Below are positions 1 to 64,000 of a stretch of 64,000 nucleotides of DNA, piece after piece. The translations under genes were made by a program, and so were the position numbers. Numbering within the stretch: position 1 is the first letter of the stretch; each line of letters starts with the position of its first letter. This DNA comes from Tortispora ganteri (lineage: Eukaryota). The stretch spans positions 186,001 to 250,000 of the forward strand of contig PPNB01000006.1 of the NCBI GenBank assembly GCA_003707115.1, read 5' to 3'. Below the pieces are notes generated by a model. It had not been told where the DNA came from and did not search any database. It worked only from the letters and a program-made list of their open reading frames with translations.

Positions 1-396
1 TACTAGGTTGAATTGCTCGTAGTCAAGATTGAAGACCGCCTTTTCCAGGTACCGAACACCTCCATGGACCAATTTTGTTGATTTAGAAGAAGTACCTGAA
101 GCAAAATCGTTTCTATCTATGAGCAGGACATTTTTAAACTGTCCTCTTGTTATTGCATCTACTGCTATTCCAGATCCGGTTGCACCTGCGCCGATAATAA
201 CCAAATCGTACTGATCGTCTAGTCTAGCCAGCTGCTGTTCTCTTGTCGGCACGTTTCTCGATCTCGGGGGCACCAAGGAACGCGCTTTTGTGAGGTACGC
301 ACTTTCTAGAGAATTTGAATAAACAGAGTACGCAAAGGACGCGCCTACCACTGCACCAGAAGCCATCAGGCACTTCTTGAGGAGTCTGGAAGGCAT
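1..396 (-). CDS. GUT2: Mitochondrial FAD-dependent glycerol-3-phosphate dehydrogenase, 5' part (runs off the window start; absent from the ORF track)
   Basis: Manual minus-strand translation from ATG 396: MPSRLLKK...[23 protein letters not shown]...[24 protein letters not shown]. It has the FAD GxGxxG motif, the GlpD/Gut2 signature and a basic presequence-like N-terminus. Confidence 0.96.
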
Positions 397-841
397 TGTA
401 GAAACAGAAAAGGTAGGGACGAGATTCACAGAAATGCGATTAGAAAAGAGCGAAGATTTTATGAAAATCAGCTAAGTCAATGACTTAATTAGTTAAAAAT
501 CAAGAAGAAAAAAAAGGTAGAAAAACAGAAATTGTTTATCAATTATATAAGCAACAAAAATGAACAGGAAAAAACTATGAACTAAATGAGAATTGGTTTC
601 GCCCTAAACCATCTCAAAACTCTATTTTAAGCAACGGGGAAGAAAATAATGATGACACTTTTAGTGAAATGGTGGGGGGTAGGGAAAAGGTGTCTAGTTT
701 GATTTCATGTGGCAGGCGATTTTAATGGTCAAACTCTAAATTACCACAGAATTCAAGATTAACGACCATTGTTTAGTACTTACAACTACAAAATCATTTA
801 TTGATGATCTACTATATATATTTATCATTTAAATGTCAATA

Positions 842-2383
842 TTAAGTAGTCCAACCAGTAGCTAGCCTTACTGCTTTTTCCCATAGCTGTATTTTACTCG
901 AACGTTCAGCTTTCGTAGACGTCGATTCAAATCTCGTAATGTTGTATGCAGACATATGATCCAATTCTTCTATAGATTTCCATATTCCAGCACCTATACC
1001 TGCAGCCAATGCTGCTCCAAAAGCTGAAGACTCTTTCATCAATGGTCGTAAAAGAGGGAATCCAAGAATGTCTGCCTGAATCTGGCAAAACTCATCAGAT
1101 GCACTCATACCGCCATCAACCCGCAGCTCCTTCACAGAACCTGCACCAGGTTCGCCAGTACTAGCTGCATCAGCAGACATAGAAATCATGATAGCATCGG
1201 CCTGAAAACAAATAGCTTCAATCAGAGCCCGTATAATATGAGCCTTAGTAGTAAAGCTAGTAATTCCAAATACTGTGCCACGTACGCTGTCTATCCAGTA
1301 TGGAGCAAATAGTCCAGAAAAGCCCGTAACAAACACTACTCCACCTGTATCAGGTACACTGGCTGCCAAAGGTCCCACTTCTTTAGCATCCTGTATGAGA
1401 CCCATACGGTCTTTGGCCCATTGTAACGCTGATCCAGCAACTGCTATGCTTCCTTCCAACGCGTACACGGGTTTCATGCCTTTAAAATGGTATCCCACAG
1501 TCGTTAGGAGCCCGTTTGACGACATCACAGGCTCGTTACCTGTATTATACAGTATAAACGCACCCGTTCCGTAAGTTGCTTTACATTGACCGACATTAAA
1601 TGCCTTTTGCCCTACTAATGCCGCCGATTGGTCTCCGAGGCATCCACTGACAGGACAATTCTGCAATTTACCAAACCCCAATGTACAATACTTTTCAGCT
1701 GAACTGACAATTTTAGGCAGTTTAACACCTTCCAATCCAAAGAATTTAATTAAAGCAGGGTCATATTCAAGCTTTTTGATGTCTATAAGCAAATATCGTG
1801 AAGCGTTCGATGCGTCTGTCACATGAATCCCACCGTCTTTGGCGCCGCTGAAATTGTATAGCAGCCATGAGTCGACAGTGCCTGCCATAAGTGTACCAGC
1901 TTCTTTGGCAGTTCTCACATCAGGCACATTATCTAATAGCCACCTCAATTTCACTGCAAAAAAGTACGATGAAATATTCAGACCGGTTGTCTTGCGGACA
2001 TATTCTGCTTCAGGGAGAGCATTGTATTTAGCAGCTAGTTCCGATGTGCGAACATCCGACCATACTATAGCAGAATGTAATGGTTTTCCTGTTACTGAAT
2101 CCCATACAACAGTAGTTTCACGCTGATTCGTTAAACCAATAGCTTTAATCAGTTTATAGTCTAGGCCACTGTTTTCCATGTCCTTTAGCACCTCGTTAAT
2201 ACATTCTTTGACATCCTCAAATAACCCACAAGGATCATGTTCTACGTATCCTGATTGTGGATACAACGCTTCAATCTCTTTTTGATAAGAAGAGACAATT
2301 TTACCTTCTGTATCGAAAACAATAAAACGCGTTGATGTAGTGCCCTGATCAATTGCACCAATGTATTTCAACGTGTTAACCAT
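842..2383 (-). CDS. GUT1: Glycerol kinase (FGGY family)
   Basis: IDQGTTSTRF, TNQRETTVVWD, TDASNASR, GDQSAALVG, KATYGTGAF, ALEGSIAVAG, FSGLFAPYW and RVDGG motifs. Confidence 0.97.
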   Translation of the reverse strand: MVNTLKYIGAIDQGTTSTRFIVFDTEGKIVSSYQKEIEALYPQSGYVEHDPCGLFEDVKECINEVLKDMENSGLDYKLIKAIGLTNQRETTVVWDSVTGKPLHSAIVWSDVRTSELAAKYNALPEAEYVRKTTGLNISSYFFAVKLRWLLDNVPDVRTAKEAGTLMAGTVDSWLLYNFSGAKDGGIHVTDASNASRYLLIDIKKLEYDPALIKFFGLEGVKLPKIVSSAEKYCTLGFGKLQNCPVSGCLGDQSAALVGQKAFNVGQCKATYGTGAFILYNTGNEPVMSSNGLLTTVGYHFKGMKPVYALEGSIAVAGSALQWAKDRMGLIQDAKEVGPLAASVPDTGGVVFVTGFSGLFAPYWIDSVRGTVFGITSFTTKAHIIRALIEAICFQADAIMISMSADAASTGEPGAGSVKELRVDGGMSASDEFCQIQADILGFPLLRPLMKESSAFGAALAAGIGAGIWKSIEELDHMSAYNITRFESTSTKAERSSKIQLWEKAVRLATGWTT

Positions 2384-2536
2384 ACTAAATTATAAATGCC
2401 AAAACCTTTTCTGTCAATTTCATATGCAATTTCTTTCAATTTTATATTAGTGTAGAGATTTCTTCTTATAATAAATTACTCTATAGCACGAAATAGATGG
2501 TACCAATAACTAGAGTAATAACTTGAGTTTTCCTTA

Positions 2537-2589
2537 CCCCGCCAAACAACGGAAGAAATCTGGGGTAGCATTTCCCAATACCCCCCCAC
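2537..2589. promoter_or_regulatory. Cluster of Mig1/CreA-type GC boxes (SYGGRG) upstream of GUT1
   Basis: CCCCGC 2537-2542, CTGGGG 2560-2565 (after AT-rich GAAAT), CCCCAC 2584-2589. GTGGGG also occurs at 672-677, upstream of GUT2. Confidence 0.5.
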
Positions 2590-2922
2590 CTCCCACCATT
2601 TCATCTTTCTTGATGCAGAAGAACTTTAAAAAGAACGGCATGAAAGGTCGGTACAGCACTAATGACACCACTAATATATGCATAAAACCATATAGTTATA
2701 TCCCTATAGATCTCAGGTAGGTATCATAGTCATTTCGCAAGTTTAGAGCAGAAATAGCGGTCCCAAGGTTCGGTTGTCGGCACGATAATAGCGCCTGAAA
2801 TGGCCGAACTTCTTTTCGGCCCGAGAGATACGCAGAAGTGGGACTAATCTCGTGTGTCTATATATATATAAACCCCCCGCCATATGCGTTTTTGCGATAC
2901 TATTCCTTAAACGTCCATCACA

Positions 2923-3900
2923 ATGGATTTAGACCTTAAATTTCACGAATTGCCAATAAAGGAAGGCTTGCCGGAAGGATGTGCTTGGGGCGTGTTCGAT
3001 AGAGACGGCGAAAAGGATTCGAAAGGCACTCTCAATTTTATTACCCCAGAAATAGTAAAAGCCGCTTGCTCCACCGTCAAGCTCGGCTTGTCTGTATCGC
3101 TCGATTGGAAACTCGATGCAATGAACAAACCTGCGTTTAACAGAATCGGGTTCCATCAGGAAATTATTGACAAATGTACCCCCGGCGTGCACGCTTGTTT
3201 CGACGATATACTGTGTATCAATACTCAGAGCTCATCTCAATGGGACGGCCTGTGCCATTGGGGCCACGGAAAAGCTGGCCTTTTCTACAACGGCGTCACC
3301 AGCGAACAAATTAAGTCCAAAACCATGCCATTGAACATATCTATGTCTAACTGGGGTGACAATGGTGGCCTTGTAACCAGAGGTGTGCTTATCGACTATG
3401 TCGCCTATGCACAGAGACATGGCATCAAGTACAGCCCCGTAGATCGTCATGAAATCACCATTGATGAAATTAAGGAATGCGCATACGAACAAGGCGTCCT
3501 GTTCCAGCCAGGAGATGTCCTCATCGTCAGAACTGGGTTTGTCGATTGGTATCAACACGCTACTCCTGAAGATCGTACCCGCTTGGTCATCAATAGGGGA
3601 AGGTACGCAGGAATCATTGCCGGCAAAGACACTGCCGCTTGGATCTGGAATAACAAATTCGTAGCCGTCGCAAGCGATGCTCCAACAGTCGAAGCCTGGC
3701 CTCCTAAACACAGGGATCACAATGCGCTTCATTTTTTCTGTATTTCGATGTTCGGAATGTCTCTAGGCGAGTTATGGGATCTCAGAGATCTTGCAGATAC
3801 CTGTGCCAAACTGCGGAGGTACACATTTCTTCTTACAAGTGCCCCGCTCCGTGCAGAGATTTTGATAGCTTCACCTCCAAATGCACTCGCAATATTCTAG
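2923..3900 (+). CDS. Putative cyclase / kynurenine formamidase-like metal hydrolase (fungal type)
   Basis: AWGVF..D..GTLN, NTQSSSQWDGLCH, RGVLID, PGDVLIVRTG, AVASD, GELWDL, SPPNALAIF. TATA-like run at about 2859-2872. Confidence 0.85.
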   Translation: MDLDLKFHELPIKEGLPEGCAWGVFDRDGEKDSKGTLNFITPEIVKAACSTVKLGLSVSLDWKLDAMNKPAFNRIGFHQEIIDKCTPGVHACFDDILCINTQSSSQWDGLCHWGHGKAGLFYNGVTSEQIKSKTMPLNISMSNWGDNGGLVTRGVLIDYVAYAQRHGIKYSPVDRHEITIDEIKECAYEQGVLFQPGDVLIVRTGFVDWYQHATPEDRTRLVINRGRYAGIIAGKDTAAWIWNNKFVAVASDAPTVEAWPPKHRDHNALHFFCISMFGMSLGELWDLRDLADTCAKLRRYTFLLTSAPLRAEILIASPPNALAIF

Positions 3901-3957
3901 GCGCCTAAGTCTAGCCGTCTCTCAAGTATACTCATAGTATTCGTCATTATACTATCG

Positions 3958-6900
3958 TTATTCTTCTTCATCGTCACTGATAATCGCCCGTCGCCGAGAA
4001 TTGTGTATAGTTGGCTTTTCTATCTCCATGCCCACACTACGAATTGGCATACTCTCTCGCAGTGGTGAGCTCACAGCTTCAGTCTCAGATGGTCTGTCAG
4101 GTGATAGATCAGGCAAGTTAGACAAGTGTAGTTTCTCATCATTAGGCGACTCAATAGAGTTATTTGAGTGTAAAGTTTCCAATTTTGTACCGTCCTCCAT
4201 ATCGTTTGCTTTTTGGTTCTCAGTTTCAGATCCAGAGTCCGAACTGTCATAGTTATTTATTTGACGAATTCTTTTAGCGGCCAATATAGAATCACGGTCA
4301 TCTAAATCTGCGTCGGAATCCGCATCACTTTCAGATGAAGACTGTACAAACAAATTTGCATTCCTATGCATCAAAGGATTCCCGTCATCATTATCCTTTA
4401 ATTTTTTACTTCTTTTCCGTTTGCTCTTCATTACCAGCTTCTTATCCTTTTCTTCAAGTTGATCAATGTCCACTGTCATCTTAAATCGATCGTCCTGAAG
4501 AGCAGCTTCGAAATTGTCTTCTTCTTCCGAGTCGCGTGCCAAGAAGTTGTCATTATCGCTTTTTACGCCAACATCATTATCTTCTGGGTCAGAAACATAA
4601 GTACGAGTCGTATCACGTCTCAATAACTTCCTTGGGTCAGCATCCCCTAAGAAATCAATGCCCTTATCAGCAGTTTCCTTTATTAACTTTATAGAAGCCT
4701 CTAAGTCTTTCGGATCCATTCCTTCCGGTGTTTCAAATAATCCAGAGAATTCCGAACACTCAGGGCGCTGAACAAATCCCAGGCTTCTGAAAAGGAGTCG
4801 AAGGCGAGCGTTCTGGAAGTACTTTAATGACTTAACTCGATCATCCACTTCGACGGGAACGTCAGGTACTTTCAAAATGATCTCTGACCGTGACAAATCT
4901 GGATTCTGAATGGTAAGAGAATCCACCCAGGAATATAGCCTTGAAACCACCTTATCAAGTATATCACATATTTCGTCGCAAAATTTCATCAGCCTTGGTC
5001 TCGTCTTCTCGTTGGTCGAATGAAAAATACATGAAGCTATTATTGCAAGTTGCTCATGCTCATTAAACCCGTCAACAACATGCATTTCCATAAAGCGTGG
5101 CTCTTCAGTTTGCATGAACTCCATACCTTTATCCAGGAAATAAGTACTATTTGGCAATTTGTTGAAAAGTAGTTCACCAAATAGTACTGGACGTTCGCGT
5201 AGCTTATCTGCCAATTTTCGCATTAAGTACAGAGAAAAATTAGAAACAACAGTTCTTGAGCGACTGTCAGTCATGCGAGTTAAAGAGTTAGGACTGATAA
5301 TGTTGCGTAATAGAAGAATCAAATCCAGACGATAGAGCAGAGATTCACGCTGATTTTTCACAAATAATCGGTGGAAAAAAGCTATGCAACGTTTCACTTG
5401 ATCATATGACAGATCCTCGTAGTTCTGCAGTAATGAAATATAGGCGTCAACAGTCTTGGAGTTAAAGAATCGACGTTCAAAATTATGTAATAGATTTTCT
5501 CTTCTTTCGCTAGTGTTTCCAAAATGCTGCTCGAATACCTCTTCTTCAATTTCTTCGTCCTCAGAATCTTCGCCTTTGACTTTAGAAGTAGAATTTTCTT
5601 CATTGTCACCGTCATCATTTTGAGCATGAATATTGGTCTTTTTGGGCAGCGGAAGCTCATCCGAGTCCACGGTTATTGCGCAGTATTTTTCCATCACCCT
5701 GAGAGTAGATGATATAAGGTCTGTAACTGTGTCAATAAAATACATATTTTGGCTTCTGCAGAAAACCGGGAGTTGTGCGAAAAGATCAGATATAAGAGGA
5801 GAAAAAACCAAATCACGGAAGACATAGTCAATTTCATTAACTTTCTTCTCAGATTCGCTCTTCTGAGAAGTAGTAACTGCATACAATGCATTGATTATAG
5901 ATTTAAAACAATATGAGACTGATTGCAGAACATCGTAAGCCTTCTTATCTTCAGCCATGTTCATAGTGCTTTTGACAAAAAGAATTGCGTAAGGGTTGAT
6001 ACCTAGGCTTATAATAGAATGATCGATAGGATTTCCATTTTTTTGGGAGCGAGTCTGTTCGACTTCCAGAAAGTAGCCTAAAACATATGCATATACCAAA
6101 CTGAGACTGAAGTCCTCACGTATCTCAACAGGGCTCCGTTCCAGAGTTTTCCTTATGCTGTCGATTAAAGGATTGTATACCGATTCCACAACAAGTTCAG
6201 CACGATATTTTAAGATGTTATACCCAAGTTGAGATATTTTAACAGGGGGCGCAAGTGAAAATGGGCTCGGAGAGGAAGATAATGTTGCGCGTTTAGCCCT
6301 GTTGTTCTTGTATATCGTCTTTTTGGCATCAAGTGTTTCGATAGAGCTGGCGCCAGCAGTGAGGGACGCCTGACCAGCAACTGAAAACTCATTACTGTTC
6401 TTTACAGACAATGCCATCATTGTTCCAAATCTGCTATGACGAGAAGTTGCTTTTCGTTGAGCGTTAAGGCGCTGTTCGCGTTCCTCTTTCATTATGCTAC
6501 CAAGCGTTGAGTTCTTTTGTTCGGTCATATGCTCAGAATATATTTCAGCACAGCTGATTCCATTAAATAAAGAGAATAGAAAGTTTAGGATATTTATATC
6601 TTGACTGCGAAAGTCCACTGTGAGATTTGAACCAATTGTCAAGATGAAATCGAATACATTTTGCTCCTCAAAAGCTTTAATAGTATAATCGCGTGAGGTT
6701 TCGACCCATTCACTGTCATTATTGTCTTCTACCAAGAGAATATTAACAAACAATCCTATGACGGTGTTGATATGGTTCTCTTCTCTAGGTGCGCGTTCGT
6801 GCTTGTCTTTTGAGAAAGCCGGGATCACGGTTCGTAGGATTGCCTTAAGCACAGACTTGGACCCATGAGATAGGATAGACTTTTTATAAGACAATTGCGC

Positions 6901-7473
6901 AACGTGAAGGGTATTTAGGTGCTCGTTAAAGTTTTCTAGATTAGTATTTCTAGTAGGAACTAGAGGTCGCATCAGAAATGAGATGATTCTAATAGTCTGA
7001 AGCGCGATTTTTTCAACTAGAGGATCGTTATATTCTGATTCAGAGGCGTTTGACTCATACAAAGACAAAATCTCCATAAAGTCACGGTTGACAACGGCAG
7101 TAGATGCTAATGCTACTGCGACATCAAAGCGACCCAATTTCTCATCAAACGCAACTAGCCATCGCGACATATCCTGCAAGCAGCCAATAGCGTCATCGCC
7201 CATGCTGTATGTATTCAGGGATTGAGGATCATAACCGCCTAAAGCCGAAGCCAATGAAGTGATGCTGGCATTTATAGTGTTGCGAACTTCGTGGTCTTCT
7301 GCGTCATTGAGGATCATGCCGTGTTCAGAACCAGTGTCTGACTCCGATCCAGAACGAGTGCCATCAGACCGCTCAGACTCACTATGTATAGATTCTGAAT
7401 ACTCATCTGCATTATAATTCATAGGCGCAAATGGGTTCAACGTCGAAGCGCCATAGTTAATTGTTGTATCCAT
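3958..7473 (-). CDS. TOF1: Replication fork protection complex subunit Tof1/Swi1 (Timeless family)
   Basis: ITSLASALGG..Y.MGDDAIGCLQDM.RW, SRHSRFGTM, IAFFHRLFVK...LYRLD and an acidic low-complexity C-terminus. Confidence 0.93.
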   Translation of the reverse strand: MDTTINYGASTLNPFAPMNYNADEYSESIHSESERSDGTRSGSESDTGSEHGMILNDAEDHEVRNTINASITSLASALGGYDPQSLNTYSMGDDAIGCLQDMSRWLVAFDEKLGRFDVAVALASTAVVNRDFMEILSLYESNASESEYNDPLVEKIALQTIRIISFLMRPLVPTRNTNLENFNEHLNTLHVAQLSYKKSILSHGSKSVLKAILRTVIPAFSKDKHERAPREENHINTVIGLFVNILLVEDNNDSEWVETSRDYTIKAFEEQNVFDFILTIGSNLTVDFRSQDINILNFLFSLFNGISCAEIYSEHMTEQKNSTLGSIMKEEREQRLNAQRKATSRHSRFGTMMALSVKNSNEFSVAGQASLTAGASSIETLDAKKTIYKNNRAKRATLSSSPSPFSLAPPVKISQLGYNILKYRAELVVESVYNPLIDSIRKTLERSPVEIREDFSLSLVYAYVLGYFLEVEQTRSQKNGNPIDHSIISLGINPYAILFVKSTMNMAEDKKAYDVLQSVSYCFKSIINALYAVTTSQKSESEKKVNEIDYVFRDLVFSPLISDLFAQLPVFCRSQNMYFIDTVTDLISSTLRVMEKYCAITVDSDELPLPKKTNIHAQNDDGDNEENSTSKVKGEDSEDEEIEEEVFEQHFGNTSERRENLLHNFERRFFNSKTVDAYISLLQNYEDLSYDQVKRCIAFFHRLFVKNQRESLLYRLDLILLLRNIISPNSLTRMTDSRSRTVVSNFSLYLMRKLADKLRERPVLFGELLFNKLPNSTYFLDKGMEFMQTEEPRFMEMHVVDGFNEHEQLAIIASCIFHSTNEKTRPRLMKFCDEICDILDKVVSRLYSWVDSLTIQNPDLSRSEIILKVPDVPVEVDDRVKSLKYFQNARLRLLFRSLGFVQRPECSEFSGLFETPEGMDPKDLEASIKLIKETADKGIDFLGDADPRKLLRRDTTRTYVSDPEDNDVGVKSDNDNFLARDSEEEDNFEAALQDDRFKMTVDIDQLEEKDKKLVMKSKRKRSKKLKDNDDGNPLMHRNANLFVQSSSESDADSDADLDDRDSILAAKRIRQINNYDSSDSGSETENQKANDMEDGTKLETLHSNNSIESPNDEKLHLSNLPDLSPDRPSETEAVSSPLRESMPIRSVGMEIEKPTIHNSRRRAIISDDEEE

Positions 7474-7519
7474 TTATTGAGTAAGTTGCGATTGCGTGTG
7501 TGTACGTTAAACCGTGTTC

Positions 7520-7525
7520 ACGCGT
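7520..7525. promoter_or_regulatory. MCB element (ACGCGT) in the TOF1/eIF3L divergent promoter
   Basis: Exact ACGCGT about 47 bp upstream of the TOF1 ATG. TOF1 is a G1/S (MBF-type) gene in model yeast. Confidence 0.55.
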
Positions 7526-7653
7526 TGTTGCGTTAATTTGACTTGTAGTTACCTGTGCAGTGTTGCCATAGAAACATACAACCAAAAAAGTCGAAAATCA
7601 CATACTTTGAAAAGTTGATTCTCCGTCACTATACCTTTTCAGAATTAGCAATT

Positions 7654-9324
7654 ATGTCTACCGCTTATAAAGAAGAACCTGAGGACTTTGACGATTACTT
7701 GTCTGCGGATGGCGACTATGATCTAGACCATGAGGCGCTTGTTTACGAAGAACTGGACGTTGATGAGCCTGCTATCCAGGAGGTGAAAGATCTGCCTACA
7801 CCAATTCGCAATTTCATCGTAGTCTTCTACCAGAGCTTTGTTGACAATAACGCCGCTAGATTGAAAACATGCTATGAAGTGTCTTTTAACAAATTAAGCG
7901 AAAAATTTTATAAGAACTCTACTTGGCCGACTGCCAGCGATATCGCGCCGCTAGTCTCTAACGATGCCAATTTCCTGACTTTCTACACGGAGATGTATTA
8001 TCGCCATCTACATGCGAGACTCCAACCTACACTAGAACAAAGATCTGCTGCATTGAACAATTATGTAGAGCTCTTTAACATGCTGCTTGTGCAAGACATG
8101 TTCGCCCAACTTGATCTTCCTATCTCATGGTGCTGGGATATCATTGACGAGTTCATTTACCAGTACAACTCATTTGCTCTCTACAGGGAACGCGCCCTTA
8201 AAGATCAGTCTCTCTCTGAGCAAGAGCGCGATATTTTAAGCCAGCCTAGCCAAGGCTGGAATTGCTATGGTGTATTCAATGTTTTGTACTCCATGTTAGC
8301 CAAAAGCAACATAACCGAGAGTTCTCACTCTAAAGATGAAGGTGAAGCAGGTGCCTCTGAATATGATACTCCCCATTTACTCAAATACCTAGGGCACTTT
8401 TCAATCGTTGGACTTCTTCGTGTGCATTCGATTCTGGGTGATTTCACCTTGGCACTGGATTCCATGCGCGAGTTAGACTTGAGCAAGAAGGCTCCTCTGA
8501 CTATGGTCCCTGCTGCTCATATTTCTGCCTACTACTACGTTGGGTTTGCCTATATGATGCTGCGAAGGTATGTTGATGCTATCAAGATGTTTTCTCACGG
8601 CTTAATGTATGTCTCACGAACCAAACAGCCTCACTCTAAATCGGTACAGTATCAGACTGTTGCCAAGAAGAGCGACCAGATGTACGCTTTACTTGCTATC
8701 TGTGTTTCGCTCTGCCCCGTTCGTCTTGACGAGAGCCTTCACCTGAGTCTGCGCGACCGCTATGGAGAGCGACTTATTACCATGCAACAGCCTACTAAGT
8801 CAGCGCTTGCGATATTTTCGGACCTTTTCGTTTTTGCTGCTCCTAAATTCATTAACCCGAATGCACCAGAGTCTCCACTTTCAGATTCTCTTGCTCATCA
8901 TCTTATGTTATTTTTGGATGATGTTGAGAGTGTCTTATTCATGCCGACCATACGTTCCTACTTGAAACTGTACACTTCCATGCACTTGTCGAAGCTAGCC
9001 TCGTTTACGGAGATTGAAGAGTCAAGACTGAGAGAAATGCTTATGCTGTATAACCTGAAAAGCCGTCAGAAGAAATGGGTTTCTGGCGAACTGTTGAGTG
9101 GTGAAGAAGTCACGTCATCAGACGTTGAATTTTATTTGGATGGAGATGTTTTACATATTAACGAAACTAAAGCCGGACGTCGTTTCTCTGACTGGTTTTT
9201 ACGCAACATTTCAAGATTGTACAACGTGCAAGACACTATCAACTTTTCTTCGAAATCAGGACAGGAACGTCGATCGAACAGAAAACAATATAAGCCGCAA
9301 AGAACGGAGAAACAAGCTGCTTAG
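7654..9324 (+). CDS. Eukaryotic translation initiation factor 3 subunit L
   Basis: YTEMYYRHLHA, WCWDIIDEFIYQY, LGHFSIVGLLRVHSILGDF, YYYVGFAYMMLRRYVDAIKMF, IRSYLKLYT. First ATG is at 7654; the ORF track starts at a GTG. Confidence 0.94.
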   Translation: MSTAYKEEPEDFDDYLSADGDYDLDHEALVYEELDVDEPAIQEVKDLPTPIRNFIVVFYQSFVDNNAARLKTCYEVSFNKLSEKFYKNSTWPTASDIAPLVSNDANFLTFYTEMYYRHLHARLQPTLEQRSAALNNYVELFNMLLVQDMFAQLDLPISWCWDIIDEFIYQYNSFALYRERALKDQSLSEQERDILSQPSQGWNCYGVFNVLYSMLAKSNITESSHSKDEGEAGASEYDTPHLLKYLGHFSIVGLLRVHSILGDFTLALDSMRELDLSKKAPLTMVPAAHISAYYYVGFAYMMLRRYVDAIKMFSHGLMYVSRTKQPHSKSVQYQTVAKKSDQMYALLAICVSLCPVRLDESLHLSLRDRYGERLITMQQPTKSALAIFSDLFVFAAPKFINPNAPESPLSDSLAHHLMLFLDDVESVLFMPTIRSYLKLYTSMHLSKLASFTEIEESRLREMLMLYNLKSRQKKWVSGELLSGEEVTSSDVEFYLDGDVLHINETKAGRRFSDWFLRNISRLYNVQDTINFSSKSGQERRSNRKQYKPQRTEKQAA

Positions 9325-9412
9325 ACAAAGAGAAGAGTGATGGATACACTTTCTTTGTTTTTACTTTCAGCGAAGCTAAAAGAAGCGCAGACTTTCATAG
9401 CTAAGAACAATA

Positions 9413-10365
9413 TTATAAAATGCTAAAAGTTGTAATTTTCGGCAGCCTATCAGTGTTTTCCAGACTGTCTTTATTGTGTAGGGTGCGTTCACAGTAGCGT
9501 ACCTGGCCCTGATTGTCAGCTATAATGACAGTCTGTGTGCGAGTACCGTAGAACACACCATGAAGCGAGTCTATAGTGATATTAGGCAAAGACGGGACAA
9601 CTGTCTGCAATGGAGAGACAAATATGGTAGTTTTCAGTTGCATCATCTTCTGGTGTGGGGTGCTGAGATTTTGAGGCATAGTATCCTTGCTTATCAGGTC
9701 GAAAGCGCGGGAGACTATTTCATCTTCTGACCAATCATTTTCAATAGCATCGTCAATCATACGTGAGAGAGCTTGCTGAGCCATATTTACTTTTGGCCAT
9801 TCTGGTTCACCAGGTAGCGCATTCGACACGGCAAACACTGGCTGGTTGATTTTGACAACTAGAGGCACAGAAGGATCGGACCTTTGGTTTCTCAATTCAT
9901 AAAACTGTTTTGTTTTTATGTCACCACACACCAAAGTGAATCCACCATAGTCATTTTTAAGTGAATCATATGATGTTTCACGTAGAAGCTGGTCAATAAA
10001 TGGTTTTGGTTGTAGACCCGAGGTTAGGTATTTGGGTGGTAGATTGCCACGAGAACATCGAGCAGGAGGAGCTCTTTCGTCATGCGACGCATTTTCCCTA
10101 ATATTCAATATAACTGATATTTTACCGGTTTTAGAAACCCCAATCCATGTACCTTTAGCGTCTTTTGCTAAATCTTGTGGTGCAAAAATGTCCTGATTGT
10201 TATCCCACCAGTCGGCATTACGCGTATTTCTTACAAAGAATTCATCTCTATTCGATAAAAGAATTAAAGGGCTATTTAATGTTAGAAATCGCTTTTATAA
10301 GATAATATAAGTACTTTTTATACTTACTATTTTGGATGTTTAGTGCTTAGAATTAATATGCACAT
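9413..10365 (-). CDS. TANGO2/NRDE (DUF833) family protein. Two exons: 10365-10328 and 10271-9413.
   Basis: Spliced product MCILILSTKHPKY/PLILLSNRDEFF...GTWIG...SRG...YGGF..VSN..WPKV...YGTRTQT. The 56-nt intron 10272-10327 reads GTAAGT...CTAAC...TAG and keeps the frame. Confidence 0.92.
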
Positions 10366-11066
10366 AGTATGTGACTAGTTCGAGCTTGGGGGATGGAAAA
10401 ATCTGGGGTAGCAACTTGACTTTACTGCGTATTAGTTTCTGATCTGCAAGTATAATGGATTGAAATAAGAGAAAAACAAATAAATATAATATAATAATAA
10501 AATAATTGACTTTAATTATGCAAGTTTTACTATACAATTTAATGTAATGAATGATATGTGTAGATACAGTTGGCCTAATAGTAGTCATTCCTGATTCATA
10601 GCTACGTATTGCTATGGCTTAGATAATCTTTTCCTCTTGCTCCACACCACATTGATATTGAACAATCTTTTTTACACAAAAAAAATGCTAAAATTTAGAT
10701 AAAAAACATTTAAATATCAACAAATTAAAATAAATTTCAACAGACTATAAATATGCTTAGTGCTGCACCTATATCTCTGATAAGCAAAGATGTACGCTAA
10801 AAAGTCTATTTGAATTAAGGATTTAATCTAACCAATGAGAATAGCCTACTCATCCCAATGAGAATGCTTATAGGAAACACCTAGAGTGCATTTGATTAGA
10901 ATACTTCGTACCTGGCGATAACATCTCAGACCTATAGTAAGAGGTTTATGCTGTCAAAATCTAGTATTTGGATTTGATCTAGTTATTTTATATTAGACGA
11001 AGAAAGCTATAAATAATTTTATAAGCTGCTTATTGAATCGAGAAGTAACAAATTCTTGCAGTGGGA

Positions 11067-11978
11067 ATGTATTTAGTGGAACTATTGTGTGGCGTAGGCT
11101 TTCCAGTGCTAGCTACAGGGAGAGCAATTACCCAGTCTGATCAGAAAGTACAGAAAGGATGGCTTAAGTACTGGGTAGTTATTGGTCTTACGCAAGCTGT
11201 AGAATCTATAGCCTGGCCGATAGGACTAAAATGGGTGCCTCTATATTCCTTCGCGAAAGTTGGCTTCATTATATGGTTGTGGATTCCCCCTACGCAAGGT
11301 GCAATTAGGCTCTACGATGACCACGTGGAACCTCACTTAGCTGAAGTAGAAGGAATGATTGGAAAGTTTACATATAAAATTACCGATTTCTTATTGCGCA
11401 TCGCACAGTCCTCTTCTAGTATTGGTTACCCCGTTCGCGTCCTGTTGGACTACTTGGACATACAGTACGATGACAGCAAAGACAAAGATCCTGGTACCGC
11501 ATCTACAAACGAATTTGATCCGATGTATCAGAAAATGGCGCGATTCATTTTTGGTGCTAATCCAAACGATAATGGGTCCGGAATGGAGCGATTAGTGTCA
11601 CCTATTACGTCGCTCTGGACTGTTGATCCTACCGCAGAAGCCCAAAAGCGGCCAGAGCTAAGAATTACTACTGACAGAATCCTCAAAGGTCATTATCGCC
11701 TTGTTCCGCCTTACATTCGCGATCCAGAACAGCGTAGAGCATACGCTGAGTCAGAGAAACTGAAGCTAAACGCCCTGATCTCAGCTCTTGAGAGGGAGGA
11801 GTTGGACTCTACGCTAGACGATACAACTAATAACAATTCTGAGGTTTCTTTGTCCTCTGCATTGTTTGGTTCATTTGATTTTGTTCGCAGGGAAGAAGTG
11901 CTTGTTGAAAACGACAATACCAGTAATGTCAAGCAACGACGCGGATGGGGTCTTTCTAAACGTGTTGTGTCTGAATAA
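11067..11978 (+). CDS. TB2/DP1/HVA22 (REEP) family ER-shaping protein with a long C-terminal tail; REEP1-4/Atg40-like
   Basis: GFPVLATGRA...WLKYWVV...WVPLYSFAKVGFIIWLWIPPTQGA..LY...VEP. The start is uncertain: first ATG 11067, but a possible acceptor (TAAC...CAG) at 11061 may imply an upstream exon. Confidence 0.8.
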   Translation: MYLVELLCGVGFPVLATGRAITQSDQKVQKGWLKYWVVIGLTQAVESIAWPIGLKWVPLYSFAKVGFIIWLWIPPTQGAIRLYDDHVEPHLAEVEGMIGKFTYKITDFLLRIAQSSSSIGYPVRVLLDYLDIQYDDSKDKDPGTASTNEFDPMYQKMARFIFGANPNDNGSGMERLVSPITSLWTVDPTAEAQKRPELRITTDRILKGHYRLVPPYIRDPEQRRAYAESEKLKLNALISALEREELDSTLDDTTNNNSEVSLSSALFGSFDFVRREEVLVENDNTSNVKQRRGWGLSKRVVSE

Positions 11979-12085
11979 CTTTAAATGCAGGCGAGAGTCA
12001 AGTTTTGAATATTTTGAGACGGTTATAGGGATCAGAAGGTATGATATTTTGTCTATGTACATGTGTAGATCAAGAAATGAATTGG

Positions 12086-12823
12086 CTAGAATTTGGCAAG
12101 CTGGTAAGGATAATCCCAGGTGGAGTCCTTTCGTCTCCAAAGCTTTGCCTTCCGTTTAGTAACCATATGTTCCACAAATTCCTGGACACAATATTTGGAT
12201 TTAAATGAACGAATAAATCGAGGGTCCCAGAGTTCAGAGGCAACACCTAGATCCTTGCAGCATCTCATTAAGGCGTTACTTTTGCAGCCTTCAGTAGCAG
12301 TGGGAATTCCCTTAGGGTTGAAATAGTCTTGTTCACCCCTAGCGACAGAGACCAGCCTGCCGTGGCAAATTAAGGCATATTCGCGAGTGACAGTAGTTTC
12401 GGTTACAATAGTTTGACCACGAGGAGCCAGGCCCCATCCACCTGGACCGAAGGCGCGGTTGAGAATACGCCTGTATTTAATCTCAGGAAGGTACAGAATA
12501 CCATCTGGCTTGATCTCCACATCTTCAGGGTCGAGAGGTTCCAAAAGCACGCCAGCGGTTTCTGCAGCAAACGGTTCAGTACTGAGACCGTGAAACGAGG
12601 TGGACCAGTCAATCAGCGATCCGCTGGTTTCGGTAATTTCTATGGGTGACTCACCCAACACGTTGATGTTTTTGCTGTGTTTTTTTAGCACAGAATCTGC
12701 TGTAGAGGGCTCTTTAAGTTCATTTTTAGTTGCACCAGTAGATTTCGCCACAGTAGCTGCAGATCGAAATGCGAACCACAAAGGACGTGTACACACTCTT
12801 TTGGTTGTAATGAGTCTAAGCAT
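12086..12823 (-). CDS. MGM101: Mitochondrial genome maintenance protein Mgm101 (Rad52-type)
   Basis: [67 protein letters not shown]. An ACGCGT lies at 12853-12858 upstream. Confidence 0.97.
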
Positions 12824-13109
12824 GTGGATGTGGTTGGTTTATAATACAAGTTACGCGTTCAGATTATATCGCATGTAGTAAAGCCGGGTAACTTACACAG
12901 GTCTTTGGATGACCAGCACGATGAGAGACAATAGTATAGCTGTAGTTGCATTATATTTACAATTAATGGTGTACAGATAGGTAGACATGTAAACAAAAAG
13001 ACATGTCTATAATCACTGTGCATATGTGACAAAATAAAACCGCTAGCTGTACGCGGTTGTTCATTGTAGAGAGATACCCTAACAATTTATATCTTGCAGA
13101 TCGTATCTT

Positions 13110-13412
13110 TCACCTTTTCAAGGTCTTTTTAACCATAGAAGAGCCGCCGTTCTGTTTGAGATTGTTGCGATCCCAGCAATCCTTAAACGCCTGAACTTCA
13201 TTGGCGCATTTGCGCCAGTCTTTGTGATAGAAGTAACAATCTGTTAAGGTGTCGTTTTCTGCTATTATTGGAGTTAGTACAAGCGTACTATTTTGACCAC
13301 AATACGTTACCTTTACAGCCCGTGCTACTTATTCTCTTATCCCTGAAATCGTGTTAGTTATCCTCTATCAGATCAACATTGATCAAACTTACCAATCGTC
13401 TTCTTCATCCAT
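13110..13412 (-). CDS. COA4: Cytochrome c oxidase assembly factor Coa4 (twin CX9C). Three exons: 13412-13393, 13342-13311, 13261-13110.
   Basis: Spliced product MDEEDDWDKRISSTGCKAENDTLTDCYFYHKDWRKCANEVQAFKDCWDRNNLKQNGGSSMVKKTLKR. Introns are 13343-13392 (GTAAGT..ACTAAC..CAG) and 13262-13310 (GTAACG..TACTAAC..TAG). Confidence 0.9.
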
Positions 13413-13485
13413 TGTTGCCTGATTCCAAATTCAAGGTTTAGACGCACACTGGACATCTTTCCCCAACCAAACCCCACATAAGACC

Positions 13486-15474
13486 ATGAATGTTCTCGTA
13501 TACGCTGGAAAAGGATCTTCTCCAGAAGCAGTACGCCATGCATGTCATCAACTGCGATGGATTTTATCTCCATACTATGCAGTAACTACTGTCGATGCCG
13601 ATGCACTCATTAACCACCCATGGCCTGCCTACACAGCCTGCCTGGTGATGCCCGGCGGTGCAGACCTGCCCTACTGCGAAGCACTAAACGGCGAGGCTAA
13701 TCGCAAGATACTCAACTGGATTCGGTCTGGTGGCAAATACATTGGATTTTGCGCCGGTGGATACTACGGTTCTTCCCGTATCGAGTTTGAACTCGGAACG
13801 CCCCTCGCCATTCAAGGCTCCCGCGAACTCAAACTGTTTCCGGGTACTGCCCGCGGATGCGCCTATCCGGGATTTGTCTATGACTCTGAGTCTGGTGCAC
13901 GTGCTACTACTCTTCGCTATGATAATGGCGAAACAGCAACATACTACAATGGTGGTGGCCTATTTGTTGATGCCGATTCCGCTGAGAACACTACGGTCCT
14001 CGCCCGGTACACAGAGAAACCTCTCGCTGTCGATGGAGGTGACGCCGCTGTTATTAAATGTACTGTCGGTAAAGGTATTGCCCTATTAACTGGCGTGCAT
14101 CCTGAATTCTCAGCTGAGATACTCCGCAGACAGAACTCCTCAGATCCTAACCACCACCTATCTGATCCGGTGTTGAAGAAACTTCTCGACAACGACCAGT
14201 CCAGAATGCAATTTCTGCGCTATCTCGTTGGGCCCTATGGACTTAGACTCAAAGTTGCAGAGGATATAAAGGCACCTACACCTACACCGTTGTTTATAAG
14301 CTCAATCACTCCTCAGGTCATGGAAGAATTCGTCGCCACATGCGTCGAGCCGTTGGTAGACAAAGACGGATATTTCCAAGGACAAACAGATAAGTTTCAA
14401 TTCATTACTGCCGGTTCAGTAGAGTATACCAAGGCGCTTTCAGAAGCTATTGAGGACAAAGATCAAGATGATCCCAACAAGAAACTGAAGACTGCCGTGC
14501 TATACAGAGGCCCGAATGCCATTCCGGAACCCCTTGATACTCCGTTTTTTAATCACTCGGTTTTTTACCGGAATTTGGTGTCTAGTCATGAAAAACTTCA
14601 CTCTAATTCAATTCACATTGGCATTACACTTATGTATGCCGATGTCATCACATCTACTAATACTATCATGGACGGTAACTTTTCACTATTAAAGAAGTTG
14701 CCTCACGGATTCACTGCAACAGCAGCGCAGCAGGTAGCAGGAAAAGGGCGGGCCGGGAATATGTGGGTCTCTCCTCATGGGTCCTTGCCATTCTCTGTGT
14801 TTTTGAGACACCCTTACTCGCCATCCAATCCGTCTCCTTCAGTGATATTGATACAATACCTGGCAGCATTGGCTATCACTGAGGCAATTTGTTCTGGAGA
14901 TTACCAAGAGATGCCAGTGCGTATAAAATGGCCCAACGACTTGTATATCAAAAACCCCGAACACGAACTTGATAGTTCCAAGCCTGAGTATACGAAGATC
15001 TGTGGTATCCTTGTGAGTTCCAGTCTATATGAGGACGACTACTTGGTGGTAGTAGGATGCGGAATCAATTGCACGAACTATGCACCTACTACATCACTGA
15101 ATACGGTCTTGCACCAACTAGTGAATCCGGCGAGGAAAGCGCGAGGCCTGTCTGAGCTTCCTGAGTTTAATCGCGAAGGGCTTCTAGGACGGATATTGGC
15201 GCAATTCGAAGTGATGTATGATAAGTTCAAATATGAAGGATTTGCGCCATTTTTGGATAGGTATTACGGAAGATGGTTGCACCAGGACAAGATCATTAGA
15301 TTACAAGAAGAAAATGGAATGCCGTGCCGCATCAAGGGGATAGATTTAGAGTTCGGTATGCTTGAGGTTGCAGCCGTTGACGATTTTGGCCGTGAGACGG
15401 GACAGAAGTTTTCATTACAGCCTGATGGAAATTCGTTCGATATGCTGAATGGACTAATCAAAAGAAAGAAATGA
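13486..15474 (+). CDS. BPL1: Biotin-protein ligase / holocarboxylase synthetase
   Basis: N-terminal BPL_N domain (MNVLVYAG.G, MPGGADLPYC, GFCAGGYY). Catalytic QVAGKGRAGNMWVSP, IKWPNDLY, KICGIL and terminal LQPDGNSFDML.GLI. Confidence 0.97.
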   Translation: MNVLVYAGKGSSPEAVRHACHQLRWILSPYYAVTTVDADALINHPWPAYTACLVMPGGADLPYCEALNGEANRKILNWIRSGGKYIGFCAGGYYGSSRIEFELGTPLAIQGSRELKLFPGTARGCAYPGFVYDSESGARATTLRYDNGETATYYNGGGLFVDADSAENTTVLARYTEKPLAVDGGDAAVIKCTVGKGIALLTGVHPEFSAEILRRQNSSDPNHHLSDPVLKKLLDNDQSRMQFLRYLVGPYGLRLKVAEDIKAPTPTPLFISSITPQVMEEFVATCVEPLVDKDGYFQGQTDKFQFITAGSVEYTKALSEAIEDKDQDDPNKKLKTAVLYRGPNAIPEPLDTPFFNHSVFYRNLVSSHEKLHSNSIHIGITLMYADVITSTNTIMDGNFSLLKKLPHGFTATAAQQVAGKGRAGNMWVSPHGSLPFSVFLRHPYSPSNPSPSVILIQYLAALAITEAICSGDYQEMPVRIKWPNDLYIKNPEHELDSSKPEYTKICGILVSSSLYEDDYLVVVGCGINCTNYAPTTSLNTVLHQLVNPARKARGLSELPEFNREGLLGRILAQFEVMYDKFKYEGFAPFLDRYYGRWLHQDKIIRLQEENGMPCRIKGIDLEFGMLEVAAVDDFGRETGQKFSLQPDGNSFDMLNGLIKRKK

Positions 15475-15600
15475 ATAATCTAAACAATTTTAAGAAAGAT
15501 CATTGAGATTGTCAATAAGACAAGGTAAATTGATTCACTGACGGATGAATTGGGAGTTCTATCTGAAAGATAGAGTTTTTATGCCAAGGTTCTTTTAGAA

Positions 15601-15610
15601 CCGGATAAAT
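15601..15610 (+). promoter_or_regulatory. CCGGATAAAT motif (CGGNTAAW type) upstream of xylitol dehydrogenase
   Basis: The identical 10-mer occurs in the same gene-relative orientation upstream of the xylose reductase (21361-21370, minus strand). A near copy, CGGATGAAT, is at 15542-15550. Confidence 0.55.
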
Positions 15611-15720
15611 TCGACACTGTGGTGACTTTTTCTTTTAACATAATCGTAAAGGAACGCCACCTTTTTGAACAATTTGATCAAAAAGATTTACAATTAAGAT
15701 ACTTAAACTATTAGCTAAAT

Positions 15721-16770
15721 ATGCCGGAAAATCTCTCATTTGTGTTAGAGTCTGTGGGGAATGTGAAATTTGAAGACCGGCCGATACCAGTTCCTGGATT
15801 TAAGGAAGTGCTAATTGAGGTGGTAGTGACTGGTATATGCGGATCAGATGTTCATTATTATACACATGGAGCCATTGGTGACTATGTTATGAAGAAACCT
15901 ATGGTTTTAGGTCATGAATCTGCTGGAAAAGTGGTTAAACTTGGAGATTCAGTAACTAGTTTAACCGTGGGTGATCGCGTTGCACTAGAGCCAGGAGTTC
16001 CTGGGCGTTATTCCAAATGGACTAAGTCAGGCAAATATAATCTAGATGATGATATGAAGTTTGCAGCTACGCCGCCATATGATGGTACACTTTGCAAATA
16101 TTATGTGTTACCAGAAGATTTTTGTTACAAATTGACTGAATCCATGTCTTACGAACAAGGTGCTCTGATTGAGCCGCTGGCAGTGGGTGTACATGTGGCA
16201 AGGCAGGCATGCGTAAAACCCGGAGACAAGTGTGCTGTGTTTGGTGCTGGTCCGGTTGGATTGCTTATTGGACAGGTATGTAAGGCATTTAACTGCGGGT
16301 CTGATGTAACTATTGTTGATATATCGGATGCAAGGCTAGAGATGGCGGCGTCATTAGGATTGATTGCGATCAAAGCTGGGAAAACTCCAGAGGAGACTTC
16401 AGAGAAGATCATTGAATCATTGGGTGGACATCCACAGGCTGTAATGGAAGCATCTGGTGCATTACCTTCTATTAAAGCGGCGTGTCTGGTAGTCGAGAAG
16501 GGAGGCACGTACGTACAGGCGGGTATGGGTAATGACTTTATTGACGGGTTCCCGATATCACAAATTTGTATAAAGGAGGTTTCTTTAAAAGGTTCATTCC
16601 GCTATAGTGAGGGTGATTATTCTACGGCAATCCAACTAGTGGATAAAGGATTAGTGAATGTCAACAAGCTAATTACGAAGAAGTTCTCATTTGCAGAAGC
16701 TAAAGAAGCATTTGAATTTGTCAAAGCAGGTAAAGGTGTTAAAGTGCTTATTGACAATTCTACTTCTTAA
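15721..16770 (+). CDS. XYL2: NAD+-dependent xylitol (sorbitol) dehydrogenase, MDR family
   Basis: TGICGSDVHYY.HG.IG, PMVLGHESAG, GDRVALEPG, KFAATPPYDGTL, GALIEPLAVGVH, FGAGPVGLL, NAD-type Asp (VDI) and GSFRY. Confidence 0.9.
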   Translation: MPENLSFVLESVGNVKFEDRPIPVPGFKEVLIEVVVTGICGSDVHYYTHGAIGDYVMKKPMVLGHESAGKVVKLGDSVTSLTVGDRVALEPGVPGRYSKWTKSGKYNLDDDMKFAATPPYDGTLCKYYVLPEDFCYKLTESMSYEQGALIEPLAVGVHVARQACVKPGDKCAVFGAGPVGLLIGQVCKAFNCGSDVTIVDISDARLEMAASLGLIAIKAGKTPEETSEKIIESLGGHPQAVMEASGALPSIKAACLVVEKGGTYVQAGMGNDFIDGFPISQICIKEVSLKGSFRYSEGDYSTAIQLVDKGLVNVNKLITKKFSFAEAKEAFEFVKAGKGVKVLIDNSTS

Positions 16771-16971
16771 TTCTTAATTGTTTTATTTTATTATTATTAT
16801 TACAAATGGCTTGTTTTTTCATTTATTTATTGAAAAGATATCACTCTTTCTCTGTAACCGCTAAGAACCAAAGCAAAGCATCCTCTTTCCCCCACTCCCC
16901 GCCTTTTCCCCTTTCCCAGCTAAATCATACACACACCCAAAAGCCAGCGATTGGTATCTGCGAAATATAAC

Positions 16972-19158
16972 ATGACAAGTTTACCAGAAGCGGATAATAA
17001 AGCCATTGATTCGCGATCTCGCTCGAGATCTAGAAATGGATGTTGGACCTGTCGGTTACGAAAAAAGAAATGCGACGAAGAAAGACCAGTATGTAATCGC
17101 TGCTCGCTTCTCGATATAGCATGCTATGGGTTTTCTAATTCTGCACCATGGGGTAATGATCCGAGGAAAAAATCACAGGCATTAAATGATATAAAAATAA
17201 TGATTAAACAAGCTCAAGATAGGAAGAAAGAAAAGAATGATCTTACAAAGAAACATGAATCTTCTACCTCCAGTGTTTATACATCCTCAGCAATTCCACC
17301 AATAGCCTCTTCCTCATCCCATGGCCCAAGATCGATCGGCCCACCTAATTCCACAACAATACCTGGACTTTCTGAAGTTTTTTCTGACAATGGTACTTCA
17401 TCTGGCTCTAAAACTCTTCCACCTGTTTCTGAATCTTACAACAACATTAACAACAGCAGCAACACCTCCTCCACCAACATCGCTTCCCTCTCACCAGATT
17501 TCCTCTCCCCAACTGAAGTCCCTCTTTCTCCACGCCCTCTAAGCAACACCAAACAATCAACAACAAAGGACAAGCTGTCATACTTTGAAGGATCTGCAGT
17601 CGTTCTAGAGCATGCCACAATTTCACCTGCAGAACACACTCGCACTATCAGGTTCATAAGAGATAGAGAGTCCGCTCTCCTAATGCACTTTCTCGACACT
17701 CTGTTCCAGCTTCAATTCACCCTGTATACTCCCATGATTCGAGATGGTTCACGCGGCTGGCTCCTGATGATGCTTTTAAAGTCTAAACCCCTCTACAGTG
17801 CCAGTCTAGCCGCTGCTGCCTTGCATCAACAATACGTTCTTAGATCGGCCTCTATTGATATCTCACCGCATGTCACGCAAGAGCTAGAAAAGTATTATAC
17901 ATACTCTTTACAGGCTCTTCAAAGATGTATAAATATTACAATTTCTAAACAAAGCCAATCTTTCTTCAATACTGTTGAAACTCTCGCTTGCATTTGCCAA
18001 CTCGTCTCTCTTGAGGTAATTAACACCACGCGATCCACCAACTGGCAAATCCATGTCCGCGCTGGACTCGATTTATGTCGAGCAATTCGCTGGAAGTTTT
18101 GGTACGGCAGATTCAGCAGACCTGATGAGTTCAGTATCTCCGAAAATTTAAAAGAATCAACTGAAAAATCCGCTGTTCTGCCAAACCCTTACGAAGGTAC
18201 TCCTGAAATCTCACAGACAGACGAGCCAAGTCCTGCCTTGGAGTTTTTGGCTTTTGCATCCCCATTTACACAATCTGCAGAAATTTCGGCCGCTAATTTC
18301 TATTCTTGTATATTAATATGGCTTGACATATGTTCTGCTACAGTCTGTGCTACTATGCCGGCCGGTTTTAAATCATACCAATATCTTCTTTTGGAAGACG
18401 ATTCTATTGAAGACCCTCTTAGTCCTACAGCGACAAAGGCCTCTGCATCTTTAGGAAACATAATGGGCTGTTATAATCACGTTCTTTTATGCATAGCTGA
18501 AATCGCTATTATTCATTATCGTCTGAACAATCCTTACCTTGAATTGTCTCCTTTGAGCGGCTCCGACACTGTCTCCCCGGGCAATACCAACGAGGATATG
18601 TTTTCAGAGTTCAGAATACATGAACGACCTGACCCCCTATTTGCTCCTATTGAGGAGGTGATCAGCAGTGTGAAGGCACGACTGGCTGCATTCATTGAAA
18701 CTCATCAAGAAAACAGGCTTGACGCTAAAGCCGCAGCTTCTAGAATGCCGCCTCCGCAACTGCGAATCTTAAATGAACGCCATAGAATGGCTCAAAGAGC
18801 AGTTACCAGTTACACTTTTGCTTGTGCTGCTCTGGTTTACTTGTACACGGTTACGAATTCCGGAGATATTGGCGCTGCAGCAGACCAGACTGTGTTAGCA
18901 TTGCAAGATATCGACTCGCAAGACCTACTTTTGGGTCTGACATGGCCCATATGTGTTGCTGGAACGATGATGAATAGTAATTCTACGCTTCGGACTTCTT
19001 TCTTGAACATGATTGAGCCCTTGTCGGTACCAAATTTTGGCAACATGGGATCTACTATCCACATTGTTAAGGCCGCCTGGACACGGAGAGACCAGGGGTA
19101 TCCCTGCACTTGGCAGTCTGTCATGGATGAACTAAATATGCGCGTTCTTCTTGTTTGA
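16972..19158 (+). CDS. Zn(II)2Cys6 transcription factor with a C-terminal fungal-specific TF domain (Pro1/NosA-like zinc cluster)
   Basis: RSRNGCWTCRLRKKKCDEERPVCNRCSLLDIAC; later LMHFLD.LF.LQF, RGWLL, WQIH, IMGC.N, LTWPICVAG. First ATG is 16972. Confidence 0.92.
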   Translation: MTSLPEADNKAIDSRSRSRSRNGCWTCRLRKKKCDEERPVCNRCSLLDIACYGFSNSAPWGNDPRKKSQALNDIKIMIKQAQDRKKEKNDLTKKHESSTSSVYTSSAIPPIASSSSHGPRSIGPPNSTTIPGLSEVFSDNGTSSGSKTLPPVSESYNNINNSSNTSSTNIASLSPDFLSPTEVPLSPRPLSNTKQSTTKDKLSYFEGSAVVLEHATISPAEHTRTIRFIRDRESALLMHFLDTLFQLQFTLYTPMIRDGSRGWLLMMLLKSKPLYSASLAAAALHQQYVLRSASIDISPHVTQELEKYYTYSLQALQRCINITISKQSQSFFNTVETLACICQLVSLEVINTTRSTNWQIHVRAGLDLCRAIRWKFWYGRFSRPDEFSISENLKESTEKSAVLPNPYEGTPEISQTDEPSPALEFLAFASPFTQSAEISAANFYSCILIWLDICSATVCATMPAGFKSYQYLLLEDDSIEDPLSPTATKASASLGNIMGCYNHVLLCIAEIAIIHYRLNNPYLELSPLSGSDTVSPGNTNEDMFSEFRIHERPDPLFAPIEEVISSVKARLAAFIETHQENRLDAKAAASRMPPPQLRILNERHRMAQRAVTSYTFACAALVYLYTVTNSGDIGAAADQTVLALQDIDSQDLLLGLTWPICVAGTMMNSNSTLRTSFLNMIEPLSVPNFGNMGSTIHIVKAAWTRRDQGYPCTWQSVMDELNMRVLLV

Positions 19159-19265
19159 CCGTCTATTGGAACGAAGGGTAAGAAGTAGGCGCAACATATT
19201 CGCAGCGCGAATATGTTGCACACTAAATGTCATTATAATCTATTGATACCAATATAACCATGCCA

Positions 19266-20045
19266 TCAGCACGAGCATATAGAGCCCTTTACCGACATAA
19301 TCGACACGCTTCGTCCATCCCATATTGGGCGATCGCCGTATTGAACGCCGCTGCCAGAATCTTCAGGGTCTAAAGAGCCGAGTTCTATTTTTGTGAGGAT
19401 CATGGAAGCCAAACGGACGAAGGCGTCTTCGACGTTAAGGCCAGATTGCGCAGATGTCTGTATGACAGGTATATCAGGGTGTCTAGAACTGAACGCTTCT
19501 AGTTGCGCGTAGGTAATGGGCTGATTAGGCTGGATGACGGAGTAGGGCGAAGAGTAGTTGGGCTGAGCTGAAGAGAGTAGGTCTGTCTTGTTGACAGCTA
19601 GAACTATAGATACTGTGTTATTTGTGAGATTTTTCACATCAACTAGGAAATCCTCTAACGGCGGAAGAGATGCCTGATCCGAGCTATCGGCAACAAGAAG
19701 CACGCCAGCAGATGCACGATAATAAGAGCGCGTGATTGATCTGAATCTTTCCTGACCAGCAGTATCCCAGAGTTGCAGTTTCATACGTTTCACCATGCTT
19801 CTATTTGCACCTCGTGGTCCCGAACGTGAATCTGAGATTTTTAGTAGCCGAGAAGTGAATTCCACACCTACAGTATGAGAAGTCGCGGGTCTAAACTCGC
19901 CTCTAGTGAACCTATGCAATAAACATGATTTTCCCGCTCCAGAGGGTCCCAGTAAGATAATTTTCGCAAGATAATCGTATGTTAGATAGTCAAGTTCCTG
20001 ATCAGATGATTCTATAGTCTTTGAAGACGATTTTCTCCGTCTCAT
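19266..20045 (-). CDS. Rab GTPase, Rab4/Ypt4-like
   Basis: YDYLAKIILLGPSGAGKSCLLHRF, HTVGVEFTS, LQLWDTAGQERFRSITRSYYR, NKTD, TSA, ILTKIELG.LDPED..SGVQYGD and a C-terminal CXC (CSC). Confidence 0.9.
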   Translation of the reverse strand: MRRRKSSSKTIESSDQELDYLTYDYLAKIILLGPSGAGKSCLLHRFTRGEFRPATSHTVGVEFTSRLLKISDSRSGPRGANRSMVKRMKLQLWDTAGQERFRSITRSYYRASAGVLLVADSSDQASLPPLEDFLVDVKNLTNNTVSIVLAVNKTDLLSSAQPNYSSPYSVIQPNQPITYAQLEAFSSRHPDIPVIQTSAQSGLNVEDAFVRLASMILTKIELGSLDPEDSGSGVQYGDRPIWDGRSVSIMSVKGSICSC

Positions 20046-20300
20046 TGTGGGTAAAACTGGTCAACCAATGATGAACAGGGCTAGGCTACCATGTTTCTTT
20101 GGGTCTTGGTCGGTGGAGAACACTTTACGAGAGATGTCACGTGCCTATACAGGAACCAATGGTTTATATATTTTGTCTGTATACATGATTTAAACTCAAC
20201 TTCAGAGCGGGATTGATAGAAGATATATAAAATTGTTTTTTATATTTTGAATGGCTCGTCCAGTTCGTAAAATGAGCTAGCAGATTCTCGTTTGATCATT

Positions 20301-21263
20301 TCAAGCGAAAATGTAGACCGGTTCTGGCCAGTCTGCGGGATCATTGAATCGGAGACCAATATCGAGGCCAGATATCGCATTAATTTCTTGTTCAGAGAGA
20401 TCAAAAGAGGTAACGTCAAAGTTCTCTGCAAGACGCGCCGGGTTAGACGATTTAGGAATGACTGCAATACCATTCTGCGTAGCCCAACGCAGAAGCACCT
20501 GGGCGGGTGTCTTGCCGTGAGCAGCGGCGATTTCGTTAATAAGCGGATGCTTGAACAGTGAAACTACATTCTCGGCCTTGGTAGACTTCAATTCAAGAAA
20601 AGATTGTGGACCAAACGAGGAATAGGCGGTCACGGCTATGTTCTTCTGCTTGGCGAGCTTGAGAAGCGCGGGCTGGGTGAGATACGGGTGGTGTTCGATC
20701 TGTAGCACTGCAGGAGCAATGCGTGCCCCGCGGAGCAAGTCAAGAATAATGGATCCTTGACAGTTCGAAATTCCAATTGAACGGACAAGTCCCTTGTCGA
20801 CAAGAGACTCCATAGCTTTCCATGTCTCGAGAAGAGGAATATTCTCAAAAGCCATAGTGGCAACGTCCTTTCCGCAGTAGAAAGTCGGAGGGTACTTCTC
20901 TTCAGGATCGACGTACTTCTGTGCAATTGGGAAATGAATGAGGAACAAATCGAAGTAGTCTACGCCCCAATCTGCCAACGATCGACGACACATCTTCTCG
21001 ACGTGTTTAGGGTCATGGAAAGAGTTCCATAGTTTGGATGTCACAAACACATCTTCACGTTTAACAATACCGTCATCGATAGCTTTCTTTAGTCCTTGAC
21101 CGGCTTCTTTCTCATTGCCATAGTCCTGAGCGCCGTCGAGGAGTCTGTATCCTGCCTTCAGCACATTGTACACTTGGTCGGCGCAGATACTGGTATCGAC
21201 TTTCCACAGCCCGTAACCGACAAGTGGCATGCTATATCCGGATGATAATTTCACTGAGACCAT
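20301..21263 (-). CDS. XYL1: NAD(P)H-dependent D-xylose (aldose) reductase, AKR2B type
   Basis: [48 protein letters not shown]...[33 protein letters not shown] and LRFNDP.DW. ATG is at 21263. Confidence 0.93.
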
Positions 21264-21360
21264 TTCGCTTTTCAATTATGTACCGTCCGTATAATCTGAT
21301 TCTGACCCGGCTCCAGCAATTGTAGCGCTTTTATATATGCTAAAAAGTAGACCTTACCTC

Positions 21361-21379
21361 ATTTATCCGGACGGGTAAA
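21361..21379. promoter_or_regulatory. Everted pair of CGGNTAAA half-sites (TTTATCCG-GA-CGGGTAAA) upstream of xylose reductase
   Basis: Near-palindrome with one mismatch. 21361-21370 is the reverse complement of the XYL2 promoter 10-mer. A TATA-like run is at about 21329-21338. Confidence 0.55.
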
Positions 21380-22732
21380 AGATACGTATAGAACACCGTC
21401 ACATGATTGGCCAACGGGAAATTGCAAAACTTTGTTATCAAAAGTAAAGCTTTCTTGAACATGAAAATCAGGAGTACCTTGTAAGCAATACATCTCATGT
21501 ACAGTACTTCAGCAGGTAATATAAACTGACTTGTAATTCTTTCTGCATTTTTAGTTTCCAGCTAGTACCAAATTGATGTCATTGTGCTGTTGGTGTCTTT
21601 TCCAAGCTCCCTATATATAAATCATGACGACAGAAACCTTATTTCATCAGCCCCACAGTATGCTTATGAACAATATACTAGCCTTCTATAGAACAATAAA
21701 TAGAGGGTGGTTGAAGTTAAAGGAAATTTTAGACGTCATTGCATTTCAGTCAATGAAAGTATAGCAGCCACATCGCTGATATGTGTACTGGATGCAAGAC
21801 CCGCGTACTTTAACCATGATGTGCTCTTCTTACGGATCAACATGTGATATCATACCCTTTTGAGACCATATCAGATCTCACAGTTTCAATTCAACAACTA
21901 TTTGTTCATAATCATAAGCCCCTGATTCGCTGGTCATTTAAAGTCCAAGCCCGCCAGTCACTTGTAATTTTCTTGTCACCGGTCGTTCCTTAAATAAAAC
22001 CTTATTGAATTTGACCAAAATGACATCCCACCGTCTCTCTCTGTCTGCGAACATGTTTGTCCGCCATATTGAGCTGTCAATTTCTTCTGAATTATACAAG
22101 AATTTGTGAATCAGTTAGTTTTTAGTAACATGATACCCATTAAGTGACTTTATTCAAGCCCAGTTCTTTGCTTCACACTGCTATTGAGGCGCTGCATTTT
22201 TGTTCGCCAGCCGCAAATAACAACAACAAAAGATACCTACGCTAGCTGCACCTAGCCGCATTACTATAACATCCATACAATTGCAATAAAACTGTTTATT
22301 GCTATAATGTATCAAAATGGTCATGCCATTGTCGCATAATCACTATAGTTTCGTCTTCAGACATACGATCAAACAAGGGTATCCTTGACCCTAAAACGGA
22401 AAAACCGCCCAACGTCCAACCATATCGAATCAAATCATGTCACCTGGTCCACTCCCTTCCCCTGACAACCACCCTTCATCCCCATAAACATTCCTAATCC
22501 AGTTTCCCCTACCCTTTGTTTATACATTGACAAAGTCAATCCTCAGCGGACGTTTCGTTTTGACTTGCAGACGGAGAAGCCACAGTCAACGAAGAACCCA
22601 CTTAGAAAGTGACCACCAATTTATAGATTCCTGTGCGAAGGCCTGCTTGGAGCCCTCTCCCTTTTCTCTTTTCCAATATTCCCGGATCCCTTTAGCCCTC
22701 ATCTTTCTTTCCTAAGGCAAAGTACCTTTCTG

Positions 22733-24430
22733 ATGGCCTCTACCTCAAACCAAAAGGCTTCCAATACATCTGGCAGGTCCTTCTCTCGCTTTCTGTTTTG
22801 TTGTTGTGGTGATTCCTATGTCGATGAAGCGCATTCCCCCGATTCCAGGCCTCCTTCTTCCGTCTCTGCCCCGCAGCCTACCGCTCTGCCGTCCGCCCAG
22901 CCAGTACAGGCCGATTCGACTGAACTTGCTGATCCAGTAGCTTCAGTTCCTGCACCTCAAAAAGCTCATGACTATGCGACTTTGCCTCGTCGTCGTGATA
23001 GCATAAAAAATCATTCAACTCCTTTGAAACCCGAACTATTCCCCACTCCCGACCCTCTCAATGAGTCCGATAAGGCGAGTGCGGAAATCGCTGAACCTAT
23101 GGGCATGGTTCCGGCCTTGTCGCAATCAGAACCCCGTTCTCCTTTGGCTGAAGACATCCAAGAGCCTATGCCTGATACAGTATCTGAATCACGTAGCTCC
23201 ATTTCTTCTGGTACTTCCGATGGCGGTGGAAGAAGCAGCCGTGCCAACAGTGTGACACACAGATCTCAATCGTCCGATGAACATGCTATCACCACAGATT
23301 CATCAAGCACGTCAGTACCATCAATACCTGAAAAAGTATCCGAAGCCGCAATACAGCGAACTGAAGCTGCACCGCCGCTGGTTTCAGCCATTATGACATC
23401 TCCTAAGAAAGCCAAAGCTACTACGCCAAACGTGTCCTCACCTTCTGTTCCTACTATTAGCATTGCCGCTCCACCTAAATCTATGATTATTGACGACGTT
23501 GACGATGGAAATGACCGCGGCAGATCATCACAGAAACTTAGACCTATAGATCGCGAAGAAAGTGCCGACAGCCACTCGTCCGACCTTCACAGTACAGGAC
23601 AGTCGTTAGTGGGTCGTATTTGGGAACACATGTTTCTTAGTTCAGAAGAAAGAAGACAGCGATCTCGCTCTCGCTCTGCAAACCGAGATTCGAAATCTAA
23701 TTCCAGACGCAGCTCACGATCTAGCAGAAGATCTCTTAGGCCTAGTACCTCGAGAAGCTCTTCACGAAGCTCAAGACCTTCTTCCTTGGATGAAAGTCTT
23801 CGAATGCTTGATTATGATTACGATCCTGATTACCAATTGCAAGCAAGCTCCACAATCGTGCCCGGACTTTCGCAGCACTGGCTACTCCATCCTACACGAA
23901 CTGAAATGATAGGTCGCAAGTGCCTGGTGTTAGACCTTGATGAGACATTGGTACATTCCTCTTTCAAGCTCCTGACGACTCCCGATTTTGTTGTACCAGT
24001 TGAAATTGAAGGCCAGTATCAGAGTGTTTACGTCATTAAGCGACCTGGTGTAGATGAGTTTCTTGAACGTGTTGGAAAACTTTTCGAAGTTGTTGTATTC
24101 ACAGCATCTGTGGCGAAATATGGAGATCCGTTGCTGGATAAGCTAGACAAAACCCATTCGGTGCATCATAGGCTGTTTCGTGAAGCCTGCTTTGTTCACC
24201 AAGGGACATATGTGAAAGACCTTTCGCAACTGGGAAGGCCGTTAAAAGACACGATCATAATTGACAATTCACCGTCGTCATACATGTTTCACCCTGACCA
24301 TGCTATACCTATTTCGTCGTGGTTTTCTGATTCACATGACACTGAACTGCTTGACATGCTGCCAATATTAGAAGATCTTGCTTCTTCGAAGGTGTCGGAT
24401 GTTTCCCGAGTATTGGATACAGCCCTATAA
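22733..24430 (+). CDS. PSR1: Plasma-membrane CTD-small-phosphatase-like protein (Psr1/Psr2, NIF family)
   Basis: N-terminal LFCCCG acylation motif. C-terminal [40 protein letters not shown] and [12 protein letters not shown]. Confidence 0.93.
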
Positions 24431-24772
24431 ATTGCCGGATTGAAATATTTACTATACGCTCATTTTATCAGTCATTCCTTTTTTTTTTGTCATTAATAGT
24501 TTGCGTCCTCTTTAGAAAGAAGCAAAGAACATTCAATTGCTTGAAGATAATCATTGACCTTTGAGACTCCCATAAATTCAGTAACTCTAGCATGTATATG
24601 AATCGCGCTAGCAGAAATAAGGTTTTTGTATTAGCAGAAGGCAGAACTTGGTAATAGTCATTACCTTAGATCAGCTTAGACGGACTTAATATTAGACTAG
24701 TTGGCGTATCTGAGTTGATTGTTGATAGCTCTGAGTTTCTTTGACTAGCAGAGGTCAGATTTGCGTCGTTAG

Positions 24773-25627
24773 ATGCTTAGAGGGTTTGCTAGAATTGTTA
24801 TCAAGCAGAGAAAGATGACCAAACCGTTGAAAGTTCCTGAAGCGTTAAAGGTTAGCGTGAGTACAGCGGTGAAGCCGACAATTGCATCGCGAGATACATG
24901 GGATGAAGCAAAGACACATATTTTAAGTGTTGACAAATCTCTAAAACCATTTCTGAAGGAACCGATGCGCATGTTCCAAGATCGACCTCCAGAGAAAGTC
25001 GATTGTCTGGGGTACCTTATTCGAGGAATAATTGCACAGCAACTTAGCATGAAAGTGGCTTTTAAAATGAGTGAACGGCTTAGAGAATATTTTGGGCTGG
25101 CGGACGGCGATTTTATGGATGCAGAACGACTCGCCAATACGAGTATAGACGAGTACAAGGCGCTGGGTCTATCTACGCGGAAGGCTGAATATTGTAAAGG
25201 TTTGGCAGAGATGTTCGTTGATGGAAGACTGAGTAACGAGATGCTACAGAAGATATCTGATGAGGAGATTGTAGAAAAACTGATTGCTATACGAGGATTA
25301 GGAGAGTGGTCTATTCATATGTTTTTGATGTTCGGACTACGACGACTTGATGTGTTTGCGGAAGGAGATCTCGGGGTGAAGAAAGGAATTTTAAAATATG
25401 CTAATCAAATATATGACGAAGCGACGGTACGTCGAATGATGAATCCTATGTATGGAATTGACTTAATACAAGGATCACCCAAAAAGAAAGTGAAGAAGGA
25501 TCCGAAGTTCCTGTCGAGGAACGCGATGCTTGAGATTGCATCACGATTTGAGCCTCATCGGTCGTTATTCACGTTATTAATGTGGCAAATGATAGACGTG
25601 AATGTTAAGGAAATGGAAATTATTTAA
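24773..25627 (+). CDS. MAG1: DNA-3-methyladenine glycosylase (HhH-GPD family)
   Basis: IIAQQLS, GLSTRKAEY, the HhH motif LIAIRGLGEWS..MFLMFGL.R.DVF..GDLGV, and P.RS....MW. The start could be the second Met (24815). Confidence 0.88.
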   Translation: MLRGFARIVIKQRKMTKPLKVPEALKVSVSTAVKPTIASRDTWDEAKTHILSVDKSLKPFLKEPMRMFQDRPPEKVDCLGYLIRGIIAQQLSMKVAFKMSERLREYFGLADGDFMDAERLANTSIDEYKALGLSTRKAEYCKGLAEMFVDGRLSNEMLQKISDEEIVEKLIAIRGLGEWSIHMFLMFGLRRLDVFAEGDLGVKKGILKYANQIYDEATVRRMMNPMYGIDLIQGSPKKKVKKDPKFLSRNAMLEIASRFEPHRSLFTLLMWQMIDVNVKEMEII

Positions 25628-25699
25628 AATAGAGAGATTAGCGGAACCTGACTTAAGAGCATATTCTAGCATATAGTAGTGAACTTAAACTTCGACACT

Positions 25700-26794
25700 A
25701 TGACAGATCAGCAGAAAGTTGCAAGAGTACAATCAGAGGAACCAGTGTCGAGTCCTGAACCTGAATATGACGGTGAAATAATTGACGAATCAGAATTATT
25801 GAATGAATTTGACGAAAATACTGAATATATCGATCTTACTCATTGCCGCATTCGATCTATTAAGAACCTTGAAATTGTAAACAGTGAAGGCGTATGTAGA
25901 ATACCACAACTGAAATTTCTAGGGCTTCGTCAAAACCTAATTACATCGCTAAATGGAATAGAAGATTTGCCACTGTGTATTGAAGAGCTTGATCTGTATG
26001 ATAATCTGATTCGACACGGCGGACGGGTTGCACGCCTGGTCAACTTGAAAAGTCTTGATTTTTCATTCAACAAACTGAAGCATATTCCTTCGTACAAGGA
26101 TGAAGAGGAAGGTGATGGAACAGTTAAGGGATTAATTCATCTCACTAAATTAGAGAATTTATATTTTGTTCAAAACAAAATTTCCAAGATTGAGCATCTT
26201 TTCGATCCTGAACTGCGTCAGGCGGGTAAACCGCAAATGGCCGATACACTGAAGAATCTTGAACTCGGAGGCAACAGGATCAGACAAATTGAAAATCTAA
26301 ACGGGTTTACTAATTTAAGTCAATTATGGCTTGGTAAAAATAAAATTACTGAATTAGCAAACCTGGGATCTAATTTAGGCGCTACGTTGAAAATCTTGTC
26401 TATTCAGGCTAATAGAATTACTTCACTGAAAGGTCTAGAAAACTTGACAGAACTGGAAGAACTTTATATTTCTTACAATGGGCTTACTAACATATCATCT
26501 CTTGAGAACAACAAAAAACTGAGAATTATTGACATATCTAACAACATGATATCTAAACTCGAGAACCTATCGCACTTAACAGAGCTAGAGGAGCTATGGG
26601 CGTCTTACAACCAACTGAGCTCGTTCAAGGAAGTCGAGGATCAACTAGGTCATTTAACGAAATTGGAAACAGTTTACTTTGAAGGAAACCCATTACAGAT
26701 AAACAGTCGTGTTACATACAGGAATAAGGTGAAGTTGGCACTTGGGCCTTCATTGAAACAGATCGATGCTACATTCATTACATCAGAGATCTAG
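25700..26794 (+). CDS. SDS22: PP1 regulatory subunit Sds22 (LRR protein)
   Basis: IDLTHCRI, LRQNLI, ELDLYDN, LDFSFNKLKHI, YFVQNKISKIE, LELGGNRIR.IENL, LWLGKNKI, TVYFEGNPLQ, LKQIDAT. Confidence 0.96.
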   Translation: MTDQQKVARVQSEEPVSSPEPEYDGEIIDESELLNEFDENTEYIDLTHCRIRSIKNLEIVNSEGVCRIPQLKFLGLRQNLITSLNGIEDLPLCIEELDLYDNLIRHGGRVARLVNLKSLDFSFNKLKHIPSYKDEEEGDGTVKGLIHLTKLENLYFVQNKISKIEHLFDPELRQAGKPQMADTLKNLELGGNRIRQIENLNGFTNLSQLWLGKNKITELANLGSNLGATLKILSIQANRITSLKGLENLTELEELYISYNGLTNISSLENNKKLRIIDISNNMISKLENLSHLTELEELWASYNQLSSFKEVEDQLGHLTKLETVYFEGNPLQINSRVTYRNKVKLALGPSLKQIDATFITSEI

Positions 26795-26885
26795 ACGCAT
26801 TGGGTGTAATTTAAAAGCCATAGATCTTCGATCATCGATCTCAGTATTCTAAAACTTCATAAAATGCTCATTCCGAGAAAATGCT

Positions 26886-27140
26886 TCATTCCTCACCGTT
26901 AAAGGGCGACTCATCTACATAGTTCTTCCAATCGGAAACTAATCCCATATTTTTGGCCTCTCTCGGGACACTGTCACTGGACATAGAAGACGACCTTCGG
27001 CTCTGCAGGCTGTCTATAGGCACGAGATTGTAGCCATTGTTGGCAGTGTTCGACACCGATGATGATGATCTCCTAGTGTCCGGAATATACGATTCAGATA
27101 TCGGGGCGGTCAGGGAAAGCCAAGGGCCAGATTCAGACAT
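26886..27140 (-). CDS. Small (84 aa) Ser-rich hypothetical protein with two RRSSS motifs
   Basis: ATG-initiated ORF filling an otherwise empty gap. TATAAAA lies on the minus strand at 27204-27210 next to CCCCT (STRE-like). No family recognised. Confidence 0.55.
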   Translation of the reverse strand: MSESGPWLSLTAPISESYIPDTRRSSSSVSNTANNGYNLVPIDSLQSRRSSSMSSDSVPREAKNMGLVSDWKNYVDESPFNGEE

Positions 27141-27774
27141 TTCTTATAAGCAGGAGGAAGGGTATGGTCGGTAAGAGTGTACAGAGTCTCAGAATTAGGC
27201 CCCTTTTATAGTCGGTTGACGAATGTCACGGATTTTTGTATAACCGAAAAGCATGCCACTTTGTTTTGGCGTGGATAAGCCAATTGGACAATCTGGGGTA
27301 ATTATTAAGGTTGCGCGAACGTCTAAGCCCGACAAATCGGGTCGGTGTTACGGAGAAAATGTGCTTCATTATACAGGGACTAGAGAATCTCTTGCGTGAT
27401 TAATGTTAATTTTTAATTTTTTAGTGCATTTTGTGGATATTTTAGAGCTACATGGTGCTTTTAATAATGCAGCTATTACCTCTAGACGCAACATATAGCC
27501 GCCACCAGAATAACGGAGTTGTCTGTGGACGAAGAATGCGGGGTTGGGTGGGTAAAGACACCTACGTCAACGTTCGGTTAGGTAACATTGTGTTGACGAT
27601 AACCGAGCTAAGAAAGAAATATATTTATTTATTTTGCAAGTTTAAAACAGTTCAATTTTGTATTACTAAGATAGATTTTCAGATAGTACCAATTAGTGTA
27701 TTTTTAGCGATTAATTGCTCCGTTGGTGCGGTATAGCGCACATACGAAGTGTCCGAAGGTAGAGAGGTGGATTC

Positions 27775-27867
27775 AGGGTAAGAATCATTTAAAGTTTTTA
27801 GATGACTATAGGGTTTTAATAGGGTGATTGTTAAAGTTGCTAGTTGGTAGGGCTATTTAACAGTCAC
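27775..27867 (+). promoter_or_regulatory. Ribosomal-protein gene promoter: (T)AGGG(T/C) repeats plus a Homol-D-like CAGTCAC
   Basis: AGGGTA 27775, TAGGGT 27809 and 27820, TAGGGCTA 27848, CAGTCAC 27861-27867, about 135 bp upstream of the RPL20 ATG. Confidence 0.6.
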
Positions 27868-27998
27868 GGTTAAAAATTGGGAGCGTGTTGTACGCAAGAA
27901 GCAATTCGTCCCAAATACGCACGAAGTATCAACTGAATACTTAGAAAGTACTGTTGTTTTCTGTTTATTGCTAGAAGACAAAAACTTGAGTAATAATA

Positions 27999-28517
27999 AT
28001 GGGTCACTTCAAAGAATATCAAATCATTGGACGCAAGCTTCCATCTGAGGCTGATCCTGCGCCCAAATTGTACAAGATGAGAATCTTTGCTCCTAATACT
28101 GTTGTAGCGAAGTCTCGATTCTGGTACTTCCTTGGACGACTGAAAAAGGTTAAGAAATCTGCTGGTGAACTTGTTTCCTTTAATGAAGTTTCGGAAAAGA
28201 AGCCTACTAAGATTAAAAACTTTGGTATGTGGATCAGATATGACTCTCGTTCTGGCACCCACAACATGTACCGTGAGTACCGTGAACTTTCCAGGGCCGA
28301 TGCTGTTGAGGCTATGTATAACGATATGGCTGCCAGACATCGTGCTAGATTTGGATCGATTCATATTTTGAAGGTAGTTGAGCTTGAGAAAACTTCTGAT
28401 GTTAAGCGTCAAAACATCAAGCAACTTGTCTCAAAAGGTCTCAAGTTCCCTCTTCCACATCGTGTTCCTCCTTCCAGAGGTTTATACTCTGTCACACGTC
28501 CTTCTACTTTTTACTAG
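27999..28517 (+). CDS. RPL20: 60S ribosomal protein eL20 (L20/L18a), intronless CDS
   Basis: [15 protein letters not shown]...[18 protein letters not shown]...[16 protein letters not shown]...MAARHRARF...FPLPHR...RPSTFY. Confidence 0.98.
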
Positions 28518-28817
28518 ATGTTAAGAGGTTTCTCTAATGCATGCTGTATGATTTATATTTTGTAGATTAGTAGAGTAGATGGTATTTAGACTGATTACAA
28601 AACAGTTATAAAGGGACTATAGAATTAGCAGATAGCATGCTTTGACAGTTATCTAGTGAATTATCGGGTAAATTCTTTTGAATTTAAGTATTTGTATAAT
28701 TATTTATTTATTGATTTGCAAAATTGCCAGTAGCACTAAAAAAACATGTCCAATAACTTGTAGAAAAGAAATAACCCCCTTCAAGAACCTTATCTTCGCC
28801 TTACACACACATCAATA

Positions 28818-29204
28818 ATGGTAAGCAAGAGAGAAAATATGCATATAATAGTATATAATAACAGAATCTAACAGTAAATAGTCGTCATCTTCAGTTCCAG
28901 GTGGTCCAAAAGCTGCAATTAGGTATGTTTTACTACGATTTAGAATGTTAATATACCTTCATATACTAACATATATAGACGCCGTGCGACACAAGAAAGG
29001 ACTAATGCTCAAGCTTCAAAGCCATCATCAACAAGAGCTGCAGGTGCAGGTGGTTCTTCATCAACTATGTTGAAACTATACACTGACGAAGCTTCTGGTT
29101 TAAGAATCGATCCTATGGTAGTAATGGTTTTATCATTAGGATTCATCTTCTCTGTGGTTGCACTACACGTGTTAGCTAAATTGTACTCGAAGTATTTCAA
29201 GTAA
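28818..29204 (+). CDS. SBH1: Sec61 translocon beta subunit. Three exons: 28818-28820, 28882-28922, 28979-29204.
   Basis: Spliced product [20 protein letters not shown]...[51 protein letters not shown]. Introns read GTAAGC..CTAAC..TAG and GTATGT..TACTAAC..TAG. Confidence 0.95.
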
Positions 29205-29267
29205 AACTTAGAAAATGATATAGCATCCCCTGCTTACTTTCTTTCATTACTTATAGAAAAATAGACA

Positions 29268-30230
29268 ATGTATTCTAATAGATCTACACCTTTTTCCACA
29301 GATATATCTGATTATTCTTCTGCCACCGATGTCAGCGAATACGCAGATATCGAACTTCCTAATTTACGTCTTTGTCCCTCTCATTCACTGCTTCTTTCGA
29401 CACTTACTTCGCTACATACACCAATAATTAATTTCAGTTCCTCGGAGATAAGAGACAGAAAAACTATTTCTAACTGGCTAATTTCTCTGGTCTCAAGCCC
29501 CTTGTACTGGATATCAGATGAAACACTCAAAGATGAGATCAACACACTCGCTGCAAGAATACTCTCGGAATTCTGTGGACCATCTTCCAGACCTTCCATA
29601 ACTAGAACATTTTTAATCCCGAAAATACAACCTATATACTTGCACGAACCTGCTCTGACATCCGATAATCTAGGGTTGAAAACTTGGGGTTCATCATTTG
29701 TCCTGGCTAAAGCTATAGCCCACGACAGCACTGCAGTGTTCCACAATACAACTACATCTACTAGCATCCTAGAACTTGGCTCTGGCACGGGACTCGCTGG
29801 TATTGTTGCCGCTTTGTGCGGATACAGTGTGACGTTTACAGACCTGCCTGAAATCATTCCTAATTTGGAACAAAACGTCGCTGCTAACGTGCCTGGAGGC
29901 GCACTGGTAGCTCCATTGGACTGGAACATTCCTGAACAGTCACCAATTTACGGTAAAAGGTACTCGACAATACTTGTATCTGATCCAATCTACGACGATG
30001 ACCACCCGGACCTTCTAACGAAAGCTATCTCTAACTACTGGACGTTTGAGTGCGAGTCCTGTGTGATCATTCAGCTGCCTTTGCGGCCCAAATTCGAGTC
30101 TCTCAGGGAAAAATTGTATGTACGCCTGCGTTCGATTGGCCTTATAGAGAAAAACATTATCGTAGAGCCGGGAGATGACGATTTCGATTCACAGATTGAG
30201 TTCAGACGTTCTATTTGGACTCTACCGTAG
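29268..30230 (+). CDS. SAM-dependent protein-lysine methyltransferase, family 16 (Efm2/Rrg1-like)
   Basis: LHEPALTSDNLGLKTWGSS, ILELGSGTGLAG, TDLPEIIPNL..N, LDW, SDPIYD..HP. Confidence 0.85.
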   Translation: MYSNRSTPFSTDISDYSSATDVSEYADIELPNLRLCPSHSLLLSTLTSLHTPIINFSSSEIRDRKTISNWLISLVSSPLYWISDETLKDEINTLAARILSEFCGPSSRPSITRTFLIPKIQPIYLHEPALTSDNLGLKTWGSSFVLAKAIAHDSTAVFHNTTTSTSILELGSGTGLAGIVAALCGYSVTFTDLPEIIPNLEQNVAANVPGGALVAPLDWNIPEQSPIYGKRYSTILVSDPIYDDDHPDLLTKAISNYWTFECESCVIIQLPLRPKFESLREKLYVRLRSIGLIEKNIIVEPGDDDFDSQIEFRRSIWTLP

Positions 30231-31398
30231 ACGGTTCTGGTACGGGGAACGGGTCACTCTTACGCAAGATCAGCATCGCATGCTCTCTTGAAATGTACCC
30301 CTTGACGTTTCCAGATGCTATGAGGTTCGTCAAGTAGCACTCGAGCTCATCTGTTGTGAGTTTTTGGCCGAATACAGCGAATGCGGCCTGATATGCTGGC
30401 AAAGAAAGCCTTGTGGGGCAACCCATGGCGTGATAGGTGCGAATGAGCAATCTCTTTTGGACTATTAATTTAGATTTTCGTATCAGCAAGTACAGATTCT
30501 TTTTGAAGAAGAGTGCCCTGTTGATATTGATCTGTTTATCGAACTCAGTGATATTACCTTCGCGTACTGCTTCGAACAGCTTCTTGAACGCAATTTCTAG
30601 CTCGGGGAACGATTTGTATAGAGAAACGCTAGGAATAATTTGATATAGCATGAATTTTAAGGGCACTAGACATACTAGTATACGTCTGATGTTGTTTCTA
30701 GAAGCTCTGTGACAGAGATTGAGTGACTGCTGTAGGGCATCGTGCGCTTGGTGGTAATGACTTTCTGAAATAAGTATGAGAGCTTTAAAGTAAAGAAACA
30801 TACATCTGTCTGAGATGGAAAATTCCTCGAAAGGTGGTAGGACGACGGAGTTAGCGGTGACGGCCTGAAGCGTAGATCTCGCAATAGAGCGATTGTTGAG
30901 TCGAAAATACAATATAAAAAGCAGGTTCATAATTCTGTAAACGCCGTATTTCTTCGAAAGACTCATTGTTGGCTCTCTATCACCAAGACACAAATTAAGT
31001 AGTCTATTTATTATTCTGGCTGATGATTCTAAAGGTTCATTGCTATTTGTGAACCGGCCTGTGATGATTGCGACAGCGCATAATTCTCCAGCATTGCCTT
31101 TCAAGACTGGTACGATCCACCTATTTTCATGGGCAGCAATTCTTGCAAGAATATTAAGTGCTTCTATATCACTCTTGAATGCGTTCTGAAGATCAGATTT
31201 CATTAGATAGTTGTAATAATCATTATTAAAGATAAAGTAGTCTCGCCATTGAGGGTCGCTTATCACGTATCGTAGCATACTCTTCTCAGTTTCATTTCCA
31301 TTATCTGAAGGCCGATCTATAGACGTCATACGTGACAATTCACTACCGTTTCGTGTCCGGATTGCTTCCATGAACGCTTGCGCCCGTCCGAGGTTCAT
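30211..31398 (-). CDS. CSN12: PCI-domain protein, Csn12/PCID2-like
   Basis: LCLGDR....SKKYGVY...NLLF..YF.LN, F.YF, winged-helix end ELECYLTNLI..G.VKGYISREH..LIL...DPFP. Confidence 0.8.
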   Translation of the reverse strand: MNLGRAQAFMEAIRTRNGSELSRMTSIDRPSDNGNETEKSMLRYVISDPQWRDYFIFNNDYYNYLMKSDLQNAFKSDIEALNILARIAAHENRWIVPVLKGNAGELCAVAIITGRFTNSNEPLESSARIINRLLNLCLGDREPTMSLSKKYGVYRIMNLLFILYFRLNNRSIARSTLQAVTANSVVLPPFEEFSISDRCMFLYFKALILISESHYHQAHDALQQSLNLCHRASRNNIRRILVCLVPLKFMLYQIIPSVSLYKSFPELEIAFKKLFEAVREGNITEFDKQININRALFFKKNLYLLIRKSKLIVQKRLLIRTYHAMGCPTRLSLPAYQAAFAVFGQKLTTDELECYLTNLIASGNVKGYISREHAMLILRKSDPFPVPEPSTVESK

Positions 31399-31534
31399 AG
31401 TTGTAGGGTGATATCGAGGGTTTGGTTTGATATTTGTCTTTCGACAGTATACCAGCTAGCTACCACTACACAATATAGGGCCTGAAACGGTGCTAAATGA
31501 CTCGCACATACAAAATCACTGTTTTTTATATATT

Positions 31535-32170
31535 ATGTCTGTAGAAATCGACTGGAATAGGATCTCACCAGAACAGCACACAAAGCTGTCGAATCAGCTT
31601 CGCGACTTCTTCAATGAACACTTCAAAGATCTATCGGTGCCCTCGTTTATAAGGGACATATCTGTTGTAAAATTTGATATTGGTACATGTGCACCAACAG
31701 TTGTCATCACAGATATAACTGATCCTTATTCTGAATTCTACTCTGATGATCCGCTCATCGCCAGCACTGCTACTAGCCCCGACGATCTTCAGGTCACAAT
31801 GAATATATCCTACGATGGCAATCTCTCTATGGAAATACATGCTACAATCACATTTAATTACCCTTCAGATGCATTTATATCTCTACCAGTAAAATTTACT
31901 GTCACTCGAATCAAACTTGCAACCACTGCATCCCTTGCTTTCATCAACAAAAGCATTTTTATAACTTTCGTCGGTAGCCCTGAAGCTAATGTTGTTGAAG
32001 TCCTACAAGATATCCAAATTCAAAGCGAACTGGGATCTCATAGTCAGACCTCAGACAACTCATCCGTTTTAAAGAATATAGGTAAGTTCGAAAAGTTCAT
32101 TCTTGAGCGACTTAGAGACATCATAGATCGCGAACTTGTATGGCCCAGTTGGATAGAACTAAGACGCTAG
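31535..32170 (+). CDS. MDM12: ERMES subunit Mdm12 (SMP domain)
   Basis: MSVEIDW, PSFI..I.V..F..G..AP, DITDP...FY, DLQ, NYPS..FISLPV, SELG, SVLKNIGK.EKF, ELVWPSW. Confidence 0.93.
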   Translation: MSVEIDWNRISPEQHTKLSNQLRDFFNEHFKDLSVPSFIRDISVVKFDIGTCAPTVVITDITDPYSEFYSDDPLIASTATSPDDLQVTMNISYDGNLSMEIHATITFNYPSDAFISLPVKFTVTRIKLATTASLAFINKSIFITFVGSPEANVVEVLQDIQIQSELGSHSQTSDNSSVLKNIGKFEKFILERLRDIIDRELVWPSWIELRR

Positions 32171-32552
32171 TGTGATTAGCATTTAAATCACACTATTCTC
32201 ATTACTGTCAGCAGATTTTATAACAACCATAGACAATATATTTTCATTTATGGTGTCCTGCTATGTCTTCCAGGCACCTCTAACACGCTACTACTCTACT
32301 GCACTTTCATTACTGCATCTACGCTATTATAAATATCTTATATTAGTTAATATATAATTATAATACTTCAAAACCACAGCTTTATTGTCCGCTATAACAC
32401 AAAATGAAGCCTTCGTTTGTAGTAAAACTTGTAGCTAAGTAACCTGTATACTATTATGGTAACTTTGGGAACTTGGCTACTTGCCACTTTCTATAAATAC
32501 CAGAACCATCCCACTTCCACACTCCGAGGCAGTAGGTGCCTCCAATTCAAAC

Positions 32553-33377
32553 ATGTCACATCAGCTAGTTGGATCGTTATATCGGAAAGTAATTGATGAT
32601 GTTATTAATGAGAGCCGTCTAGATTTCGAGGAAGCTGGTATTGACGAGGGGACGTTGCGGGAGCTGCAGACTCTATGGCAGCAAAGGATGTCCGCTTTGC
32701 GGGTCGCCCGATTCCCATGGGACCCCGTACCAGAGAGCTCGAACGTAATTGCCGACGGCGATTTGTTCGATGCTGGTGGTGATGTGGGACTGGTGGGGGA
32801 TACAGATCTAGCGGCTAATAGGGCGATGGCTGCGATGCGGGCGGCTAGACAGATTCAAAAATATGCTGAAGATTCAGACCAAAAACTAGGCACTAGCAGT
32901 GCGGATCAAAGTATCCGCGGTATAATGAAACAGTCTGGGCTAGGAGAAGAAGAATCTGCGTCGGGACTGGTCTTACCAGGAGGTGGTAAGACTACGCAGG
33001 TGGATGGCACCTATGACGGCATAGACGAGAGAAGAAGGTTAGTGAATGTCGAACTCGCTGGCGGCATAAAGCTACAACGTGCGTCCGAGTATCCGGAACG
33101 GTACGAAAGAATAAAGAAGCATATACAGAGCCAAGTAGACGGCACAAACGCGGACTCTGACGACTCTGACGCTATCAATTCTGATTTAGACGATTCAGAA
33201 GACGAACTGGGTTCGCAGGATGAAGAGAACGAGGAAAACCCGAATATCATGCTGTGTTTGTATGATAAAGTACAAAGAACCAAAAATAAGTGGAAGTGCT
33301 CTTTCCGGGAAGGTATTATTAGTATTGAAGGGCGCGATTACATATTCAGTCGGGCTAATGGCGAGTACGAGTGGTAA
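32553..33377 (+). CDS. TOA1: TFIIA large subunit (alpha/beta)
   Basis: VIDDVINESR.DFEE.GIDE.TL.EL..LWQ, AINSDLDDSED and NIMLCLYDKVQRTKNKWKC...GE.EW. Confidence 0.96.
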   Translation: MSHQLVGSLYRKVIDDVINESRLDFEEAGIDEGTLRELQTLWQQRMSALRVARFPWDPVPESSNVIADGDLFDAGGDVGLVGDTDLAANRAMAAMRAARQIQKYAEDSDQKLGTSSADQSIRGIMKQSGLGEEESASGLVLPGGGKTTQVDGTYDGIDERRRLVNVELAGGIKLQRASEYPERYERIKKHIQSQVDGTNADSDDSDAINSDLDDSEDELGSQDEENEENPNIMLCLYDKVQRTKNKWKCSFREGIISIEGRDYIFSRANGEYEW

Positions 33378-33580
33378 AAATATACTTGGCTTCTTTCTTG
33401 TAATTTTTGCCTTTATGCAGTGATTTTTCTTCTTTTATGTCCAAAGAACCAGAAAACATCGCCTACGGAACAACAATACGTGGGTAATGTAAATTATAAT
33501 ACAGAAAAAGGAACCGTTTCATCATTAGAATTCAGTAATTTGTCATTTTTTTTTTTTAATTATTTCTTTTTTTCTAGTTT

Positions 33581-33799
33581 TTATACCTGTGCCTCTCTTC
33601 TTTCTAACGGGTTGTATCTTAGCAATTTTTCAATCAAATCAACGTGGGTCAGAACCATACGACGACAACAATAGCGACGTAATCCAAGTTTATCTAATGC
33701 ATCACCCTCCGCCATATTCTCCTCAAGATATTGTAAGTATGTATCCCATTTATCTCCAATCACCTTGCCACAGGAGAAACATCTAACAGGAATAATCAT
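33581..33799 (-). CDS. RPB10: RNA polymerase I/II/III shared subunit Rpb10
   Basis: [18 protein letters not shown]...[30 protein letters not shown]. Confidence 0.98.
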
Positions 33800-33971
33800 C
33801 TTTTCGCGCCTTCGCAAGTAAGATGGTGAGTTCGTAATTCCTCCCTTGTCGCCAGGTGAAAACTTTTGAACTTAAATCATTTCCTAAAACAGTAACTCCC
33901 ATTTATTCTCGTCAATTTATTCACCATTTTTTTCTTCGTTTACTATTATTGACCAGCAATTTCTCTTCATT

Positions 33972-36353
33972 ATGGCTTCTTCTGTCTCAACGGCATCATG
34001 GAAATCCTCTCGTTTATGCGGTGGTTCATTTTTTGATCTACATTCTTACACATCCTCCGTCTTGCTATCCTCTCTCAAACAGTTCCTCGTCCTCACACCT
34101 TCAGCTCTAAAACTATATAGCCTCACTACGTCAAAATGTATTCGCATAATACCTCTTTCTTCCGCTGCTGATGTCGCTGATATATATCTTCAGAATGAAT
34201 CTTCTCTTTGGGTTGCTTTTAGGGATGGTACCCTACTCTCGATCGATTGCAACTCATGGTTCCCTGGCTCCAAAATTGATCTTGGTATGCCCATACACTC
34301 CATCCTCTCCATCTCTGAAGACACAGTCGTGTTCTTCTCGCTTCAGGATTCCAATGCAAAGCTCTGTCTTTCCAAACCTGATTTGCGACGTTCTGCTTCA
34401 GCTATAATTGACGACGACCTACCAGTCGTTACGTTCTCCCTCAAGTCCGTCCTCTATTCCTCAGACGAGCCTGTCTCGTTCATCGAACTCAGCCCAGCAA
34501 AGTCCTACTTCGCTATAGCGCTTTCCAAGTACGTCGTCGCCGGAAAGCTTTCTACCGACAGCTCGGCTGTAGAGCTCATGAAATTAGAGAGACCCCATCC
34601 GCCTACGGCCTTAGCCGCATCGGACTCCGGATGCCTTGCTGTAGGCTCGTCGTCCGGCGTAATAGATCTTTATATCTCTTTTTTCTCCTCCGCAAACGCC
34701 GTACCCAAATCCCTGAAATGGCATATGGAAGCAGTAACCGCGCTGAATTTTGCAATGGGTGATCAGTATCTGCTTTCTGGAGGCCAAGAAAAGGTCCTTG
34801 TGTTTTGGCAACTTGAAACGAACTCGACACAATTCCTACCCCGTCTTCCTGGCCCCATAACTAAGATAACAGTCGACTCTTCATCTGCATTCTACACAGT
34901 TTCCTGCAAGTCTCAGGATATAATGCTTATATCTGCAGTGGACCTCTTGCCTAAGATCACTGTGTCTTCCGTGAAATCGGCTATCTCCCTCGACCCGAAA
35001 CCCGTCAGTAAATCATCCCGCAGAAAAAGCAATAGGTCGCTCGAAAACAATTCTGAAATGCCAGTATTAATGGTCGCCCATCCTGTGAATGAATACCTAT
35101 ATTTCCCAACCTATTATGGATCGCTACTACAAACCTATAACTTTGCTCTTGACCGGCAAGAAGCAATTCAGCAGTTTGCTTCAACTTTACAAATGGGTAA
35201 GATCTACGAAGAAGAACTTATCACAGACGCTCAGCTGATACACATAGCCTTTTCACATAACGCTCAATGGATGATGACAGTTGACGAATTGCCGGCACCA
35301 ACTGTTGATAACATCATCTCTCAGTCACACTCGAAAATAAATCTAAGATTTTGGAAATCTGATCCTTCCGCGCCGAATAATTGGGTGCTGACATCCAGAA
35401 CTGAGTCTCCTCATGGATATAATCGCAAAGTCCTCAGTGTGGCCAGTGCCCCCTCCTCCTATAGTAACGGTCTTGCTTTTGCGACTCTTAGCGATTCTGG
35501 TGATGTCCATTTATGGAAACCAAAAACCCACTTTGCTCAAAATGATCAGATAAATCATTCTAGTAAGCGTCCTGTCGAATGGACTCTGCGTCGCACACTC
35601 CCTGCATGTCCTATGCACACATCGGCAGTTGCAATTACGTGGAGCTCAGATGGCTCAACGATAGTATTAGGCATGGAAACAACTCTGCAGCTTATTGATA
35701 CAGAATCCTTTACTGTTGTGAAAACACTTCCTAATGTACTGTCTTCGCGAATCCGAGCATTAAGAATCGTTGGTCACGATCTTGTTTGTTTAGCGAAGTC
35801 ATCACTTGTGGTTCTGAACCTTCTCACTCTGAAGGTCAAATGGACCTTAAAGATGTCGAATCCTCAAAATTCAGAAAGATTATTTGCTGCATCTACTGAT
35901 AACAAGCGTTTTGCTGTAGGTTTTAACTACTCCAATCGGTCAGACTATTCCCTCAAAGGTCGTGTGCTGGTTTTTGCAACGGATTCGATTATCCCAGAGT
36001 ATATGGCAAGTTTTGAAGTCCCTGTAGTTTCTGTGACATTTTCTGGAAGGACAGGGAGTTTTTTGGCTTTGGATAAGTCTTCTGTTGTGCATGCAATCTA
36101 CAAAAGCTCGTCTTCACTTAATCTACAAGCTGTAGATGAGACTGAAGAGCAAGTGATTTTTTCGAATGGCGTGCTATCATCTATTGTTCCTCAAAAGATT
36201 CGAGAAATTTCTCAACCCGTTTTTATTGAAGACGAAGCTCCTCAGAAAGTACTGATGAGTGAAAATAAATTTGATGACGTCTTCTCTGGCCCCGATTTTG
36301 CTATGGCTAACCTGGAAGGAATATTTGAGAAAGTTCTTAGCACCATTAGCTGA
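33972..36353 (+). CDS. NAN1: U3 snoRNP t-UTP subunit Utp17/Nan1 (WDR75), WD40 protein
   Basis: LKWHMEAV.AL.F...QYLLSGGQEKVLVFWQLETN..QFLPRL, WMMTVDE, LRFW, and R..SPHG. Confidence 0.85.
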   Translation: MASSVSTASWKSSRLCGGSFFDLHSYTSSVLLSSLKQFLVLTPSALKLYSLTTSKCIRIIPLSSAADVADIYLQNESSLWVAFRDGTLLSIDCNSWFPGSKIDLGMPIHSILSISEDTVVFFSLQDSNAKLCLSKPDLRRSASAIIDDDLPVVTFSLKSVLYSSDEPVSFIELSPAKSYFAIALSKYVVAGKLSTDSSAVELMKLERPHPPTALAASDSGCLAVGSSSGVIDLYISFFSSANAVPKSLKWHMEAVTALNFAMGDQYLLSGGQEKVLVFWQLETNSTQFLPRLPGPITKITVDSSSAFYTVSCKSQDIMLISAVDLLPKITVSSVKSAISLDPKPVSKSSRRKSNRSLENNSEMPVLMVAHPVNEYLYFPTYYGSLLQTYNFALDRQEAIQQFASTLQMGKIYEEELITDAQLIHIAFSHNAQWMMTVDELPAPTVDNIISQSHSKINLRFWKSDPSAPNNWVLTSRTESPHGYNRKVLSVASAPSSYSNGLAFATLSDSGDVHLWKPKTHFAQNDQINHSSKRPVEWTLRRTLPACPMHTSAVAITWSSDGSTIVLGMETTLQLIDTESFTVVKTLPNVLSSRIRALRIVGHDLVCLAKSSLVVLNLLTLKVKWTLKMSNPQNSERLFAASTDNKRFAVGFNYSNRSDYSLKGRVLVFATDSIIPEYMASFEVPVVSVTFSGRTGSFLALDKSSVVHAIYKSSSSLNLQAVDETEEQVIFSNGVLSSIVPQKIREISQPVFIEDEAPQKVLMSENKFDDVFSGPDFAMANLEGIFEKVLSTIS

Positions 36354-36457
36354 AAGTGGTGTTTTTTTAAATAAAATACTGCTCGAGTTGGTATCAAGAT
36401 GCTTAGTTATATCTACAGAGTATCATAGCATTTACTTTGGCTTGCTCTTTTGCCTGC

Positions 36458-37879
36458 TCATCGGATAAAGACAGATTTGGACAAGTCTTTGTGATTGACT
36501 AAAGAGTTAGCTGCACTTGTTACCTTCTTAGAAGTGACCTCAAATATTTTCCAGAATTTCAAACTCTCATCGCTTGCAGCAGTTGCAAGCGTTGATCCGT
36601 CTGGCGATAAGCAAGCTTGGAGTACACGAGACTCGTGTGCTTCTATATCTGCATGTCTTACAAGAGTAGGATATTCCCAAATAACAAGATTATTATTCGG
36701 ATAACCATGTGTAGTCACAAACTCTTTGTAAGTAGTACTCCACTTAATTGAGGTCACTTGTGATCCGGCGTCCACTGAGTTCACACGAGCGCCAGTAGTG
36801 GCACTCCAGAAATGAATTTGTTTGTCATAAGAACCTCCACCAGTCGCCAGCAAATTATGCTGCCACGGACACCAAGAAAGCGCCTTTACAGCGGCTTTGT
36901 GATTGGTTTTAGTAAACTTAGGAATAGAGGACCTGGCATCCCATATGTTAACGAGATTGTCATTACCTCCGCTCGCCAAACAAGTTCCGTCAGAGCGCCA
37001 TTCAAGGCCGCAGACTTCATGGCTGTGGTTATTATATTCTGACACTTTGTGCTGGGCAATTCGCACGTCGTGGTTCCAGATGGATCCGTCTCTGCAGCCG
37101 GAAGACACCAAATGATTACTCCAAGACATAACGCCGACACGTGCAGCGTGCCCATGCATAGACCTAAGCTTTGCGCCTTCTTCAACGTCCCATATTTGCA
37201 CATCACCGTCACCTAAACCGACAGAGAGATATGCCCCGTCTTCAGACCATTTAAGGCTCGAAACGTAAGTATCTGTAGGAGAATCTAGGAGGCAGGACAC
37301 TGTACCGGTATTAGCATTCCATACATAGACGCTCTTTTCAAGACCGATCGCAAGTTGGTTGCCACTAGACCAGTCGAGAACATTTAGATAATAATCGTCG
37401 ACGAGTCCAGGGGCATCCAGTACGCGCTCAGGCACTGTTGCGATTCTTCTGCGAGATTGGACGGTTTGCTTGGGCTTGGAATAAGCTTCAATATCCATTG
37501 CCTTCTGTCTTTGTGGAGCAGGAGGCTTGAATTCAAGGATTCTCTGTTTTAAGGCTAGTCCGCAGGCTTCAGCAACTGAAGAGTGGTAGGCCTCTTCGTT
37601 CTCTGGGTTGATTTTAGAATTAGCGGAGCAAGAGGACTGCCGGTTCGGGATGTATCGATCGGCAGTCAGTATGACAGTTTGCTTAGAGGAGGGTCTGCCT
37701 TTTGTTTTAGCAAATTTATCGCTGGAATCATGTCTAGGAGATTGATTTGATTTGGTGATACCCCCTTTTCGCAGAAGGTTTTGCTTACTAGGAGTAAGAC
37801 GTGGGCTGTTGACAATGAAAGAAGTAGTCAAAGCTTGTACTTGCAAAGACTCGTGACGAGACTTTGAAGGAGTATTCAT
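36458..37879 (-). CDS. CDC20: APC/C activator Cdc20/Slp1
   Basis: C-box DRYIPNR, RILEFKP, PERVLDAPGLVDDYYLN.LDWS, HEVCGLEW, ASGGNDN, AVKALSWCPWQ.NLLATGGG and a C-terminal IR tail. Confidence 0.96.
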   Translation of the reverse strand: MNTPSKSRHESLQVQALTTSFIVNSPRLTPSKQNLLRKGGITKSNQSPRHDSSDKFAKTKGRPSSKQTVILTADRYIPNRQSSCSANSKINPENEEAYHSSVAEACGLALKQRILEFKPPAPQRQKAMDIEAYSKPKQTVQSRRRIATVPERVLDAPGLVDDYYLNVLDWSSGNQLAIGLEKSVYVWNANTGTVSCLLDSPTDTYVSSLKWSEDGAYLSVGLGDGDVQIWDVEEGAKLRSMHGHAARVGVMSWSNHLVSSGCRDGSIWNHDVRIAQHKVSEYNNHSHEVCGLEWRSDGTCLASGGNDNLVNIWDARSSIPKFTKTNHKAAVKALSWCPWQHNLLATGGGSYDKQIHFWSATTGARVNSVDAGSQVTSIKWSTTYKEFVTTHGYPNNNLVIWEYPTLVRHADIEAHESRVLQACLSPDGSTLATAASDESLKFWKIFEVTSKKVTSAANSLVNHKDLSKSVFIR

Positions 37880-38162
37880 TGTAATTGGTTTTTTTTATTT
37901 TATATTAGAAAGAAACGGAAAAAAAAAGATTAGAAATTGGACCAGCCGTTAATAAGTAGAACGAATTGAATTTTTTTTTGGAGGAGTTTTTAGAAATTAT
38001 AAGAAACGAGACCAGCTCTGGTTAATTATATGAAAAACAATTGAAGTAAAATAGGCACAAACCAATTACTTTAAAGAGGCTTATACGAACTTTTAAGAAA
38101 ACTGTTAGTGAAGGAAAAGAGGACGAAAATGGGGTAGTCGTCTTATATATATTAATTGGAAC

Positions 38163-38187
38163 TTCCTATTTGGGAAGTAGGTAAACA
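38163..38187. promoter_or_regulatory. Composite Mcm1 (CArG-like) plus forkhead element upstream of CDC20
   Basis: TTCCTATTTGGGAA (CC-N6-GG at 38165-38174) followed by GTAAACA (38181-38187), the arrangement of CLB2-cluster G2/M promoters. Confidence 0.7.
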
Positions 38188-38265
38188 TATATAATCGCGG
38201 TTACGATATAAATGTAAGAATATAGTAACTCGATGTAGCGTATGATTAACAATAATAATAGTTAT

Positions 38266-39624
38266 TTAAAGCTTTATCCTTATGCTTTTTTTATATAGAA
38301 ACAGAGCCAGTACGGATAGTGCTGCTGTATAGACAGTCAGTATCAATATAGCGATGTAGTCTGGTTGATGGATGGTGTCGATTGTCATGTTGATGAGACC
38401 TGTTAGAATATTAGCAACCAAAAATACAGCCAGGCCGTTATAATTAACAGCCTGAAGAATTTTAGGGACCTTTGATATACCGGCATAATGCTCAACTGCT
38501 GCAAAAGATGCTATTTGCGAGCAGTTAAATGCGGCAATCCAGAGTATATAAGGAAGGTTGGCGAGTCGTCTTGATACTTGCAGATCTACTACCCGAGTAA
38601 AGTAGAGATATAGTAGCGTATAAATAGCACTTCTGATTGTGAGGTTCACTATCAAAAGTTTGAACGAGCTCGTGACTGTTTCGGGGGCCTTTCGGGATGT
38701 TTTCGGTTTATAGACCAAAGAGGATCGATTGATTTTCGAGGGCATAATTATGTAGCCTAGCGACTTACCTAGGAAGAAAATGACGGCGTATCCAATAAAT
38801 GAAGACAGTCCCTCTTTGTTTGCTAAAAGAATATTGCTTCTATCCGAAGATAGTACAATTGCTGAGAGCGAGCATAAGTCGAGGAGCAATTCGTAGGATA
38901 TTGCGAGAGAGATGGCTATGACTGAAAGGGGGATGTATTTGGCAGGTTTTGAGACAAAAACTGTAACTATTGGTAAAAGTCCTAAAGTAATAAAAAAATT
39001 CCAATGGACTCCATATTCTGTGACGTGTTCTTGATAATTTAAGTACTTCACGGCGAGTAGCCTGATTAAGCCAAGAATGAGCATTAGGGCGGAGTGCTTT
39101 AAGGCTTGAAAGAGTTCGGATAAGAAAGGACGCGAAGATACAGCTTTTGCAGAGACTACACCCATAGAATAAACAAATGATCCCACACCTAAATCCATTA
39201 AAGAGGTACCCCAAGTTTCAACTTTTGCGAACCTCCGCGGGAAGGCTGGGAAGTCGACGGCGAGTATGGCTATACATGTGAGTATCATCATTTGTGCTCT
39301 ATAGAGGGTTAAAAAAGATTTGTGAGTTGTTGATATTTGTTGTTTTTTAGGTTTCGAAGGAGATCCAATTCCAAATGCAAGTGTGCCAATGATTATAGCT
39401 ATGAGAAGAGTAGGTTGGTTTGAGTAAATTGTCATAGCAAGGATCATACAAAAGACATTATACACATATTCAGCCACTAATTCGTAACCCTTAAAGATAT
39501 TTTTATTTGATAAAATTGACCATGTACCATAACAAATACTTGATATTGATACAATTAAATTTATTTCATTAATAGAACCACCTATTTGGTCAGAAACAAA
39601 GGCTTCTTTTTCTATTTTTGACAT
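38266..39624 (-). CDS. GWT1: GPI inositol acyltransferase Gwt1/PIG-W
   Basis: KEAFVS, T.IAILAVDFP.FPRRFAKVETWGTSLMDLGVGSFV, YQEHVTEYGVHWNFF.TLG, NKEG, VSRRLANLPY, NGLAVFLVAN.LTG. Confidence 0.97.
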   Translation of the reverse strand: MSKIEKEAFVSDQIGGSINEINLIVSISSICYGTWSILSNKNIFKGYELVAEYVYNVFCMILAMTIYSNQPTLLIAIIIGTLAFGIGSPSKPKKQQISTTHKSFLTLYRAQMMILTCIAILAVDFPAFPRRFAKVETWGTSLMDLGVGSFVYSMGVVSAKAVSSRPFLSELFQALKHSALMLILGLIRLLAVKYLNYQEHVTEYGVHWNFFITLGLLPIVTVFVSKPAKYIPLSVIAISLAISYELLLDLCSLSAIVLSSDRSNILLANKEGLSSFIGYAVIFFLGKSLGYIIMPSKINRSSLVYKPKTSRKAPETVTSSFKLLIVNLTIRSAIYTLLYLYFTRVVDLQVSRRLANLPYILWIAAFNCSQIASFAAVEHYAGISKVPKILQAVNYNGLAVFLVANILTGLINMTIDTIHQPDYIAILILTVYTAALSVLALFLYKKSIRIKL

Positions 39625-39706
39625 ATGTTAATGTAAAATGTAAGAAGTAAGGTAAGGTAAAATCCCATTGACTTTCTCACTTTTCTTTATCTATACCACT
39701 AAAAAA

Positions 39707-40435
39707 ATGCAATCATATGCTCCATATTTTAAATCAAGAAATTCTTTAGTAGATAATCAAGAAATTACATTATTTGATTCATCTCAAGAACGTGAAATAT
39801 ATGAAAATTTGGCTGAATTATATTCTATAATTACAACTTTAGATCTCCTTGAGAAAGCCTATATAAGAGATAGTATATTGCCTACAGAGTATACTCCATT
39901 ATGTACCCGTCTATTGGCACAGTATAAAACCCTTATGAAAAATCATGAGGTAATAGAAGAATTTGGCGACCTTGAATCTTTCAAACTTAAGTATAACATT
40001 TCATGTCCTTCTGCCACCCAGCGTCTCGCTATTGGAGTGCCTGCAACTCTTGAACAAGGCTCAATTGCCTCTGCAACATCTGATCCGCAAACATCCGCAT
40101 CAAATACATCAATATCAAACGCATACACTCAAAATGTACCAAATAACTATTCTGCAAAGGCCGCTGCAGATGCTACCGGCAACTTCATCACTTTCATGGA
40201 CGCTGTCAAACTCAACTACAAAGCTAAAGACCAACTGCATCCCCTGCTCTCTGAACTCATGACCAGCATCAATAAAGTTACCACAGCCGATTTCGATGGA
40301 AGAGCAAAAATAGTTCAATGGCTTATCACTCTCAACGCAATGAATGCTACAGACGAGATATCAGACGATCAGCAAAGAGAATTGCTTTTCGATATCAACG
40401 CTGCCTATGAAAGCTTTTACAAAACACTAGGCTAA
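39707..40435 (+). CDS. VPS28: ESCRT-I subunit Vps28
   Basis: ERE.YENLAELYSII.TLD.LEKAYIRD, YT..C.RLL.QYK, ATGNFITFMDAVKL, DQLHPLLS.L, RELLFD. Confidence 0.96.
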   Translation: MQSYAPYFKSRNSLVDNQEITLFDSSQEREIYENLAELYSIITTLDLLEKAYIRDSILPTEYTPLCTRLLAQYKTLMKNHEVIEEFGDLESFKLKYNISCPSATQRLAIGVPATLEQGSIASATSDPQTSASNTSISNAYTQNVPNNYSAKAAADATGNFITFMDAVKLNYKAKDQLHPLLSELMTSINKVTTADFDGRAKIVQWLITLNAMNATDEISDDQQRELLFDINAAYESFYKTLG

Positions 40436-40508
40436 TAGCAAATTCTGCTGTACATATTCAGCTCAAAAATTAATCAGTATTAACTAATTTTTGCTATTCA
40501 CTGCTTTC

Positions 40509-42539
40509 TTAGTCTTCTTCTTCATTATCGTCATCCAACACTTCTCCGAGCTGCTTCTCGACGTCGTCAAGGTCCATATCTTCGTCCTCTTCGTCTTCAC
40601 TCATATCTTTCAGCGCCTCCCTAAGCAACTTTAACTGCTCTTCCTTGATCTGCCGCTTGTTAACAACAAATTTGCCTAATGGTGTCGTTTCCCACTCCAC
40701 GTCGTCCAAAAACGACAGCACCTGGCTTTGATTGGACGGAGAAAAGTTCACTTCCTGTCGCTTGCTTAAGATATATTTAGAGTTGTTTTCAAGCCTTTCG
40801 GTCACCGCTTGCAACGTCTTATTAACCCGTACATCTTTGTTTCGTTTGATGAAACGTCGCGTCGCTAGTGTTGTCGGAATGACAAGCTCTGGAAACGCTA
40901 TACTCTTACAGTATAGCACGAAATATTCTCCATACAGTTCCGCTAACTGATCCACAACTCCATCCCGGTATATTTTCGTTCCGAGGTACGCCTGCGATGC
41001 CTTTATATTTGAGTCAAAGTCTAAAGGTTTAAGTGATGATTGTTTTCCCTTTTTCGAGAATAGAGAAGAGGTCAGTACTTCCGCCAAAATAGGGGCTAAT
41101 GGAATATACACTCCACTATGACGACTTAACCTTATAAGACTTCTAACCAAGTAAAACCTCAGAGGGAAATATTGCTCTGTAGGTATAAGTCTAGCTGTTC
41201 CAATGGTGATTTGAACCACAGGATATATAAGTGGTCTCAAAGAAGATAGTTTTCCATTCTCCGCTTCTTTGTTCACATCGCAATATACACTCAACACTCG
41301 GGACCAGAAGTCGAGAGAATTGCAGTACTGCCAATTATACACACTCTTATAGCTTTCCCTAGTGCTGCTATTGAAACTGGAGCGGAGATGGATAGCGGCT
41401 TGCCTAATTGAATCGAAAGCTACCTGGTATGAGACTGTTTCGTTGATACCAAAGAGCGTTGCGGCCGTGTTCTTCATTAAATTGATAGAATCAATGGTGT
41501 GGATATTTGTTTTTCGTGATTGTTTAATCAAACCAGCGTAAACTTGTCTGAGGACGTTCTCTAACATATCGCTATAGTGTTCAGCCATGTATTTCAAACA
41601 GACAAACGCAGAAAGTCTGACATTTTCATCGCTTGCGGTACTCCAAATATCTGCAATGGATTTTATAAGTTCCTTGACGATCTTTCTGAATGATTGAACA
41701 TAAGGAAGAATGTTTCTAGTTGCTTCAAGTAACGAAGACGCCGATTTCAAAACGGATGTGTCATCGAGTAAAGATATCAAGGATATGGCATATGCTTTTA
41801 CAAGACGCGAAATGGATCTAAATTTCTTCGAACCAGTGTCAACAATCAGCTTTAAAGTTCCCTTCTGCTGTTCCGTAGGACATATCTTCTGAAACGATTT
41901 TGGCACTTCGTTCAAGCAAATGCTGATAAGCGTGGAGTATGCTGCTGGTGTAGAGACTGTGTATTTAAACTCGGTTTCTTCATCTTTATTAACGCTCGCT
42001 GCAGCTCTAAAAGCAGAAATAATGTTTCTCAATGTTCCTAATGATTTTGAGTTGCTTAATTGCTTCTTCCATGTCTTTAAAGTAGCTACGTCCAAATCGA
42101 TAGGTCCATCAGTTTTTCCAGCTTCTTCATCGTCATCACTTAGCTGGATATTGTCAGGATTAAAATCCAGAAGCTGACGATCGTTATTCTCTAAATACTT
42201 AAAGAAGTCCGGATCATTCTGTTTCAAAGCTTCAAGATCAGCTTTATGTTCGTCTATATCGCCGACACTTGATTCGTCGTCAGATTCTTCTGGCTTGCTT
42301 TTAGGAACTGGTGCTGATCCCATAAAGTCTTCAAGTTCTATGTCATTGTTAATATTTTGCTCCATTTCCATTTCTTGATCTAATTCAGCTTGTTTTGCAC
42401 TGATCCTATCTGCTTTCTGTTGCTTTTTCTTATCCGATACTATCTTCGCTTTAGTAGCTTTCTGCGCCTTCTTCCTGCGCTCAATGGTGCCAGAAAGGTG
42501 CTTCTTAGAAAATTTCTTGGTAGATTTCTTGACCGCCAT
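40509..42539 (-). CDS. NOC2: Nucleolar complex protein Noc2
   Basis: MAVKKSTKKFSKKHL...IERRK, L...DPDFFKYL.NND..LLDF, IRQ.AIHLR, VYNWQY..SLDFWSRV, LIPT.QYFPLRF, SIAFPEL. Confidence 0.95.
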   Translation of the reverse strand: MAVKKSTKKFSKKHLSGTIERRKKAQKATKAKIVSDKKKQQKADRISAKQAELDQEMEMEQNINNDIELEDFMGSAPVPKSKPEESDDESSVGDIDEHKADLEALKQNDPDFFKYLENNDRQLLDFNPDNIQLSDDDEEAGKTDGPIDLDVATLKTWKKQLSNSKSLGTLRNIISAFRAAASVNKDEETEFKYTVSTPAAYSTLISICLNEVPKSFQKICPTEQQKGTLKLIVDTGSKKFRSISRLVKAYAISLISLLDDTSVLKSASSLLEATRNILPYVQSFRKIVKELIKSIADIWSTASDENVRLSAFVCLKYMAEHYSDMLENVLRQVYAGLIKQSRKTNIHTIDSINLMKNTAATLFGINETVSYQVAFDSIRQAAIHLRSSFNSSTRESYKSVYNWQYCNSLDFWSRVLSVYCDVNKEAENGKLSSLRPLIYPVVQITIGTARLIPTEQYFPLRFYLVRSLIRLSRHSGVYIPLAPILAEVLTSSLFSKKGKQSSLKPLDFDSNIKASQAYLGTKIYRDGVVDQLAELYGEYFVLYCKSIAFPELVIPTTLATRRFIKRNKDVRVNKTLQAVTERLENNSKYILSKRQEVNFSPSNQSQVLSFLDDVEWETTPLGKFVVNKRQIKEEQLKLLREALKDMSEDEEDEDMDLDDVEKQLGEVLDDDNEEED

Positions 42540-43053
42540 TATTTCCTGATTTAAATCGTGCTGAAACTGGTTCAAGAAAGAAGAAGTTCTGGTTATACAA
42601 GAAATACAAGGGGGAAAAAATAGTATATACTCGATTCTAACATTTTTTTTTCTTCTTTTTTGTAAGTCTTGGGACTTTAAGGTTTTGACAGTTACAACTG
42701 CCTTATGCAATTTACAGCATTCAATGTCTACTGTACCCGGTCAACTACGCCCTTAACTTCTACTTGGTTCTTCTAAACTTTTATTTTTTAAGCAACTAGC
42801 CAATTTTGAAATTTATCAAATAGCTTCCCTCTACACCACTGCCATTTCTGAATGACTCAAAAGAATTCTAGCCAAAATCAAAATTAATAATAGAATACGT
42901 TGGCATGGTAACACGTCTACCCAGCCTGCACGAAATTATAATAAAGACGCGTTCTTTAGCCAGCCAGGACTTGCCCTGCCACCTCCCTTTCCATTTACTC
43001 CACTTAGCCGTCCTTGTCTTCTATATTACTGCATATAGCTGTATGATGCCGAT

Positions 43054-43410
43054 ATGGACGAAAAACTTATAGTGCGCAAAAGACAGGACAAACAGGATTT
43101 GTCCAAAATAACGCCTATAAAAGTCTCTACAAGTCAATTACGACATGAGAGCAGTAATAAAGAGAACAGACGAGTAATATCGTTAGATCAAAGTCCTATA
43201 CCTGATTTACGGCCACCTGCTCCATCGCCACCAATGTCTTCTCCTCGTAAAGTCTCGCGGAGAACTTCCTATTCACCTATTTCCGGTGGTTCCCCCACTT
43301 CTCTCTATCTTGACGAACATTCTGAGCTAATGGATCGCAGTATAGACGACTCTAGCATAGCAAGTACATGCATTCCAAGTCCTGTAAAATCTCGCACAAC
43401 AAGACAGTAA
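43054..43410 (+). CDS. Small disordered Ser/Pro-rich hypothetical protein with a KEN box and many S/T-P sites
   Basis: 118-aa ATG ORF in the gap between NOC2 and HRD3, with CACGAAA (42929-42935) and ACGCGT (42947-42952) upstream. Confidence 0.6.
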   Translation: MDEKLIVRKRQDKQDLSKITPIKVSTSQLRHESSNKENRRVISLDQSPIPDLRPPAPSPPMSSPRKVSRRTSYSPISGGSPTSLYLDEHSELMDRSIDDSSIASTCIPSPVKSRTTRQ

Positions 43411-43510
43411 TCTTTTTTCGTTGGTTATTTTACGAAGATAAATAAAAACATTCATCAATTTTATTCTACATTACTGCGTAGGTAATTAGCCATGCCAAAT
43501 CATAGGTAAT

Positions 43511-46045
43511 TCATAATAATGGTGCCATCCATTGTTCACGAAGTACAAGATCAGCTTGTACTCCTGCTTCTCTTGCCTGGCCATCGCCATTCTGATTTTC
43601 ATTTTGACCTTGATTCCTTTCTCTATTATCATTCCTACCTCCATTCCTATTTCCGTTCCCGCGACGTGCTTGAATCCATCTCGATATGAATGCATATACG
43701 ATCACTATCGCAATTAGAAATATTGCCAAAATTGAAAGATCCGCAGCATCCCATTCTAGCTCCTCAATATCGTCAAATGGTTCGCCCATTGTTTCATAAT
43801 CCTCCATTAGCTCGTCATCTAGCTCATTCCACCCTACTTGTTGCCGGCGAAGGTATTCTTGGTTCTGCGACCGCTCCTCATTTGCAAGAAACCTACTCCA
43901 TAATTCTCGCAAACGCCAGTGAGTTTTGTGCTCGTCAGTCTCTGAAATATGGGGTTCTTCCTCAGAAGTATAATCTATGGGATTAGCATTTCCGCCACTA
44001 ATTGAATTCCAATAAGATGCTAGTCGCAGCTTGAAAAGGGATAATGTCACGGGAAGAGATGCAGAAGGATTCACTGCCAGCGATCTATCATAGTAGCGCT
44101 TTGCTAAATGAAAGTCCTTAGGCAATCCCAGTCCATTCTCATACATGTACCCCCAGTTCCAATAAGCTAACGAATTTTGGCCCATTTCAGCGGCCTCTTC
44201 GTAGCAGGATACAGCACGCTCATAACTTTGGTTAATACCAATCCCCTTGTAGTAGTAATCACCAACTTTCACCATAGCGTCAAAATTTGCTTGTTCAGAA
44301 GCTCGCATCCAATTTATCAGTGCCTCTTCATCATGCCAAAAACTTCTGCGTCCTAACCTGTCATTGGCTACTTGTCGGCAAACACTCTTCAAGATACCTG
44401 AAGGTACAAACAAGTTAATAGCTGCGCTCGTCAAAGCATATAACTTGTTCACTAAATATTTGTACACACCCGAGATAGATGATATTTCCTCTCCAATCCA
44501 GTCATGGAACTTAGTAAAATATGAACCGAAGTCAACAACACCAAGCTTGCGATCAAGAAGATAGGCAGCATTGACTTGACCGAAGTCGTACCCTTGCTCG
44601 GCTAATATCAAGAAATCAATAAGAGCACTCTCATAATTGCCTGAGTCATAGTAATCAAAAGCTGAACGCCACGTGGTTTCGTTTATAGTGATACGCTCTG
44701 CAATAGATTTGTAATTATGTGCAGCCCGATCACAATTCTTTGGTCGGCCGACTCCGAATTGGTATATATTCGCAATATAATAGGCTGAGTCTGTATTCGT
44801 AGATGCTGAACGTTCGAGAGTATTAATTGCGTCACCAATATCTCCAGAGAGTAAAGACATTTTGGCTATTTGTGCCATAGCATGATGAGAGCCTGCGGCT
44901 GCTGCAGATTTGTAATAGTAGGATGCCGCATCAAGATTTTTATCGACTCCAAGTCCATTCTCATACAAGTATCCCAAGCTGTATTTACTTAGCTCGGTAT
45001 TTGAGTCTCCTCCAGCATAGAACCACTGATAGGCAGCGCTGAAGTTTTGCGGTATGCCAAAGCCCATCATATTGAAGTAGCCTACATAAGCAGCGGCTAC
45101 TAGAGCAATACCTGAGGATTTCAAATCGCTCATTCCAGGACGAAATGAATAAGGGAATTCAGATTCAAAGAATTGATTAGCCAGCATATGAAAATAATGA
45201 TATGACTTTGTTAGATCCTGAGGGACATATCGAGTTCCTTCTAAATAGATGTAGCCTAGTCGAGCCATATACAAGAACTCGTTTGCGGCAGCCATGTACT
45301 GGAAGTAATATATTTCATCTGAGTCAATTTTTGCAAAAACAGTGCGAGAGCTGGGTGCGCTTGCACCAGCGCCAAAAAGGCCACCTTCGAAGTCCGGAAG
45401 GTACCACTGGTAATCGGGGATTGGGGGACCGAAGGGAGGCATGCTTTTGCGTATATCCATAGCGTATTCTGCGGCAGCTTGATAGTACTGAACTGCCTTT
45501 GAGCAGTCTTTGGGTACGGACCAGCCATTCAGGTAGCGGTAGCCGAGCACTTTGGTGGAAGCTATGTTACCTTGTGCAGCTGCAAGGGTGTGATACAGAT
45601 TGCTGCGAGCCAAATCACGTGGAAAGTAGTTAAACGGCGCGATTCCGTAAAGAAAGCCAGTCATTGATTGAGCTTTTGGATCTGCATATGTATCGGCTAT
45701 ATATTTGTAGCGGAGCAAAGCTTCGGTGTAGTTACGTGGGTATGAAGGATGACCATAGAGAGCGAGCTCTGCCATCAGCATACCAGACTGTATGGGGTCT
45801 GAGTCAGGGGAACTGAGTAGCGCGGATACCTGCGACAAGCGATCTGAGTGAGTAGCAGCATGATCTAATTGCGATGAGGATTCTGTAAGTATTGATTGCG
45901 GAGATCGCAGGAATCGCTTAACAATATCAGACCACGAGTCCTGACTAGGGCTGTCGAACTTGCCGAGTAGTTGTCTTGCTTCGTCCACGGGGTTGTTCGA
46001 AAGGGCGCCCACGCATAAAAGTACTAGAATGTGCAGTATTAGCAT
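43511..46045 (-). CDS. HRD3: ERAD HRD ligase component Hrd3/SEL1L (Sel1 repeats)
   Basis: Signal peptide, Sel1 repeats (LGYRYLNG, LGYLYENGLGV.KN, VKVGDYYYKG.G, WNWGYMYENGLGLPKDFHLAKRYYD), AEQGY..Q.NAAY and a C-terminal TM helix. Confidence 0.93.
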   Translation of the reverse strand: MLILHILVLLCVGALSNNPVDEARQLLGKFDSPSQDSWSDIVKRFLRSPQSILTESSSQLDHAATHSDRLSQVSALLSSPDSDPIQSGMLMAELALYGHPSYPRNYTEALLRYKYIADTYADPKAQSMTGFLYGIAPFNYFPRDLARSNLYHTLAAAQGNIASTKVLGYRYLNGWSVPKDCSKAVQYYQAAAEYAMDIRKSMPPFGPPIPDYQWYLPDFEGGLFGAGASAPSSRTVFAKIDSDEIYYFQYMAAANEFLYMARLGYIYLEGTRYVPQDLTKSYHYFHMLANQFFESEFPYSFRPGMSDLKSSGIALVAAAYVGYFNMMGFGIPQNFSAAYQWFYAGGDSNTELSKYSLGYLYENGLGVDKNLDAASYYYKSAAAAGSHHAMAQIAKMSLLSGDIGDAINTLERSASTNTDSAYYIANIYQFGVGRPKNCDRAAHNYKSIAERITINETTWRSAFDYYDSGNYESALIDFLILAEQGYDFGQVNAAYLLDRKLGVVDFGSYFTKFHDWIGEEISSISGVYKYLVNKLYALTSAAINLFVPSGILKSVCRQVANDRLGRRSFWHDEEALINWMRASEQANFDAMVKVGDYYYKGIGINQSYERAVSCYEEAAEMGQNSLAYWNWGYMYENGLGLPKDFHLAKRYYDRSLAVNPSASLPVTLSLFKLRLASYWNSISGGNANPIDYTSEEEPHISETDEHKTHWRLRELWSRFLANEERSQNQEYLRRQQVGWNELDDELMEDYETMGEPFDDIEELEWDAADLSILAIFLIAIVIVYAFISRWIQARRGNGNRNGGRNDNRERNQGQNENQNGDGQAREAGVQADLVLREQWMAPLL

Positions 46046-46220
46046 AATTTGTAAATATATTGCAGGCGCCAGTTGGCAGGCGGCGATATATGCAAGAAGG
46101 GTTTGGTAGTTGGTGGTTTTGGTTTGGTTTGGCCCAGGTGTTGGTGTTAGTGTATGCTGTCACTCTTAAACTTTAATTACAGTGAGACCGTTTAGACATC
46201 TCAGGTTGTCTTAGAGCCTG

Positions 46221-47435
46221 TCAGTTTTCGGTAATGGGGATAAATTCTGCACCAGAATTTGTGGCGACACCTATACGTCCGGGTGCGATCCAGCCTGCGG
46301 GGTCGTAGCCGATGTCTAGCACAGTACGGGCGATTGCAACGTAAATGAGTGTCTGGTCCTTACAACGGACGAGCAGCTTGCCTGATTGCCAAGTTAGTGA
46401 AAGCACTGGGCCGTGAGTTTTTATGAGGAACATGGGATTCAGCAGGTCAAGTTTGGTGTTGGAAGGGCGCATCCATGGCAGGTGAAATACGATCACCGCG
46501 TCGCCGTCTACCTGAAGAGCGATCAGGAGCGTAGATTCAAGCAGGCAGCAGCGAATTAGGCCGGAGTCGCCGCGCAGAAATATCACGCGAGCGCTGCTAG
46601 AGCTAGTATAAGGTGCCACCCAAGTAGACAGAGGGTTGACCTCTACTTCTGGCGGTATACTGATACGTGCAATAACGGATGTGGTGGCGCTAACAAAAGG
46701 GTCGACAACATAGACGAATGACTCAGACGTGCACACGATCGCCGTACCGTCTGGCGTCCATTTGGCGTTGCGCACAGCTTCTGGCTCGCGGAGGACGTTC
46801 GTAGAGGCGGTTTGACTAAACAGGTTCATACATGCTACGCCAGTGTTGGCGAATCCAGAGTCCGCATCTAGAATAATAGCATTAGGTCCCGTTGTACAGG
46901 ACTCTATATCGATAAATCGCGGTGATACCGTACCCGTAGGGAAATCATATGATTGTGCAGATGAGGGAACTTCCATATATGATAATGTATTGTTGGCTGT
47001 AGTCATTGTAGCGCAACAAACTGTTTCACCATCGTGGAATAACACGGCAATATACTTACATGCTGAGTCATAAGCCCATGAGTTCAATGTTAACGGGTTG
47101 TTTATTGTCGCAACTACGACGCTTTCGCGAAGATCCCATATATGTATGGCGAGCAGATTGGACTCTATTAGGATGAAATAGTGCTTTACGACGGCGATAC
47201 GATCGCATTCTGGTACTTTCACATGTTTTACGTCGTTTACATTACCTAAATCATCTAAAGTCACAAATAAAGCAGTGAATGCCTCTGTCACGGCTACAAT
47301 AAAGGATTGATCCGCTTTCAGCAATTTGACTCGTTCGAATGAGTCGATTGTCCAGTTACGCGCGTCAAGCGTGTATCCCTTTACCATTTTTCCAACTGAC
47401 CGTACAACAACATTTTTCGCGAATGTGAATGGCAT
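46221..47435 (-). CDS. Divergent WD40-like beta-propeller protein (possibly Wdr8/WRAP73-like)
   Basis: Long open frame rich in beta-strand patterns, with IHIWDL...INNP, AKWTPDG and LSLTW. The family assignment is weak. Confidence 0.55.
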   Translation of the reverse strand: MPFTFAKNVVVRSVGKMVKGYTLDARNWTIDSFERVKLLKADQSFIVAVTEAFTALFVTLDDLGNVNDVKHVKVPECDRIAVVKHYFILIESNLLAIHIWDLRESVVVATINNPLTLNSWAYDSACKYIAVLFHDGETVCCATMTTANNTLSYMEVPSSAQSYDFPTGTVSPRFIDIESCTTGPNAIILDADSGFANTGVACMNLFSQTASTNVLREPEAVRNAKWTPDGTAIVCTSESFVYVVDPFVSATTSVIARISIPPEVEVNPLSTWVAPYTSSSSARVIFLRGDSGLIRCCLLESTLLIALQVDGDAVIVFHLPWMRPSNTKLDLLNPMFLIKTHGPVLSLTWQSGKLLVRCKDQTLIYVAIARTVLDIGYDPAGWIAPGRIGVATNSGAEFIPITEN

Positions 47436-47647
47436 TACGATGCTGGAAAAATCAAGCCAACCAGCTAAGATCAAAAAGCGTGTCTCAAGGTCTCGAACTG
47501 AACCTAACTGACGTAAGCACTAAAATAGAGTTTTAGACTAACCAAGGCGAAACATATAAATATATATACTCAAGATTCCAGATCTTTGAATCAACTATTC
47601 GACCGCTACTCCGATCCGATCTCCACCATAAAATTACAACTGCACTA

Positions 47648-47950
47648 ATGAGCTTTCAGACACAGGGTCTGCCCATACGGGATATTCCACTTAAAGATAT
47701 ACGTAGGCCTATATTGCCTGTACTTGAAGAAGGCAAGATCTGCAAGATGATCGATACTGTTGAACATAATGGCCAATTACCCCCCATAGACGTACTAGAA
47801 TTACGCGAAAATGGCCAATCATCATATTTTGCTTTTGGTGGCTGTCATCGGTTCCAAGCATACGAACGTACAAATACAGATCTCGTTACATGTAGGGTCA
47901 TGCCGGTCACTAGGGACATGCTGAAAATGTACCTGGGATCATCGATCTAG
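47648..47950 (+). CDS. SRX1: Sulfiredoxin
   Basis: IPL.DIRRPI.PVL, LPPIDVL, catalytic YFAFGGCHRFQAY, L.MYLG. CRE-like TGACGTAA at 47509-47516 and a TATA upstream. Confidence 0.95.
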   Translation: MSFQTQGLPIRDIPLKDIRRPILPVLEEGKICKMIDTVEHNGQLPPIDVLELRENGQSSYFAFGGCHRFQAYERTNTDLVTCRVMPVTRDMLKMYLGSSI

Positions 47951-48257
47951 CTTTTAACGTACGGGGAAATAGAAATAGATAAACATTGCCCCTTGCATGC
48001 AAATCCAAGCATAACAACAATTTTATAAGTTAATAATATATATAACTAAATTTCTGTAATTCTTAATATTCTATAATTACTTGATCTCTAGTAGAACCTC
48101 GTAAACTTTGCACCTTTAGCCGTTGCGTTCATTCTCATTTACATAATAAAAAAATATATCATTTACCCGGCCCCCGGGTCTTTCCCATTAACGGCCGGCT
48201 TGAAGCCCACCCAATCCCGATACAAGCCTTCCACTTCCACCCGTCATCTATTTTGTC

Positions 48258-49838
48258 ATGTCTACGATTCTAAGAAGCATTAAAAATGCGACTGCGGGCT
48301 ATTCAACGGCTCAGGTTAAGGTCCGCAATGCCACCTCTAACTCCTCGTGGGGCCCATCGGGCGCGGAGATGGCTGAAATTGCAGAACTGACATTCGACAC
48401 TTCCCAGTTCTTTGATATTATGGATATCATCGATAGACGCCTCAATGACAAGGGAAAAAATTGGCGCCATGTTATGAAAGCACTCACCTTATTGGATTAC
48501 ATTCTTCATGCGGGCTCTGAAAATGTCGTCCGCTGGTCAAAAGACAACCTCTATATCGTAAAAACCCTTCGCGAGTTTCAGTACATCGAAGAGGACGGTA
48601 CCGATCAGGGCGCAAACATCCGTTCAAAGGCTAAAAGTCTCACTACCTTGCTTCAGGATGATGAACGTCTTAGGGAGGAACGCGCGCGCTCAAAAGGTAT
48701 GCGATCCAGAATGGGTAGCCAAAGCAGAGACAGAGACGAACTCTACGAGGGCAGCTTCGACGATGCCCAAGAGAGACGCAGAGGCTCTCGCAGACCTACA
48801 CGAACAGGCAATGACAATTCCAATGATGAAGCTCCCGAAGAAGATGAAGAACTCGAGCGTGCATTGGCAATCTCTAGAGCAACCGCTGCTGAAGAAGAGA
48901 GAAAGCGCCGAACTAACGGTGACCCTAATGACGAAGACCTGCAAAAGGCGCTCAAACTGTCTGAAGAAGAGGAAGCCCTTCGCCGGAATAATAATTTCCT
49001 GTTTGATCAGATGGCCGTAAATGCTACCGGTGCTTCTCCCGCTCCTGTAAATCCAAACCTGTTTGATGGCTACACTGCGCAACCACAGCCAATGGTTCCC
49101 ACAGGCTACATTAACCAAGCATATGCTCAATTTCCTATGCAAACTCAAGAAACTGGAATGTACCCGCAGTATACCGCGCAATTTATGCAGCAACAGCAAC
49201 CACAATTTCAGCAACTTCAGCCTCAGTTTACTCAACAACCGCAGTTTGCTCCTCAACCATTCTTAGATGCTACCCCTACAGGTTCTAACAACCCCTTTGC
49301 TCAAGTTTCTTCTCCTGGAAGATCATCATCTAAACCCACCCTTGCAGAGCTTGCTATTTTGAAGCAACAAGGAGCTCAAATTCCTACGCAAACACAGCAA
49401 CAACTAATGCCTCAAAATACTGCATTTGTACAATATGCTCAACAGCAAACACAGCAACAGCAAACACAACAGCAGCAGTCGCAAATTAACAAGCCTTCCA
49501 TAGTAGAAGCAAATGCGGCTGCTGCACGTCTGGAAACTTTGCTTGCTGCTGGTGACGGAATAGACACGTTTGGTAATACAGGTGATTTACGTGTTCCAGC
49601 TCAGCATACTGCTCCTGGTGGATTTATAAATTCGCAGGGCACGGGTTACAATTATAACGGCACCAGTATGATGAACTCTATGTCTAACCCTTTCCTTGCG
49701 AATCAACCTACTGGTTTTGGCTTTGGAGGTTCTGGTCCGCAAATGTATTATTCCAATCAAGTTGCGCAGCAGCAATCGCAGCAACAGCAAAATGCTAATA
49801 AATCCAACAATGCTGGTGGATCTCTCATCGATATATAA
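48258..49838 (+). CDS. ENT1: Epsin (Ent1/Ent2 type)
   Basis: ENTH domain (KVRNATSN..WGP, RLNDKGKNWRHV.KAL..LDY), two UIMs (ELERALAIS, DLQKALKLS), two NPF motifs, a Q-rich region and the terminal clathrin box SLIDI. Confidence 0.93.
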   Translation: MSTILRSIKNATAGYSTAQVKVRNATSNSSWGPSGAEMAEIAELTFDTSQFFDIMDIIDRRLNDKGKNWRHVMKALTLLDYILHAGSENVVRWSKDNLYIVKTLREFQYIEEDGTDQGANIRSKAKSLTTLLQDDERLREERARSKGMRSRMGSQSRDRDELYEGSFDDAQERRRGSRRPTRTGNDNSNDEAPEEDEELERALAISRATAAEEERKRRTNGDPNDEDLQKALKLSEEEEALRRNNNFLFDQMAVNATGASPAPVNPNLFDGYTAQPQPMVPTGYINQAYAQFPMQTQETGMYPQYTAQFMQQQQPQFQQLQPQFTQQPQFAPQPFLDATPTGSNNPFAQVSSPGRSSSKPTLAELAILKQQGAQIPTQTQQQLMPQNTAFVQYAQQQTQQQQTQQQQSQINKPSIVEANAAAARLETLLAAGDGIDTFGNTGDLRVPAQHTAPGGFINSQGTGYNYNGTSMMNSMSNPFLANQPTGFGFGGSGPQMYYSNQVAQQQSQQQQNANKSNNAGGSLIDI

Positions 49839-49996
49839 TTTTTTTTATCTTTATCTTGTATTTGTTTCTGGCGTTCTGGAGCTTTCGTGCGACTTAGCTT
49901 TTACTGTTTTTTTAAGGAAATGGAATTTATTCTCATTATGATAAAGTGATTATTATTTAATATTAGTAAACCGTCAACCTCATTAATAATACAAAA

Positions 49997-51565
49997 TCAA
50001 GCAAACTGTGCTTGGATGTCATGCATGATAGATAAGAAGAGTGTCATTATTTCAATGAATTCTTCTTCAGTTAGATCAGTCTCTGAAAAACGAGACCGTT
50101 CGTACAATTCTAGAAACCTCTGGATTTTGGATCTGCCTTGGTTTGGTAAAGGTAAATCTTGGATCACATTCATGGATTGAAGATAGTTTAGGTATCCTCT
50201 GAACCCGCCTTCGGGAGTAGCACCATCCACGTCATAGAGGTTAGGAGGCGCATCCGATCTTGAATTTGATCGCAAGGAATGAGGAGCTCTGGCCTGTCTC
50301 ATTCGCGTAGACTCAAAAGAAGAGTCTGAGTGAACAGAAGGGGTATATCCAGGTCCCATATTAGATAATCGCGCGGCCTTGAGATCTTTCAGGCGTTCCA
50401 ATATCTCGTTACGATATTCGCGTTTTTCAATTTCTAACTGATACGTTGGAGGGGCGTCAACATCTTTCAAAGACAACGCCCAGTTTCCAATAATATGCGA
50501 TATCTGTCCCACCATTTCGTTGAAACCTATGTTCGCAGGAAGCGAAATAGTTTGGACAGGAGTGTTGACAACTTGAGGTGTGTCAGCATGCTCAGACGCT
50601 GGAGGAGAATTTGAGTTAGTATTAGTAGCAGATAAGTCCTTTTCTGACTTATTGTGTCGAAATAAGTTAAATCTTCTCTTTGTGCGTTTCTTCCGAGGAG
50701 ACAAAGCTGTGCTGTTTGTGTCGGCTTCGACAGACTCGGGTATAGATGGAGGGTAGGGCATATTTGTGGTCTTCAAAGATGTAGATGTGTTGTAACGCGA
50801 CATTATAGGCTCTCCAAAAGAAATAGGATCCCGGAGCAGTATAGAAGGGATTTGTGAGGCGACGCGTGAAAGAACCGGTGACGTACCTTGGGTCGAAGAG
50901 ATAGTCTGGAGTAAGGGACCGAGCTGCATGGGGTGTGAAGTATCAGGTTCAAGTCTGGATGTGGCGGGTGTCAAAAGAAAGTCTTTTGAAGGCGATGTGA
51001 GCGAGTTAGTAGTGATACTGGCGGAAGTGGACAACTGGACGGGGATAGTGAGTGGAGTACCAGATGATAGGCCCGGGTGTTTGACAGTTTTAAGGTCTAT
51101 TGATGCGATAGCAGCGCGTTTTATTTCAAGTGATGTCCTGAGATTCGCAGATATAATCTTCCTCATAGATAGAGGTGTACCATTGTCGTCGGTACGTCTC
51201 TCTACCAGCGCTAAGCGAGCGATAATGGCGAGTCCACGGTAGATAATGTTGTACTTCTTTTTAGTCGTTTTAGCTTGTTCGGCGTCATAATCTTGCGTTA
51301 TTGGCATATAGTACTTTGGTATCTCTGCCAAATCCTTATGTGCCTGTATGAGTCTCGATAAGTATATGAAGAATGACAAGATGATTACGGCAATATAAGC
51401 AGCTGCCATGAATATGCCATTATAGACCTGAGCGTTACGTAGACTCTGAGCCAAAGCATCAGCGGGAGTTACTATGAGAAATGCAATAATAAATATTACT
51501 AAAAAATACAAAGAGAACCGGTATAGGAACCGTTCAAACGCATCTTTAGAGAAAATGCGATGCAT
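49997..51565 (-). CDS. DLT1: Dlt1 (defect at low temperature 1)-like membrane protein
   Basis: Two N-terminal TM helices with TP.D..Q, Y.SRL.....L..IPK.Y.PI, HPG, and C-terminal F...YE..RF....LTE.EF...M. Confidence 0.7.
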   Translation of the reverse strand: MHRIFSKDAFERFLYRFSLYFLVIFIIAFLIVTPADALAQSLRNAQVYNGIFMAAAYIAVIILSFFIYLSRLIQAHKDLAEIPKYYMPITQDYDAEQAKTTKKKYNIIYRGLAIIARLALVERRTDDNGTPLSMRKIISANLRTSLEIKRAAIASIDLKTVKHPGLSSGTPLTIPVQLSTSASITTNSLTSPSKDFLLTPATSRLEPDTSHPMQLGPLLQTISSTQGTSPVLSRVASQIPSILLRDPISFGEPIMSRYNTSTSLKTTNMPYPPSIPESVEADTNSTALSPRKKRTKRRFNLFRHNKSEKDLSATNTNSNSPPASEHADTPQVVNTPVQTISLPANIGFNEMVGQISHIIGNWALSLKDVDAPPTYQLEIEKREYRNEILERLKDLKAARLSNMGPGYTPSVHSDSSFESTRMRQARAPHSLRSNSRSDAPPNLYDVDGATPEGGFRGYLNYLQSMNVIQDLPLPNQGRSKIQRFLELYERSRFSETDLTEEEFIEIMTLFLSIMHDIQAQFA

Positions 51566-51715
51566 AATGTGGTGTGGTGGTAGTGCGTGGTGTGTGAGGC
51601 TGGGATGATGGTATTGGTGTATGATGGATATAGTAATGTTGCGGGAGAGGCTTGTAGACTAACCTCGTATTGAGCGAGACATATTATATATGATCAAGTT
51701 CAACTCCTATCGGGT

Positions 51716-52870
51716 TCAATATCGCTTTTGGATGAACGAGTTCACCATATCGCGGATCATCTGCTTTAGACCATACTGCTTGTGTGAGCTCTCTTTAATA
51801 AGTCGCGATCCTTCATAGATGGGAATAGCGCGCGGTTTAGAAGGTCTGTACGACGCGATGCGTGCTTCGACAAGCTCGAGTAAATTAGAATTAACATCGT
51901 AAAAGCACCGTTCTAGCTCGGTCTCTAGAGACAAATAACCTCTTCTGGACGTAGAGGGCGCCTGCAAGTTATAGCTTCTTATAGAACTGTTCAACGACCG
52001 CAACAGTTCCTCATGGTACTCGCTATTTGTTGAGACCCAGTTTTTATCTCTAAATTTAAGCTGTTGGTGGGTATTTTCGGCCTCTTGGTATGTCTTAGCG
52101 CGGTCTAGCTGTTTGTCTCTGGATATAGGCAATTGTAATATGGACCGGGCAGCATGCCGGCCCCAGTCGCGGCGCAGGCCCTTCCGGAAGTTTTCGATGT
52201 CGCAATTCAAAATATTTTGCTTTTCTATCCATGGTGGTACAATGTTCTGCTTCTGGATCATCCTGTTGAGGAAGTACTCTGTAGTATGTAGGTAAGGCGA
52301 CTTTATCTGCCAATCCTTGTCGAGGTGGTAGCCCTTAGGGAGGTTTTTGAATGCGCCTTTAGCGCGGGCTTCCTCTATTTTACGGTCAGCCATAGCGCGG
52401 ATCCCATCAAACGCTGGAGTTATTACCGGTCGCGCTACAGGCTCGGGTTGATGTGTAGAGTCGGATTGATGCGAAGCGGTTGCCTTGTTGATACGATAGT
52501 CGAGTGTTTTCTCTCGTGCATCGTAAAGGCGCTCAGAGATGGGTTTCTGTGGCTTAAAATTGTGTTTCGGTAGTTCAAGTGTTGATGAAAGGTTGTATTT
52601 GTTTGGATTTTCTGGCCTGAATCTTTGCGTAGACCGTTGCGGGTGCGCCTCCACGAGCGCTCGAAGGACAGCATCATGCGTAGACTCTTTTCCAGACCAA
52701 GGCACAGCAGTAGCAATATCTATTGCTTGTTTAGGTGCAATTGCAAGAGTTTTAGCTGATATTTGCTGTGGGCGATGGTCTACATGCTTGATAACCGACA
52801 GATCAATATTATCTGTATGACTAAAATCCGATCGCCTCCTTACACCACCGAACAAGCACAGTTTCCGCAT
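51716..52870 (-). CDS. DUF1992 (DNAJC28-like domain) protein, probably mitochondrial
   Basis: ADRKIEEARAKGAFKNLP.G, EYFLNRMIQKQ.IVPPWIE.Q, LN..IR.YNL.AP. An alternative in-frame ATG lies at 52972. Confidence 0.8.
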   Translation of the reverse strand: MRKLCLFGGVRRRSDFSHTDNIDLSVIKHVDHRPQQISAKTLAIAPKQAIDIATAVPWSGKESTHDAVLRALVEAHPQRSTQRFRPENPNKYNLSSTLELPKHNFKPQKPISERLYDAREKTLDYRINKATASHQSDSTHQPEPVARPVITPAFDGIRAMADRKIEEARAKGAFKNLPKGYHLDKDWQIKSPYLHTTEYFLNRMIQKQNIVPPWIEKQNILNCDIENFRKGLRRDWGRHAARSILQLPISRDKQLDRAKTYQEAENTHQQLKFRDKNWVSTNSEYHEELLRSLNSSIRSYNLQAPSTSRRGYLSLETELERCFYDVNSNLLELVEARIASYRPSKPRAIPIYEGSRLIKESSHKQYGLKQMIRDMVNSFIQKRY

Positions 52871-53066
52871 ATCAATTAATGGTAAATAATTATACCCATA
52901 ATAAACAGAATATATATATTTACGAAAAGTACAAATATGTACTGATTGATTGATAAAATTCACTGCTTGCATATGCCTTTAAGTAGATAATAGATTAAAC
53001 TCCCCCTACTAATAGGGTGTGTGTCTCCCAAAAGGCGAAAAACCAAGCCTTCGTCATTTACCGGGT

Positions 53067-56000
53067 ATGGCAATAACAAAACGCACAAAGAAAAGTACGC
53101 AAATTAATGCGTCTTCAAAAGGCGTTAAAAAAGCAGCCTTTGATGCAACTAAGAAGAAAGAAGTAGGTGTTTCTGACTTAACATTACTATCAAAAATCAG
53201 CGAAGAAGCTATCAACGATAATCTCTATAAACGGTTTCAAAATGGCTCCATATACACCTATATCGGACATGTTCTTATATCAGTAAATCCATTTCGCGAT
53301 CTCGGAATATATGGTCAGAATACTATAGATGCTTATCGCGGTAAGAACCGTCTAGAAGTGCCTCCACATGTCTTCGCAATCGCAGAATCAGCCTACTACA
53401 ATATGAAGGCATACAATGAGAACCAATGCGTCATCATCTCCGGTGAATCCGGCGCAGGAAAGACTGAAGCCGCCAAGCAGATTATGCAGTACATTTCTTC
53501 TGTATCCGGTGGCTCATCTTCTTCTCAGATCCAACGCACAAAAGACATGGTTCTAGCGACCAATCCATTGCTCGAGGCTTTTGGCTGCGCAAAGACTTTA
53601 AGAAACAACAACTCTTCCCGCTTTGGAAAGTACCTTGAAATGCTCTTTGACCCACAGGGCCAGCCCGTTGGCGCCCATATCACTAATTACCTTCTTGAAA
53701 AAGGCAGAGTCGTAGAACAGACAAAGAACGAACGCAACTTCCACATCTTCTATCAGTTCTCGAAAGGTGCGCCTCAGAAGTATCGCGAAATGTTTGGTGT
53801 TCAGCAGCCAGAAGCATACGTTTATCTATCCAAGAGCGGTTGTACTACTGTGGATGGTATGGACGATATTCGCGAGTTCCAGGAAACCATCAATGCCATG
53901 AAAACTATTGGTCTTTCCGAACAGGAACAGGAAAATATCTTCCGCATGCTCGCTGCCATCTTGTGGATAGGAAATGTGTCTTTTCGCGAAAATGCTGAAG
54001 GAAATGCCGAAATTGCTGACCCATCTGTCACTACATTTGTCGCCTACTTGCTCAACGTCGACGAAGCAATGCTCCGCAAAGCCTTTTCCATTAGAATCGT
54101 CGAAACTAGACATGGTGCAAGAAGAGGTTCGGTCTACGAATCGCCTTTGAATATTGTTCAAGCCACTGCTGTGAGAGATGCTCTAGCCAAGGCAATATAT
54201 TTCAACCTCTTTGACTGGATCGTCGAACGCGTAAATCAATCTCTCGCTATTAAAGGATCCAGGGATAAAAGTATAGGTATTCTTGACATTTACGGATTTG
54301 AAATTTTCGAGCAGAATTCATTCGAACAGTTATGTATTAACTATGTCAATGAAAAACTACAGCAAATCTTTATTGAACTGACTCTCAAGGCTGAGCAAGA
54401 AGAGTACGTCAGGGAGCAAATCAAATGGACCCCTATTAAATATTTCAACAACAAGATCGTTTGTGATTTAATTGAATCTAAACGTCCTGCTGGTATTTTC
54501 GCTGCTCTTAATGATGCTTGCGCCACAGCACATGCTGATTCCGATGCTGCTGATCAAGCTTTTGTTCAGAGGATGAGTATGCTGGCCAGCAATCCGCATT
54601 TTGAGCCTCGTCAAGCTCAATACTTGGTCAAACACTATGCAGGTGAGGTCATGTACCAGATTCGCGGAATGACTGATAAGAATAAAGATGTCCTTCTTCG
54701 TGATTTGGTTGAGCTTGTTCAAAGCTCAACTAACCCTTTCTTAGTTGGCTTGTTTCCTGACACTGGAAGCTCAGATTCTAAGCGTCGTCCTCCCACTGCT
54801 AGCGATAAGATCAAATCTTCGGCGAACGAACTGGTAGCAGCTTTAGAACGTGCCCAACCTTCCTATATTCGCACGATCAAGCCTAACCAGAGCAAGTCTC
54901 CTAGCGAATACGATCAGAAGCAGGTTTTGCATCAGATAAAGTACCTTGGTCTGCAGGAAAATGTCAGAATCCGCAGAGCTGGTTTTGCTTACAGACAGAC
55001 TTTTGAGAAATTTGTCGAAAGATTTTACCTACTTTCTGGTCGTACATCATATGCCGGTGATTATATTTGGCAAGGAGACCATATCAGCGCTACTAAACAG
55101 ATTCTTACCGATGCAAACATACCTATAGGCGAGTACCAGATGGGTGTTTCCAAGGTATTTATAAAAACACCTGAAACGCTGTTTGCGCTCGAACATATGC
55201 GTGATCGTTATTGGCATGGTATGGCCGCTAGAATCCAGCGCGCATGGAGAGCTTATCTACGCAGGAAAGCCGAAGCTGCTATGGTTATTCAGCGCGCTTG
55301 GAGGCGCAAACAAGGACCTGATAGACATTATCTGGAGTTGCGGGAACAAGGTCATAGCATTTTGGCCGGGCGAAAAGAGAGACGCCGATTCAGTTTGTTG
55401 GCTCAACGCAGATTTTTGGGTGATTATCTTGCATTAGAATCTCATGAAGGCTCTGGTGCGTATTTGAGAAACGCTGTAGGAATACCCGGTGGAGAAAAGA
55501 TTTACTTTTCTTGCACCGGAGAGATGCTCCTTGCGAAATTTGGCAGATCTTCCATGCGTTTACCTCGTACCTTTATTTTGACTAACCGAGGATTCTATAT
55601 TGTGTCGCGCGAAGTTATCAATCGACAGTTGCAGGTTGTACGTGAAAGAGTCATACCGGTAAGTTCTATTAAAAGTATGAATCTTTCCAACTTACGAGAT
55701 GATTGGTTTTCTCTTGTAGTTGTTCCGCCACAACAGCCTGATCCGTTCGCTTGGTGCCAGCTGAAAACCGAACTCGCTACTCAACTTCGTCAACTCAACC
55801 CTGGTATTGAAATCAATATTGGACCTACTGTTTCCTACTGTAAAAAGACTGGAAAGCCACATGCCGTGAAGTTCATAAGAGACATCACGATTCCTTCATT
55901 CGACATGTACAAATCTGGTGTTGTACATGTGCCCCCTGGAGAGCCAGCGGACTCTGTGTCTGACGAGCCGCGTTCGAAATCGAAAGTTTCGTCTTTGACG

Positions 56001-56663
56001 CCAAGTGCTCGGCCTGCGCAAGCCATCCACACGGCTGTACGCCCTACGAAACCCAAATCTGACGGTACAGCAGCAGCTGCTGCAGCTGCTGCTATGAGTT
56101 CCAACGGCAATGCTGCTTCTGCAGCTGTACCTAAAACAAGCAATGGTGTGAGTGTACCTGTGCGGAAATCTGTAGCTCCGCCTCCACCGCCACCTGTGGC
56201 TCCTCCTTCCAAAAGCAAGCCTTCAGAGCCATCTGTGAAGGCGTTATATGGTTTTGACGCCAGGAGCGATAACGAGATTAGTATTGCGAAAGACGAGATT
56301 TTGTTGCTGCTGCAAAAGTCGGACAACGGATGGTGGCTCTGCAAGAAGTTAGACGGTTCAGCTATAGGATGGGCGCCTACGACGTACTTGGAAGAAGTGA
56401 CTGCCGGTAAAGCGGCGCCTCCACCACCGCCGCCTCCCACAAACCCCAAGCCTAACCGTAAGCCTGCGGCAGCTGCAACTTCAGTTGCAAGTTCTAGTGG
56501 TATTGGTACAGGCAGTGTGGATGTTGCGGGAGGTTTAGCGAATGCGATCAAGCAAAAAGAGACCGAGACCCGTTCATTTGCTGGCGGACTTGCCGATGCG
56601 CTAAAGAAGCGACAGGTACGGTTACAGGATAGTGATGATGAACCAGACAATGATGACTGGTAG
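53067..56663 (+). CDS. MYO5: Class I myosin (Myo3/Myo5 type)
   Basis: [11 protein letters not shown]-loop [21 protein letters not shown]-site Ser (RRGSVY), IQ motifs, TH1, an SH3 domain (ALYGF...GWW...GWAP.TYL) and acidic DDW end. Confidence 0.96.
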
Positions 56664-56827
56664 AGAATCGATTGAGGAAGCGCTAAATTGAGATGTTTGA
56701 GACGATCTATACCAAATTTAGTGTCTATGTTATTATTAGAAAGTGACTGTAGTACAGTACAAGCTGGGGGTGACATATATAAGGTTTTTTTTTTGGTGTA
56801 GACAGGAACAACCTTTGCCTGTAACAA

Positions 56828-57333
56828 ATGCTCGCCTCTAGAAGGCTGGGGAAGGAATTAAAGAATTTAAAAGAGAATCCTCTAGCTGGTAAGTATAATA
56901 ATAATGTACAAAATGTACTTCTACTAACGGATAAGGTATTGATGTGGTTGAAAGTGAAGGTTTTGAAGCGTGGAGTATTGATATACAAGTACTAGACACC
57001 GACCATCCGATATATGGTCACGGTCAGAAATACCGATTACGATTCCGATTCTCATCAGAGTATCCGATAAAAGCACCCATTGTTGTGTTTGAAAGAACAT
57101 CGGAACGTGAAGTACCTATACATCCACATATATACTCTAATGGACACATATGCCTAGATCTTCTAGGATCTGGTTGGTCGCCCGTGCAGAGCGTCTCCAC
57201 AATTGCCATATCGCTGCAGAGCATGCTTGCCGGAAACACACGGCGCCAGCGGCCGCCAGACGACAGTGACTATAGCTCAAAAGCACCGAGCAACCCGCAG
57301 AAGACACAGTTCTACTATCATGAGGATGTCTAA
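56828..57333 (+). CDS. UBE2W-like ubiquitin-conjugating enzyme. Two exons: 56828-56888 and 56936-57333.
   Basis: Spliced MLASRRLGKELKNLKENPLAG/IDVV...YP..AP.V.F...PIHPHIYSNGHICLDLL...WSP...SLQSML...RPPD...KT.FYYHED. The 47-nt intron reads GTAAGT..TACTAAC..AAG. Confidence 0.88.
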
Positions 57334-57421
57334 TGATATGCAACTATGCACTGCTTGAATCATGTTTGTACGCCGTATGTACGAGTACGACCCATTTATA
57401 CGTATCTAATATCATTGCGTT

Positions 57422-58387
57422 CTATCGTAAATCATACCTTCTCAACAGCAAACACTTCTCCTTCAGGATTCTGACGGACTTGAGGAAAAGGATATCAGGT
57501 GTCATTGCACCCGTAGACTCGATCGAGAATATGGAATGGTCGTGTTTTCTGCCGAGTTTCACTTTCCCCTCAAACTCGGGATGTCGAAGCACTTCCCGCG
57601 ATACAGTGTCACGACGAGCATCTTCTATGTATGCCTTTCCGGTATCATCGATGCCTACAACGCCCTTGGGGAAGCAATTCTGGAACTTCTTCGCTAGATC
57701 GCCCGTAATCGGATCTCCGATGATCTCAATGGTAGGCAGGAGCCTGTACGATGCGGTGGCAACTGGCGAGAACTTCGCATGATCCGCGCCAGTTCCCAGC
57801 ATGCAATGCATTGTGACGTCTATTTCCTGGCCAGGGCGCAGTTTCGCGATGAGAATGTCCGGGTATGCTGCAGAAACACCTTCAGGGAACCACTCAGATT
57901 GGCTACCTTGCGGCTCAAACTCGAGCTGTTTAGCATACACAGAAGAATTTATGTATAAATCTTTAGGCTCAACGGCATCTTTGGGCGCCGATGGGTTACG
58001 TTCGCACTTTACAGAGAGATTTAGAACAAGTGTATCGTTCTCTGAAGGTTCCGCGTCTTCTTGTCTGTTATACCACATTAACCGGTCCGGATCGGCACGT
58101 AATGGAATCAGGCCCAATCTTTGTGATAGTACCTCATCTTGCAGTACGGATGTGTTTTTCTGTACGTACACGTACTCTATAGCGATAGTAGGCACCTCGG
58201 CGATGAGAATGCGACGAAAAGCATTCACCAACGGTATGTCGAGACCTATGAGATCGAAGACCGTAGATTCCTCATTCAGATACGAAATCTCAACCTTGAA
58301 CTTTTCTTTAAACCGTTCAAACGTCCATTCACCGTCTTCATGCGGAAGATTTACCTTGTCCTTCAAAATTTCGACGTCCTTATTCAT
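57422..58387 (-). CDS. RPC40: RNA polymerase I/III shared subunit AC40
   Basis: NAFRRILIAEVPT.AIE.VYV..NTSV.QDEVL.QRLGLIPL, DILIAKLRPGQEI, DHAKFSPVATASYRLLP, R.DTVSREVLRH. Confidence 0.97.
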   Translation of the reverse strand: MNKDVEILKDKVNLPHEDGEWTFERFKEKFKVEISYLNEESTVFDLIGLDIPLVNAFRRILIAEVPTIAIEYVYVQKNTSVLQDEVLSQRLGLIPLRADPDRLMWYNRQEDAEPSENDTLVLNLSVKCERNPSAPKDAVEPKDLYINSSVYAKQLEFEPQGSQSEWFPEGVSAAYPDILIAKLRPGQEIDVTMHCMLGTGADHAKFSPVATASYRLLPTIEIIGDPITGDLAKKFQNCFPKGVVGIDDTGKAYIEDARRDTVSREVLRHPEFEGKVKLGRKHDHSIFSIESTGAMTPDILFLKSVRILKEKCLLLRRYDLR

Positions 58388-58496
58388 TTACAGGTGCAGT
58401 TTTAAGAAGAAGTTTTTTTGAGTTTCCTTTAATGGTAAGTGGTTGGGATGGTCCAGGTTCTGTGATTGGTCAACTCACTTTTGCGCACCACGCCTG

Positions 58497-58517
58497 CACA
58501 CACACACACACACACAC
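58497..58517 (+). repeat. (CA)10 microsatellite in the RPC40/KIC1 divergent intergenic region
   Basis: cacacacacacacacacacac read directly. Confidence 0.9.
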
Positions 58518-58563
58518 GTTCCAGAATATCGGTCTGTTTTCGCTTGTATTTCTTAACAACACT

Positions 58564-60594
58564 ATGTCCTCAAGATACAAACGCGAAAAGTTGATTGGTC
58601 GTGGGAACTTTGGCGTGGTCTATAAGGGCACAGATCTTGCGACCAATAAAGTCATCGCTATTAAAATACTCAATCTTGACGCTGCCGAAGAGGACGTGCT
58701 GGACGTTCAGCGCGAGATCGCGCTCCTCGCCGAGTTCAGAAACGCTGACTTCTCAGGAATAACAAAATACCATGCATCATTTCTTAAAGGTACTAAAATT
58801 TGGATTGTTATGGACTATTGTGCTGGCGGTTCTGTGCGATCGCTCATGCAAGCGGGAACCATAGACGAACACTACACTGCAGTTATAATGCGCGAAACTC
58901 TAGCTGCTCTTCATTTCGTCCACAAAGCCGGTGTCATACATCGCGATATAAAGGCCGCGAATATCCTTATCAGTAATGAAGGTCAGGTACAGCTCTGCGA
59001 TTTTGGCGTAGCAGCCCAACTCACCTCTTCGAAATTCAAACGGTCAACCTTTGTCGGCACTCCCTACTGGATGGCCCCAGAGGTAATAACTGAAGGCGCC
59101 TCATATAATTCCAAAGCCGACATCTGGTCCCTAGGTATTACTGTCTATGAAATAGCTACCGGAAATCCTCCTTTCGCCGAAGTCGAAGCCATGCGCGCCA
59201 TCTTCCTGATCCCTCGCTCGCCTCCTGCTAGGCTCGAGGGAAGCAAATACTCCCCAGATATGAAAGAGTTCATAGCACTTTGTTTAGACGAAGAACCAGA
59301 CTCACGGCCGTCAGCTGAGGGCCTCATGAAGTCCAAGTTTATTAGAAACTCTAAGACAACACCTACTTCTATATTAACTGATCTAATCGTCAAATACCGC
59401 TCATGGATGGCTACTCATCCGGACGAACACAATAAACTCACCGGAAACACAGCCCCTCTACCACCTTCTGCTGCCTCCGCCACTGTCGTCTCCGATTCAG
59501 ACAGTGATAACACCGCCGAAGGTGACGTTTCATGGGATTTCGATACCGTCAAATCCCCCTTTCTCACCCAGGGATCAAGCCCCCTTTCTGCTTCTGAACC
59601 GTCCACTGCTAATGGTGAACCAGATACCACAACCTCTTTCAATACCTTGAATAGCTGCAACAATAATGACCATCATCCGTTAATGGATTTGTTTAGCCCC
59701 ACTGAGCCAGAAGGGTCTAAGTCGCCTTATTTTTCGTCAACACAACAACCCTCTCATCCTCCTTCAGCCAGCCGCCCGAGACTTGATACAAACCCTATTG
59801 AAATTGAAATCCCTCAACTTGACTCTATATCTCTTTCCACACCCGTGGTTAAACCCTCTAATGACATTCCATTTTTCTCGCCGATAAAGACTGCCTCCGC
59901 TTCTGAATTACCGACAGTCAATTCGTTACACATCGACACGAATAAATTATCTTCCCCCGAAACAAATCATGTGCTTCCTGCGCCATCTAGTGCTGCTCCA
60001 TCTTATCGCATGTCAAACACTGATTCATTACCACAAAAGCCGGCTGATACCATCAAAACGACGCCATCGAGTCCTGGAAGGCGGCCATCTAACGTTCATT
60101 CTACCCTCACCACAGAGCCTCTACAAAAAGGTCCACACCTACTAGAGAAGCCTGTGCCATCTTCTATTACGCGTGCTGCAAAACCTTCAAATATTAGCAT
60201 CCCGCAATCCTCGGTTCCAGTGTTGCGACAAGACAACGGAGAGCTTATTCTGCCGAAACCGCTGCAATCAGCGAAAAAGATGTCGCCCATGCAGAACACC
60301 TTCCGGCTGGACAGTGCACCTACTTCTGGGTCTTCTATACCTCAGTTTACCCAGGAGACACAAAAACAACACTCTAAAGCACGTTCGCTGGCCCAATTTG
60401 CGTCTGCGAAGTCCGATAGCATCAAAATGCTCAGCATTCCAAAAATGGATGTCAATGTGCTTCTGAGCGCGACGCCAAAGGATGCGCTCGTAGGTGAGCT
60501 CGATTCTCTATTGAGCACGTTAAACAGCACACTTGCAGTTCTAGAGACTGGCCTGGGCGCTATTTCCCGACATCAAGAATCAGAATCGCATTAG
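58564..60594 (+). CDS. KIC1: STE20/GCK-family kinase Kic1/Nak1
   Basis: IGRGNFGVVY, AIKILNLD..EEDV.DVQREI.LL, HRDIKAANIL, LCDFGVAA, KRSTFVGTPYWMAPEVI.EG..Y..KADIWSLG and WDF. Likely ATG is 58564. Confidence 0.88.
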   Translation: MSSRYKREKLIGRGNFGVVYKGTDLATNKVIAIKILNLDAAEEDVLDVQREIALLAEFRNADFSGITKYHASFLKGTKIWIVMDYCAGGSVRSLMQAGTIDEHYTAVIMRETLAALHFVHKAGVIHRDIKAANILISNEGQVQLCDFGVAAQLTSSKFKRSTFVGTPYWMAPEVITEGASYNSKADIWSLGITVYEIATGNPPFAEVEAMRAIFLIPRSPPARLEGSKYSPDMKEFIALCLDEEPDSRPSAEGLMKSKFIRNSKTTPTSILTDLIVKYRSWMATHPDEHNKLTGNTAPLPPSAASATVVSDSDSDNTAEGDVSWDFDTVKSPFLTQGSSPLSASEPSTANGEPDTTTSFNTLNSCNNNDHHPLMDLFSPTEPEGSKSPYFSSTQQPSHPPSASRPRLDTNPIEIEIPQLDSISLSTPVVKPSNDIPFFSPIKTASASELPTVNSLHIDTNKLSSPETNHVLPAPSSAAPSYRMSNTDSLPQKPADTIKTTPSSPGRRPSNVHSTLTTEPLQKGPHLLEKPVPSSITRAAKPSNISIPQSSVPVLRQDNGELILPKPLQSAKKMSPMQNTFRLDSAPTSGSSIPQFTQETQKQHSKARSLAQFASAKSDSIKMLSIPKMDVNVLLSATPKDALVGELDSLLSTLNSTLAVLETGLGAISRHQESESH

Positions 60595-60797
60595 TTTAAA
60601 GATCTACTGACTAAGAAAAAAAAAGGATTGATCATTGTTTTTTGCGTAAAAGTTAAATTGGCAGTTGTAACTGTACGTTTGACCAATCACAGGTTAGTAT
60701 TAAAGTTTTAGTTCACCTCGAAGATATGTTCAAAAATTATCAATTTGTCTTTTATTCCACACTTTGGATATAAGAAGACTATACAAACGCCTTTATA

Positions 60798-63158
60798 ATG
60801 CGAGGACTTAGCTCGCTGTCATCACGGACGCTCAGGCGGATGTTTGCTACTCAGAGCGAGCTTTTTAGTCTACCTGAAAACATGCGTTCGCGGGCGCCCG
60901 ACTACGAATTTCTTGTTCAGCAGCTTGAACATGTCAGAAAAATCCTAGATCGTCCTTTGTCGTATGCTGAGAAAGTTTTATATTCGCATCTAGTTGATGT
61001 TGAAGATGCGCTCCAAGGTAAAGGCCGTACTATTAGAGGAGAGACGTACTTGAAGCTGAATCCAGATCGCGTAGCTATGCAAGACGCTAGTGCGCAAATG
61101 GCGCTGTTGCAATTTATGACCTGCGGTATGAAATCTACTGCTGTTCCTGCTTCGATTCACTGTGATCATTTGATTGTAGGTCATGATGGCGCTGAAGGAG
61201 ATCTTAAATCTGCCATCGCTACGAACAAGGAAGTCTTCGATTTCCTTGAAAGCTGCGGTAAGCGCTATGGTATACAGTTCTGGGGCCCGGGTTCAGGCAT
61301 TATTCACCAGATCGTATTAGAAAATTACTCTGTTCCAGGCCTCATGATGCTGGGTACCGATTCTCATACGCCAAATGCCGGCGGTTTAGGCGCTATTGCT
61401 ATTGGTGTGGGTGGTGCAGATGCTGTCGATGCGCTAACAAGGACCCCATGGGAACTCAAGGCTCCTAAAATCCTTGGTGTTCACCTCAAAGGAGCACTTC
61501 AAGGTTGGACATCTGCTAAAGACGTAATCACTTACCTTGCTGGTCTTTTAACTGTTCGTGGAGGTACTGGCTACATCATAGAGTATTTCGGTGAAGGCTT
61601 GCAGAGTCTACCTGCAACCGGAATGGCTACTATGTGTAACATGGGTGCTGAAGTTGGTGCTACTACCTCTACTTTCCCTTATACAGCTAAGATGGGTGAA
61701 TATCTTACTGCTACTGGCCGTGGCCCTATTGCCGAGCTGGCAGAACGTGTGAATAAGACCACTGGATTTCTTCAGGCGGACAAAGGTGTAGAATATGACA
61801 ATGTTGTGGAGATTGATCTGTCTAGTCTTGAGCCCCACATTAATGGTCCCTTTACCCCTGATTTGTCTACTCCTTTGTCAGCATTTGGCGATACTGTTAA
61901 ACAAAATAACTGGCCTGAGAAACTCGCTGCTGGTCTGATTGGATCTTGTACAAACTCTTCTTACCACGATATGGCACGCGCTGCATCTCTTGTAAAACAA
62001 GCACAACAGAAAGGTCTTAAGCCTAAAGTTCCTTTCTTTGTCACACCCGGCAGCGACCAGATTCGCAGTACGATTACCCGTGATGGTCTAATTCCGCTTT
62101 TTGAGTCGGAAGGTGCTACCGTGTTGGCTAATGCTTGTGGACCTTGTATAGGTCAGTGGCAGCGCGACGATGTTAGCAAAGATGAGCCTAATTCGATTTT
62201 GACATCTTACAATCGAAACTTCCGTGCCAGAAATGACGGCAACCCAAATACATTGAACTTCTTGACATCCCCTGATATTGTTACAGCAATGAGTTATGCC
62301 GGTGACTTGACATTTAACCCGATTACTGACAGTATAAAACTGGCTGATGGATCTGAGTTCAAATTTGATCCTCCAACTGGTGCTGAGCTGCCCGAGCAAG
62401 GGTTTCAAGCTGGTCTGCCTGAATTTCTGCCTGCAGCCGATCCACAACCTGATGAATCAGTGGATATTGCTGTTTCTCCTGAATCTGACAGATTAGCTCT
62501 GCTTGAACCCTTTGATGCCTGGAATGGTAAGGAACTATCAACCACTGTTCTTCTGAAAGTTAAAGGTAAATGCACTACCGACCATATTTCTGCTGCTGGT
62601 GTGTGGTTGAAGTACAAGGGTCATTTAGAGAATATTAGCAACAACACTCTAATTGGTGCGCAAAATGCTGAGACCGATGAAGTCAATGTTGTGTACGACT
62701 TTGATAAGACTCCATTCGGGATCCCCGAGCTCATGATTAAATGGAACAATGAGAACCGACCGTGGTGCGTTGTAGCTGAACACAATTACGGTGAAGGTAG
62801 TGCACGAGAGCATGCTGCCTTATCGCCGAGATTCTTAGGTGGAAGGATGATCTTGTGCAAATCGTTTGCAAGAATTCATGAGACCAACTTGAAGAAGCAG
62901 GGCATTTTACCCTTGACATTTGACAATGAGAATGACTATGACATTGTCAAGTCATGTTCTAAGCTGGAGACGGAAAATCTCGTCGATATGATAAACAAAG
63001 GTGGCGACAATGGTGGTTTCATCACCTTGAAGCTGACGTTGCCTAACGGCGAAGTTCATCATATCAAGGCTAGACACACAATGTCGGTTGATCAAGTGGA
63101 GTTTTTCAAGGCCGGTAGTGCCATCAACTACATTGGACAAAAAGCTGCAAGTGCATAA
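60798..63158 (+). CDS. ACO2: Mitochondrial aconitase-family protein, Aco2 (homocitrate dehydratase) type
   Basis: PDRVAMQDASAQMALLQF, IHCDHLI, GTDSHTPN, IGSCTNSSY, NACGPCIGQW, KCTTDHISAAG.WLKYKGHLENIS and the Aco2-type GEGSAREHAAL. Confidence 0.9.
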   Translation: MRGLSSLSSRTLRRMFATQSELFSLPENMRSRAPDYEFLVQQLEHVRKILDRPLSYAEKVLYSHLVDVEDALQGKGRTIRGETYLKLNPDRVAMQDASAQMALLQFMTCGMKSTAVPASIHCDHLIVGHDGAEGDLKSAIATNKEVFDFLESCGKRYGIQFWGPGSGIIHQIVLENYSVPGLMMLGTDSHTPNAGGLGAIAIGVGGADAVDALTRTPWELKAPKILGVHLKGALQGWTSAKDVITYLAGLLTVRGGTGYIIEYFGEGLQSLPATGMATMCNMGAEVGATTSTFPYTAKMGEYLTATGRGPIAELAERVNKTTGFLQADKGVEYDNVVEIDLSSLEPHINGPFTPDLSTPLSAFGDTVKQNNWPEKLAAGLIGSCTNSSYHDMARAASLVKQAQQKGLKPKVPFFVTPGSDQIRSTITRDGLIPLFESEGATVLANACGPCIGQWQRDDVSKDEPNSILTSYNRNFRARNDGNPNTLNFLTSPDIVTAMSYAGDLTFNPITDSIKLADGSEFKFDPPTGAELPEQGFQAGLPEFLPAADPQPDESVDIAVSPESDRLALLEPFDAWNGKELSTTVLLKVKGKCTTDHISAAGVWLKYKGHLENISNNTLIGAQNAETDEVNVVYDFDKTPFGIPELMIKWNNENRPWCVVAEHNYGEGSAREHAALSPRFLGGRMILCKSFARIHETNLKKQGILPLTFDNENDYDIVKSCSKLETENLVDMINKGGDNGGFITLKLTLPNGEVHHIKARHTMSVDQVEFFKAGSAINYIGQKAASA

Positions 63159-63281
63159 AGTTAAAGCATTTTATGATCGTTTTATATTGTTAATTGAACG
63201 TTCATGCTAATCGCAACAAGAACCCATTATATGTAATTATAGTAGTTTGGTGTTGTAGGCGTATCATGTAGTCTACTTCTT

Positions 63282-64000
63282 CTAATAGTCTTTTCCGCTG
63301 ACTCTTTCCTTGTAGGCGTTCCAGCCGGCTTCACGATACCTTTGTGCTTCAACTACAGGATCGCGTCCCTTACCGCTGATCCCGCGACCTACAATAATGA
63401 CATCTGAGCCAGAAGCCATCACATCGCTAACAGTTCTGTACTGTTGACCTAGTCCATCACCTTTGTCATCTAGACCAACTCCTGGAGTCATTACTACCCA
63501 GTCTTCATCGGGGTTACCCATAGAATGCTGAGCGATAAATCCGACAACGAAATCGGTGTTCTGTCGCGCAATCTCTAATGTCTTCTGTGCGTATTCGGGC
63601 GTCGTGAGTGCACCTGCAGAAGACATCTCTGCTAATAGCAACAGACCAGACTTCTTGTTACCTGATTTCAACCCCGATATGACGCCAGGTCCCGGGACAG
63701 TATGTGCATTCGTGATATGTGCCCACTGCGCTATTCTATAAACACCAGCTGTGAATTGAGCTTTGACTGTAGATCCTATATCAGCGAACTTTCTGTCTTC
63801 AAAAAGCAAAAATCTGTGTTTCTCTGCAAGCGCGACCAACGGTTCAATAGTTTTAGTGTATTCGAAATCATCAATAATATCTATATGAGTTTTCAGTACA
63901 CAAATGTAGGGTCCAACGCTGTCTGCGAGCTCAAGAAGTTCCTTTGTTGTAGTTACATCCGCAGAAACACACAAATTTGTTTTCTTTTCACTCATTAAAT
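63282..64000 (-). CDS. URA3: Orotidine-5'-phosphate decarboxylase (5' end probably beyond the window)
   Basis: [56 protein letters not shown] and IIVGRG. The frame stays open to the window end. Confidence 0.97.

Follow-up and report, generated by a model that had tools for sequence, protein, structure and literature searches.

The xylose genes of the budding yeast Tortispora probably belong to a pentose regulon under an XlnR orthologue, as judged from sequence comparisons; named homologues assign the genome to this genus. The element CCGG(A/G/T)TAAA(T/A) is likely to be the site of the single XlnR orthologue of this genome and to mark a dispersed D-xylose regulon. We followed up a preliminary description of a 64 kb window (the whole stretch of 64,000 nucleotides analysed), in which the exact 10-mer CCGGATAAAT occurred in two copies, one in the XYL2 promoter and one in the XYL1 promoter (Table 1), compared with a mean of 0.09 copies in 100 window shuffles, none of which contained two. 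The offsets from both start codons given in that description were correct, and the everted pair at XYL1 (TTTATCCG-GA-CGGGTAAA, 21362-21379), the near copy in the XYL2 promoter and the stray motif matches at 27867, 28665 and 48162 were all present.

Table 1. Coordinates of features of the XYL1-XYL2 locus (positions in the window) and of the XlnR orthologue (contig C668 of the genome)
Feature	Position	Strand	Offset from ATG
Secondary site CGGATGAAT, XYL2 promoter	15542..15550	+	-179
Predicted main XlnR site CCGGATAAAT, XYL2 promoter	15601..15610	+	-120
XYL2-like xylitol/sorbitol dehydrogenase, 349 aa	15721..16770	+	
Zn2Cys6 + Fungal_trans_2 transcription factor, Pro1/PtaR3-like, not XlnR	16972..19158	+	
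Rab-family GTPase between XYL2 and XYL1, without known motif link	19266..20045	-	
XYL1 xylose reductase, aldo-keto reductase, 320 aa	20301..21263	-	
TATA-like element TATATAA of XYL1, ~25 bp downstream of the site	21331..21337	-	-74
Predicted main XlnR site CCGGATAAAT, XYL1 promoter	21361..21370	-	-107
Second XYL1 site CGGGTAAA, everted relative to the first	21372..21379	+	
XlnR orthologue, 789 aa, PF00172 + PF04082	G000:C668:74006-76375	-	

XYL1 and XYL2 are separated by 3.5 kb, which hold the Zn2Cys6 gene and the Rab gene, and the intergenic region at XYL2 spans 246 bp. XYL1 matched yeast xylose reductases (XR) at E 4e-132, compared with E 1e-66 for the next family, and the XYL2-like protein matched both sorbitol dehydrogenase (E 2e-89) and xylitol dehydrogenase (XDH; 7y9p, E 8e-86). 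The score for sorbitol dehydrogenase was slightly the higher of the two. Among the best candidates from 18 matches in the genome, the XYL2-like dehydrogenase was the only close family member, the next match standing at 29%.

Sites had been predicted at XYL3/XKS1, TAL1 and TKL1, and all three genes carried one. XKS1 (xylulokinase) had an exact CCGGATAAAT plus CGGGTAAAT, 15 bp apart and beyond the intervening SPC1 gene (-102 from the SPC1 ATG, -374 from the XKS1 ATG), while CCGGATAAAA was found in the TAL1 promoter and CCGGGTAAAT in the TKL1 promoter. In terms of sites, the exact 10-mer was present in the promoters of XR, XDH and xylulokinase alike. The form CCGGNTAAAW was also found at aldose 1-epimerase, gluconokinase (two sites in its promoter) and one of nine scored sugar transporters; the expected occurrence at pentose transporters was borne out for this one gene but not for the rest, and gave a p of 0.10 alone. 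CGGNTAAW/GGNTAAA was present in eight targets, namely XYL1, XYL2, XKS1, TAL1, TKL1, the epimerase, the one transporter and gluconokinase. RKI1 carried neither a strict site nor CGGNTAAW, its only element being CCGGATGAAT at -76, which overlaps a Reb1-like word. Against a background set of 209 promoters, the published, untuned CGGNTAAW was present in 3/3 pre-named genes (XKS1, TAL1, TKL1) and in 28/209 background promoters (Fisher P = 0.003); since RKI1 lacks a strict site, its inclusion gave 3/4 (P = 0.01).

The XlnR/AraR orthologue that had been predicted was present as a single XlnR gene, on a different contig from the XYL cluster. The protein had many named XlnR matches (N. crassa xlnR, E 1e-109) and was the reciprocal best among the loci of the 47 zinc-cluster matches in the genome (E 4e-52 vs 8e-10 for the next). 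Its zinc cluster and C-terminal tail were conserved, with identity at 14 of 20 positions flanking the first zinc-cluster half, compared with 10 in the next best protein. It was the one XlnR-family gene among the 47 matches, and it was placed outside the Pezizomycotina clade in a tree that included no sequence known to be AraR. In a check for xlnR autoregulation, no CGGNTAAW was found within 500 bp upstream of the XlnR ATG or of the ATG of the cluster transcription factor.

The preliminary description gives AraR the same consensus as XlnR, CGGNTAAW. AraR and GalR, the Eurotiales paralogues of XlnR, belong to the same protein family as Tortispora XlnR, and are described as restricted to Eurotiales and to A. 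nidulans, respectively (PMC3998117). An AraR regulon was not indicated, with no separate AraR among the 47 zinc-cluster matches and no close L-arabitol dehydrogenase (LAD-like) paralogue among the best candidates from the 18 matches. The monomer site of XlnR is described as CGGNTAAW in A. oryzae (PMC6323846), and the ChIP motif of N. crassa XLR-1 as GGNTAAA, with xyr-1, xdh, xyk-1 and the GAL10-like NCU09705 as targets (PMC4620465); XlnR is reported to bind these sites and to activate xyr, xdh, xk and the GAL10-like gene (PMC6323846, PMC4620465). The Tortispora set resembles the XlnR/XLR-1/Xyr1 regulon of filamentous ascomycetes in having an orthologous regulator, a matching site and, as judged by sites, a common core of targets (XR, XDH, xylulokinase, a GAL10-like gene and a sugar transporter). 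It differs in its host, a budding yeast (Saccharomycotina), and in its preferred core, CCGGATAAA rather than GGCTAA. The core in these targets was mostly GGATAA and not the canonical GGCTAA; GGCTAAA occurred in 3/9 target promoters, with XYL1, XYL2, XKS1, TAL1 and TKL1 not among these, and the dimer site TTAGSCTAA in 0/9. TAL1, TKL1 and gluconokinase, which carry sites in Tortispora, all fall outside the 23-gene table of N. crassa direct targets, whereas RKI1, which XLR-1 targets in N. crassa, has only the variant site in Tortispora. A lower-affinity GGCTGA site class is described for AoXlnR (PMC6323846), and the secondary site CGGATGAAT, which is like this class, may play such a role at XYL2.

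We infer that the XlnR orthologue binds these predicted sites, each of which would be a monomer-type Zn2Cys6 site usable in either orientation and in one or two copies. It would activate rather than repress its targets, the signal would be xylose or a derivative, and the motif would be pentose-responsive. One sugar porter would provide uptake, followed by anomer conversion by aldose 1-epimerase; XR, XDH and xylulokinase would form the core, and TAL1 and TKL1, perhaps with RKI1 and gluconokinase, would carry the onward pentose phosphate steps. It is unlikely that XlnR binds the sites in a regulon rewired, in this plant-associated yeast, to a polyol (xylitol, sorbitol or arabitol) or a sugar acid instead of D-xylose. 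Such rewiring would suit a XYL2-like dehydrogenase equally close to sorbitol and xylitol dehydrogenases, the two sites at gluconokinase and a site-bearing transporter whose substrate could not be named from its homologues (generic names only among the 120 listed), and the true XlnR inducer is described as unsettled even in moulds (PMC8601170). However, the combination of aldose 1-epimerase, XR and xylulokinase suggests that free D-xylose is what enters the pathway, and this set is that of the XLR-1 regulon (PMC4620465); the lack of a close L-arabitol dehydrogenase paralogue among the best candidates also argues against rewiring.

The neighbouring Zn2Cys6 factor, which the preliminary description had proposed for EMSA or ChIP, is not the XlnR orthologue. 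A reading in which the motif does serve the pentose pathway but is recognised by a different Zn2Cys6 factor, this Pro1/PtaR3-like gene between XYL2 and XYL1 being the first candidate, is quite improbable. The gene lies inside the XYL cluster, its closest relatives with characterised names are cluster regulators such as PtaR3, and the genome has 47 zinc-cluster matches. The protein nevertheless belongs to PF11951, outside the XlnR family, and GGCGCTTA, described as the Pro1 motif (PMC6162560), was found in 0/8 target promoters; we therefore lowered this candidate, whereas the motif fits the site of XlnR, of which the genome encodes an orthologue. The GALLAC cluster of Candida intermedia, as it is described, is a sugar-utilisation cluster that likewise has a resident regulator, as the XYL1-XYL2 cluster has its Zn2Cys6 gene. 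In Tortispora, unlike GALLAC, the resident factor probably does not read the motif, the cluster is broken by the Rab gene, and the other members of the regulon are scattered over five further places.

It is very unlikely that the sites are general, Reb1-like chromatin-opening elements, repeated across numerous promoters and conveying no sugar signal. CCGGNTAAAW was enriched between genes (49/96 sites intergenic; coding fraction ~0.8) and occurred before many housekeeping genes, and TTAC precedes six intergenic sites, giving TTACCCGG, which we take to be a Reb1-like word. The caution raised earlier over Reb1 applied to G-centred sites (the TKL1 site, for example) but not to the A-centred sites, including CCGGATAAAT, of XYL1, XYL2, XKS1, TAL1 and the epimerase. 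TTACCCGG was present at the TKL1 and RKI1 sites and in 7/209 background promoters, but in none of the promoters of the five A-centred genes, among them the 500-bp promoters of XYL1 and XYL2. The exact 10-mer lay within 500 bp upstream of 16 genes, and four of these 16 were XR, XDH, xylulokinase and aldose 1-epimerase, a concentration in one pathway that a general factor does not explain. Most strict-site genes were unrelated housekeeping genes (45 of 58 scanned), so that membership of the regulon does not follow from the site by itself; glycoside hydrolase families were absent from the 45 scanned.

The strict form CCGGNTAAAW was present in 1/209 background promoters and at 58 of ~4860 genes genome-wide, and the hypergeometric probability for the pre-named genes was 1.5e-6, for a form partly tuned on TAL1. 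In a de novo comparison, no one-gap 9-mer other than CCGGNTAAA was shared by XYL1, XYL2, XKS1, TAL1 and TKL1, and 0/5000 random five-promoter sets shared a one-gap 9-mer as rare. Recurrence of the 10-mer by chance, picked after the fact, is extremely improbable: the motif was originally chosen from two promoters and its genome-wide counts lie near those of reversed controls (57 vs 46; 40 vs 50), but it is present at independent, pre-named genes, and no such set arose in the de novo null.

These counts showed no genome-wide over-representation of the motif. CCGGNTAAAT was in slight excess over its reversed control (the 57 vs 46 above), and the looser CGGNTAAW was not enriched in the window (15 vs 12.5 expected), so the signal lies in the placement of sites and not in their number. 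The matched position and orientation of the XYL1 and XYL2 sites, to which significance had been attached, look incidental, because the other target sites lie at -54 to -402 in both orientations. A fixed two-site architecture was also rejected: everted pairs occurred at four loci and direct pairs at five genome-wide, similar to the 6 and 3 matches for the controls, and XYL1 was the sole pentose gene among the four everted loci. The two-site loci of relevance were XYL1 (everted) and XKS1 and gluconokinase (direct), with unequal spacings.

XlnR-family genes were also found in Lipomyces, Blastobotrys adeninivorans (ARAD1B09636p) and Geotrichum candidum, which contradicts a 2026 paper according to which Saccharomycotina have no XlnR homologues (PMC12969433). 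The XR promoter of G. candidum, which has XlnR-family genes, carried CCGGTTAAAA at -229. In a small cross-species set of XR promoters, CGGNTAAW was absent from the 0.7 kb upstream of 6/6 named XR loci of Candida, Metschnikowia, Brettanomyces and Torulaspora, and CCGGNTAAAW was missing from the 700 bp upstream of 23/28 other XR loci, mostly of filamentous type and many with 5' introns. No earlier report of a yeast XlnR was found in titles and abstract openings of the open-access papers searched, and the term XlnR was absent from the main text and six supplements of the G. candidum genome paper (PMC4479816). A wider scenario, for and against which we see about equal odds, is that the ancestor of budding yeasts had an XlnR xylose switch, which remains functional in the early-branching orders Trigonopsidales, Lipomycetales and Dipodascales, with duplications in Geotrichum and Kockiozyma. 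In Tortispora the switch would then have shrunk to an intracellular regulon that extends from uptake to the non-oxidative pentose phosphate pathway by way of CCGGATAAAW and drives xylulokinase through or across the unrelated SPC1 gene, and later lineages would have lost XlnR and come to regulate their xylose genes otherwise.

How xylose genes are switched on in native xylose-using yeasts is poorly known, and a 2021 review describes sugar-sensing information as limited for Sc. stipitis (PMC8625115). The Tortispora genome offers a candidate regulator together with a matching cis-element across the xylose pathway. If the proposed regulon is real, it would provide a yeast-native xylose-responsive activator with very short promoters, as at XYL2, and would move the loss of XlnR to within the budding yeasts.

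The 10-mer CCGGATAAAT was present in both XYL promoters at the described ATG offsets, with no third copy in the window (Table); in 100 shuffled versions the copies averaged 0.09 and never reached two. The everted partner and the near copy at 15542 were likewise present on re-reading. The looser motif CGGNTAAW was not enriched in the window (15 versus 12.5). The gene 3' of the 15601 site encodes a polyol dehydrogenase of the zinc-dependent type, matching sorbitol DH at E 2e-89 and xylitol DH at E 8e-86, and that 3' of the 21361 site a xylose reductase (XR; E 4e-132); the Zn2Cys6/PF11951 factor and the Rab GTPase separate the two. The dehydrogenase has no cysteines at what we take to be the position where many family members bind structural zinc. 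Three proteins of the genome showed 87-93% identity to Tortispora caseinolytica counterparts. At the left end of the window, a glycerol kinase adjoins an ORF just outside it that by eye looks like an FAD-dependent glycerol-3-phosphate dehydrogenase, which would make this the contig's second small pair of catabolic genes.

Coordinates of the features discussed (L, stretches of DNA; G000:C, contigs of the same genome; plain numbers, window positions)
Feature	Position	Genome position	Strand
Glycerol kinase	842-2383		
ORF adjoining glycerol kinase	L070:8514-9998		
10-mer, XYL2	15601-15610		+
XYL2	15721-16770		+
Zn2Cys6/PF11951 factor	16972-19158		+
Rab GTPase	19266-20045		-
XYL1	20301-21263		-
10-mer, XYL1	21361-21370		-
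Everted partner	21372-21379		
TKL1	L091:1321-1500, L090:2454-2730		
SPC1 (signal peptidase 12 kDa subunit, 87 aa)	L067:6563-6940	G000:C779:62562-62939	same as xylulokinase
Gluconokinase	L164:3022-3666	G000:C823:493021-493665	
Three-site porter	L124:837-2354	G000:C557:572836-574353	
Second porter	L087	G000:C679:21837-26174	
Tandem 14-bp repeat	L078:1495-1522	G000:C646:170215-170236	
XlnR orthologue		G000:C668:74006-76375	-

Genome-wide, the exact 10-mer occurred 20 times in 9.63 Mb (reversed control, 9), 10 of these being intergenic. It lay within 500 bp of the ATG of 16 of ~4860 genes (a total estimated from 214 kb of sequence selected independently of the motif), including XYL1, XYL2, xylulokinase (XKS1) and an aldose 1-epimerase that stands alone and whose closest relative of solved structure is Gal10. 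Among 209 background promoters of 500 bp each, the exact 10-mer was found in none, CCGGNTAAAW in 1, CGGNTAAA in 14 and CGGNTAAW in 28 (two copies in 1). The sites predicted at XYL3/XKS1, TAL1 and TKL1 were borne out, all three carrying the published CGGNTAAW (Fisher P = 0.003); TAL1 and TKL1, each a single match in the genome, have CCGGATAAAA at -282 and CCGGGTAAAT at -149, respectively. With the stricter CCGGNTAAAW, whose last position was loosened only after the TAL1 site was known, the value was 1.5e-6 against 58 of ~4860 genes. A de novo search, and thus one free of tuning on TAL1, returned CCGGNTAAA as the sole one-gap 9-mer common to the five core promoters (XYL1, XYL2, XKS1, TAL1 and TKL1), and an equally rare shared pattern turned up in none of 5000 randomly drawn sets of five promoters. 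RKI1, tested later, has CCGGATGAAT at -76 and no CGGNTAAW in its promoter, giving 3/4 (P = 0.01); within one mismatch of the 10-mer the four genes scored 4/4 (background, 8/209).

The TKL1 gene has a short first exon, so that its true ATG precedes the long ORF by 180 bp, and a tRNA-like stretch was seen by eye upstream of its promoter. TATA-like elements lie 25-80 bp downstream of the site in XYL1 and TKL1. SPC1 stops 8 nt short of the XKS1 ATG, and both XlnR-type sites of XKS1, as well as a TATA-like word, are on its 5' side; this arrangement suggests that XKS1 is read from a bicistronic transcript or started within SPC1. Of the sugar transporters, also proposed as targets, one of nine scored porters carries three CGGNTAAW sites. 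Among the 120 matches listed for this candidate xylose transporter, the closest after Tortispora were filamentous ascomycetes (60-64%), slightly ahead of Lipomyces (56-61%), and no other budding yeast was named. A second porter, with TCGGATAAAT at -409 and TCGGGTGAAA at -554, is a possible, weaker target. Two CGGNTAAAT sites (-80 and -53) precede a gluconokinase whose first exon is short; this gene was found via a paired-site search and, like the epimerase, is therefore motif-derived and no independent test. A tandem repeat containing TTTAGCCG, upstream of a 376-aa ORF, is presumably closer to a URS1/Ume6-type site than to an XlnR site.

TTACCCGG is a Reb1-like word, and the caution that the motif resembles that of Reb1 kept its force at two genes. 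The TKL1 site contains TTACCCGG and the RKI1 variant overlaps it, so these housekeeping genes could carry a general Reb1-like element; TTAC also directly precedes six intergenic sites elsewhere in the genome. No such explanation fits XYL1, XYL2, XKS1, TAL1 and the epimerase, whose sites are A-centred. CCGGNTAAAW gave 97 fetched sites (96 after one duplicate was merged; 49 intergenic), and the genes beside them, 45 of the 58 having been scanned, were mostly unrelated to sugar use, so many of these sites are background or Reb1-like. The neighbouring Zn2Cys6 factor, put forward for EMSA or ChIP, proved Pro1/PtaR3-like, and the Pro1 motif GGCGCTTA (passages of PMC6162560) occurred in 0 of 8 target promoters.

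The reading as a pentose-responsive element was supported overall, with a distant XlnR gene as the likelier binder. Among 47 zinc-cluster matches, we picked one protein for what we took to be an XlnR-like look and then tested it; the XlnR/AraR orthologue suggested for search was indeed present (789 aa, PF00172 and PF04082). It was the best among the loci of all 47 with A. niger XlnR (E 5e-83; next, 2e-10) and N. crassa XlnR (E 4e-52; next, 8e-10). The XlnR zinc cluster, middle region and C-terminal tail were conserved in the alignment. Its best 120 of 369 homologues began with T. caseinolytica, Dipodascopsis, Lipomyces and Geotrichum, followed by many named XlnR. Cluster look-ups placed Blastobotrys adeninivorans ARAD1B09636p, Geotrichum candidum (three clusters: P0126, P0130, P0144) and Kockiozyma suomiensis (two: P0136, P0141) in the family; several Geotrichum-clade proteins listed lack the zinc cluster, perhaps through missed 5' exons. 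A quick, unrooted maximum-likelihood tree of 50 rows picked from the listed matches, none of them known to be AraR or GalR, grouped 21 Pezizomycotina rows (SH-aLRT 100), separated Pezizomycotina plus Savitreella from every named yeast row (99) and placed Tortispora XlnR outside the mould rows. The topology agrees with vertical inheritance, but the tree has long branches and drew a long-branch warning at the very join concerned.

Scanning metagenomes with XR left 80 retained loci, of which 40 had upstream DNA long enough to be read; 12 intronless loci were re-read from the ATG, 10 of them looked up by protein. CGGNTAAW was found in 0 of 6 named loci (Candida intermedia, two; C. albicans, Metschnikowia, Brettanomyces and Torulaspora, one each) within ~700 bp upstream; these species are presumed to lack XlnR from passages of PMC12969433 and from their absence among the best 120 of 369 matches. 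In G. candidum, CCGGTTAAAA lies at -229, and CCGGGTAAAT occurred in 1 of 5 loci unnamed or not looked up. Among the other 28, many with 5' introns that displace the upstream stretch covered, CCGGNTAAAW or CCGGNTGAWW occurred in 5 and the strict form in only 2. The direction of these counts weakly favours a motif-XlnR link. On one metagenome contig, an aldose/xylose reductase flanked by galactokinase-like and UDP-glucose-epimerase-like ORFs adjoins a transcription factor, an arrangement we take to resemble the C. intermedia GALLAC cluster.

In passages of PMC4620465, N. crassa XLR-1 has the ChIP motif GGNTAAA and 23 direct targets, one GAL10-like gene included, and binds at xyr-1, xdh, xk and ribose-5-phosphate isomerase. 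The Tortispora site-bearing genes match this set, even in the GAL10-like gene, but also include TAL1 and TKL1; gluconokinase may be a further member absent from the N. crassa list. AoXlnR sites are given in part of PMC6323846 as monomer CGGNTAAW, dimer TTAGSCTAA and weaker GGCTGA; unlike mould XlnR, the Tortispora sites favour an A-centred core, and the dimer site is absent from the targets. By analogy with moulds, where passages of PMC8601170 treat the inducer as unsettled, xylose or a derivative would activate XlnR, which would bind, whatever their orientation, one or two CCGGDTAAAW sites 5' of each start and increase transcription of genes for uptake, mutarotation, XR-XDH-XK and the onward pentose phosphate steps.

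Passages of PMC3998117 locate XlnR to filamentous ascomycetes, and PMC12969433, in the part consulted, reports it absent from Saccharomycotina; the matches in Tortispora, Lipomyces, Geotrichum, Blastobotrys and Kockiozyma contradict this absence. A literature search with most subscription papers outside its scope returned no report of a budding-yeast XlnR. The predicted regulon is of an already described type, differs from it in core and targets, and sits in a lineage reported to be without it.

What the first reader, a model, noticed from the sequence alone, without database searches (positions are those of the whole stretch)
15721..21263. Putative xylose-catabolism gene cluster: XYL2, Zn2Cys6 TF, Rab4, XYL1 within 5.5 kb
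Seen in sequence: a xylitol dehydrogenase (15721-16770, +) and a xylose reductase (20301-21263, -) point toward each other and bracket a Zn2Cys6 TF and a Rab4-like GTPase. Established: these enzymes catalyse steps 1 and 2 of the fungal oxidoreductive xylose pathway. To my knowledge XYL1 and XYL2 are unlinked in well-studied xylose yeasts, unlike the GAL or DAL clusters. Inference: this may be a co-regulated XYL cluster with an embedded regulator. Xylulokinase (XYL3) is not in the window, and Rab4 is probably a passenger.
Basis: partly seen in the sequence, partly recalled or inferred. Interest (0 to 1): 0.85.

Follow-up and report, generated by a model that had tools for sequence, protein, structure and literature searches.

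The report
Linked xylose genes in Tortispora yeast
In this cactus-associated yeast the genes for the first two steps of xylose breakdown lie 5.5 kb apart around a lineage-specific regulator gene, an arrangement not seen in the other fungi sampled, though whether it acts as one co-regulated unit is still untested.

Summary
All four ORFs sit at the stated coordinates: an XDH/SDH-type polyol dehydrogenase (XYL2), a Zn2Cys6 transcription factor, a Rab4-like GTPase and a xylose reductase (XYL1). The window comes from a Tortispora yeast. T. caseinolytica has 87-96% identical orthologues with consecutive accessions ODV92420-92423, so the four-gene block is shared. That relative may be only about 11 My distant, so the shared order says little about selection.

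The linkage is not general. XR and XDH lie on contigs of different length in 10 of 10 other species I could pair, and 0 of 80 metagenomic XR loci carry an XDH nearby.

The TF has no close relative outside Tortispora (33% identity or less). A CGG-containing element (CGGATRAAT) occurs three times in 64 kb, always upstream of XDH or XR. T. caseinolytica is a carbon specialist that grows fastest on xylose.

Co-regulation and the TF's role are untested, because no RNA data or deeper relatives were reachable. XYL3 is absent from the window: the FGGY kinase at 842-2383 is a glycerol kinase.

Verdict: this is a real linkage specific to this lineage. It is plausibly a young catabolic cluster with its own regulator (about 45%), and chance linkage is nearly as likely (about 40%).

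The parts
15475..15720 (+). XDH (XYL2) promoter region, 246 bp, 30% GC. It carries two copies of CGGATRAAT (15542-15550 and 15602-15610; the latter is part of the exact 10-mer CCGGATAAAT at 15601-15610, 120 bp upstream of the ATG).
15721..16770 (+). XYL2-type NAD-dependent polyol (xylitol/sorbitol) dehydrogenase, 349 aa
   Evidence: 93% identical to T. caseinolytica ODV92420.1. 5 of 5 listed strain differences are synonymous.
16972..19158 (+). Zn2Cys6 (Zn_clus + Fungal_trans_2) transcription factor, 728 aa, restricted to this lineage. Candidate regulator.
   Evidence: 87% identical to T. caseinolytica ODV92421.1; all other hits are 33% identical or less. 10 of 10 listed strain differences are synonymous.
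19191..19219 (.). Perfect 13-nt inverted repeat with a 3-nt loop, in the 107-bp spacer between the converging 3' ends of the TF and Rab4 genes. Role unknown.
   Evidence: RNA fold z = -3.13
19266..20045 (-). Rab4-like small GTPase, 259 aa, ending in CSC. Probable housekeeping passenger.
   Evidence: 96% identical to T. caseinolytica ODV92422.1.
20301..21263 (-). XYL1/GRE3-type xylose (aldose) reductase, 320 aa, with the variant cofactor motif KSS-X3-R
   Evidence: 95% identical to T. caseinolytica ODV92423.1.
21264..22732 (-). XR (XYL1) upstream region, 1469 bp, shared divergently with a NIF-phosphatase gene. The exact 10-mer CCGGATAAAT at 21361-21370 (-) lies 107 bp upstream of the XR ATG. 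No ORF longer than 52 aa and no Rfam match.

Best explanation
This is a young catabolic gene pair specific to this lineage. The only XYL1 (xylose reductase) and XYL2 (xylitol/sorbitol dehydrogenase) orthologues of a Tortispora yeast have come to lie 5.5 kb apart, around a Tortispora-restricted Zn2Cys6 transcription factor and a housekeeping Rab4 gene.

Shown: the gene identities, the physical linkage, the same order in T. caseinolytica, the lack of linkage elsewhere, and purifying selection on all four genes.

From established biochemistry: XR reduces D-xylose to xylitol with NAD(P)H, and XDH oxidises xylitol to D-xylulose with NAD+. XYL3 is encoded elsewhere and phosphorylates the xylulose.

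Inferred: the embedded TF is the pathway activator. It would bind the CGG-containing element CGGATRAAT found 107 to 179 bp upstream of both enzyme genes. The linkage would be kept because xylose is a main carbon source for these carbon-specialist yeasts.
For: Gene identities.

Orthology. In my tree the XR branches inside the budding-yeast XR clade, sister to the Serinales sequences named XR/xyl1/GRE3. In the three gene trees in the supplement of Nalabothu et al. 2023, each Tortispora species appears once per tree, i.e. single copy (tip labels only; assigning the trees to XYL1, XYL2 and XYL3 is my reading of the tip labels).

Same order in T. caseinolytica: ODV92420 (XDH), 92421 (TF), 92422 (Rab4), 92423 (XR), all on a 3,117,240-bp contig.

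Not linked elsewhere: 10 of 10 paired species and 0 of 80 metagenomic XR loci, 44 of which have at least 5 kb of extra flank.

TF. Intact Zn2Cys6 plus Fungal_trans_2 domains. 87% identical to its T. caseinolytica orthologue and 33% or less to everything else, so the TF and the linkage are both peculiar to this lineage. 10 of 10 listed strain differences are synonymous.

Cis element. The exact 10-mer CCGGATAAAT occurs twice in 64 kb, at -120 of XDH and -107 of XR, both in the gene's orientation. A match in the same orientation within 15 bp of the same position occurred in 21 of 2000 shuffles. The relaxed core CGGATRAAT has 3 matches in the window, and all 3 lie in these two promoters.

Physiology (supplement file 4 of PMC10327049). 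T. caseinolytica is scored a carbon specialist with 4 sources, and xylose gives the highest rate (0.0199 against 0.0132 on glucose). T. starmeri also grows faster on xylose (0.0131) than on glucose (0.0094).

Precedent: the C. intermedia GALLAC cluster places an XYL1 paralogue beside the Zn2Cys6 regulator LAC9_2, whose motifs lie in the cluster promoters (PMC11497787, passages).
Against: There are no expression data of any kind.

Conservation is shown only against T. caseinolytica, which may be about 11 My distant (PMC11449361), and gene order is expected to persist that long without selection.

An unrelated Rab4 gene interrupts the block. XYL3 and any transporter are absent from the 64 kb.

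The enzyme genes sit at the outer edges and converge, so they share no promoter.

The motif was found by eye, and its test criterion was chosen afterwards. A shared 10-mer alone occurs in 1358 of 2000 shuffles, and 3 or more CGGATRAAT matches occur in 11 of 100 shuffles.

The TF belongs to a large generic family with no known link to sugar regulation.

The prior for chance linkage, summed over all sequenced fungal lineages, is not negligible.

The growth data come from other Tortispora species, not necessarily from the species of this window.
Confidence: 0.45

Rival explanations
1. Fortuitous linkage. Both enzymes are real, functional xylose-pathway genes, but a neutral rearrangement in a Tortispora ancestor placed them near each other. 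The TF regulates something else, and the shared promoter 10-mer is coincidence.
For: Only a close relative shares the order (about 11 My if the window's species belongs to that subclade). An unrelated Rab4 gene lies between, and XYL3 is absent. The per-lineage chance of about 0.13%, multiplied over hundreds of independently rearranged fungal lineages, makes about one such case unsurprising. A shared 10-mer occurs in 1358 of 2000 shuffles. The TF family is generic. The finding was itself picked from a very large scan.
Against: Several features coincide: a Zn2Cys6 TF sits exactly between the two genes; that TF is lineage-restricted like the linkage; the shared element has matching position and orientation (21 of 2000 shuffles); a third copy of its core lies in the XDH promoter; and the genus grows better on xylose than on glucose.
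Confidence: 0.4
2. The pair is a general polyol-pathway module (aldose reductase plus sorbitol dehydrogenase) and not a xylose-specific unit. It would serve L-sorbose, galactose (oxidoreductive route) and stress polyol metabolism as much as xylose.
For: The dehydrogenase scores slightly higher to animal sorbitol DH (303/298 bits) than to xylitol DH 7y9p (291), and it lies on a long branch outside both XDH groups. Besides glucose, T. caseinolytica grows only on xylose, galactose and L-sorbose. As I recall, all three can pass through aldose reductase and/or sorbitol DH. An oxidoreductive galactose route exists in other yeasts (PMC11067038). [quoted passage not shown]
Against: This does not exclude a role in xylose. 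Xylose gives the fastest growth, and the XR is orthologous to sequences deposited as xylose reductase. Whether Tortispora has Leloir GAL genes was not testable here.
Confidence: 0.1
3. Assembly or annotation artefact: the genes are not truly adjacent, or are pseudogenes.
For: None found.
Against: One contig of run X2 spans the whole 11.5 kb at about 99.5% identity (52 substitutions, 1 gap). The ORFs are intact and match the lengths of the T. caseinolytica proteins to within 2 residues. The accessions in an independent genome are consecutive. All 20 listed within-gene strain differences in XDH, TF and Rab4 are synonymous.
Confidence: 0.01

Closest known systems
GALLAC cluster of Candida (Sungouiella) intermedia (PMC11497787, abstract and passages read)
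   Same: A species-restricted sugar-catabolic cluster in a budding yeast. [quoted passage not shown]
   Different: GALLAC arose by duplication of GAL1, GAL10, LAC9 and XYL1 and serves galactose and lactose. Here the genes are the sole XYL1 and XYL2 copies, the TF is not a Gal4/Lac9 relative, no XDH is present in GALLAC, and regulation here is untested.
XYL1/XYL2/XYL3 regulon of Scheffersomyces (Pichia) stipitis (PMC2784038, passages read)
   Same: The same two enzymatic steps. In S. stipitis the genes are induced together on xylose and repressed on glucose.
   Different: The passage on functional clusters that I read names maltose, beta-glucosidase, rhamnose, galactose, NAG and pyrimidine clusters and no XYL cluster. 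That the XYL genes lie on different chromosomes is something I recall. No dedicated regulator is described there.
MAL loci of Saccharomyces and the L-rhamnose (LRA) cluster of S. stipitis (recalled; the rhamnose cluster is mentioned in PMC2784038)
   Same: Small catabolic clusters in which a pathway-specific Zn2Cys6 activator gene sits beside the structural genes it induces.
   Different: Those clusters include the transporter or the whole pathway, with no unrelated gene in between. Here only two of three steps are present, and a Rab4 gene intervenes.
XlnR/Xyr1 xylanolytic regulon of filamentous Ascomycota (recalled)
   Same: A Zn2Cys6 activator controlling xylose reductase and xylitol dehydrogenase genes.
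   Different: As I recall, the XlnR targets are dispersed. The TF here carries Fungal_trans_2 (PF11951), and none of its 120 listed relatives is named XlnR or Xyr1, so it is not an XlnR orthologue.

Membership tests
XYL1/GRE3-type xylose (aldose) reductase (AKR) | Aldo-keto reductase fold over the full length | tested here: met
   PF00248, 174 bits, residues 17-300
XYL1/GRE3-type xylose (aldose) reductase (AKR) | Closer to characterised xylose reductases than to other AKR subfamilies | tested here: met
   443 and 432 bits to entries deposited as xylose reductase (5z6t, 1jez), against 228 bits for the best other AKR. 61-67% identity to proteins named XR/xyl1/GRE3.
XYL1/GRE3-type xylose (aldose) reductase (AKR) | Branches within the fungal XYL1 orthogroup | tested here: met
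   FastTree of 31 sequences rooted on Saitoella. Tortispora falls inside the Saccharomycotina clade, sister to the Serinales XRs (support values were not displayed). Single copy in the trees of Nalabothu et al..
XYL1/GRE3-type xylose (aldose) reductase (AKR) | Catalytic tetrad Asp-Tyr-Lys-His (role recalled) | tested here: met
   D43, Y48, K77 and H110 are invariant columns in the 28-sequence alignment A1
XYL1/GRE3-type xylose (aldose) reductase (AKR) | Cofactor-pocket motif KSN-X3-R (PMC7068945) | tested here: not met
   The window reads K271-S-S273-N-P-A-R277. Asn is present in 29 of 29 non-Tortispora XRs; T. caseinolytica also has Ser. This bears on cofactor preference, not on membership of the orthogroup.
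XYL1/GRE3-type xylose (aldose) reductase (AKR) | Xylose-reducing activity | not testable with these tools
   Needs an enzyme assay
XYL2-type xylitol/sorbitol dehydrogenase (MDR) | Zn-dependent MDR architecture | tested here: met
   ADH_N 82 bits plus ADH_zinc_N 77 bits
XYL2-type xylitol/sorbitol dehydrogenase (MDR) | XDH/SDH subfamily and not L-arabinitol dehydrogenase | tested here: met
   291-303 bits to XDH/SDH structures, against 203 bits to LAD 3m6i. Best named hits are D-xylulose reductase/xylitol DH at 53-57% identity.
XYL2-type xylitol/sorbitol dehydrogenase (MDR) | Catalytic-zinc and substrate residues conserved (roles recalled from sorbitol DH structures) | tested here: met
   In the alignment to sheep SDH, the segments CGSDVHY, GHE, IEPL and FRY are conserved. 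94 of 100 columns that are invariant in 27 other XDHs are kept.
XYL2-type xylitol/sorbitol dehydrogenase (MDR) | Branches with yeast XYL2 orthologues | tested here: inconclusive
   Long branch outside both the yeast and the Pezizomycotina XDH groups in a midpoint-rooted tree with no outgroup. Median identity 55%, against 67% among other yeasts. It appears as the single Tortispora entry in the published tree I take to be XYL2.
XYL2-type xylitol/sorbitol dehydrogenase (MDR) | Preference for xylitol over sorbitol | not testable with these tools
   Sequence does not separate XDH from SDH. [quoted passage not shown]
Fungal catabolic gene cluster | Two or more steps of one pathway encoded within a few genes of each other | tested here: met
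   Steps 1 and 2 lie 5.5 kb apart with two genes between them. Contiguity confirmed.
Fungal catabolic gene cluster | Linkage conserved beyond what neutral synteny decay would leave | tested here: inconclusive
   Conserved in T. caseinolytica, but that species may be only about 11 My distant.
Fungal catabolic gene cluster | Co-expression of the member genes | not testable with these tools
   Needs expression data, which none of these tools could supply for this organism
Fungal catabolic gene cluster | Embedded regulator with sites in member promoters | tested here: inconclusive
   A Zn2Cys6 TF is present. The element is shared at -120 and -107 (21 of 2000 shuffles, post hoc), and 3 of 3 CGGATRAAT sites in the window lie in the two promoters. 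There is no binding evidence.
XlnR/Xyr1 regulators | Orthology to XlnR | tested here: not met
   The middle domain is PF11951. None of the 120 listed relatives is named XlnR/Xyr1; the best are 24-33% identical Pezizomycotina proteins named as PRO1-like or pestheic-acid-cluster regulators.
Rab4 subfamily GTPase | Closest to Rab4 among solved Rabs, with a C-terminal prenylation motif | tested here: met
   Rab4A 142 bits and Rab4B 135 bits, ahead of Rab14 at 126. The protein ends in CSC.

The most novel reading that the evidence does not exclude
Tortispora carries the first natural XYL1-XYL2 gene cluster known in fungi, controlled by a lineage-born Zn2Cys6 activator that recognises CGGATRAAT. That would be a dedicated xylose regulator in a budding yeast. 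The cluster would be the hub of a carbon specialist's diet (xylose, and possibly L-sorbose and galactose by oxidoreductive routes). Its reductase, with the unusual KSS-X3-R cofactor motif, would use NADH well enough to balance the NAD+-dependent dehydrogenase, which would help explain faster growth on xylose than on glucose.
Probability: 0.15. Interest if true: 0.75.

Novelty: new member of a known kind. Interest (0 to 1): 0.45.

Why it matters
Xylose use by yeasts matters both ecologically and industrially. The abstract of PMC5331723 (search listing) calls regulation of xylose fermentation in native xylose-fermenting yeasts 'poorly understood', and to my recollection no xylose-specific activator is known in budding yeasts.

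If this block is a real regulon, it offers three things. First, a candidate xylose-responsive TF with its cis element, usable as an engineering part. Second, a natural XR variant in the cofactor motif that limits redox balance in engineered strains. Third, a dated example of how a two-gene catabolic cluster forms in a nutritional specialist.

If it is chance linkage, it is a useful caution: pathway neighbours will turn up by accident in large genome scans.

Tried and rejected
Own genome: none is held, so I could not search for paralogues, XYL3 or transporters outside the window.

FGGY kinase at 842-2383 as XYL3: rejected; it is a glycerol kinase.

RNA evidence: no RNA holder listed. The two holders are DNA contigs of one organism; the other four runs listed hold next to none of the stretch's words.

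Earlier notes of this scan: nothing found by place, words or sequence.

Codon bias as a proxy for expression: bias is weak throughout the window (Nc 45-61). XDH ranks 3rd lowest of 33 genes, XR is unremarkable, and ACO1 sits mid-table. Uninformative.

Hidden gene or ncRNA in the 1.47-kb XR upstream region: no ORF over 52 aa, 0 Rfam matches in the window, 0 tRNAs.

ESM Atlas for the TF: only generic Zn2Cys6/Fungal_trans_2 clusters.

Transfer of the block from Pezizomycotina (suggested by the TF's nearest relatives): rejected for XR, which sits inside the yeast clade. Unresolved for XDH (long branch) and for the TF.

Literature on XYL linkage. Searches found no paper that reports natural XYL1-XYL2 adjacency. 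The main text of Nalabothu et al. 2023 has 0 occurrences of 'cluster', 'synten' or 'adjacent'. Review PMC8625115 gave no relevant passage. Subscription journals are not covered, including the 2013 Tortispora description, so a report there would have been missed.

The contig-length test of linkage in other species is indirect. 'Longest contig' can refer to another member of a multi-member protein cluster, and only 6 of the 10 pairs are single-member on both sides. Paralogues below the best 120 hits are not seen.

Mig1/CreA-like GCGGGG in the TF promoter (seen by eye): such 6-mers are expected by chance in 200 bp, so I did not pursue it.

Full report
WHAT IS THERE.
- 15721-16770(+): a 349-aa medium-chain dehydrogenase (ADH_N + ADH_zinc_N).
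- 16972-19158(+): a 728-aa Zn2Cys6 protein (Zn_clus + Fungal_trans_2).
- 19266-20045(-): a 259-aa Ras-superfamily GTPase.
- 20301-21263(-): a 320-aa aldo-keto reductase.

The reductase scores 443 and 432 bits to entries deposited as xylose reductase (5z6t, 1jez), and only 228 bits to the next AKR. The dehydrogenase scores 303/298 bits to sheep/human sorbitol dehydrogenase, 291 to xylitol dehydrogenase 7y9p and 203 to L-arabinitol dehydrogenase 3m6i. It therefore belongs to the XDH/SDH subfamily and is not a LAD, but sequence does not separate XDH from SDH. The GTPase is closest to Rab4A/Rab4B and ends in CSC.

The flanking genes are a biotin-protein ligase (13486-15474) and a NIF-type phosphatase (22733-24430). 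Pfam on 27 further ORFs of 150 aa or more across the window found no sugar transporter and only one sugar kinase. That kinase is a GlpK-type glycerol kinase and not a xylulokinase.

WHOSE GENOME. No whole genome is held for the window. The best relatives of all four proteins are from Tortispora caseinolytica NRRL Y-17796: XDH 93%, TF 87%, Rab4 96%, XR 95%. Everything else is at or below 57%, 33%, 56% and 67% respectively. The window therefore comes from another Tortispora species (Trigonopsidales, an early-branching order of budding yeasts that is largely associated with cacti; PMC11449361, passages). Two DNA runs of one coded organism hold the stretch. One 15,167-bp contig of X2 covers 13000-24500 in one piece with 52 substitutions and one gap, so the linkage is not an assembly artefact. 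Every within-gene difference that one search listed is synonymous: XDH 5 of 5, TF 10 of 10, Rab4 5 of 5, BPL1 17 of 17. Twelve further differences were not shown. All the genes, including the TF, are under purifying selection.

ORTHOLOGY. In a FastTree of 31 XRs rooted on Saitoella, the Tortispora XR sits inside the budding-yeast clade, sister to the Serinales sequences named XR/xyl1/GRE3 (support values were computed but did not appear in the ASCII drawing). I chose the rows by name from the best 120 hits; the unnamed metagenomic rows were left out. The Tortispora dehydrogenase sits on a long branch outside both the yeast and the Pezizomycotina XDH groups in a midpoint-rooted tree with no outgroup. 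Its median identity to 27 other XDHs is 55%, against 67% for other yeasts among themselves. Six of the 100 columns that are invariant in those 27 are changed. The segments that carry the catalytic-zinc and substrate residues are conserved against sheep SDH (their roles are recalled). The supplement of Nalabothu et al. 2023 (PMC10263009) lists each of T. caseinolytica, T. ganteri and T. starmeri once in each of three gene trees. I saw tip labels only, and assigning the trees to XYL1, XYL2 and XYL3 is my reading. The window's genes are then the sole XYL1 and XYL2 homologues of the genus. [quoted passage not shown]

IS THE LINKAGE SHARED? In T. caseinolytica the four orthologues carry consecutive GenBank accessions: ODV92420.1 (XDH), ODV92421.1 (TF), ODV92422.1 (Rab4) and ODV92423.1 (XR). 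All are on a contig of 3,117,240 bp. Reading consecutive accessions as consecutive genes is an inference from how records are numbered. The block is therefore shared. PMC11449361 dates the T. caseinolytica/mauiana/ganteri ancestor to about 11 Mya and the genus crown to about 180 Mya. At 87-96% protein identity the window probably belongs to the young subclade, where shared gene order is expected without any selection.

Outside Tortispora, I could pair the best XDH and XR hits by species name for 10 species: Lipomyces doorenjongii, L. japonicus, Dipodascopsis uninucleata, D. tothii, Kockiozyma suomiensis, Limtongia smithiae, Sugiyamaella lignohabitans, Peziza echinospora, Kalaharituber pfeilii and Aspergillus floccosus. 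In 10 of 10 the two proteins are on contigs of different length. This test is indirect, and only 6 of the pairs are single-member clusters on both sides. As an independent background, 80 metagenomic loci encoding XR relatives (47-66% identity) were fetched with up to 10 kb of flank. 0 of 80 contain any XDH-family, TF-like or Rab hit at E of 1e-5 or better, and 44 of the 80 have at least 5 kb of sequence beyond the XR. XR-XDH linkage is therefore peculiar to this lineage.

THE TF. It has an intact six-cysteine Zn2Cys6 motif and a Fungal_trans_2 middle domain. Beyond its 87% orthologue, the best relatives are 24-33% identical Pezizomycotina proteins, mostly Leotiomycetes. Some are named after PRO1 or the pestheic-acid cluster regulator. 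The only other budding-yeast hit is from Lipomyces kononenkoae (26% identity over 40% of the query). The ESM Atlas gives only generic clusters. It is not an XlnR/Xyr1 orthologue, and nothing known links its family to sugars.

PROMOTERS. The 246-bp XDH upstream region and the 1469-bp XR upstream region share the exact 10-mer CCGGATAAAT. Both copies are in the orientation of the gene, at -120 and -107 from the ATG. These are the only two exact copies in the 64 kb. A shared 10-mer as such is expected (1358 of 2000 Markov shuffles). A match in the same orientation within 15 bp of the same distance occurred in 21 of 2000 shuffles, but I chose that criterion after seeing the match. The relaxed core CGGATRAAT has three matches in the window, and all three are in these two promoters in the gene's orientation (15542, 15602, 21361). 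Three or more matches occur in 11 of 100 shuffles, so only the placement is notable. By eye, TCTTTTA precedes the element by 3 nt upstream of XDH and by 5 nt upstream of XR. The element contains a CGG half-site, the usual contact of Zn2Cys6 factors (recalled). It is a lead, not evidence of binding.

PHYSIOLOGY. In the Y1000+ growth table (PMC10327049, supplement file 4, rows read), T. caseinolytica is scored a carbon specialist with four sources: xylose 0.0199, glucose 0.0132, galactose 0.0108 and L-sorbose 0.0100. All other carbon sources score 0. T. starmeri also grows faster on xylose (0.0131) than on glucose (0.0094). T. sangerardonensis has no xylose value but grows fastest on L-arabinose (0.0290). 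These are other species than that of the window. They show that the pentose route is central to this genus. Two of the three non-glucose sugars used by T. caseinolytica (L-sorbose and galactose) can, in other fungi, be channelled through aldose reductase and/or sorbitol dehydrogenase (recalled; an oxidoreductive galactose route in yeasts is reported in PMC11067038, which does not mention Tortispora).

WEIGHING. The linkage, the gene identities and their function in pentose/polyol catabolism are well supported (about 0.9). Whether the linkage is maintained by selection and run by the embedded TF is open.
- In favour: a Zn2Cys6 gene sits exactly between the two enzyme genes; the TF and the linkage are both restricted to this lineage; the promoter element is matched in position; the genus prefers xylose; and there are precedents such as GALLAC.
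- Against: an unrelated Rab4 gene lies inside the block; there is no XYL3 or transporter; the enzyme genes converge from the outer edges and share no promoter; conservation is shown only over a short time; the motif was found post hoc; and the finding was selected from a very large scan, in which a per-lineage coincidence of about 0.13% will sometimes occur.
I put the co-regulated-cluster reading at about 0.45 and chance linkage at about 0.40.

NOVELTY. My searches found no report of natural XYL1-XYL2 adjacency, and the 332-species XYL survey does not discuss gene order. Subscription literature is not covered. Small catabolic clusters with an embedded Zn2Cys6 regulator are a known kind (GALLAC; MAL and LRA, recalled). 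This would be a new member for a new pathway, not a new kind of system.

Noticed in passing
window 20301-21263 (-), XR residues 271-277: The cofactor-pocket motif reads KSS-X3-R in place of the conserved KSN-X3-R. Asn is present in 29 of 29 non-Tortispora XRs compared, and T. caseinolytica also has Ser. Changes in this motif are reported to relax NADPH preference (PMC7068945), so this natural XR may use NADH better than usual.
   Followed up: partly
window 15721-16770 (+): The Tortispora dehydrogenase is unusually diverged: 55% median identity to other XDHs, against 67% among other yeasts. It changes 6 of 100 otherwise invariant columns (C109D, P139T in the window only, E146Q, G191N, T215I, A227S). 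This could reflect a shift in substrate range.
   Followed up: partly
window 19191-19219: A perfect 13-nt inverted repeat with a 3-nt loop lies in the 107-bp spacer between the converging 3' ends of the TF and Rab4 genes. The RNA fold z-score is -3.13, and 0 of 200 shuffles fold as well. Function unknown.
   Followed up: partly
window 842-2383 (-): An intact GlpK-type glycerol kinase is present, although the close relative T. caseinolytica scores zero growth on glycerol in the Y1000+ table.
   Followed up: no
window 19266-20045 (-): The Rab4-like GTPase is long for a Rab (259 aa). Its residues 22-231 align to residues 6-186 of the solved Rab4A chain, so it has about 29 extra residues within the core plus an N-terminal extension. 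52-53% identical counterparts exist in Nadsonia fulvescens (283 aa) and Yarrowia lipolytica (311 aa).
   Followed up: partly
window 46221-47435 (-) and 49997-51565 (-): Two long ORFs (404 and 522 aa) have no Pfam match at E of 1e-5 or better.
   Followed up: no
window 16771-16971: The TF's own upstream region holds a C-rich tract containing CCCCGC. Its reverse complement, GCGGGG, resembles a Mig1/CreA-type site (motif recalled). Such a 6-mer is expected by chance in 200 bp (seen).
   Followed up: no
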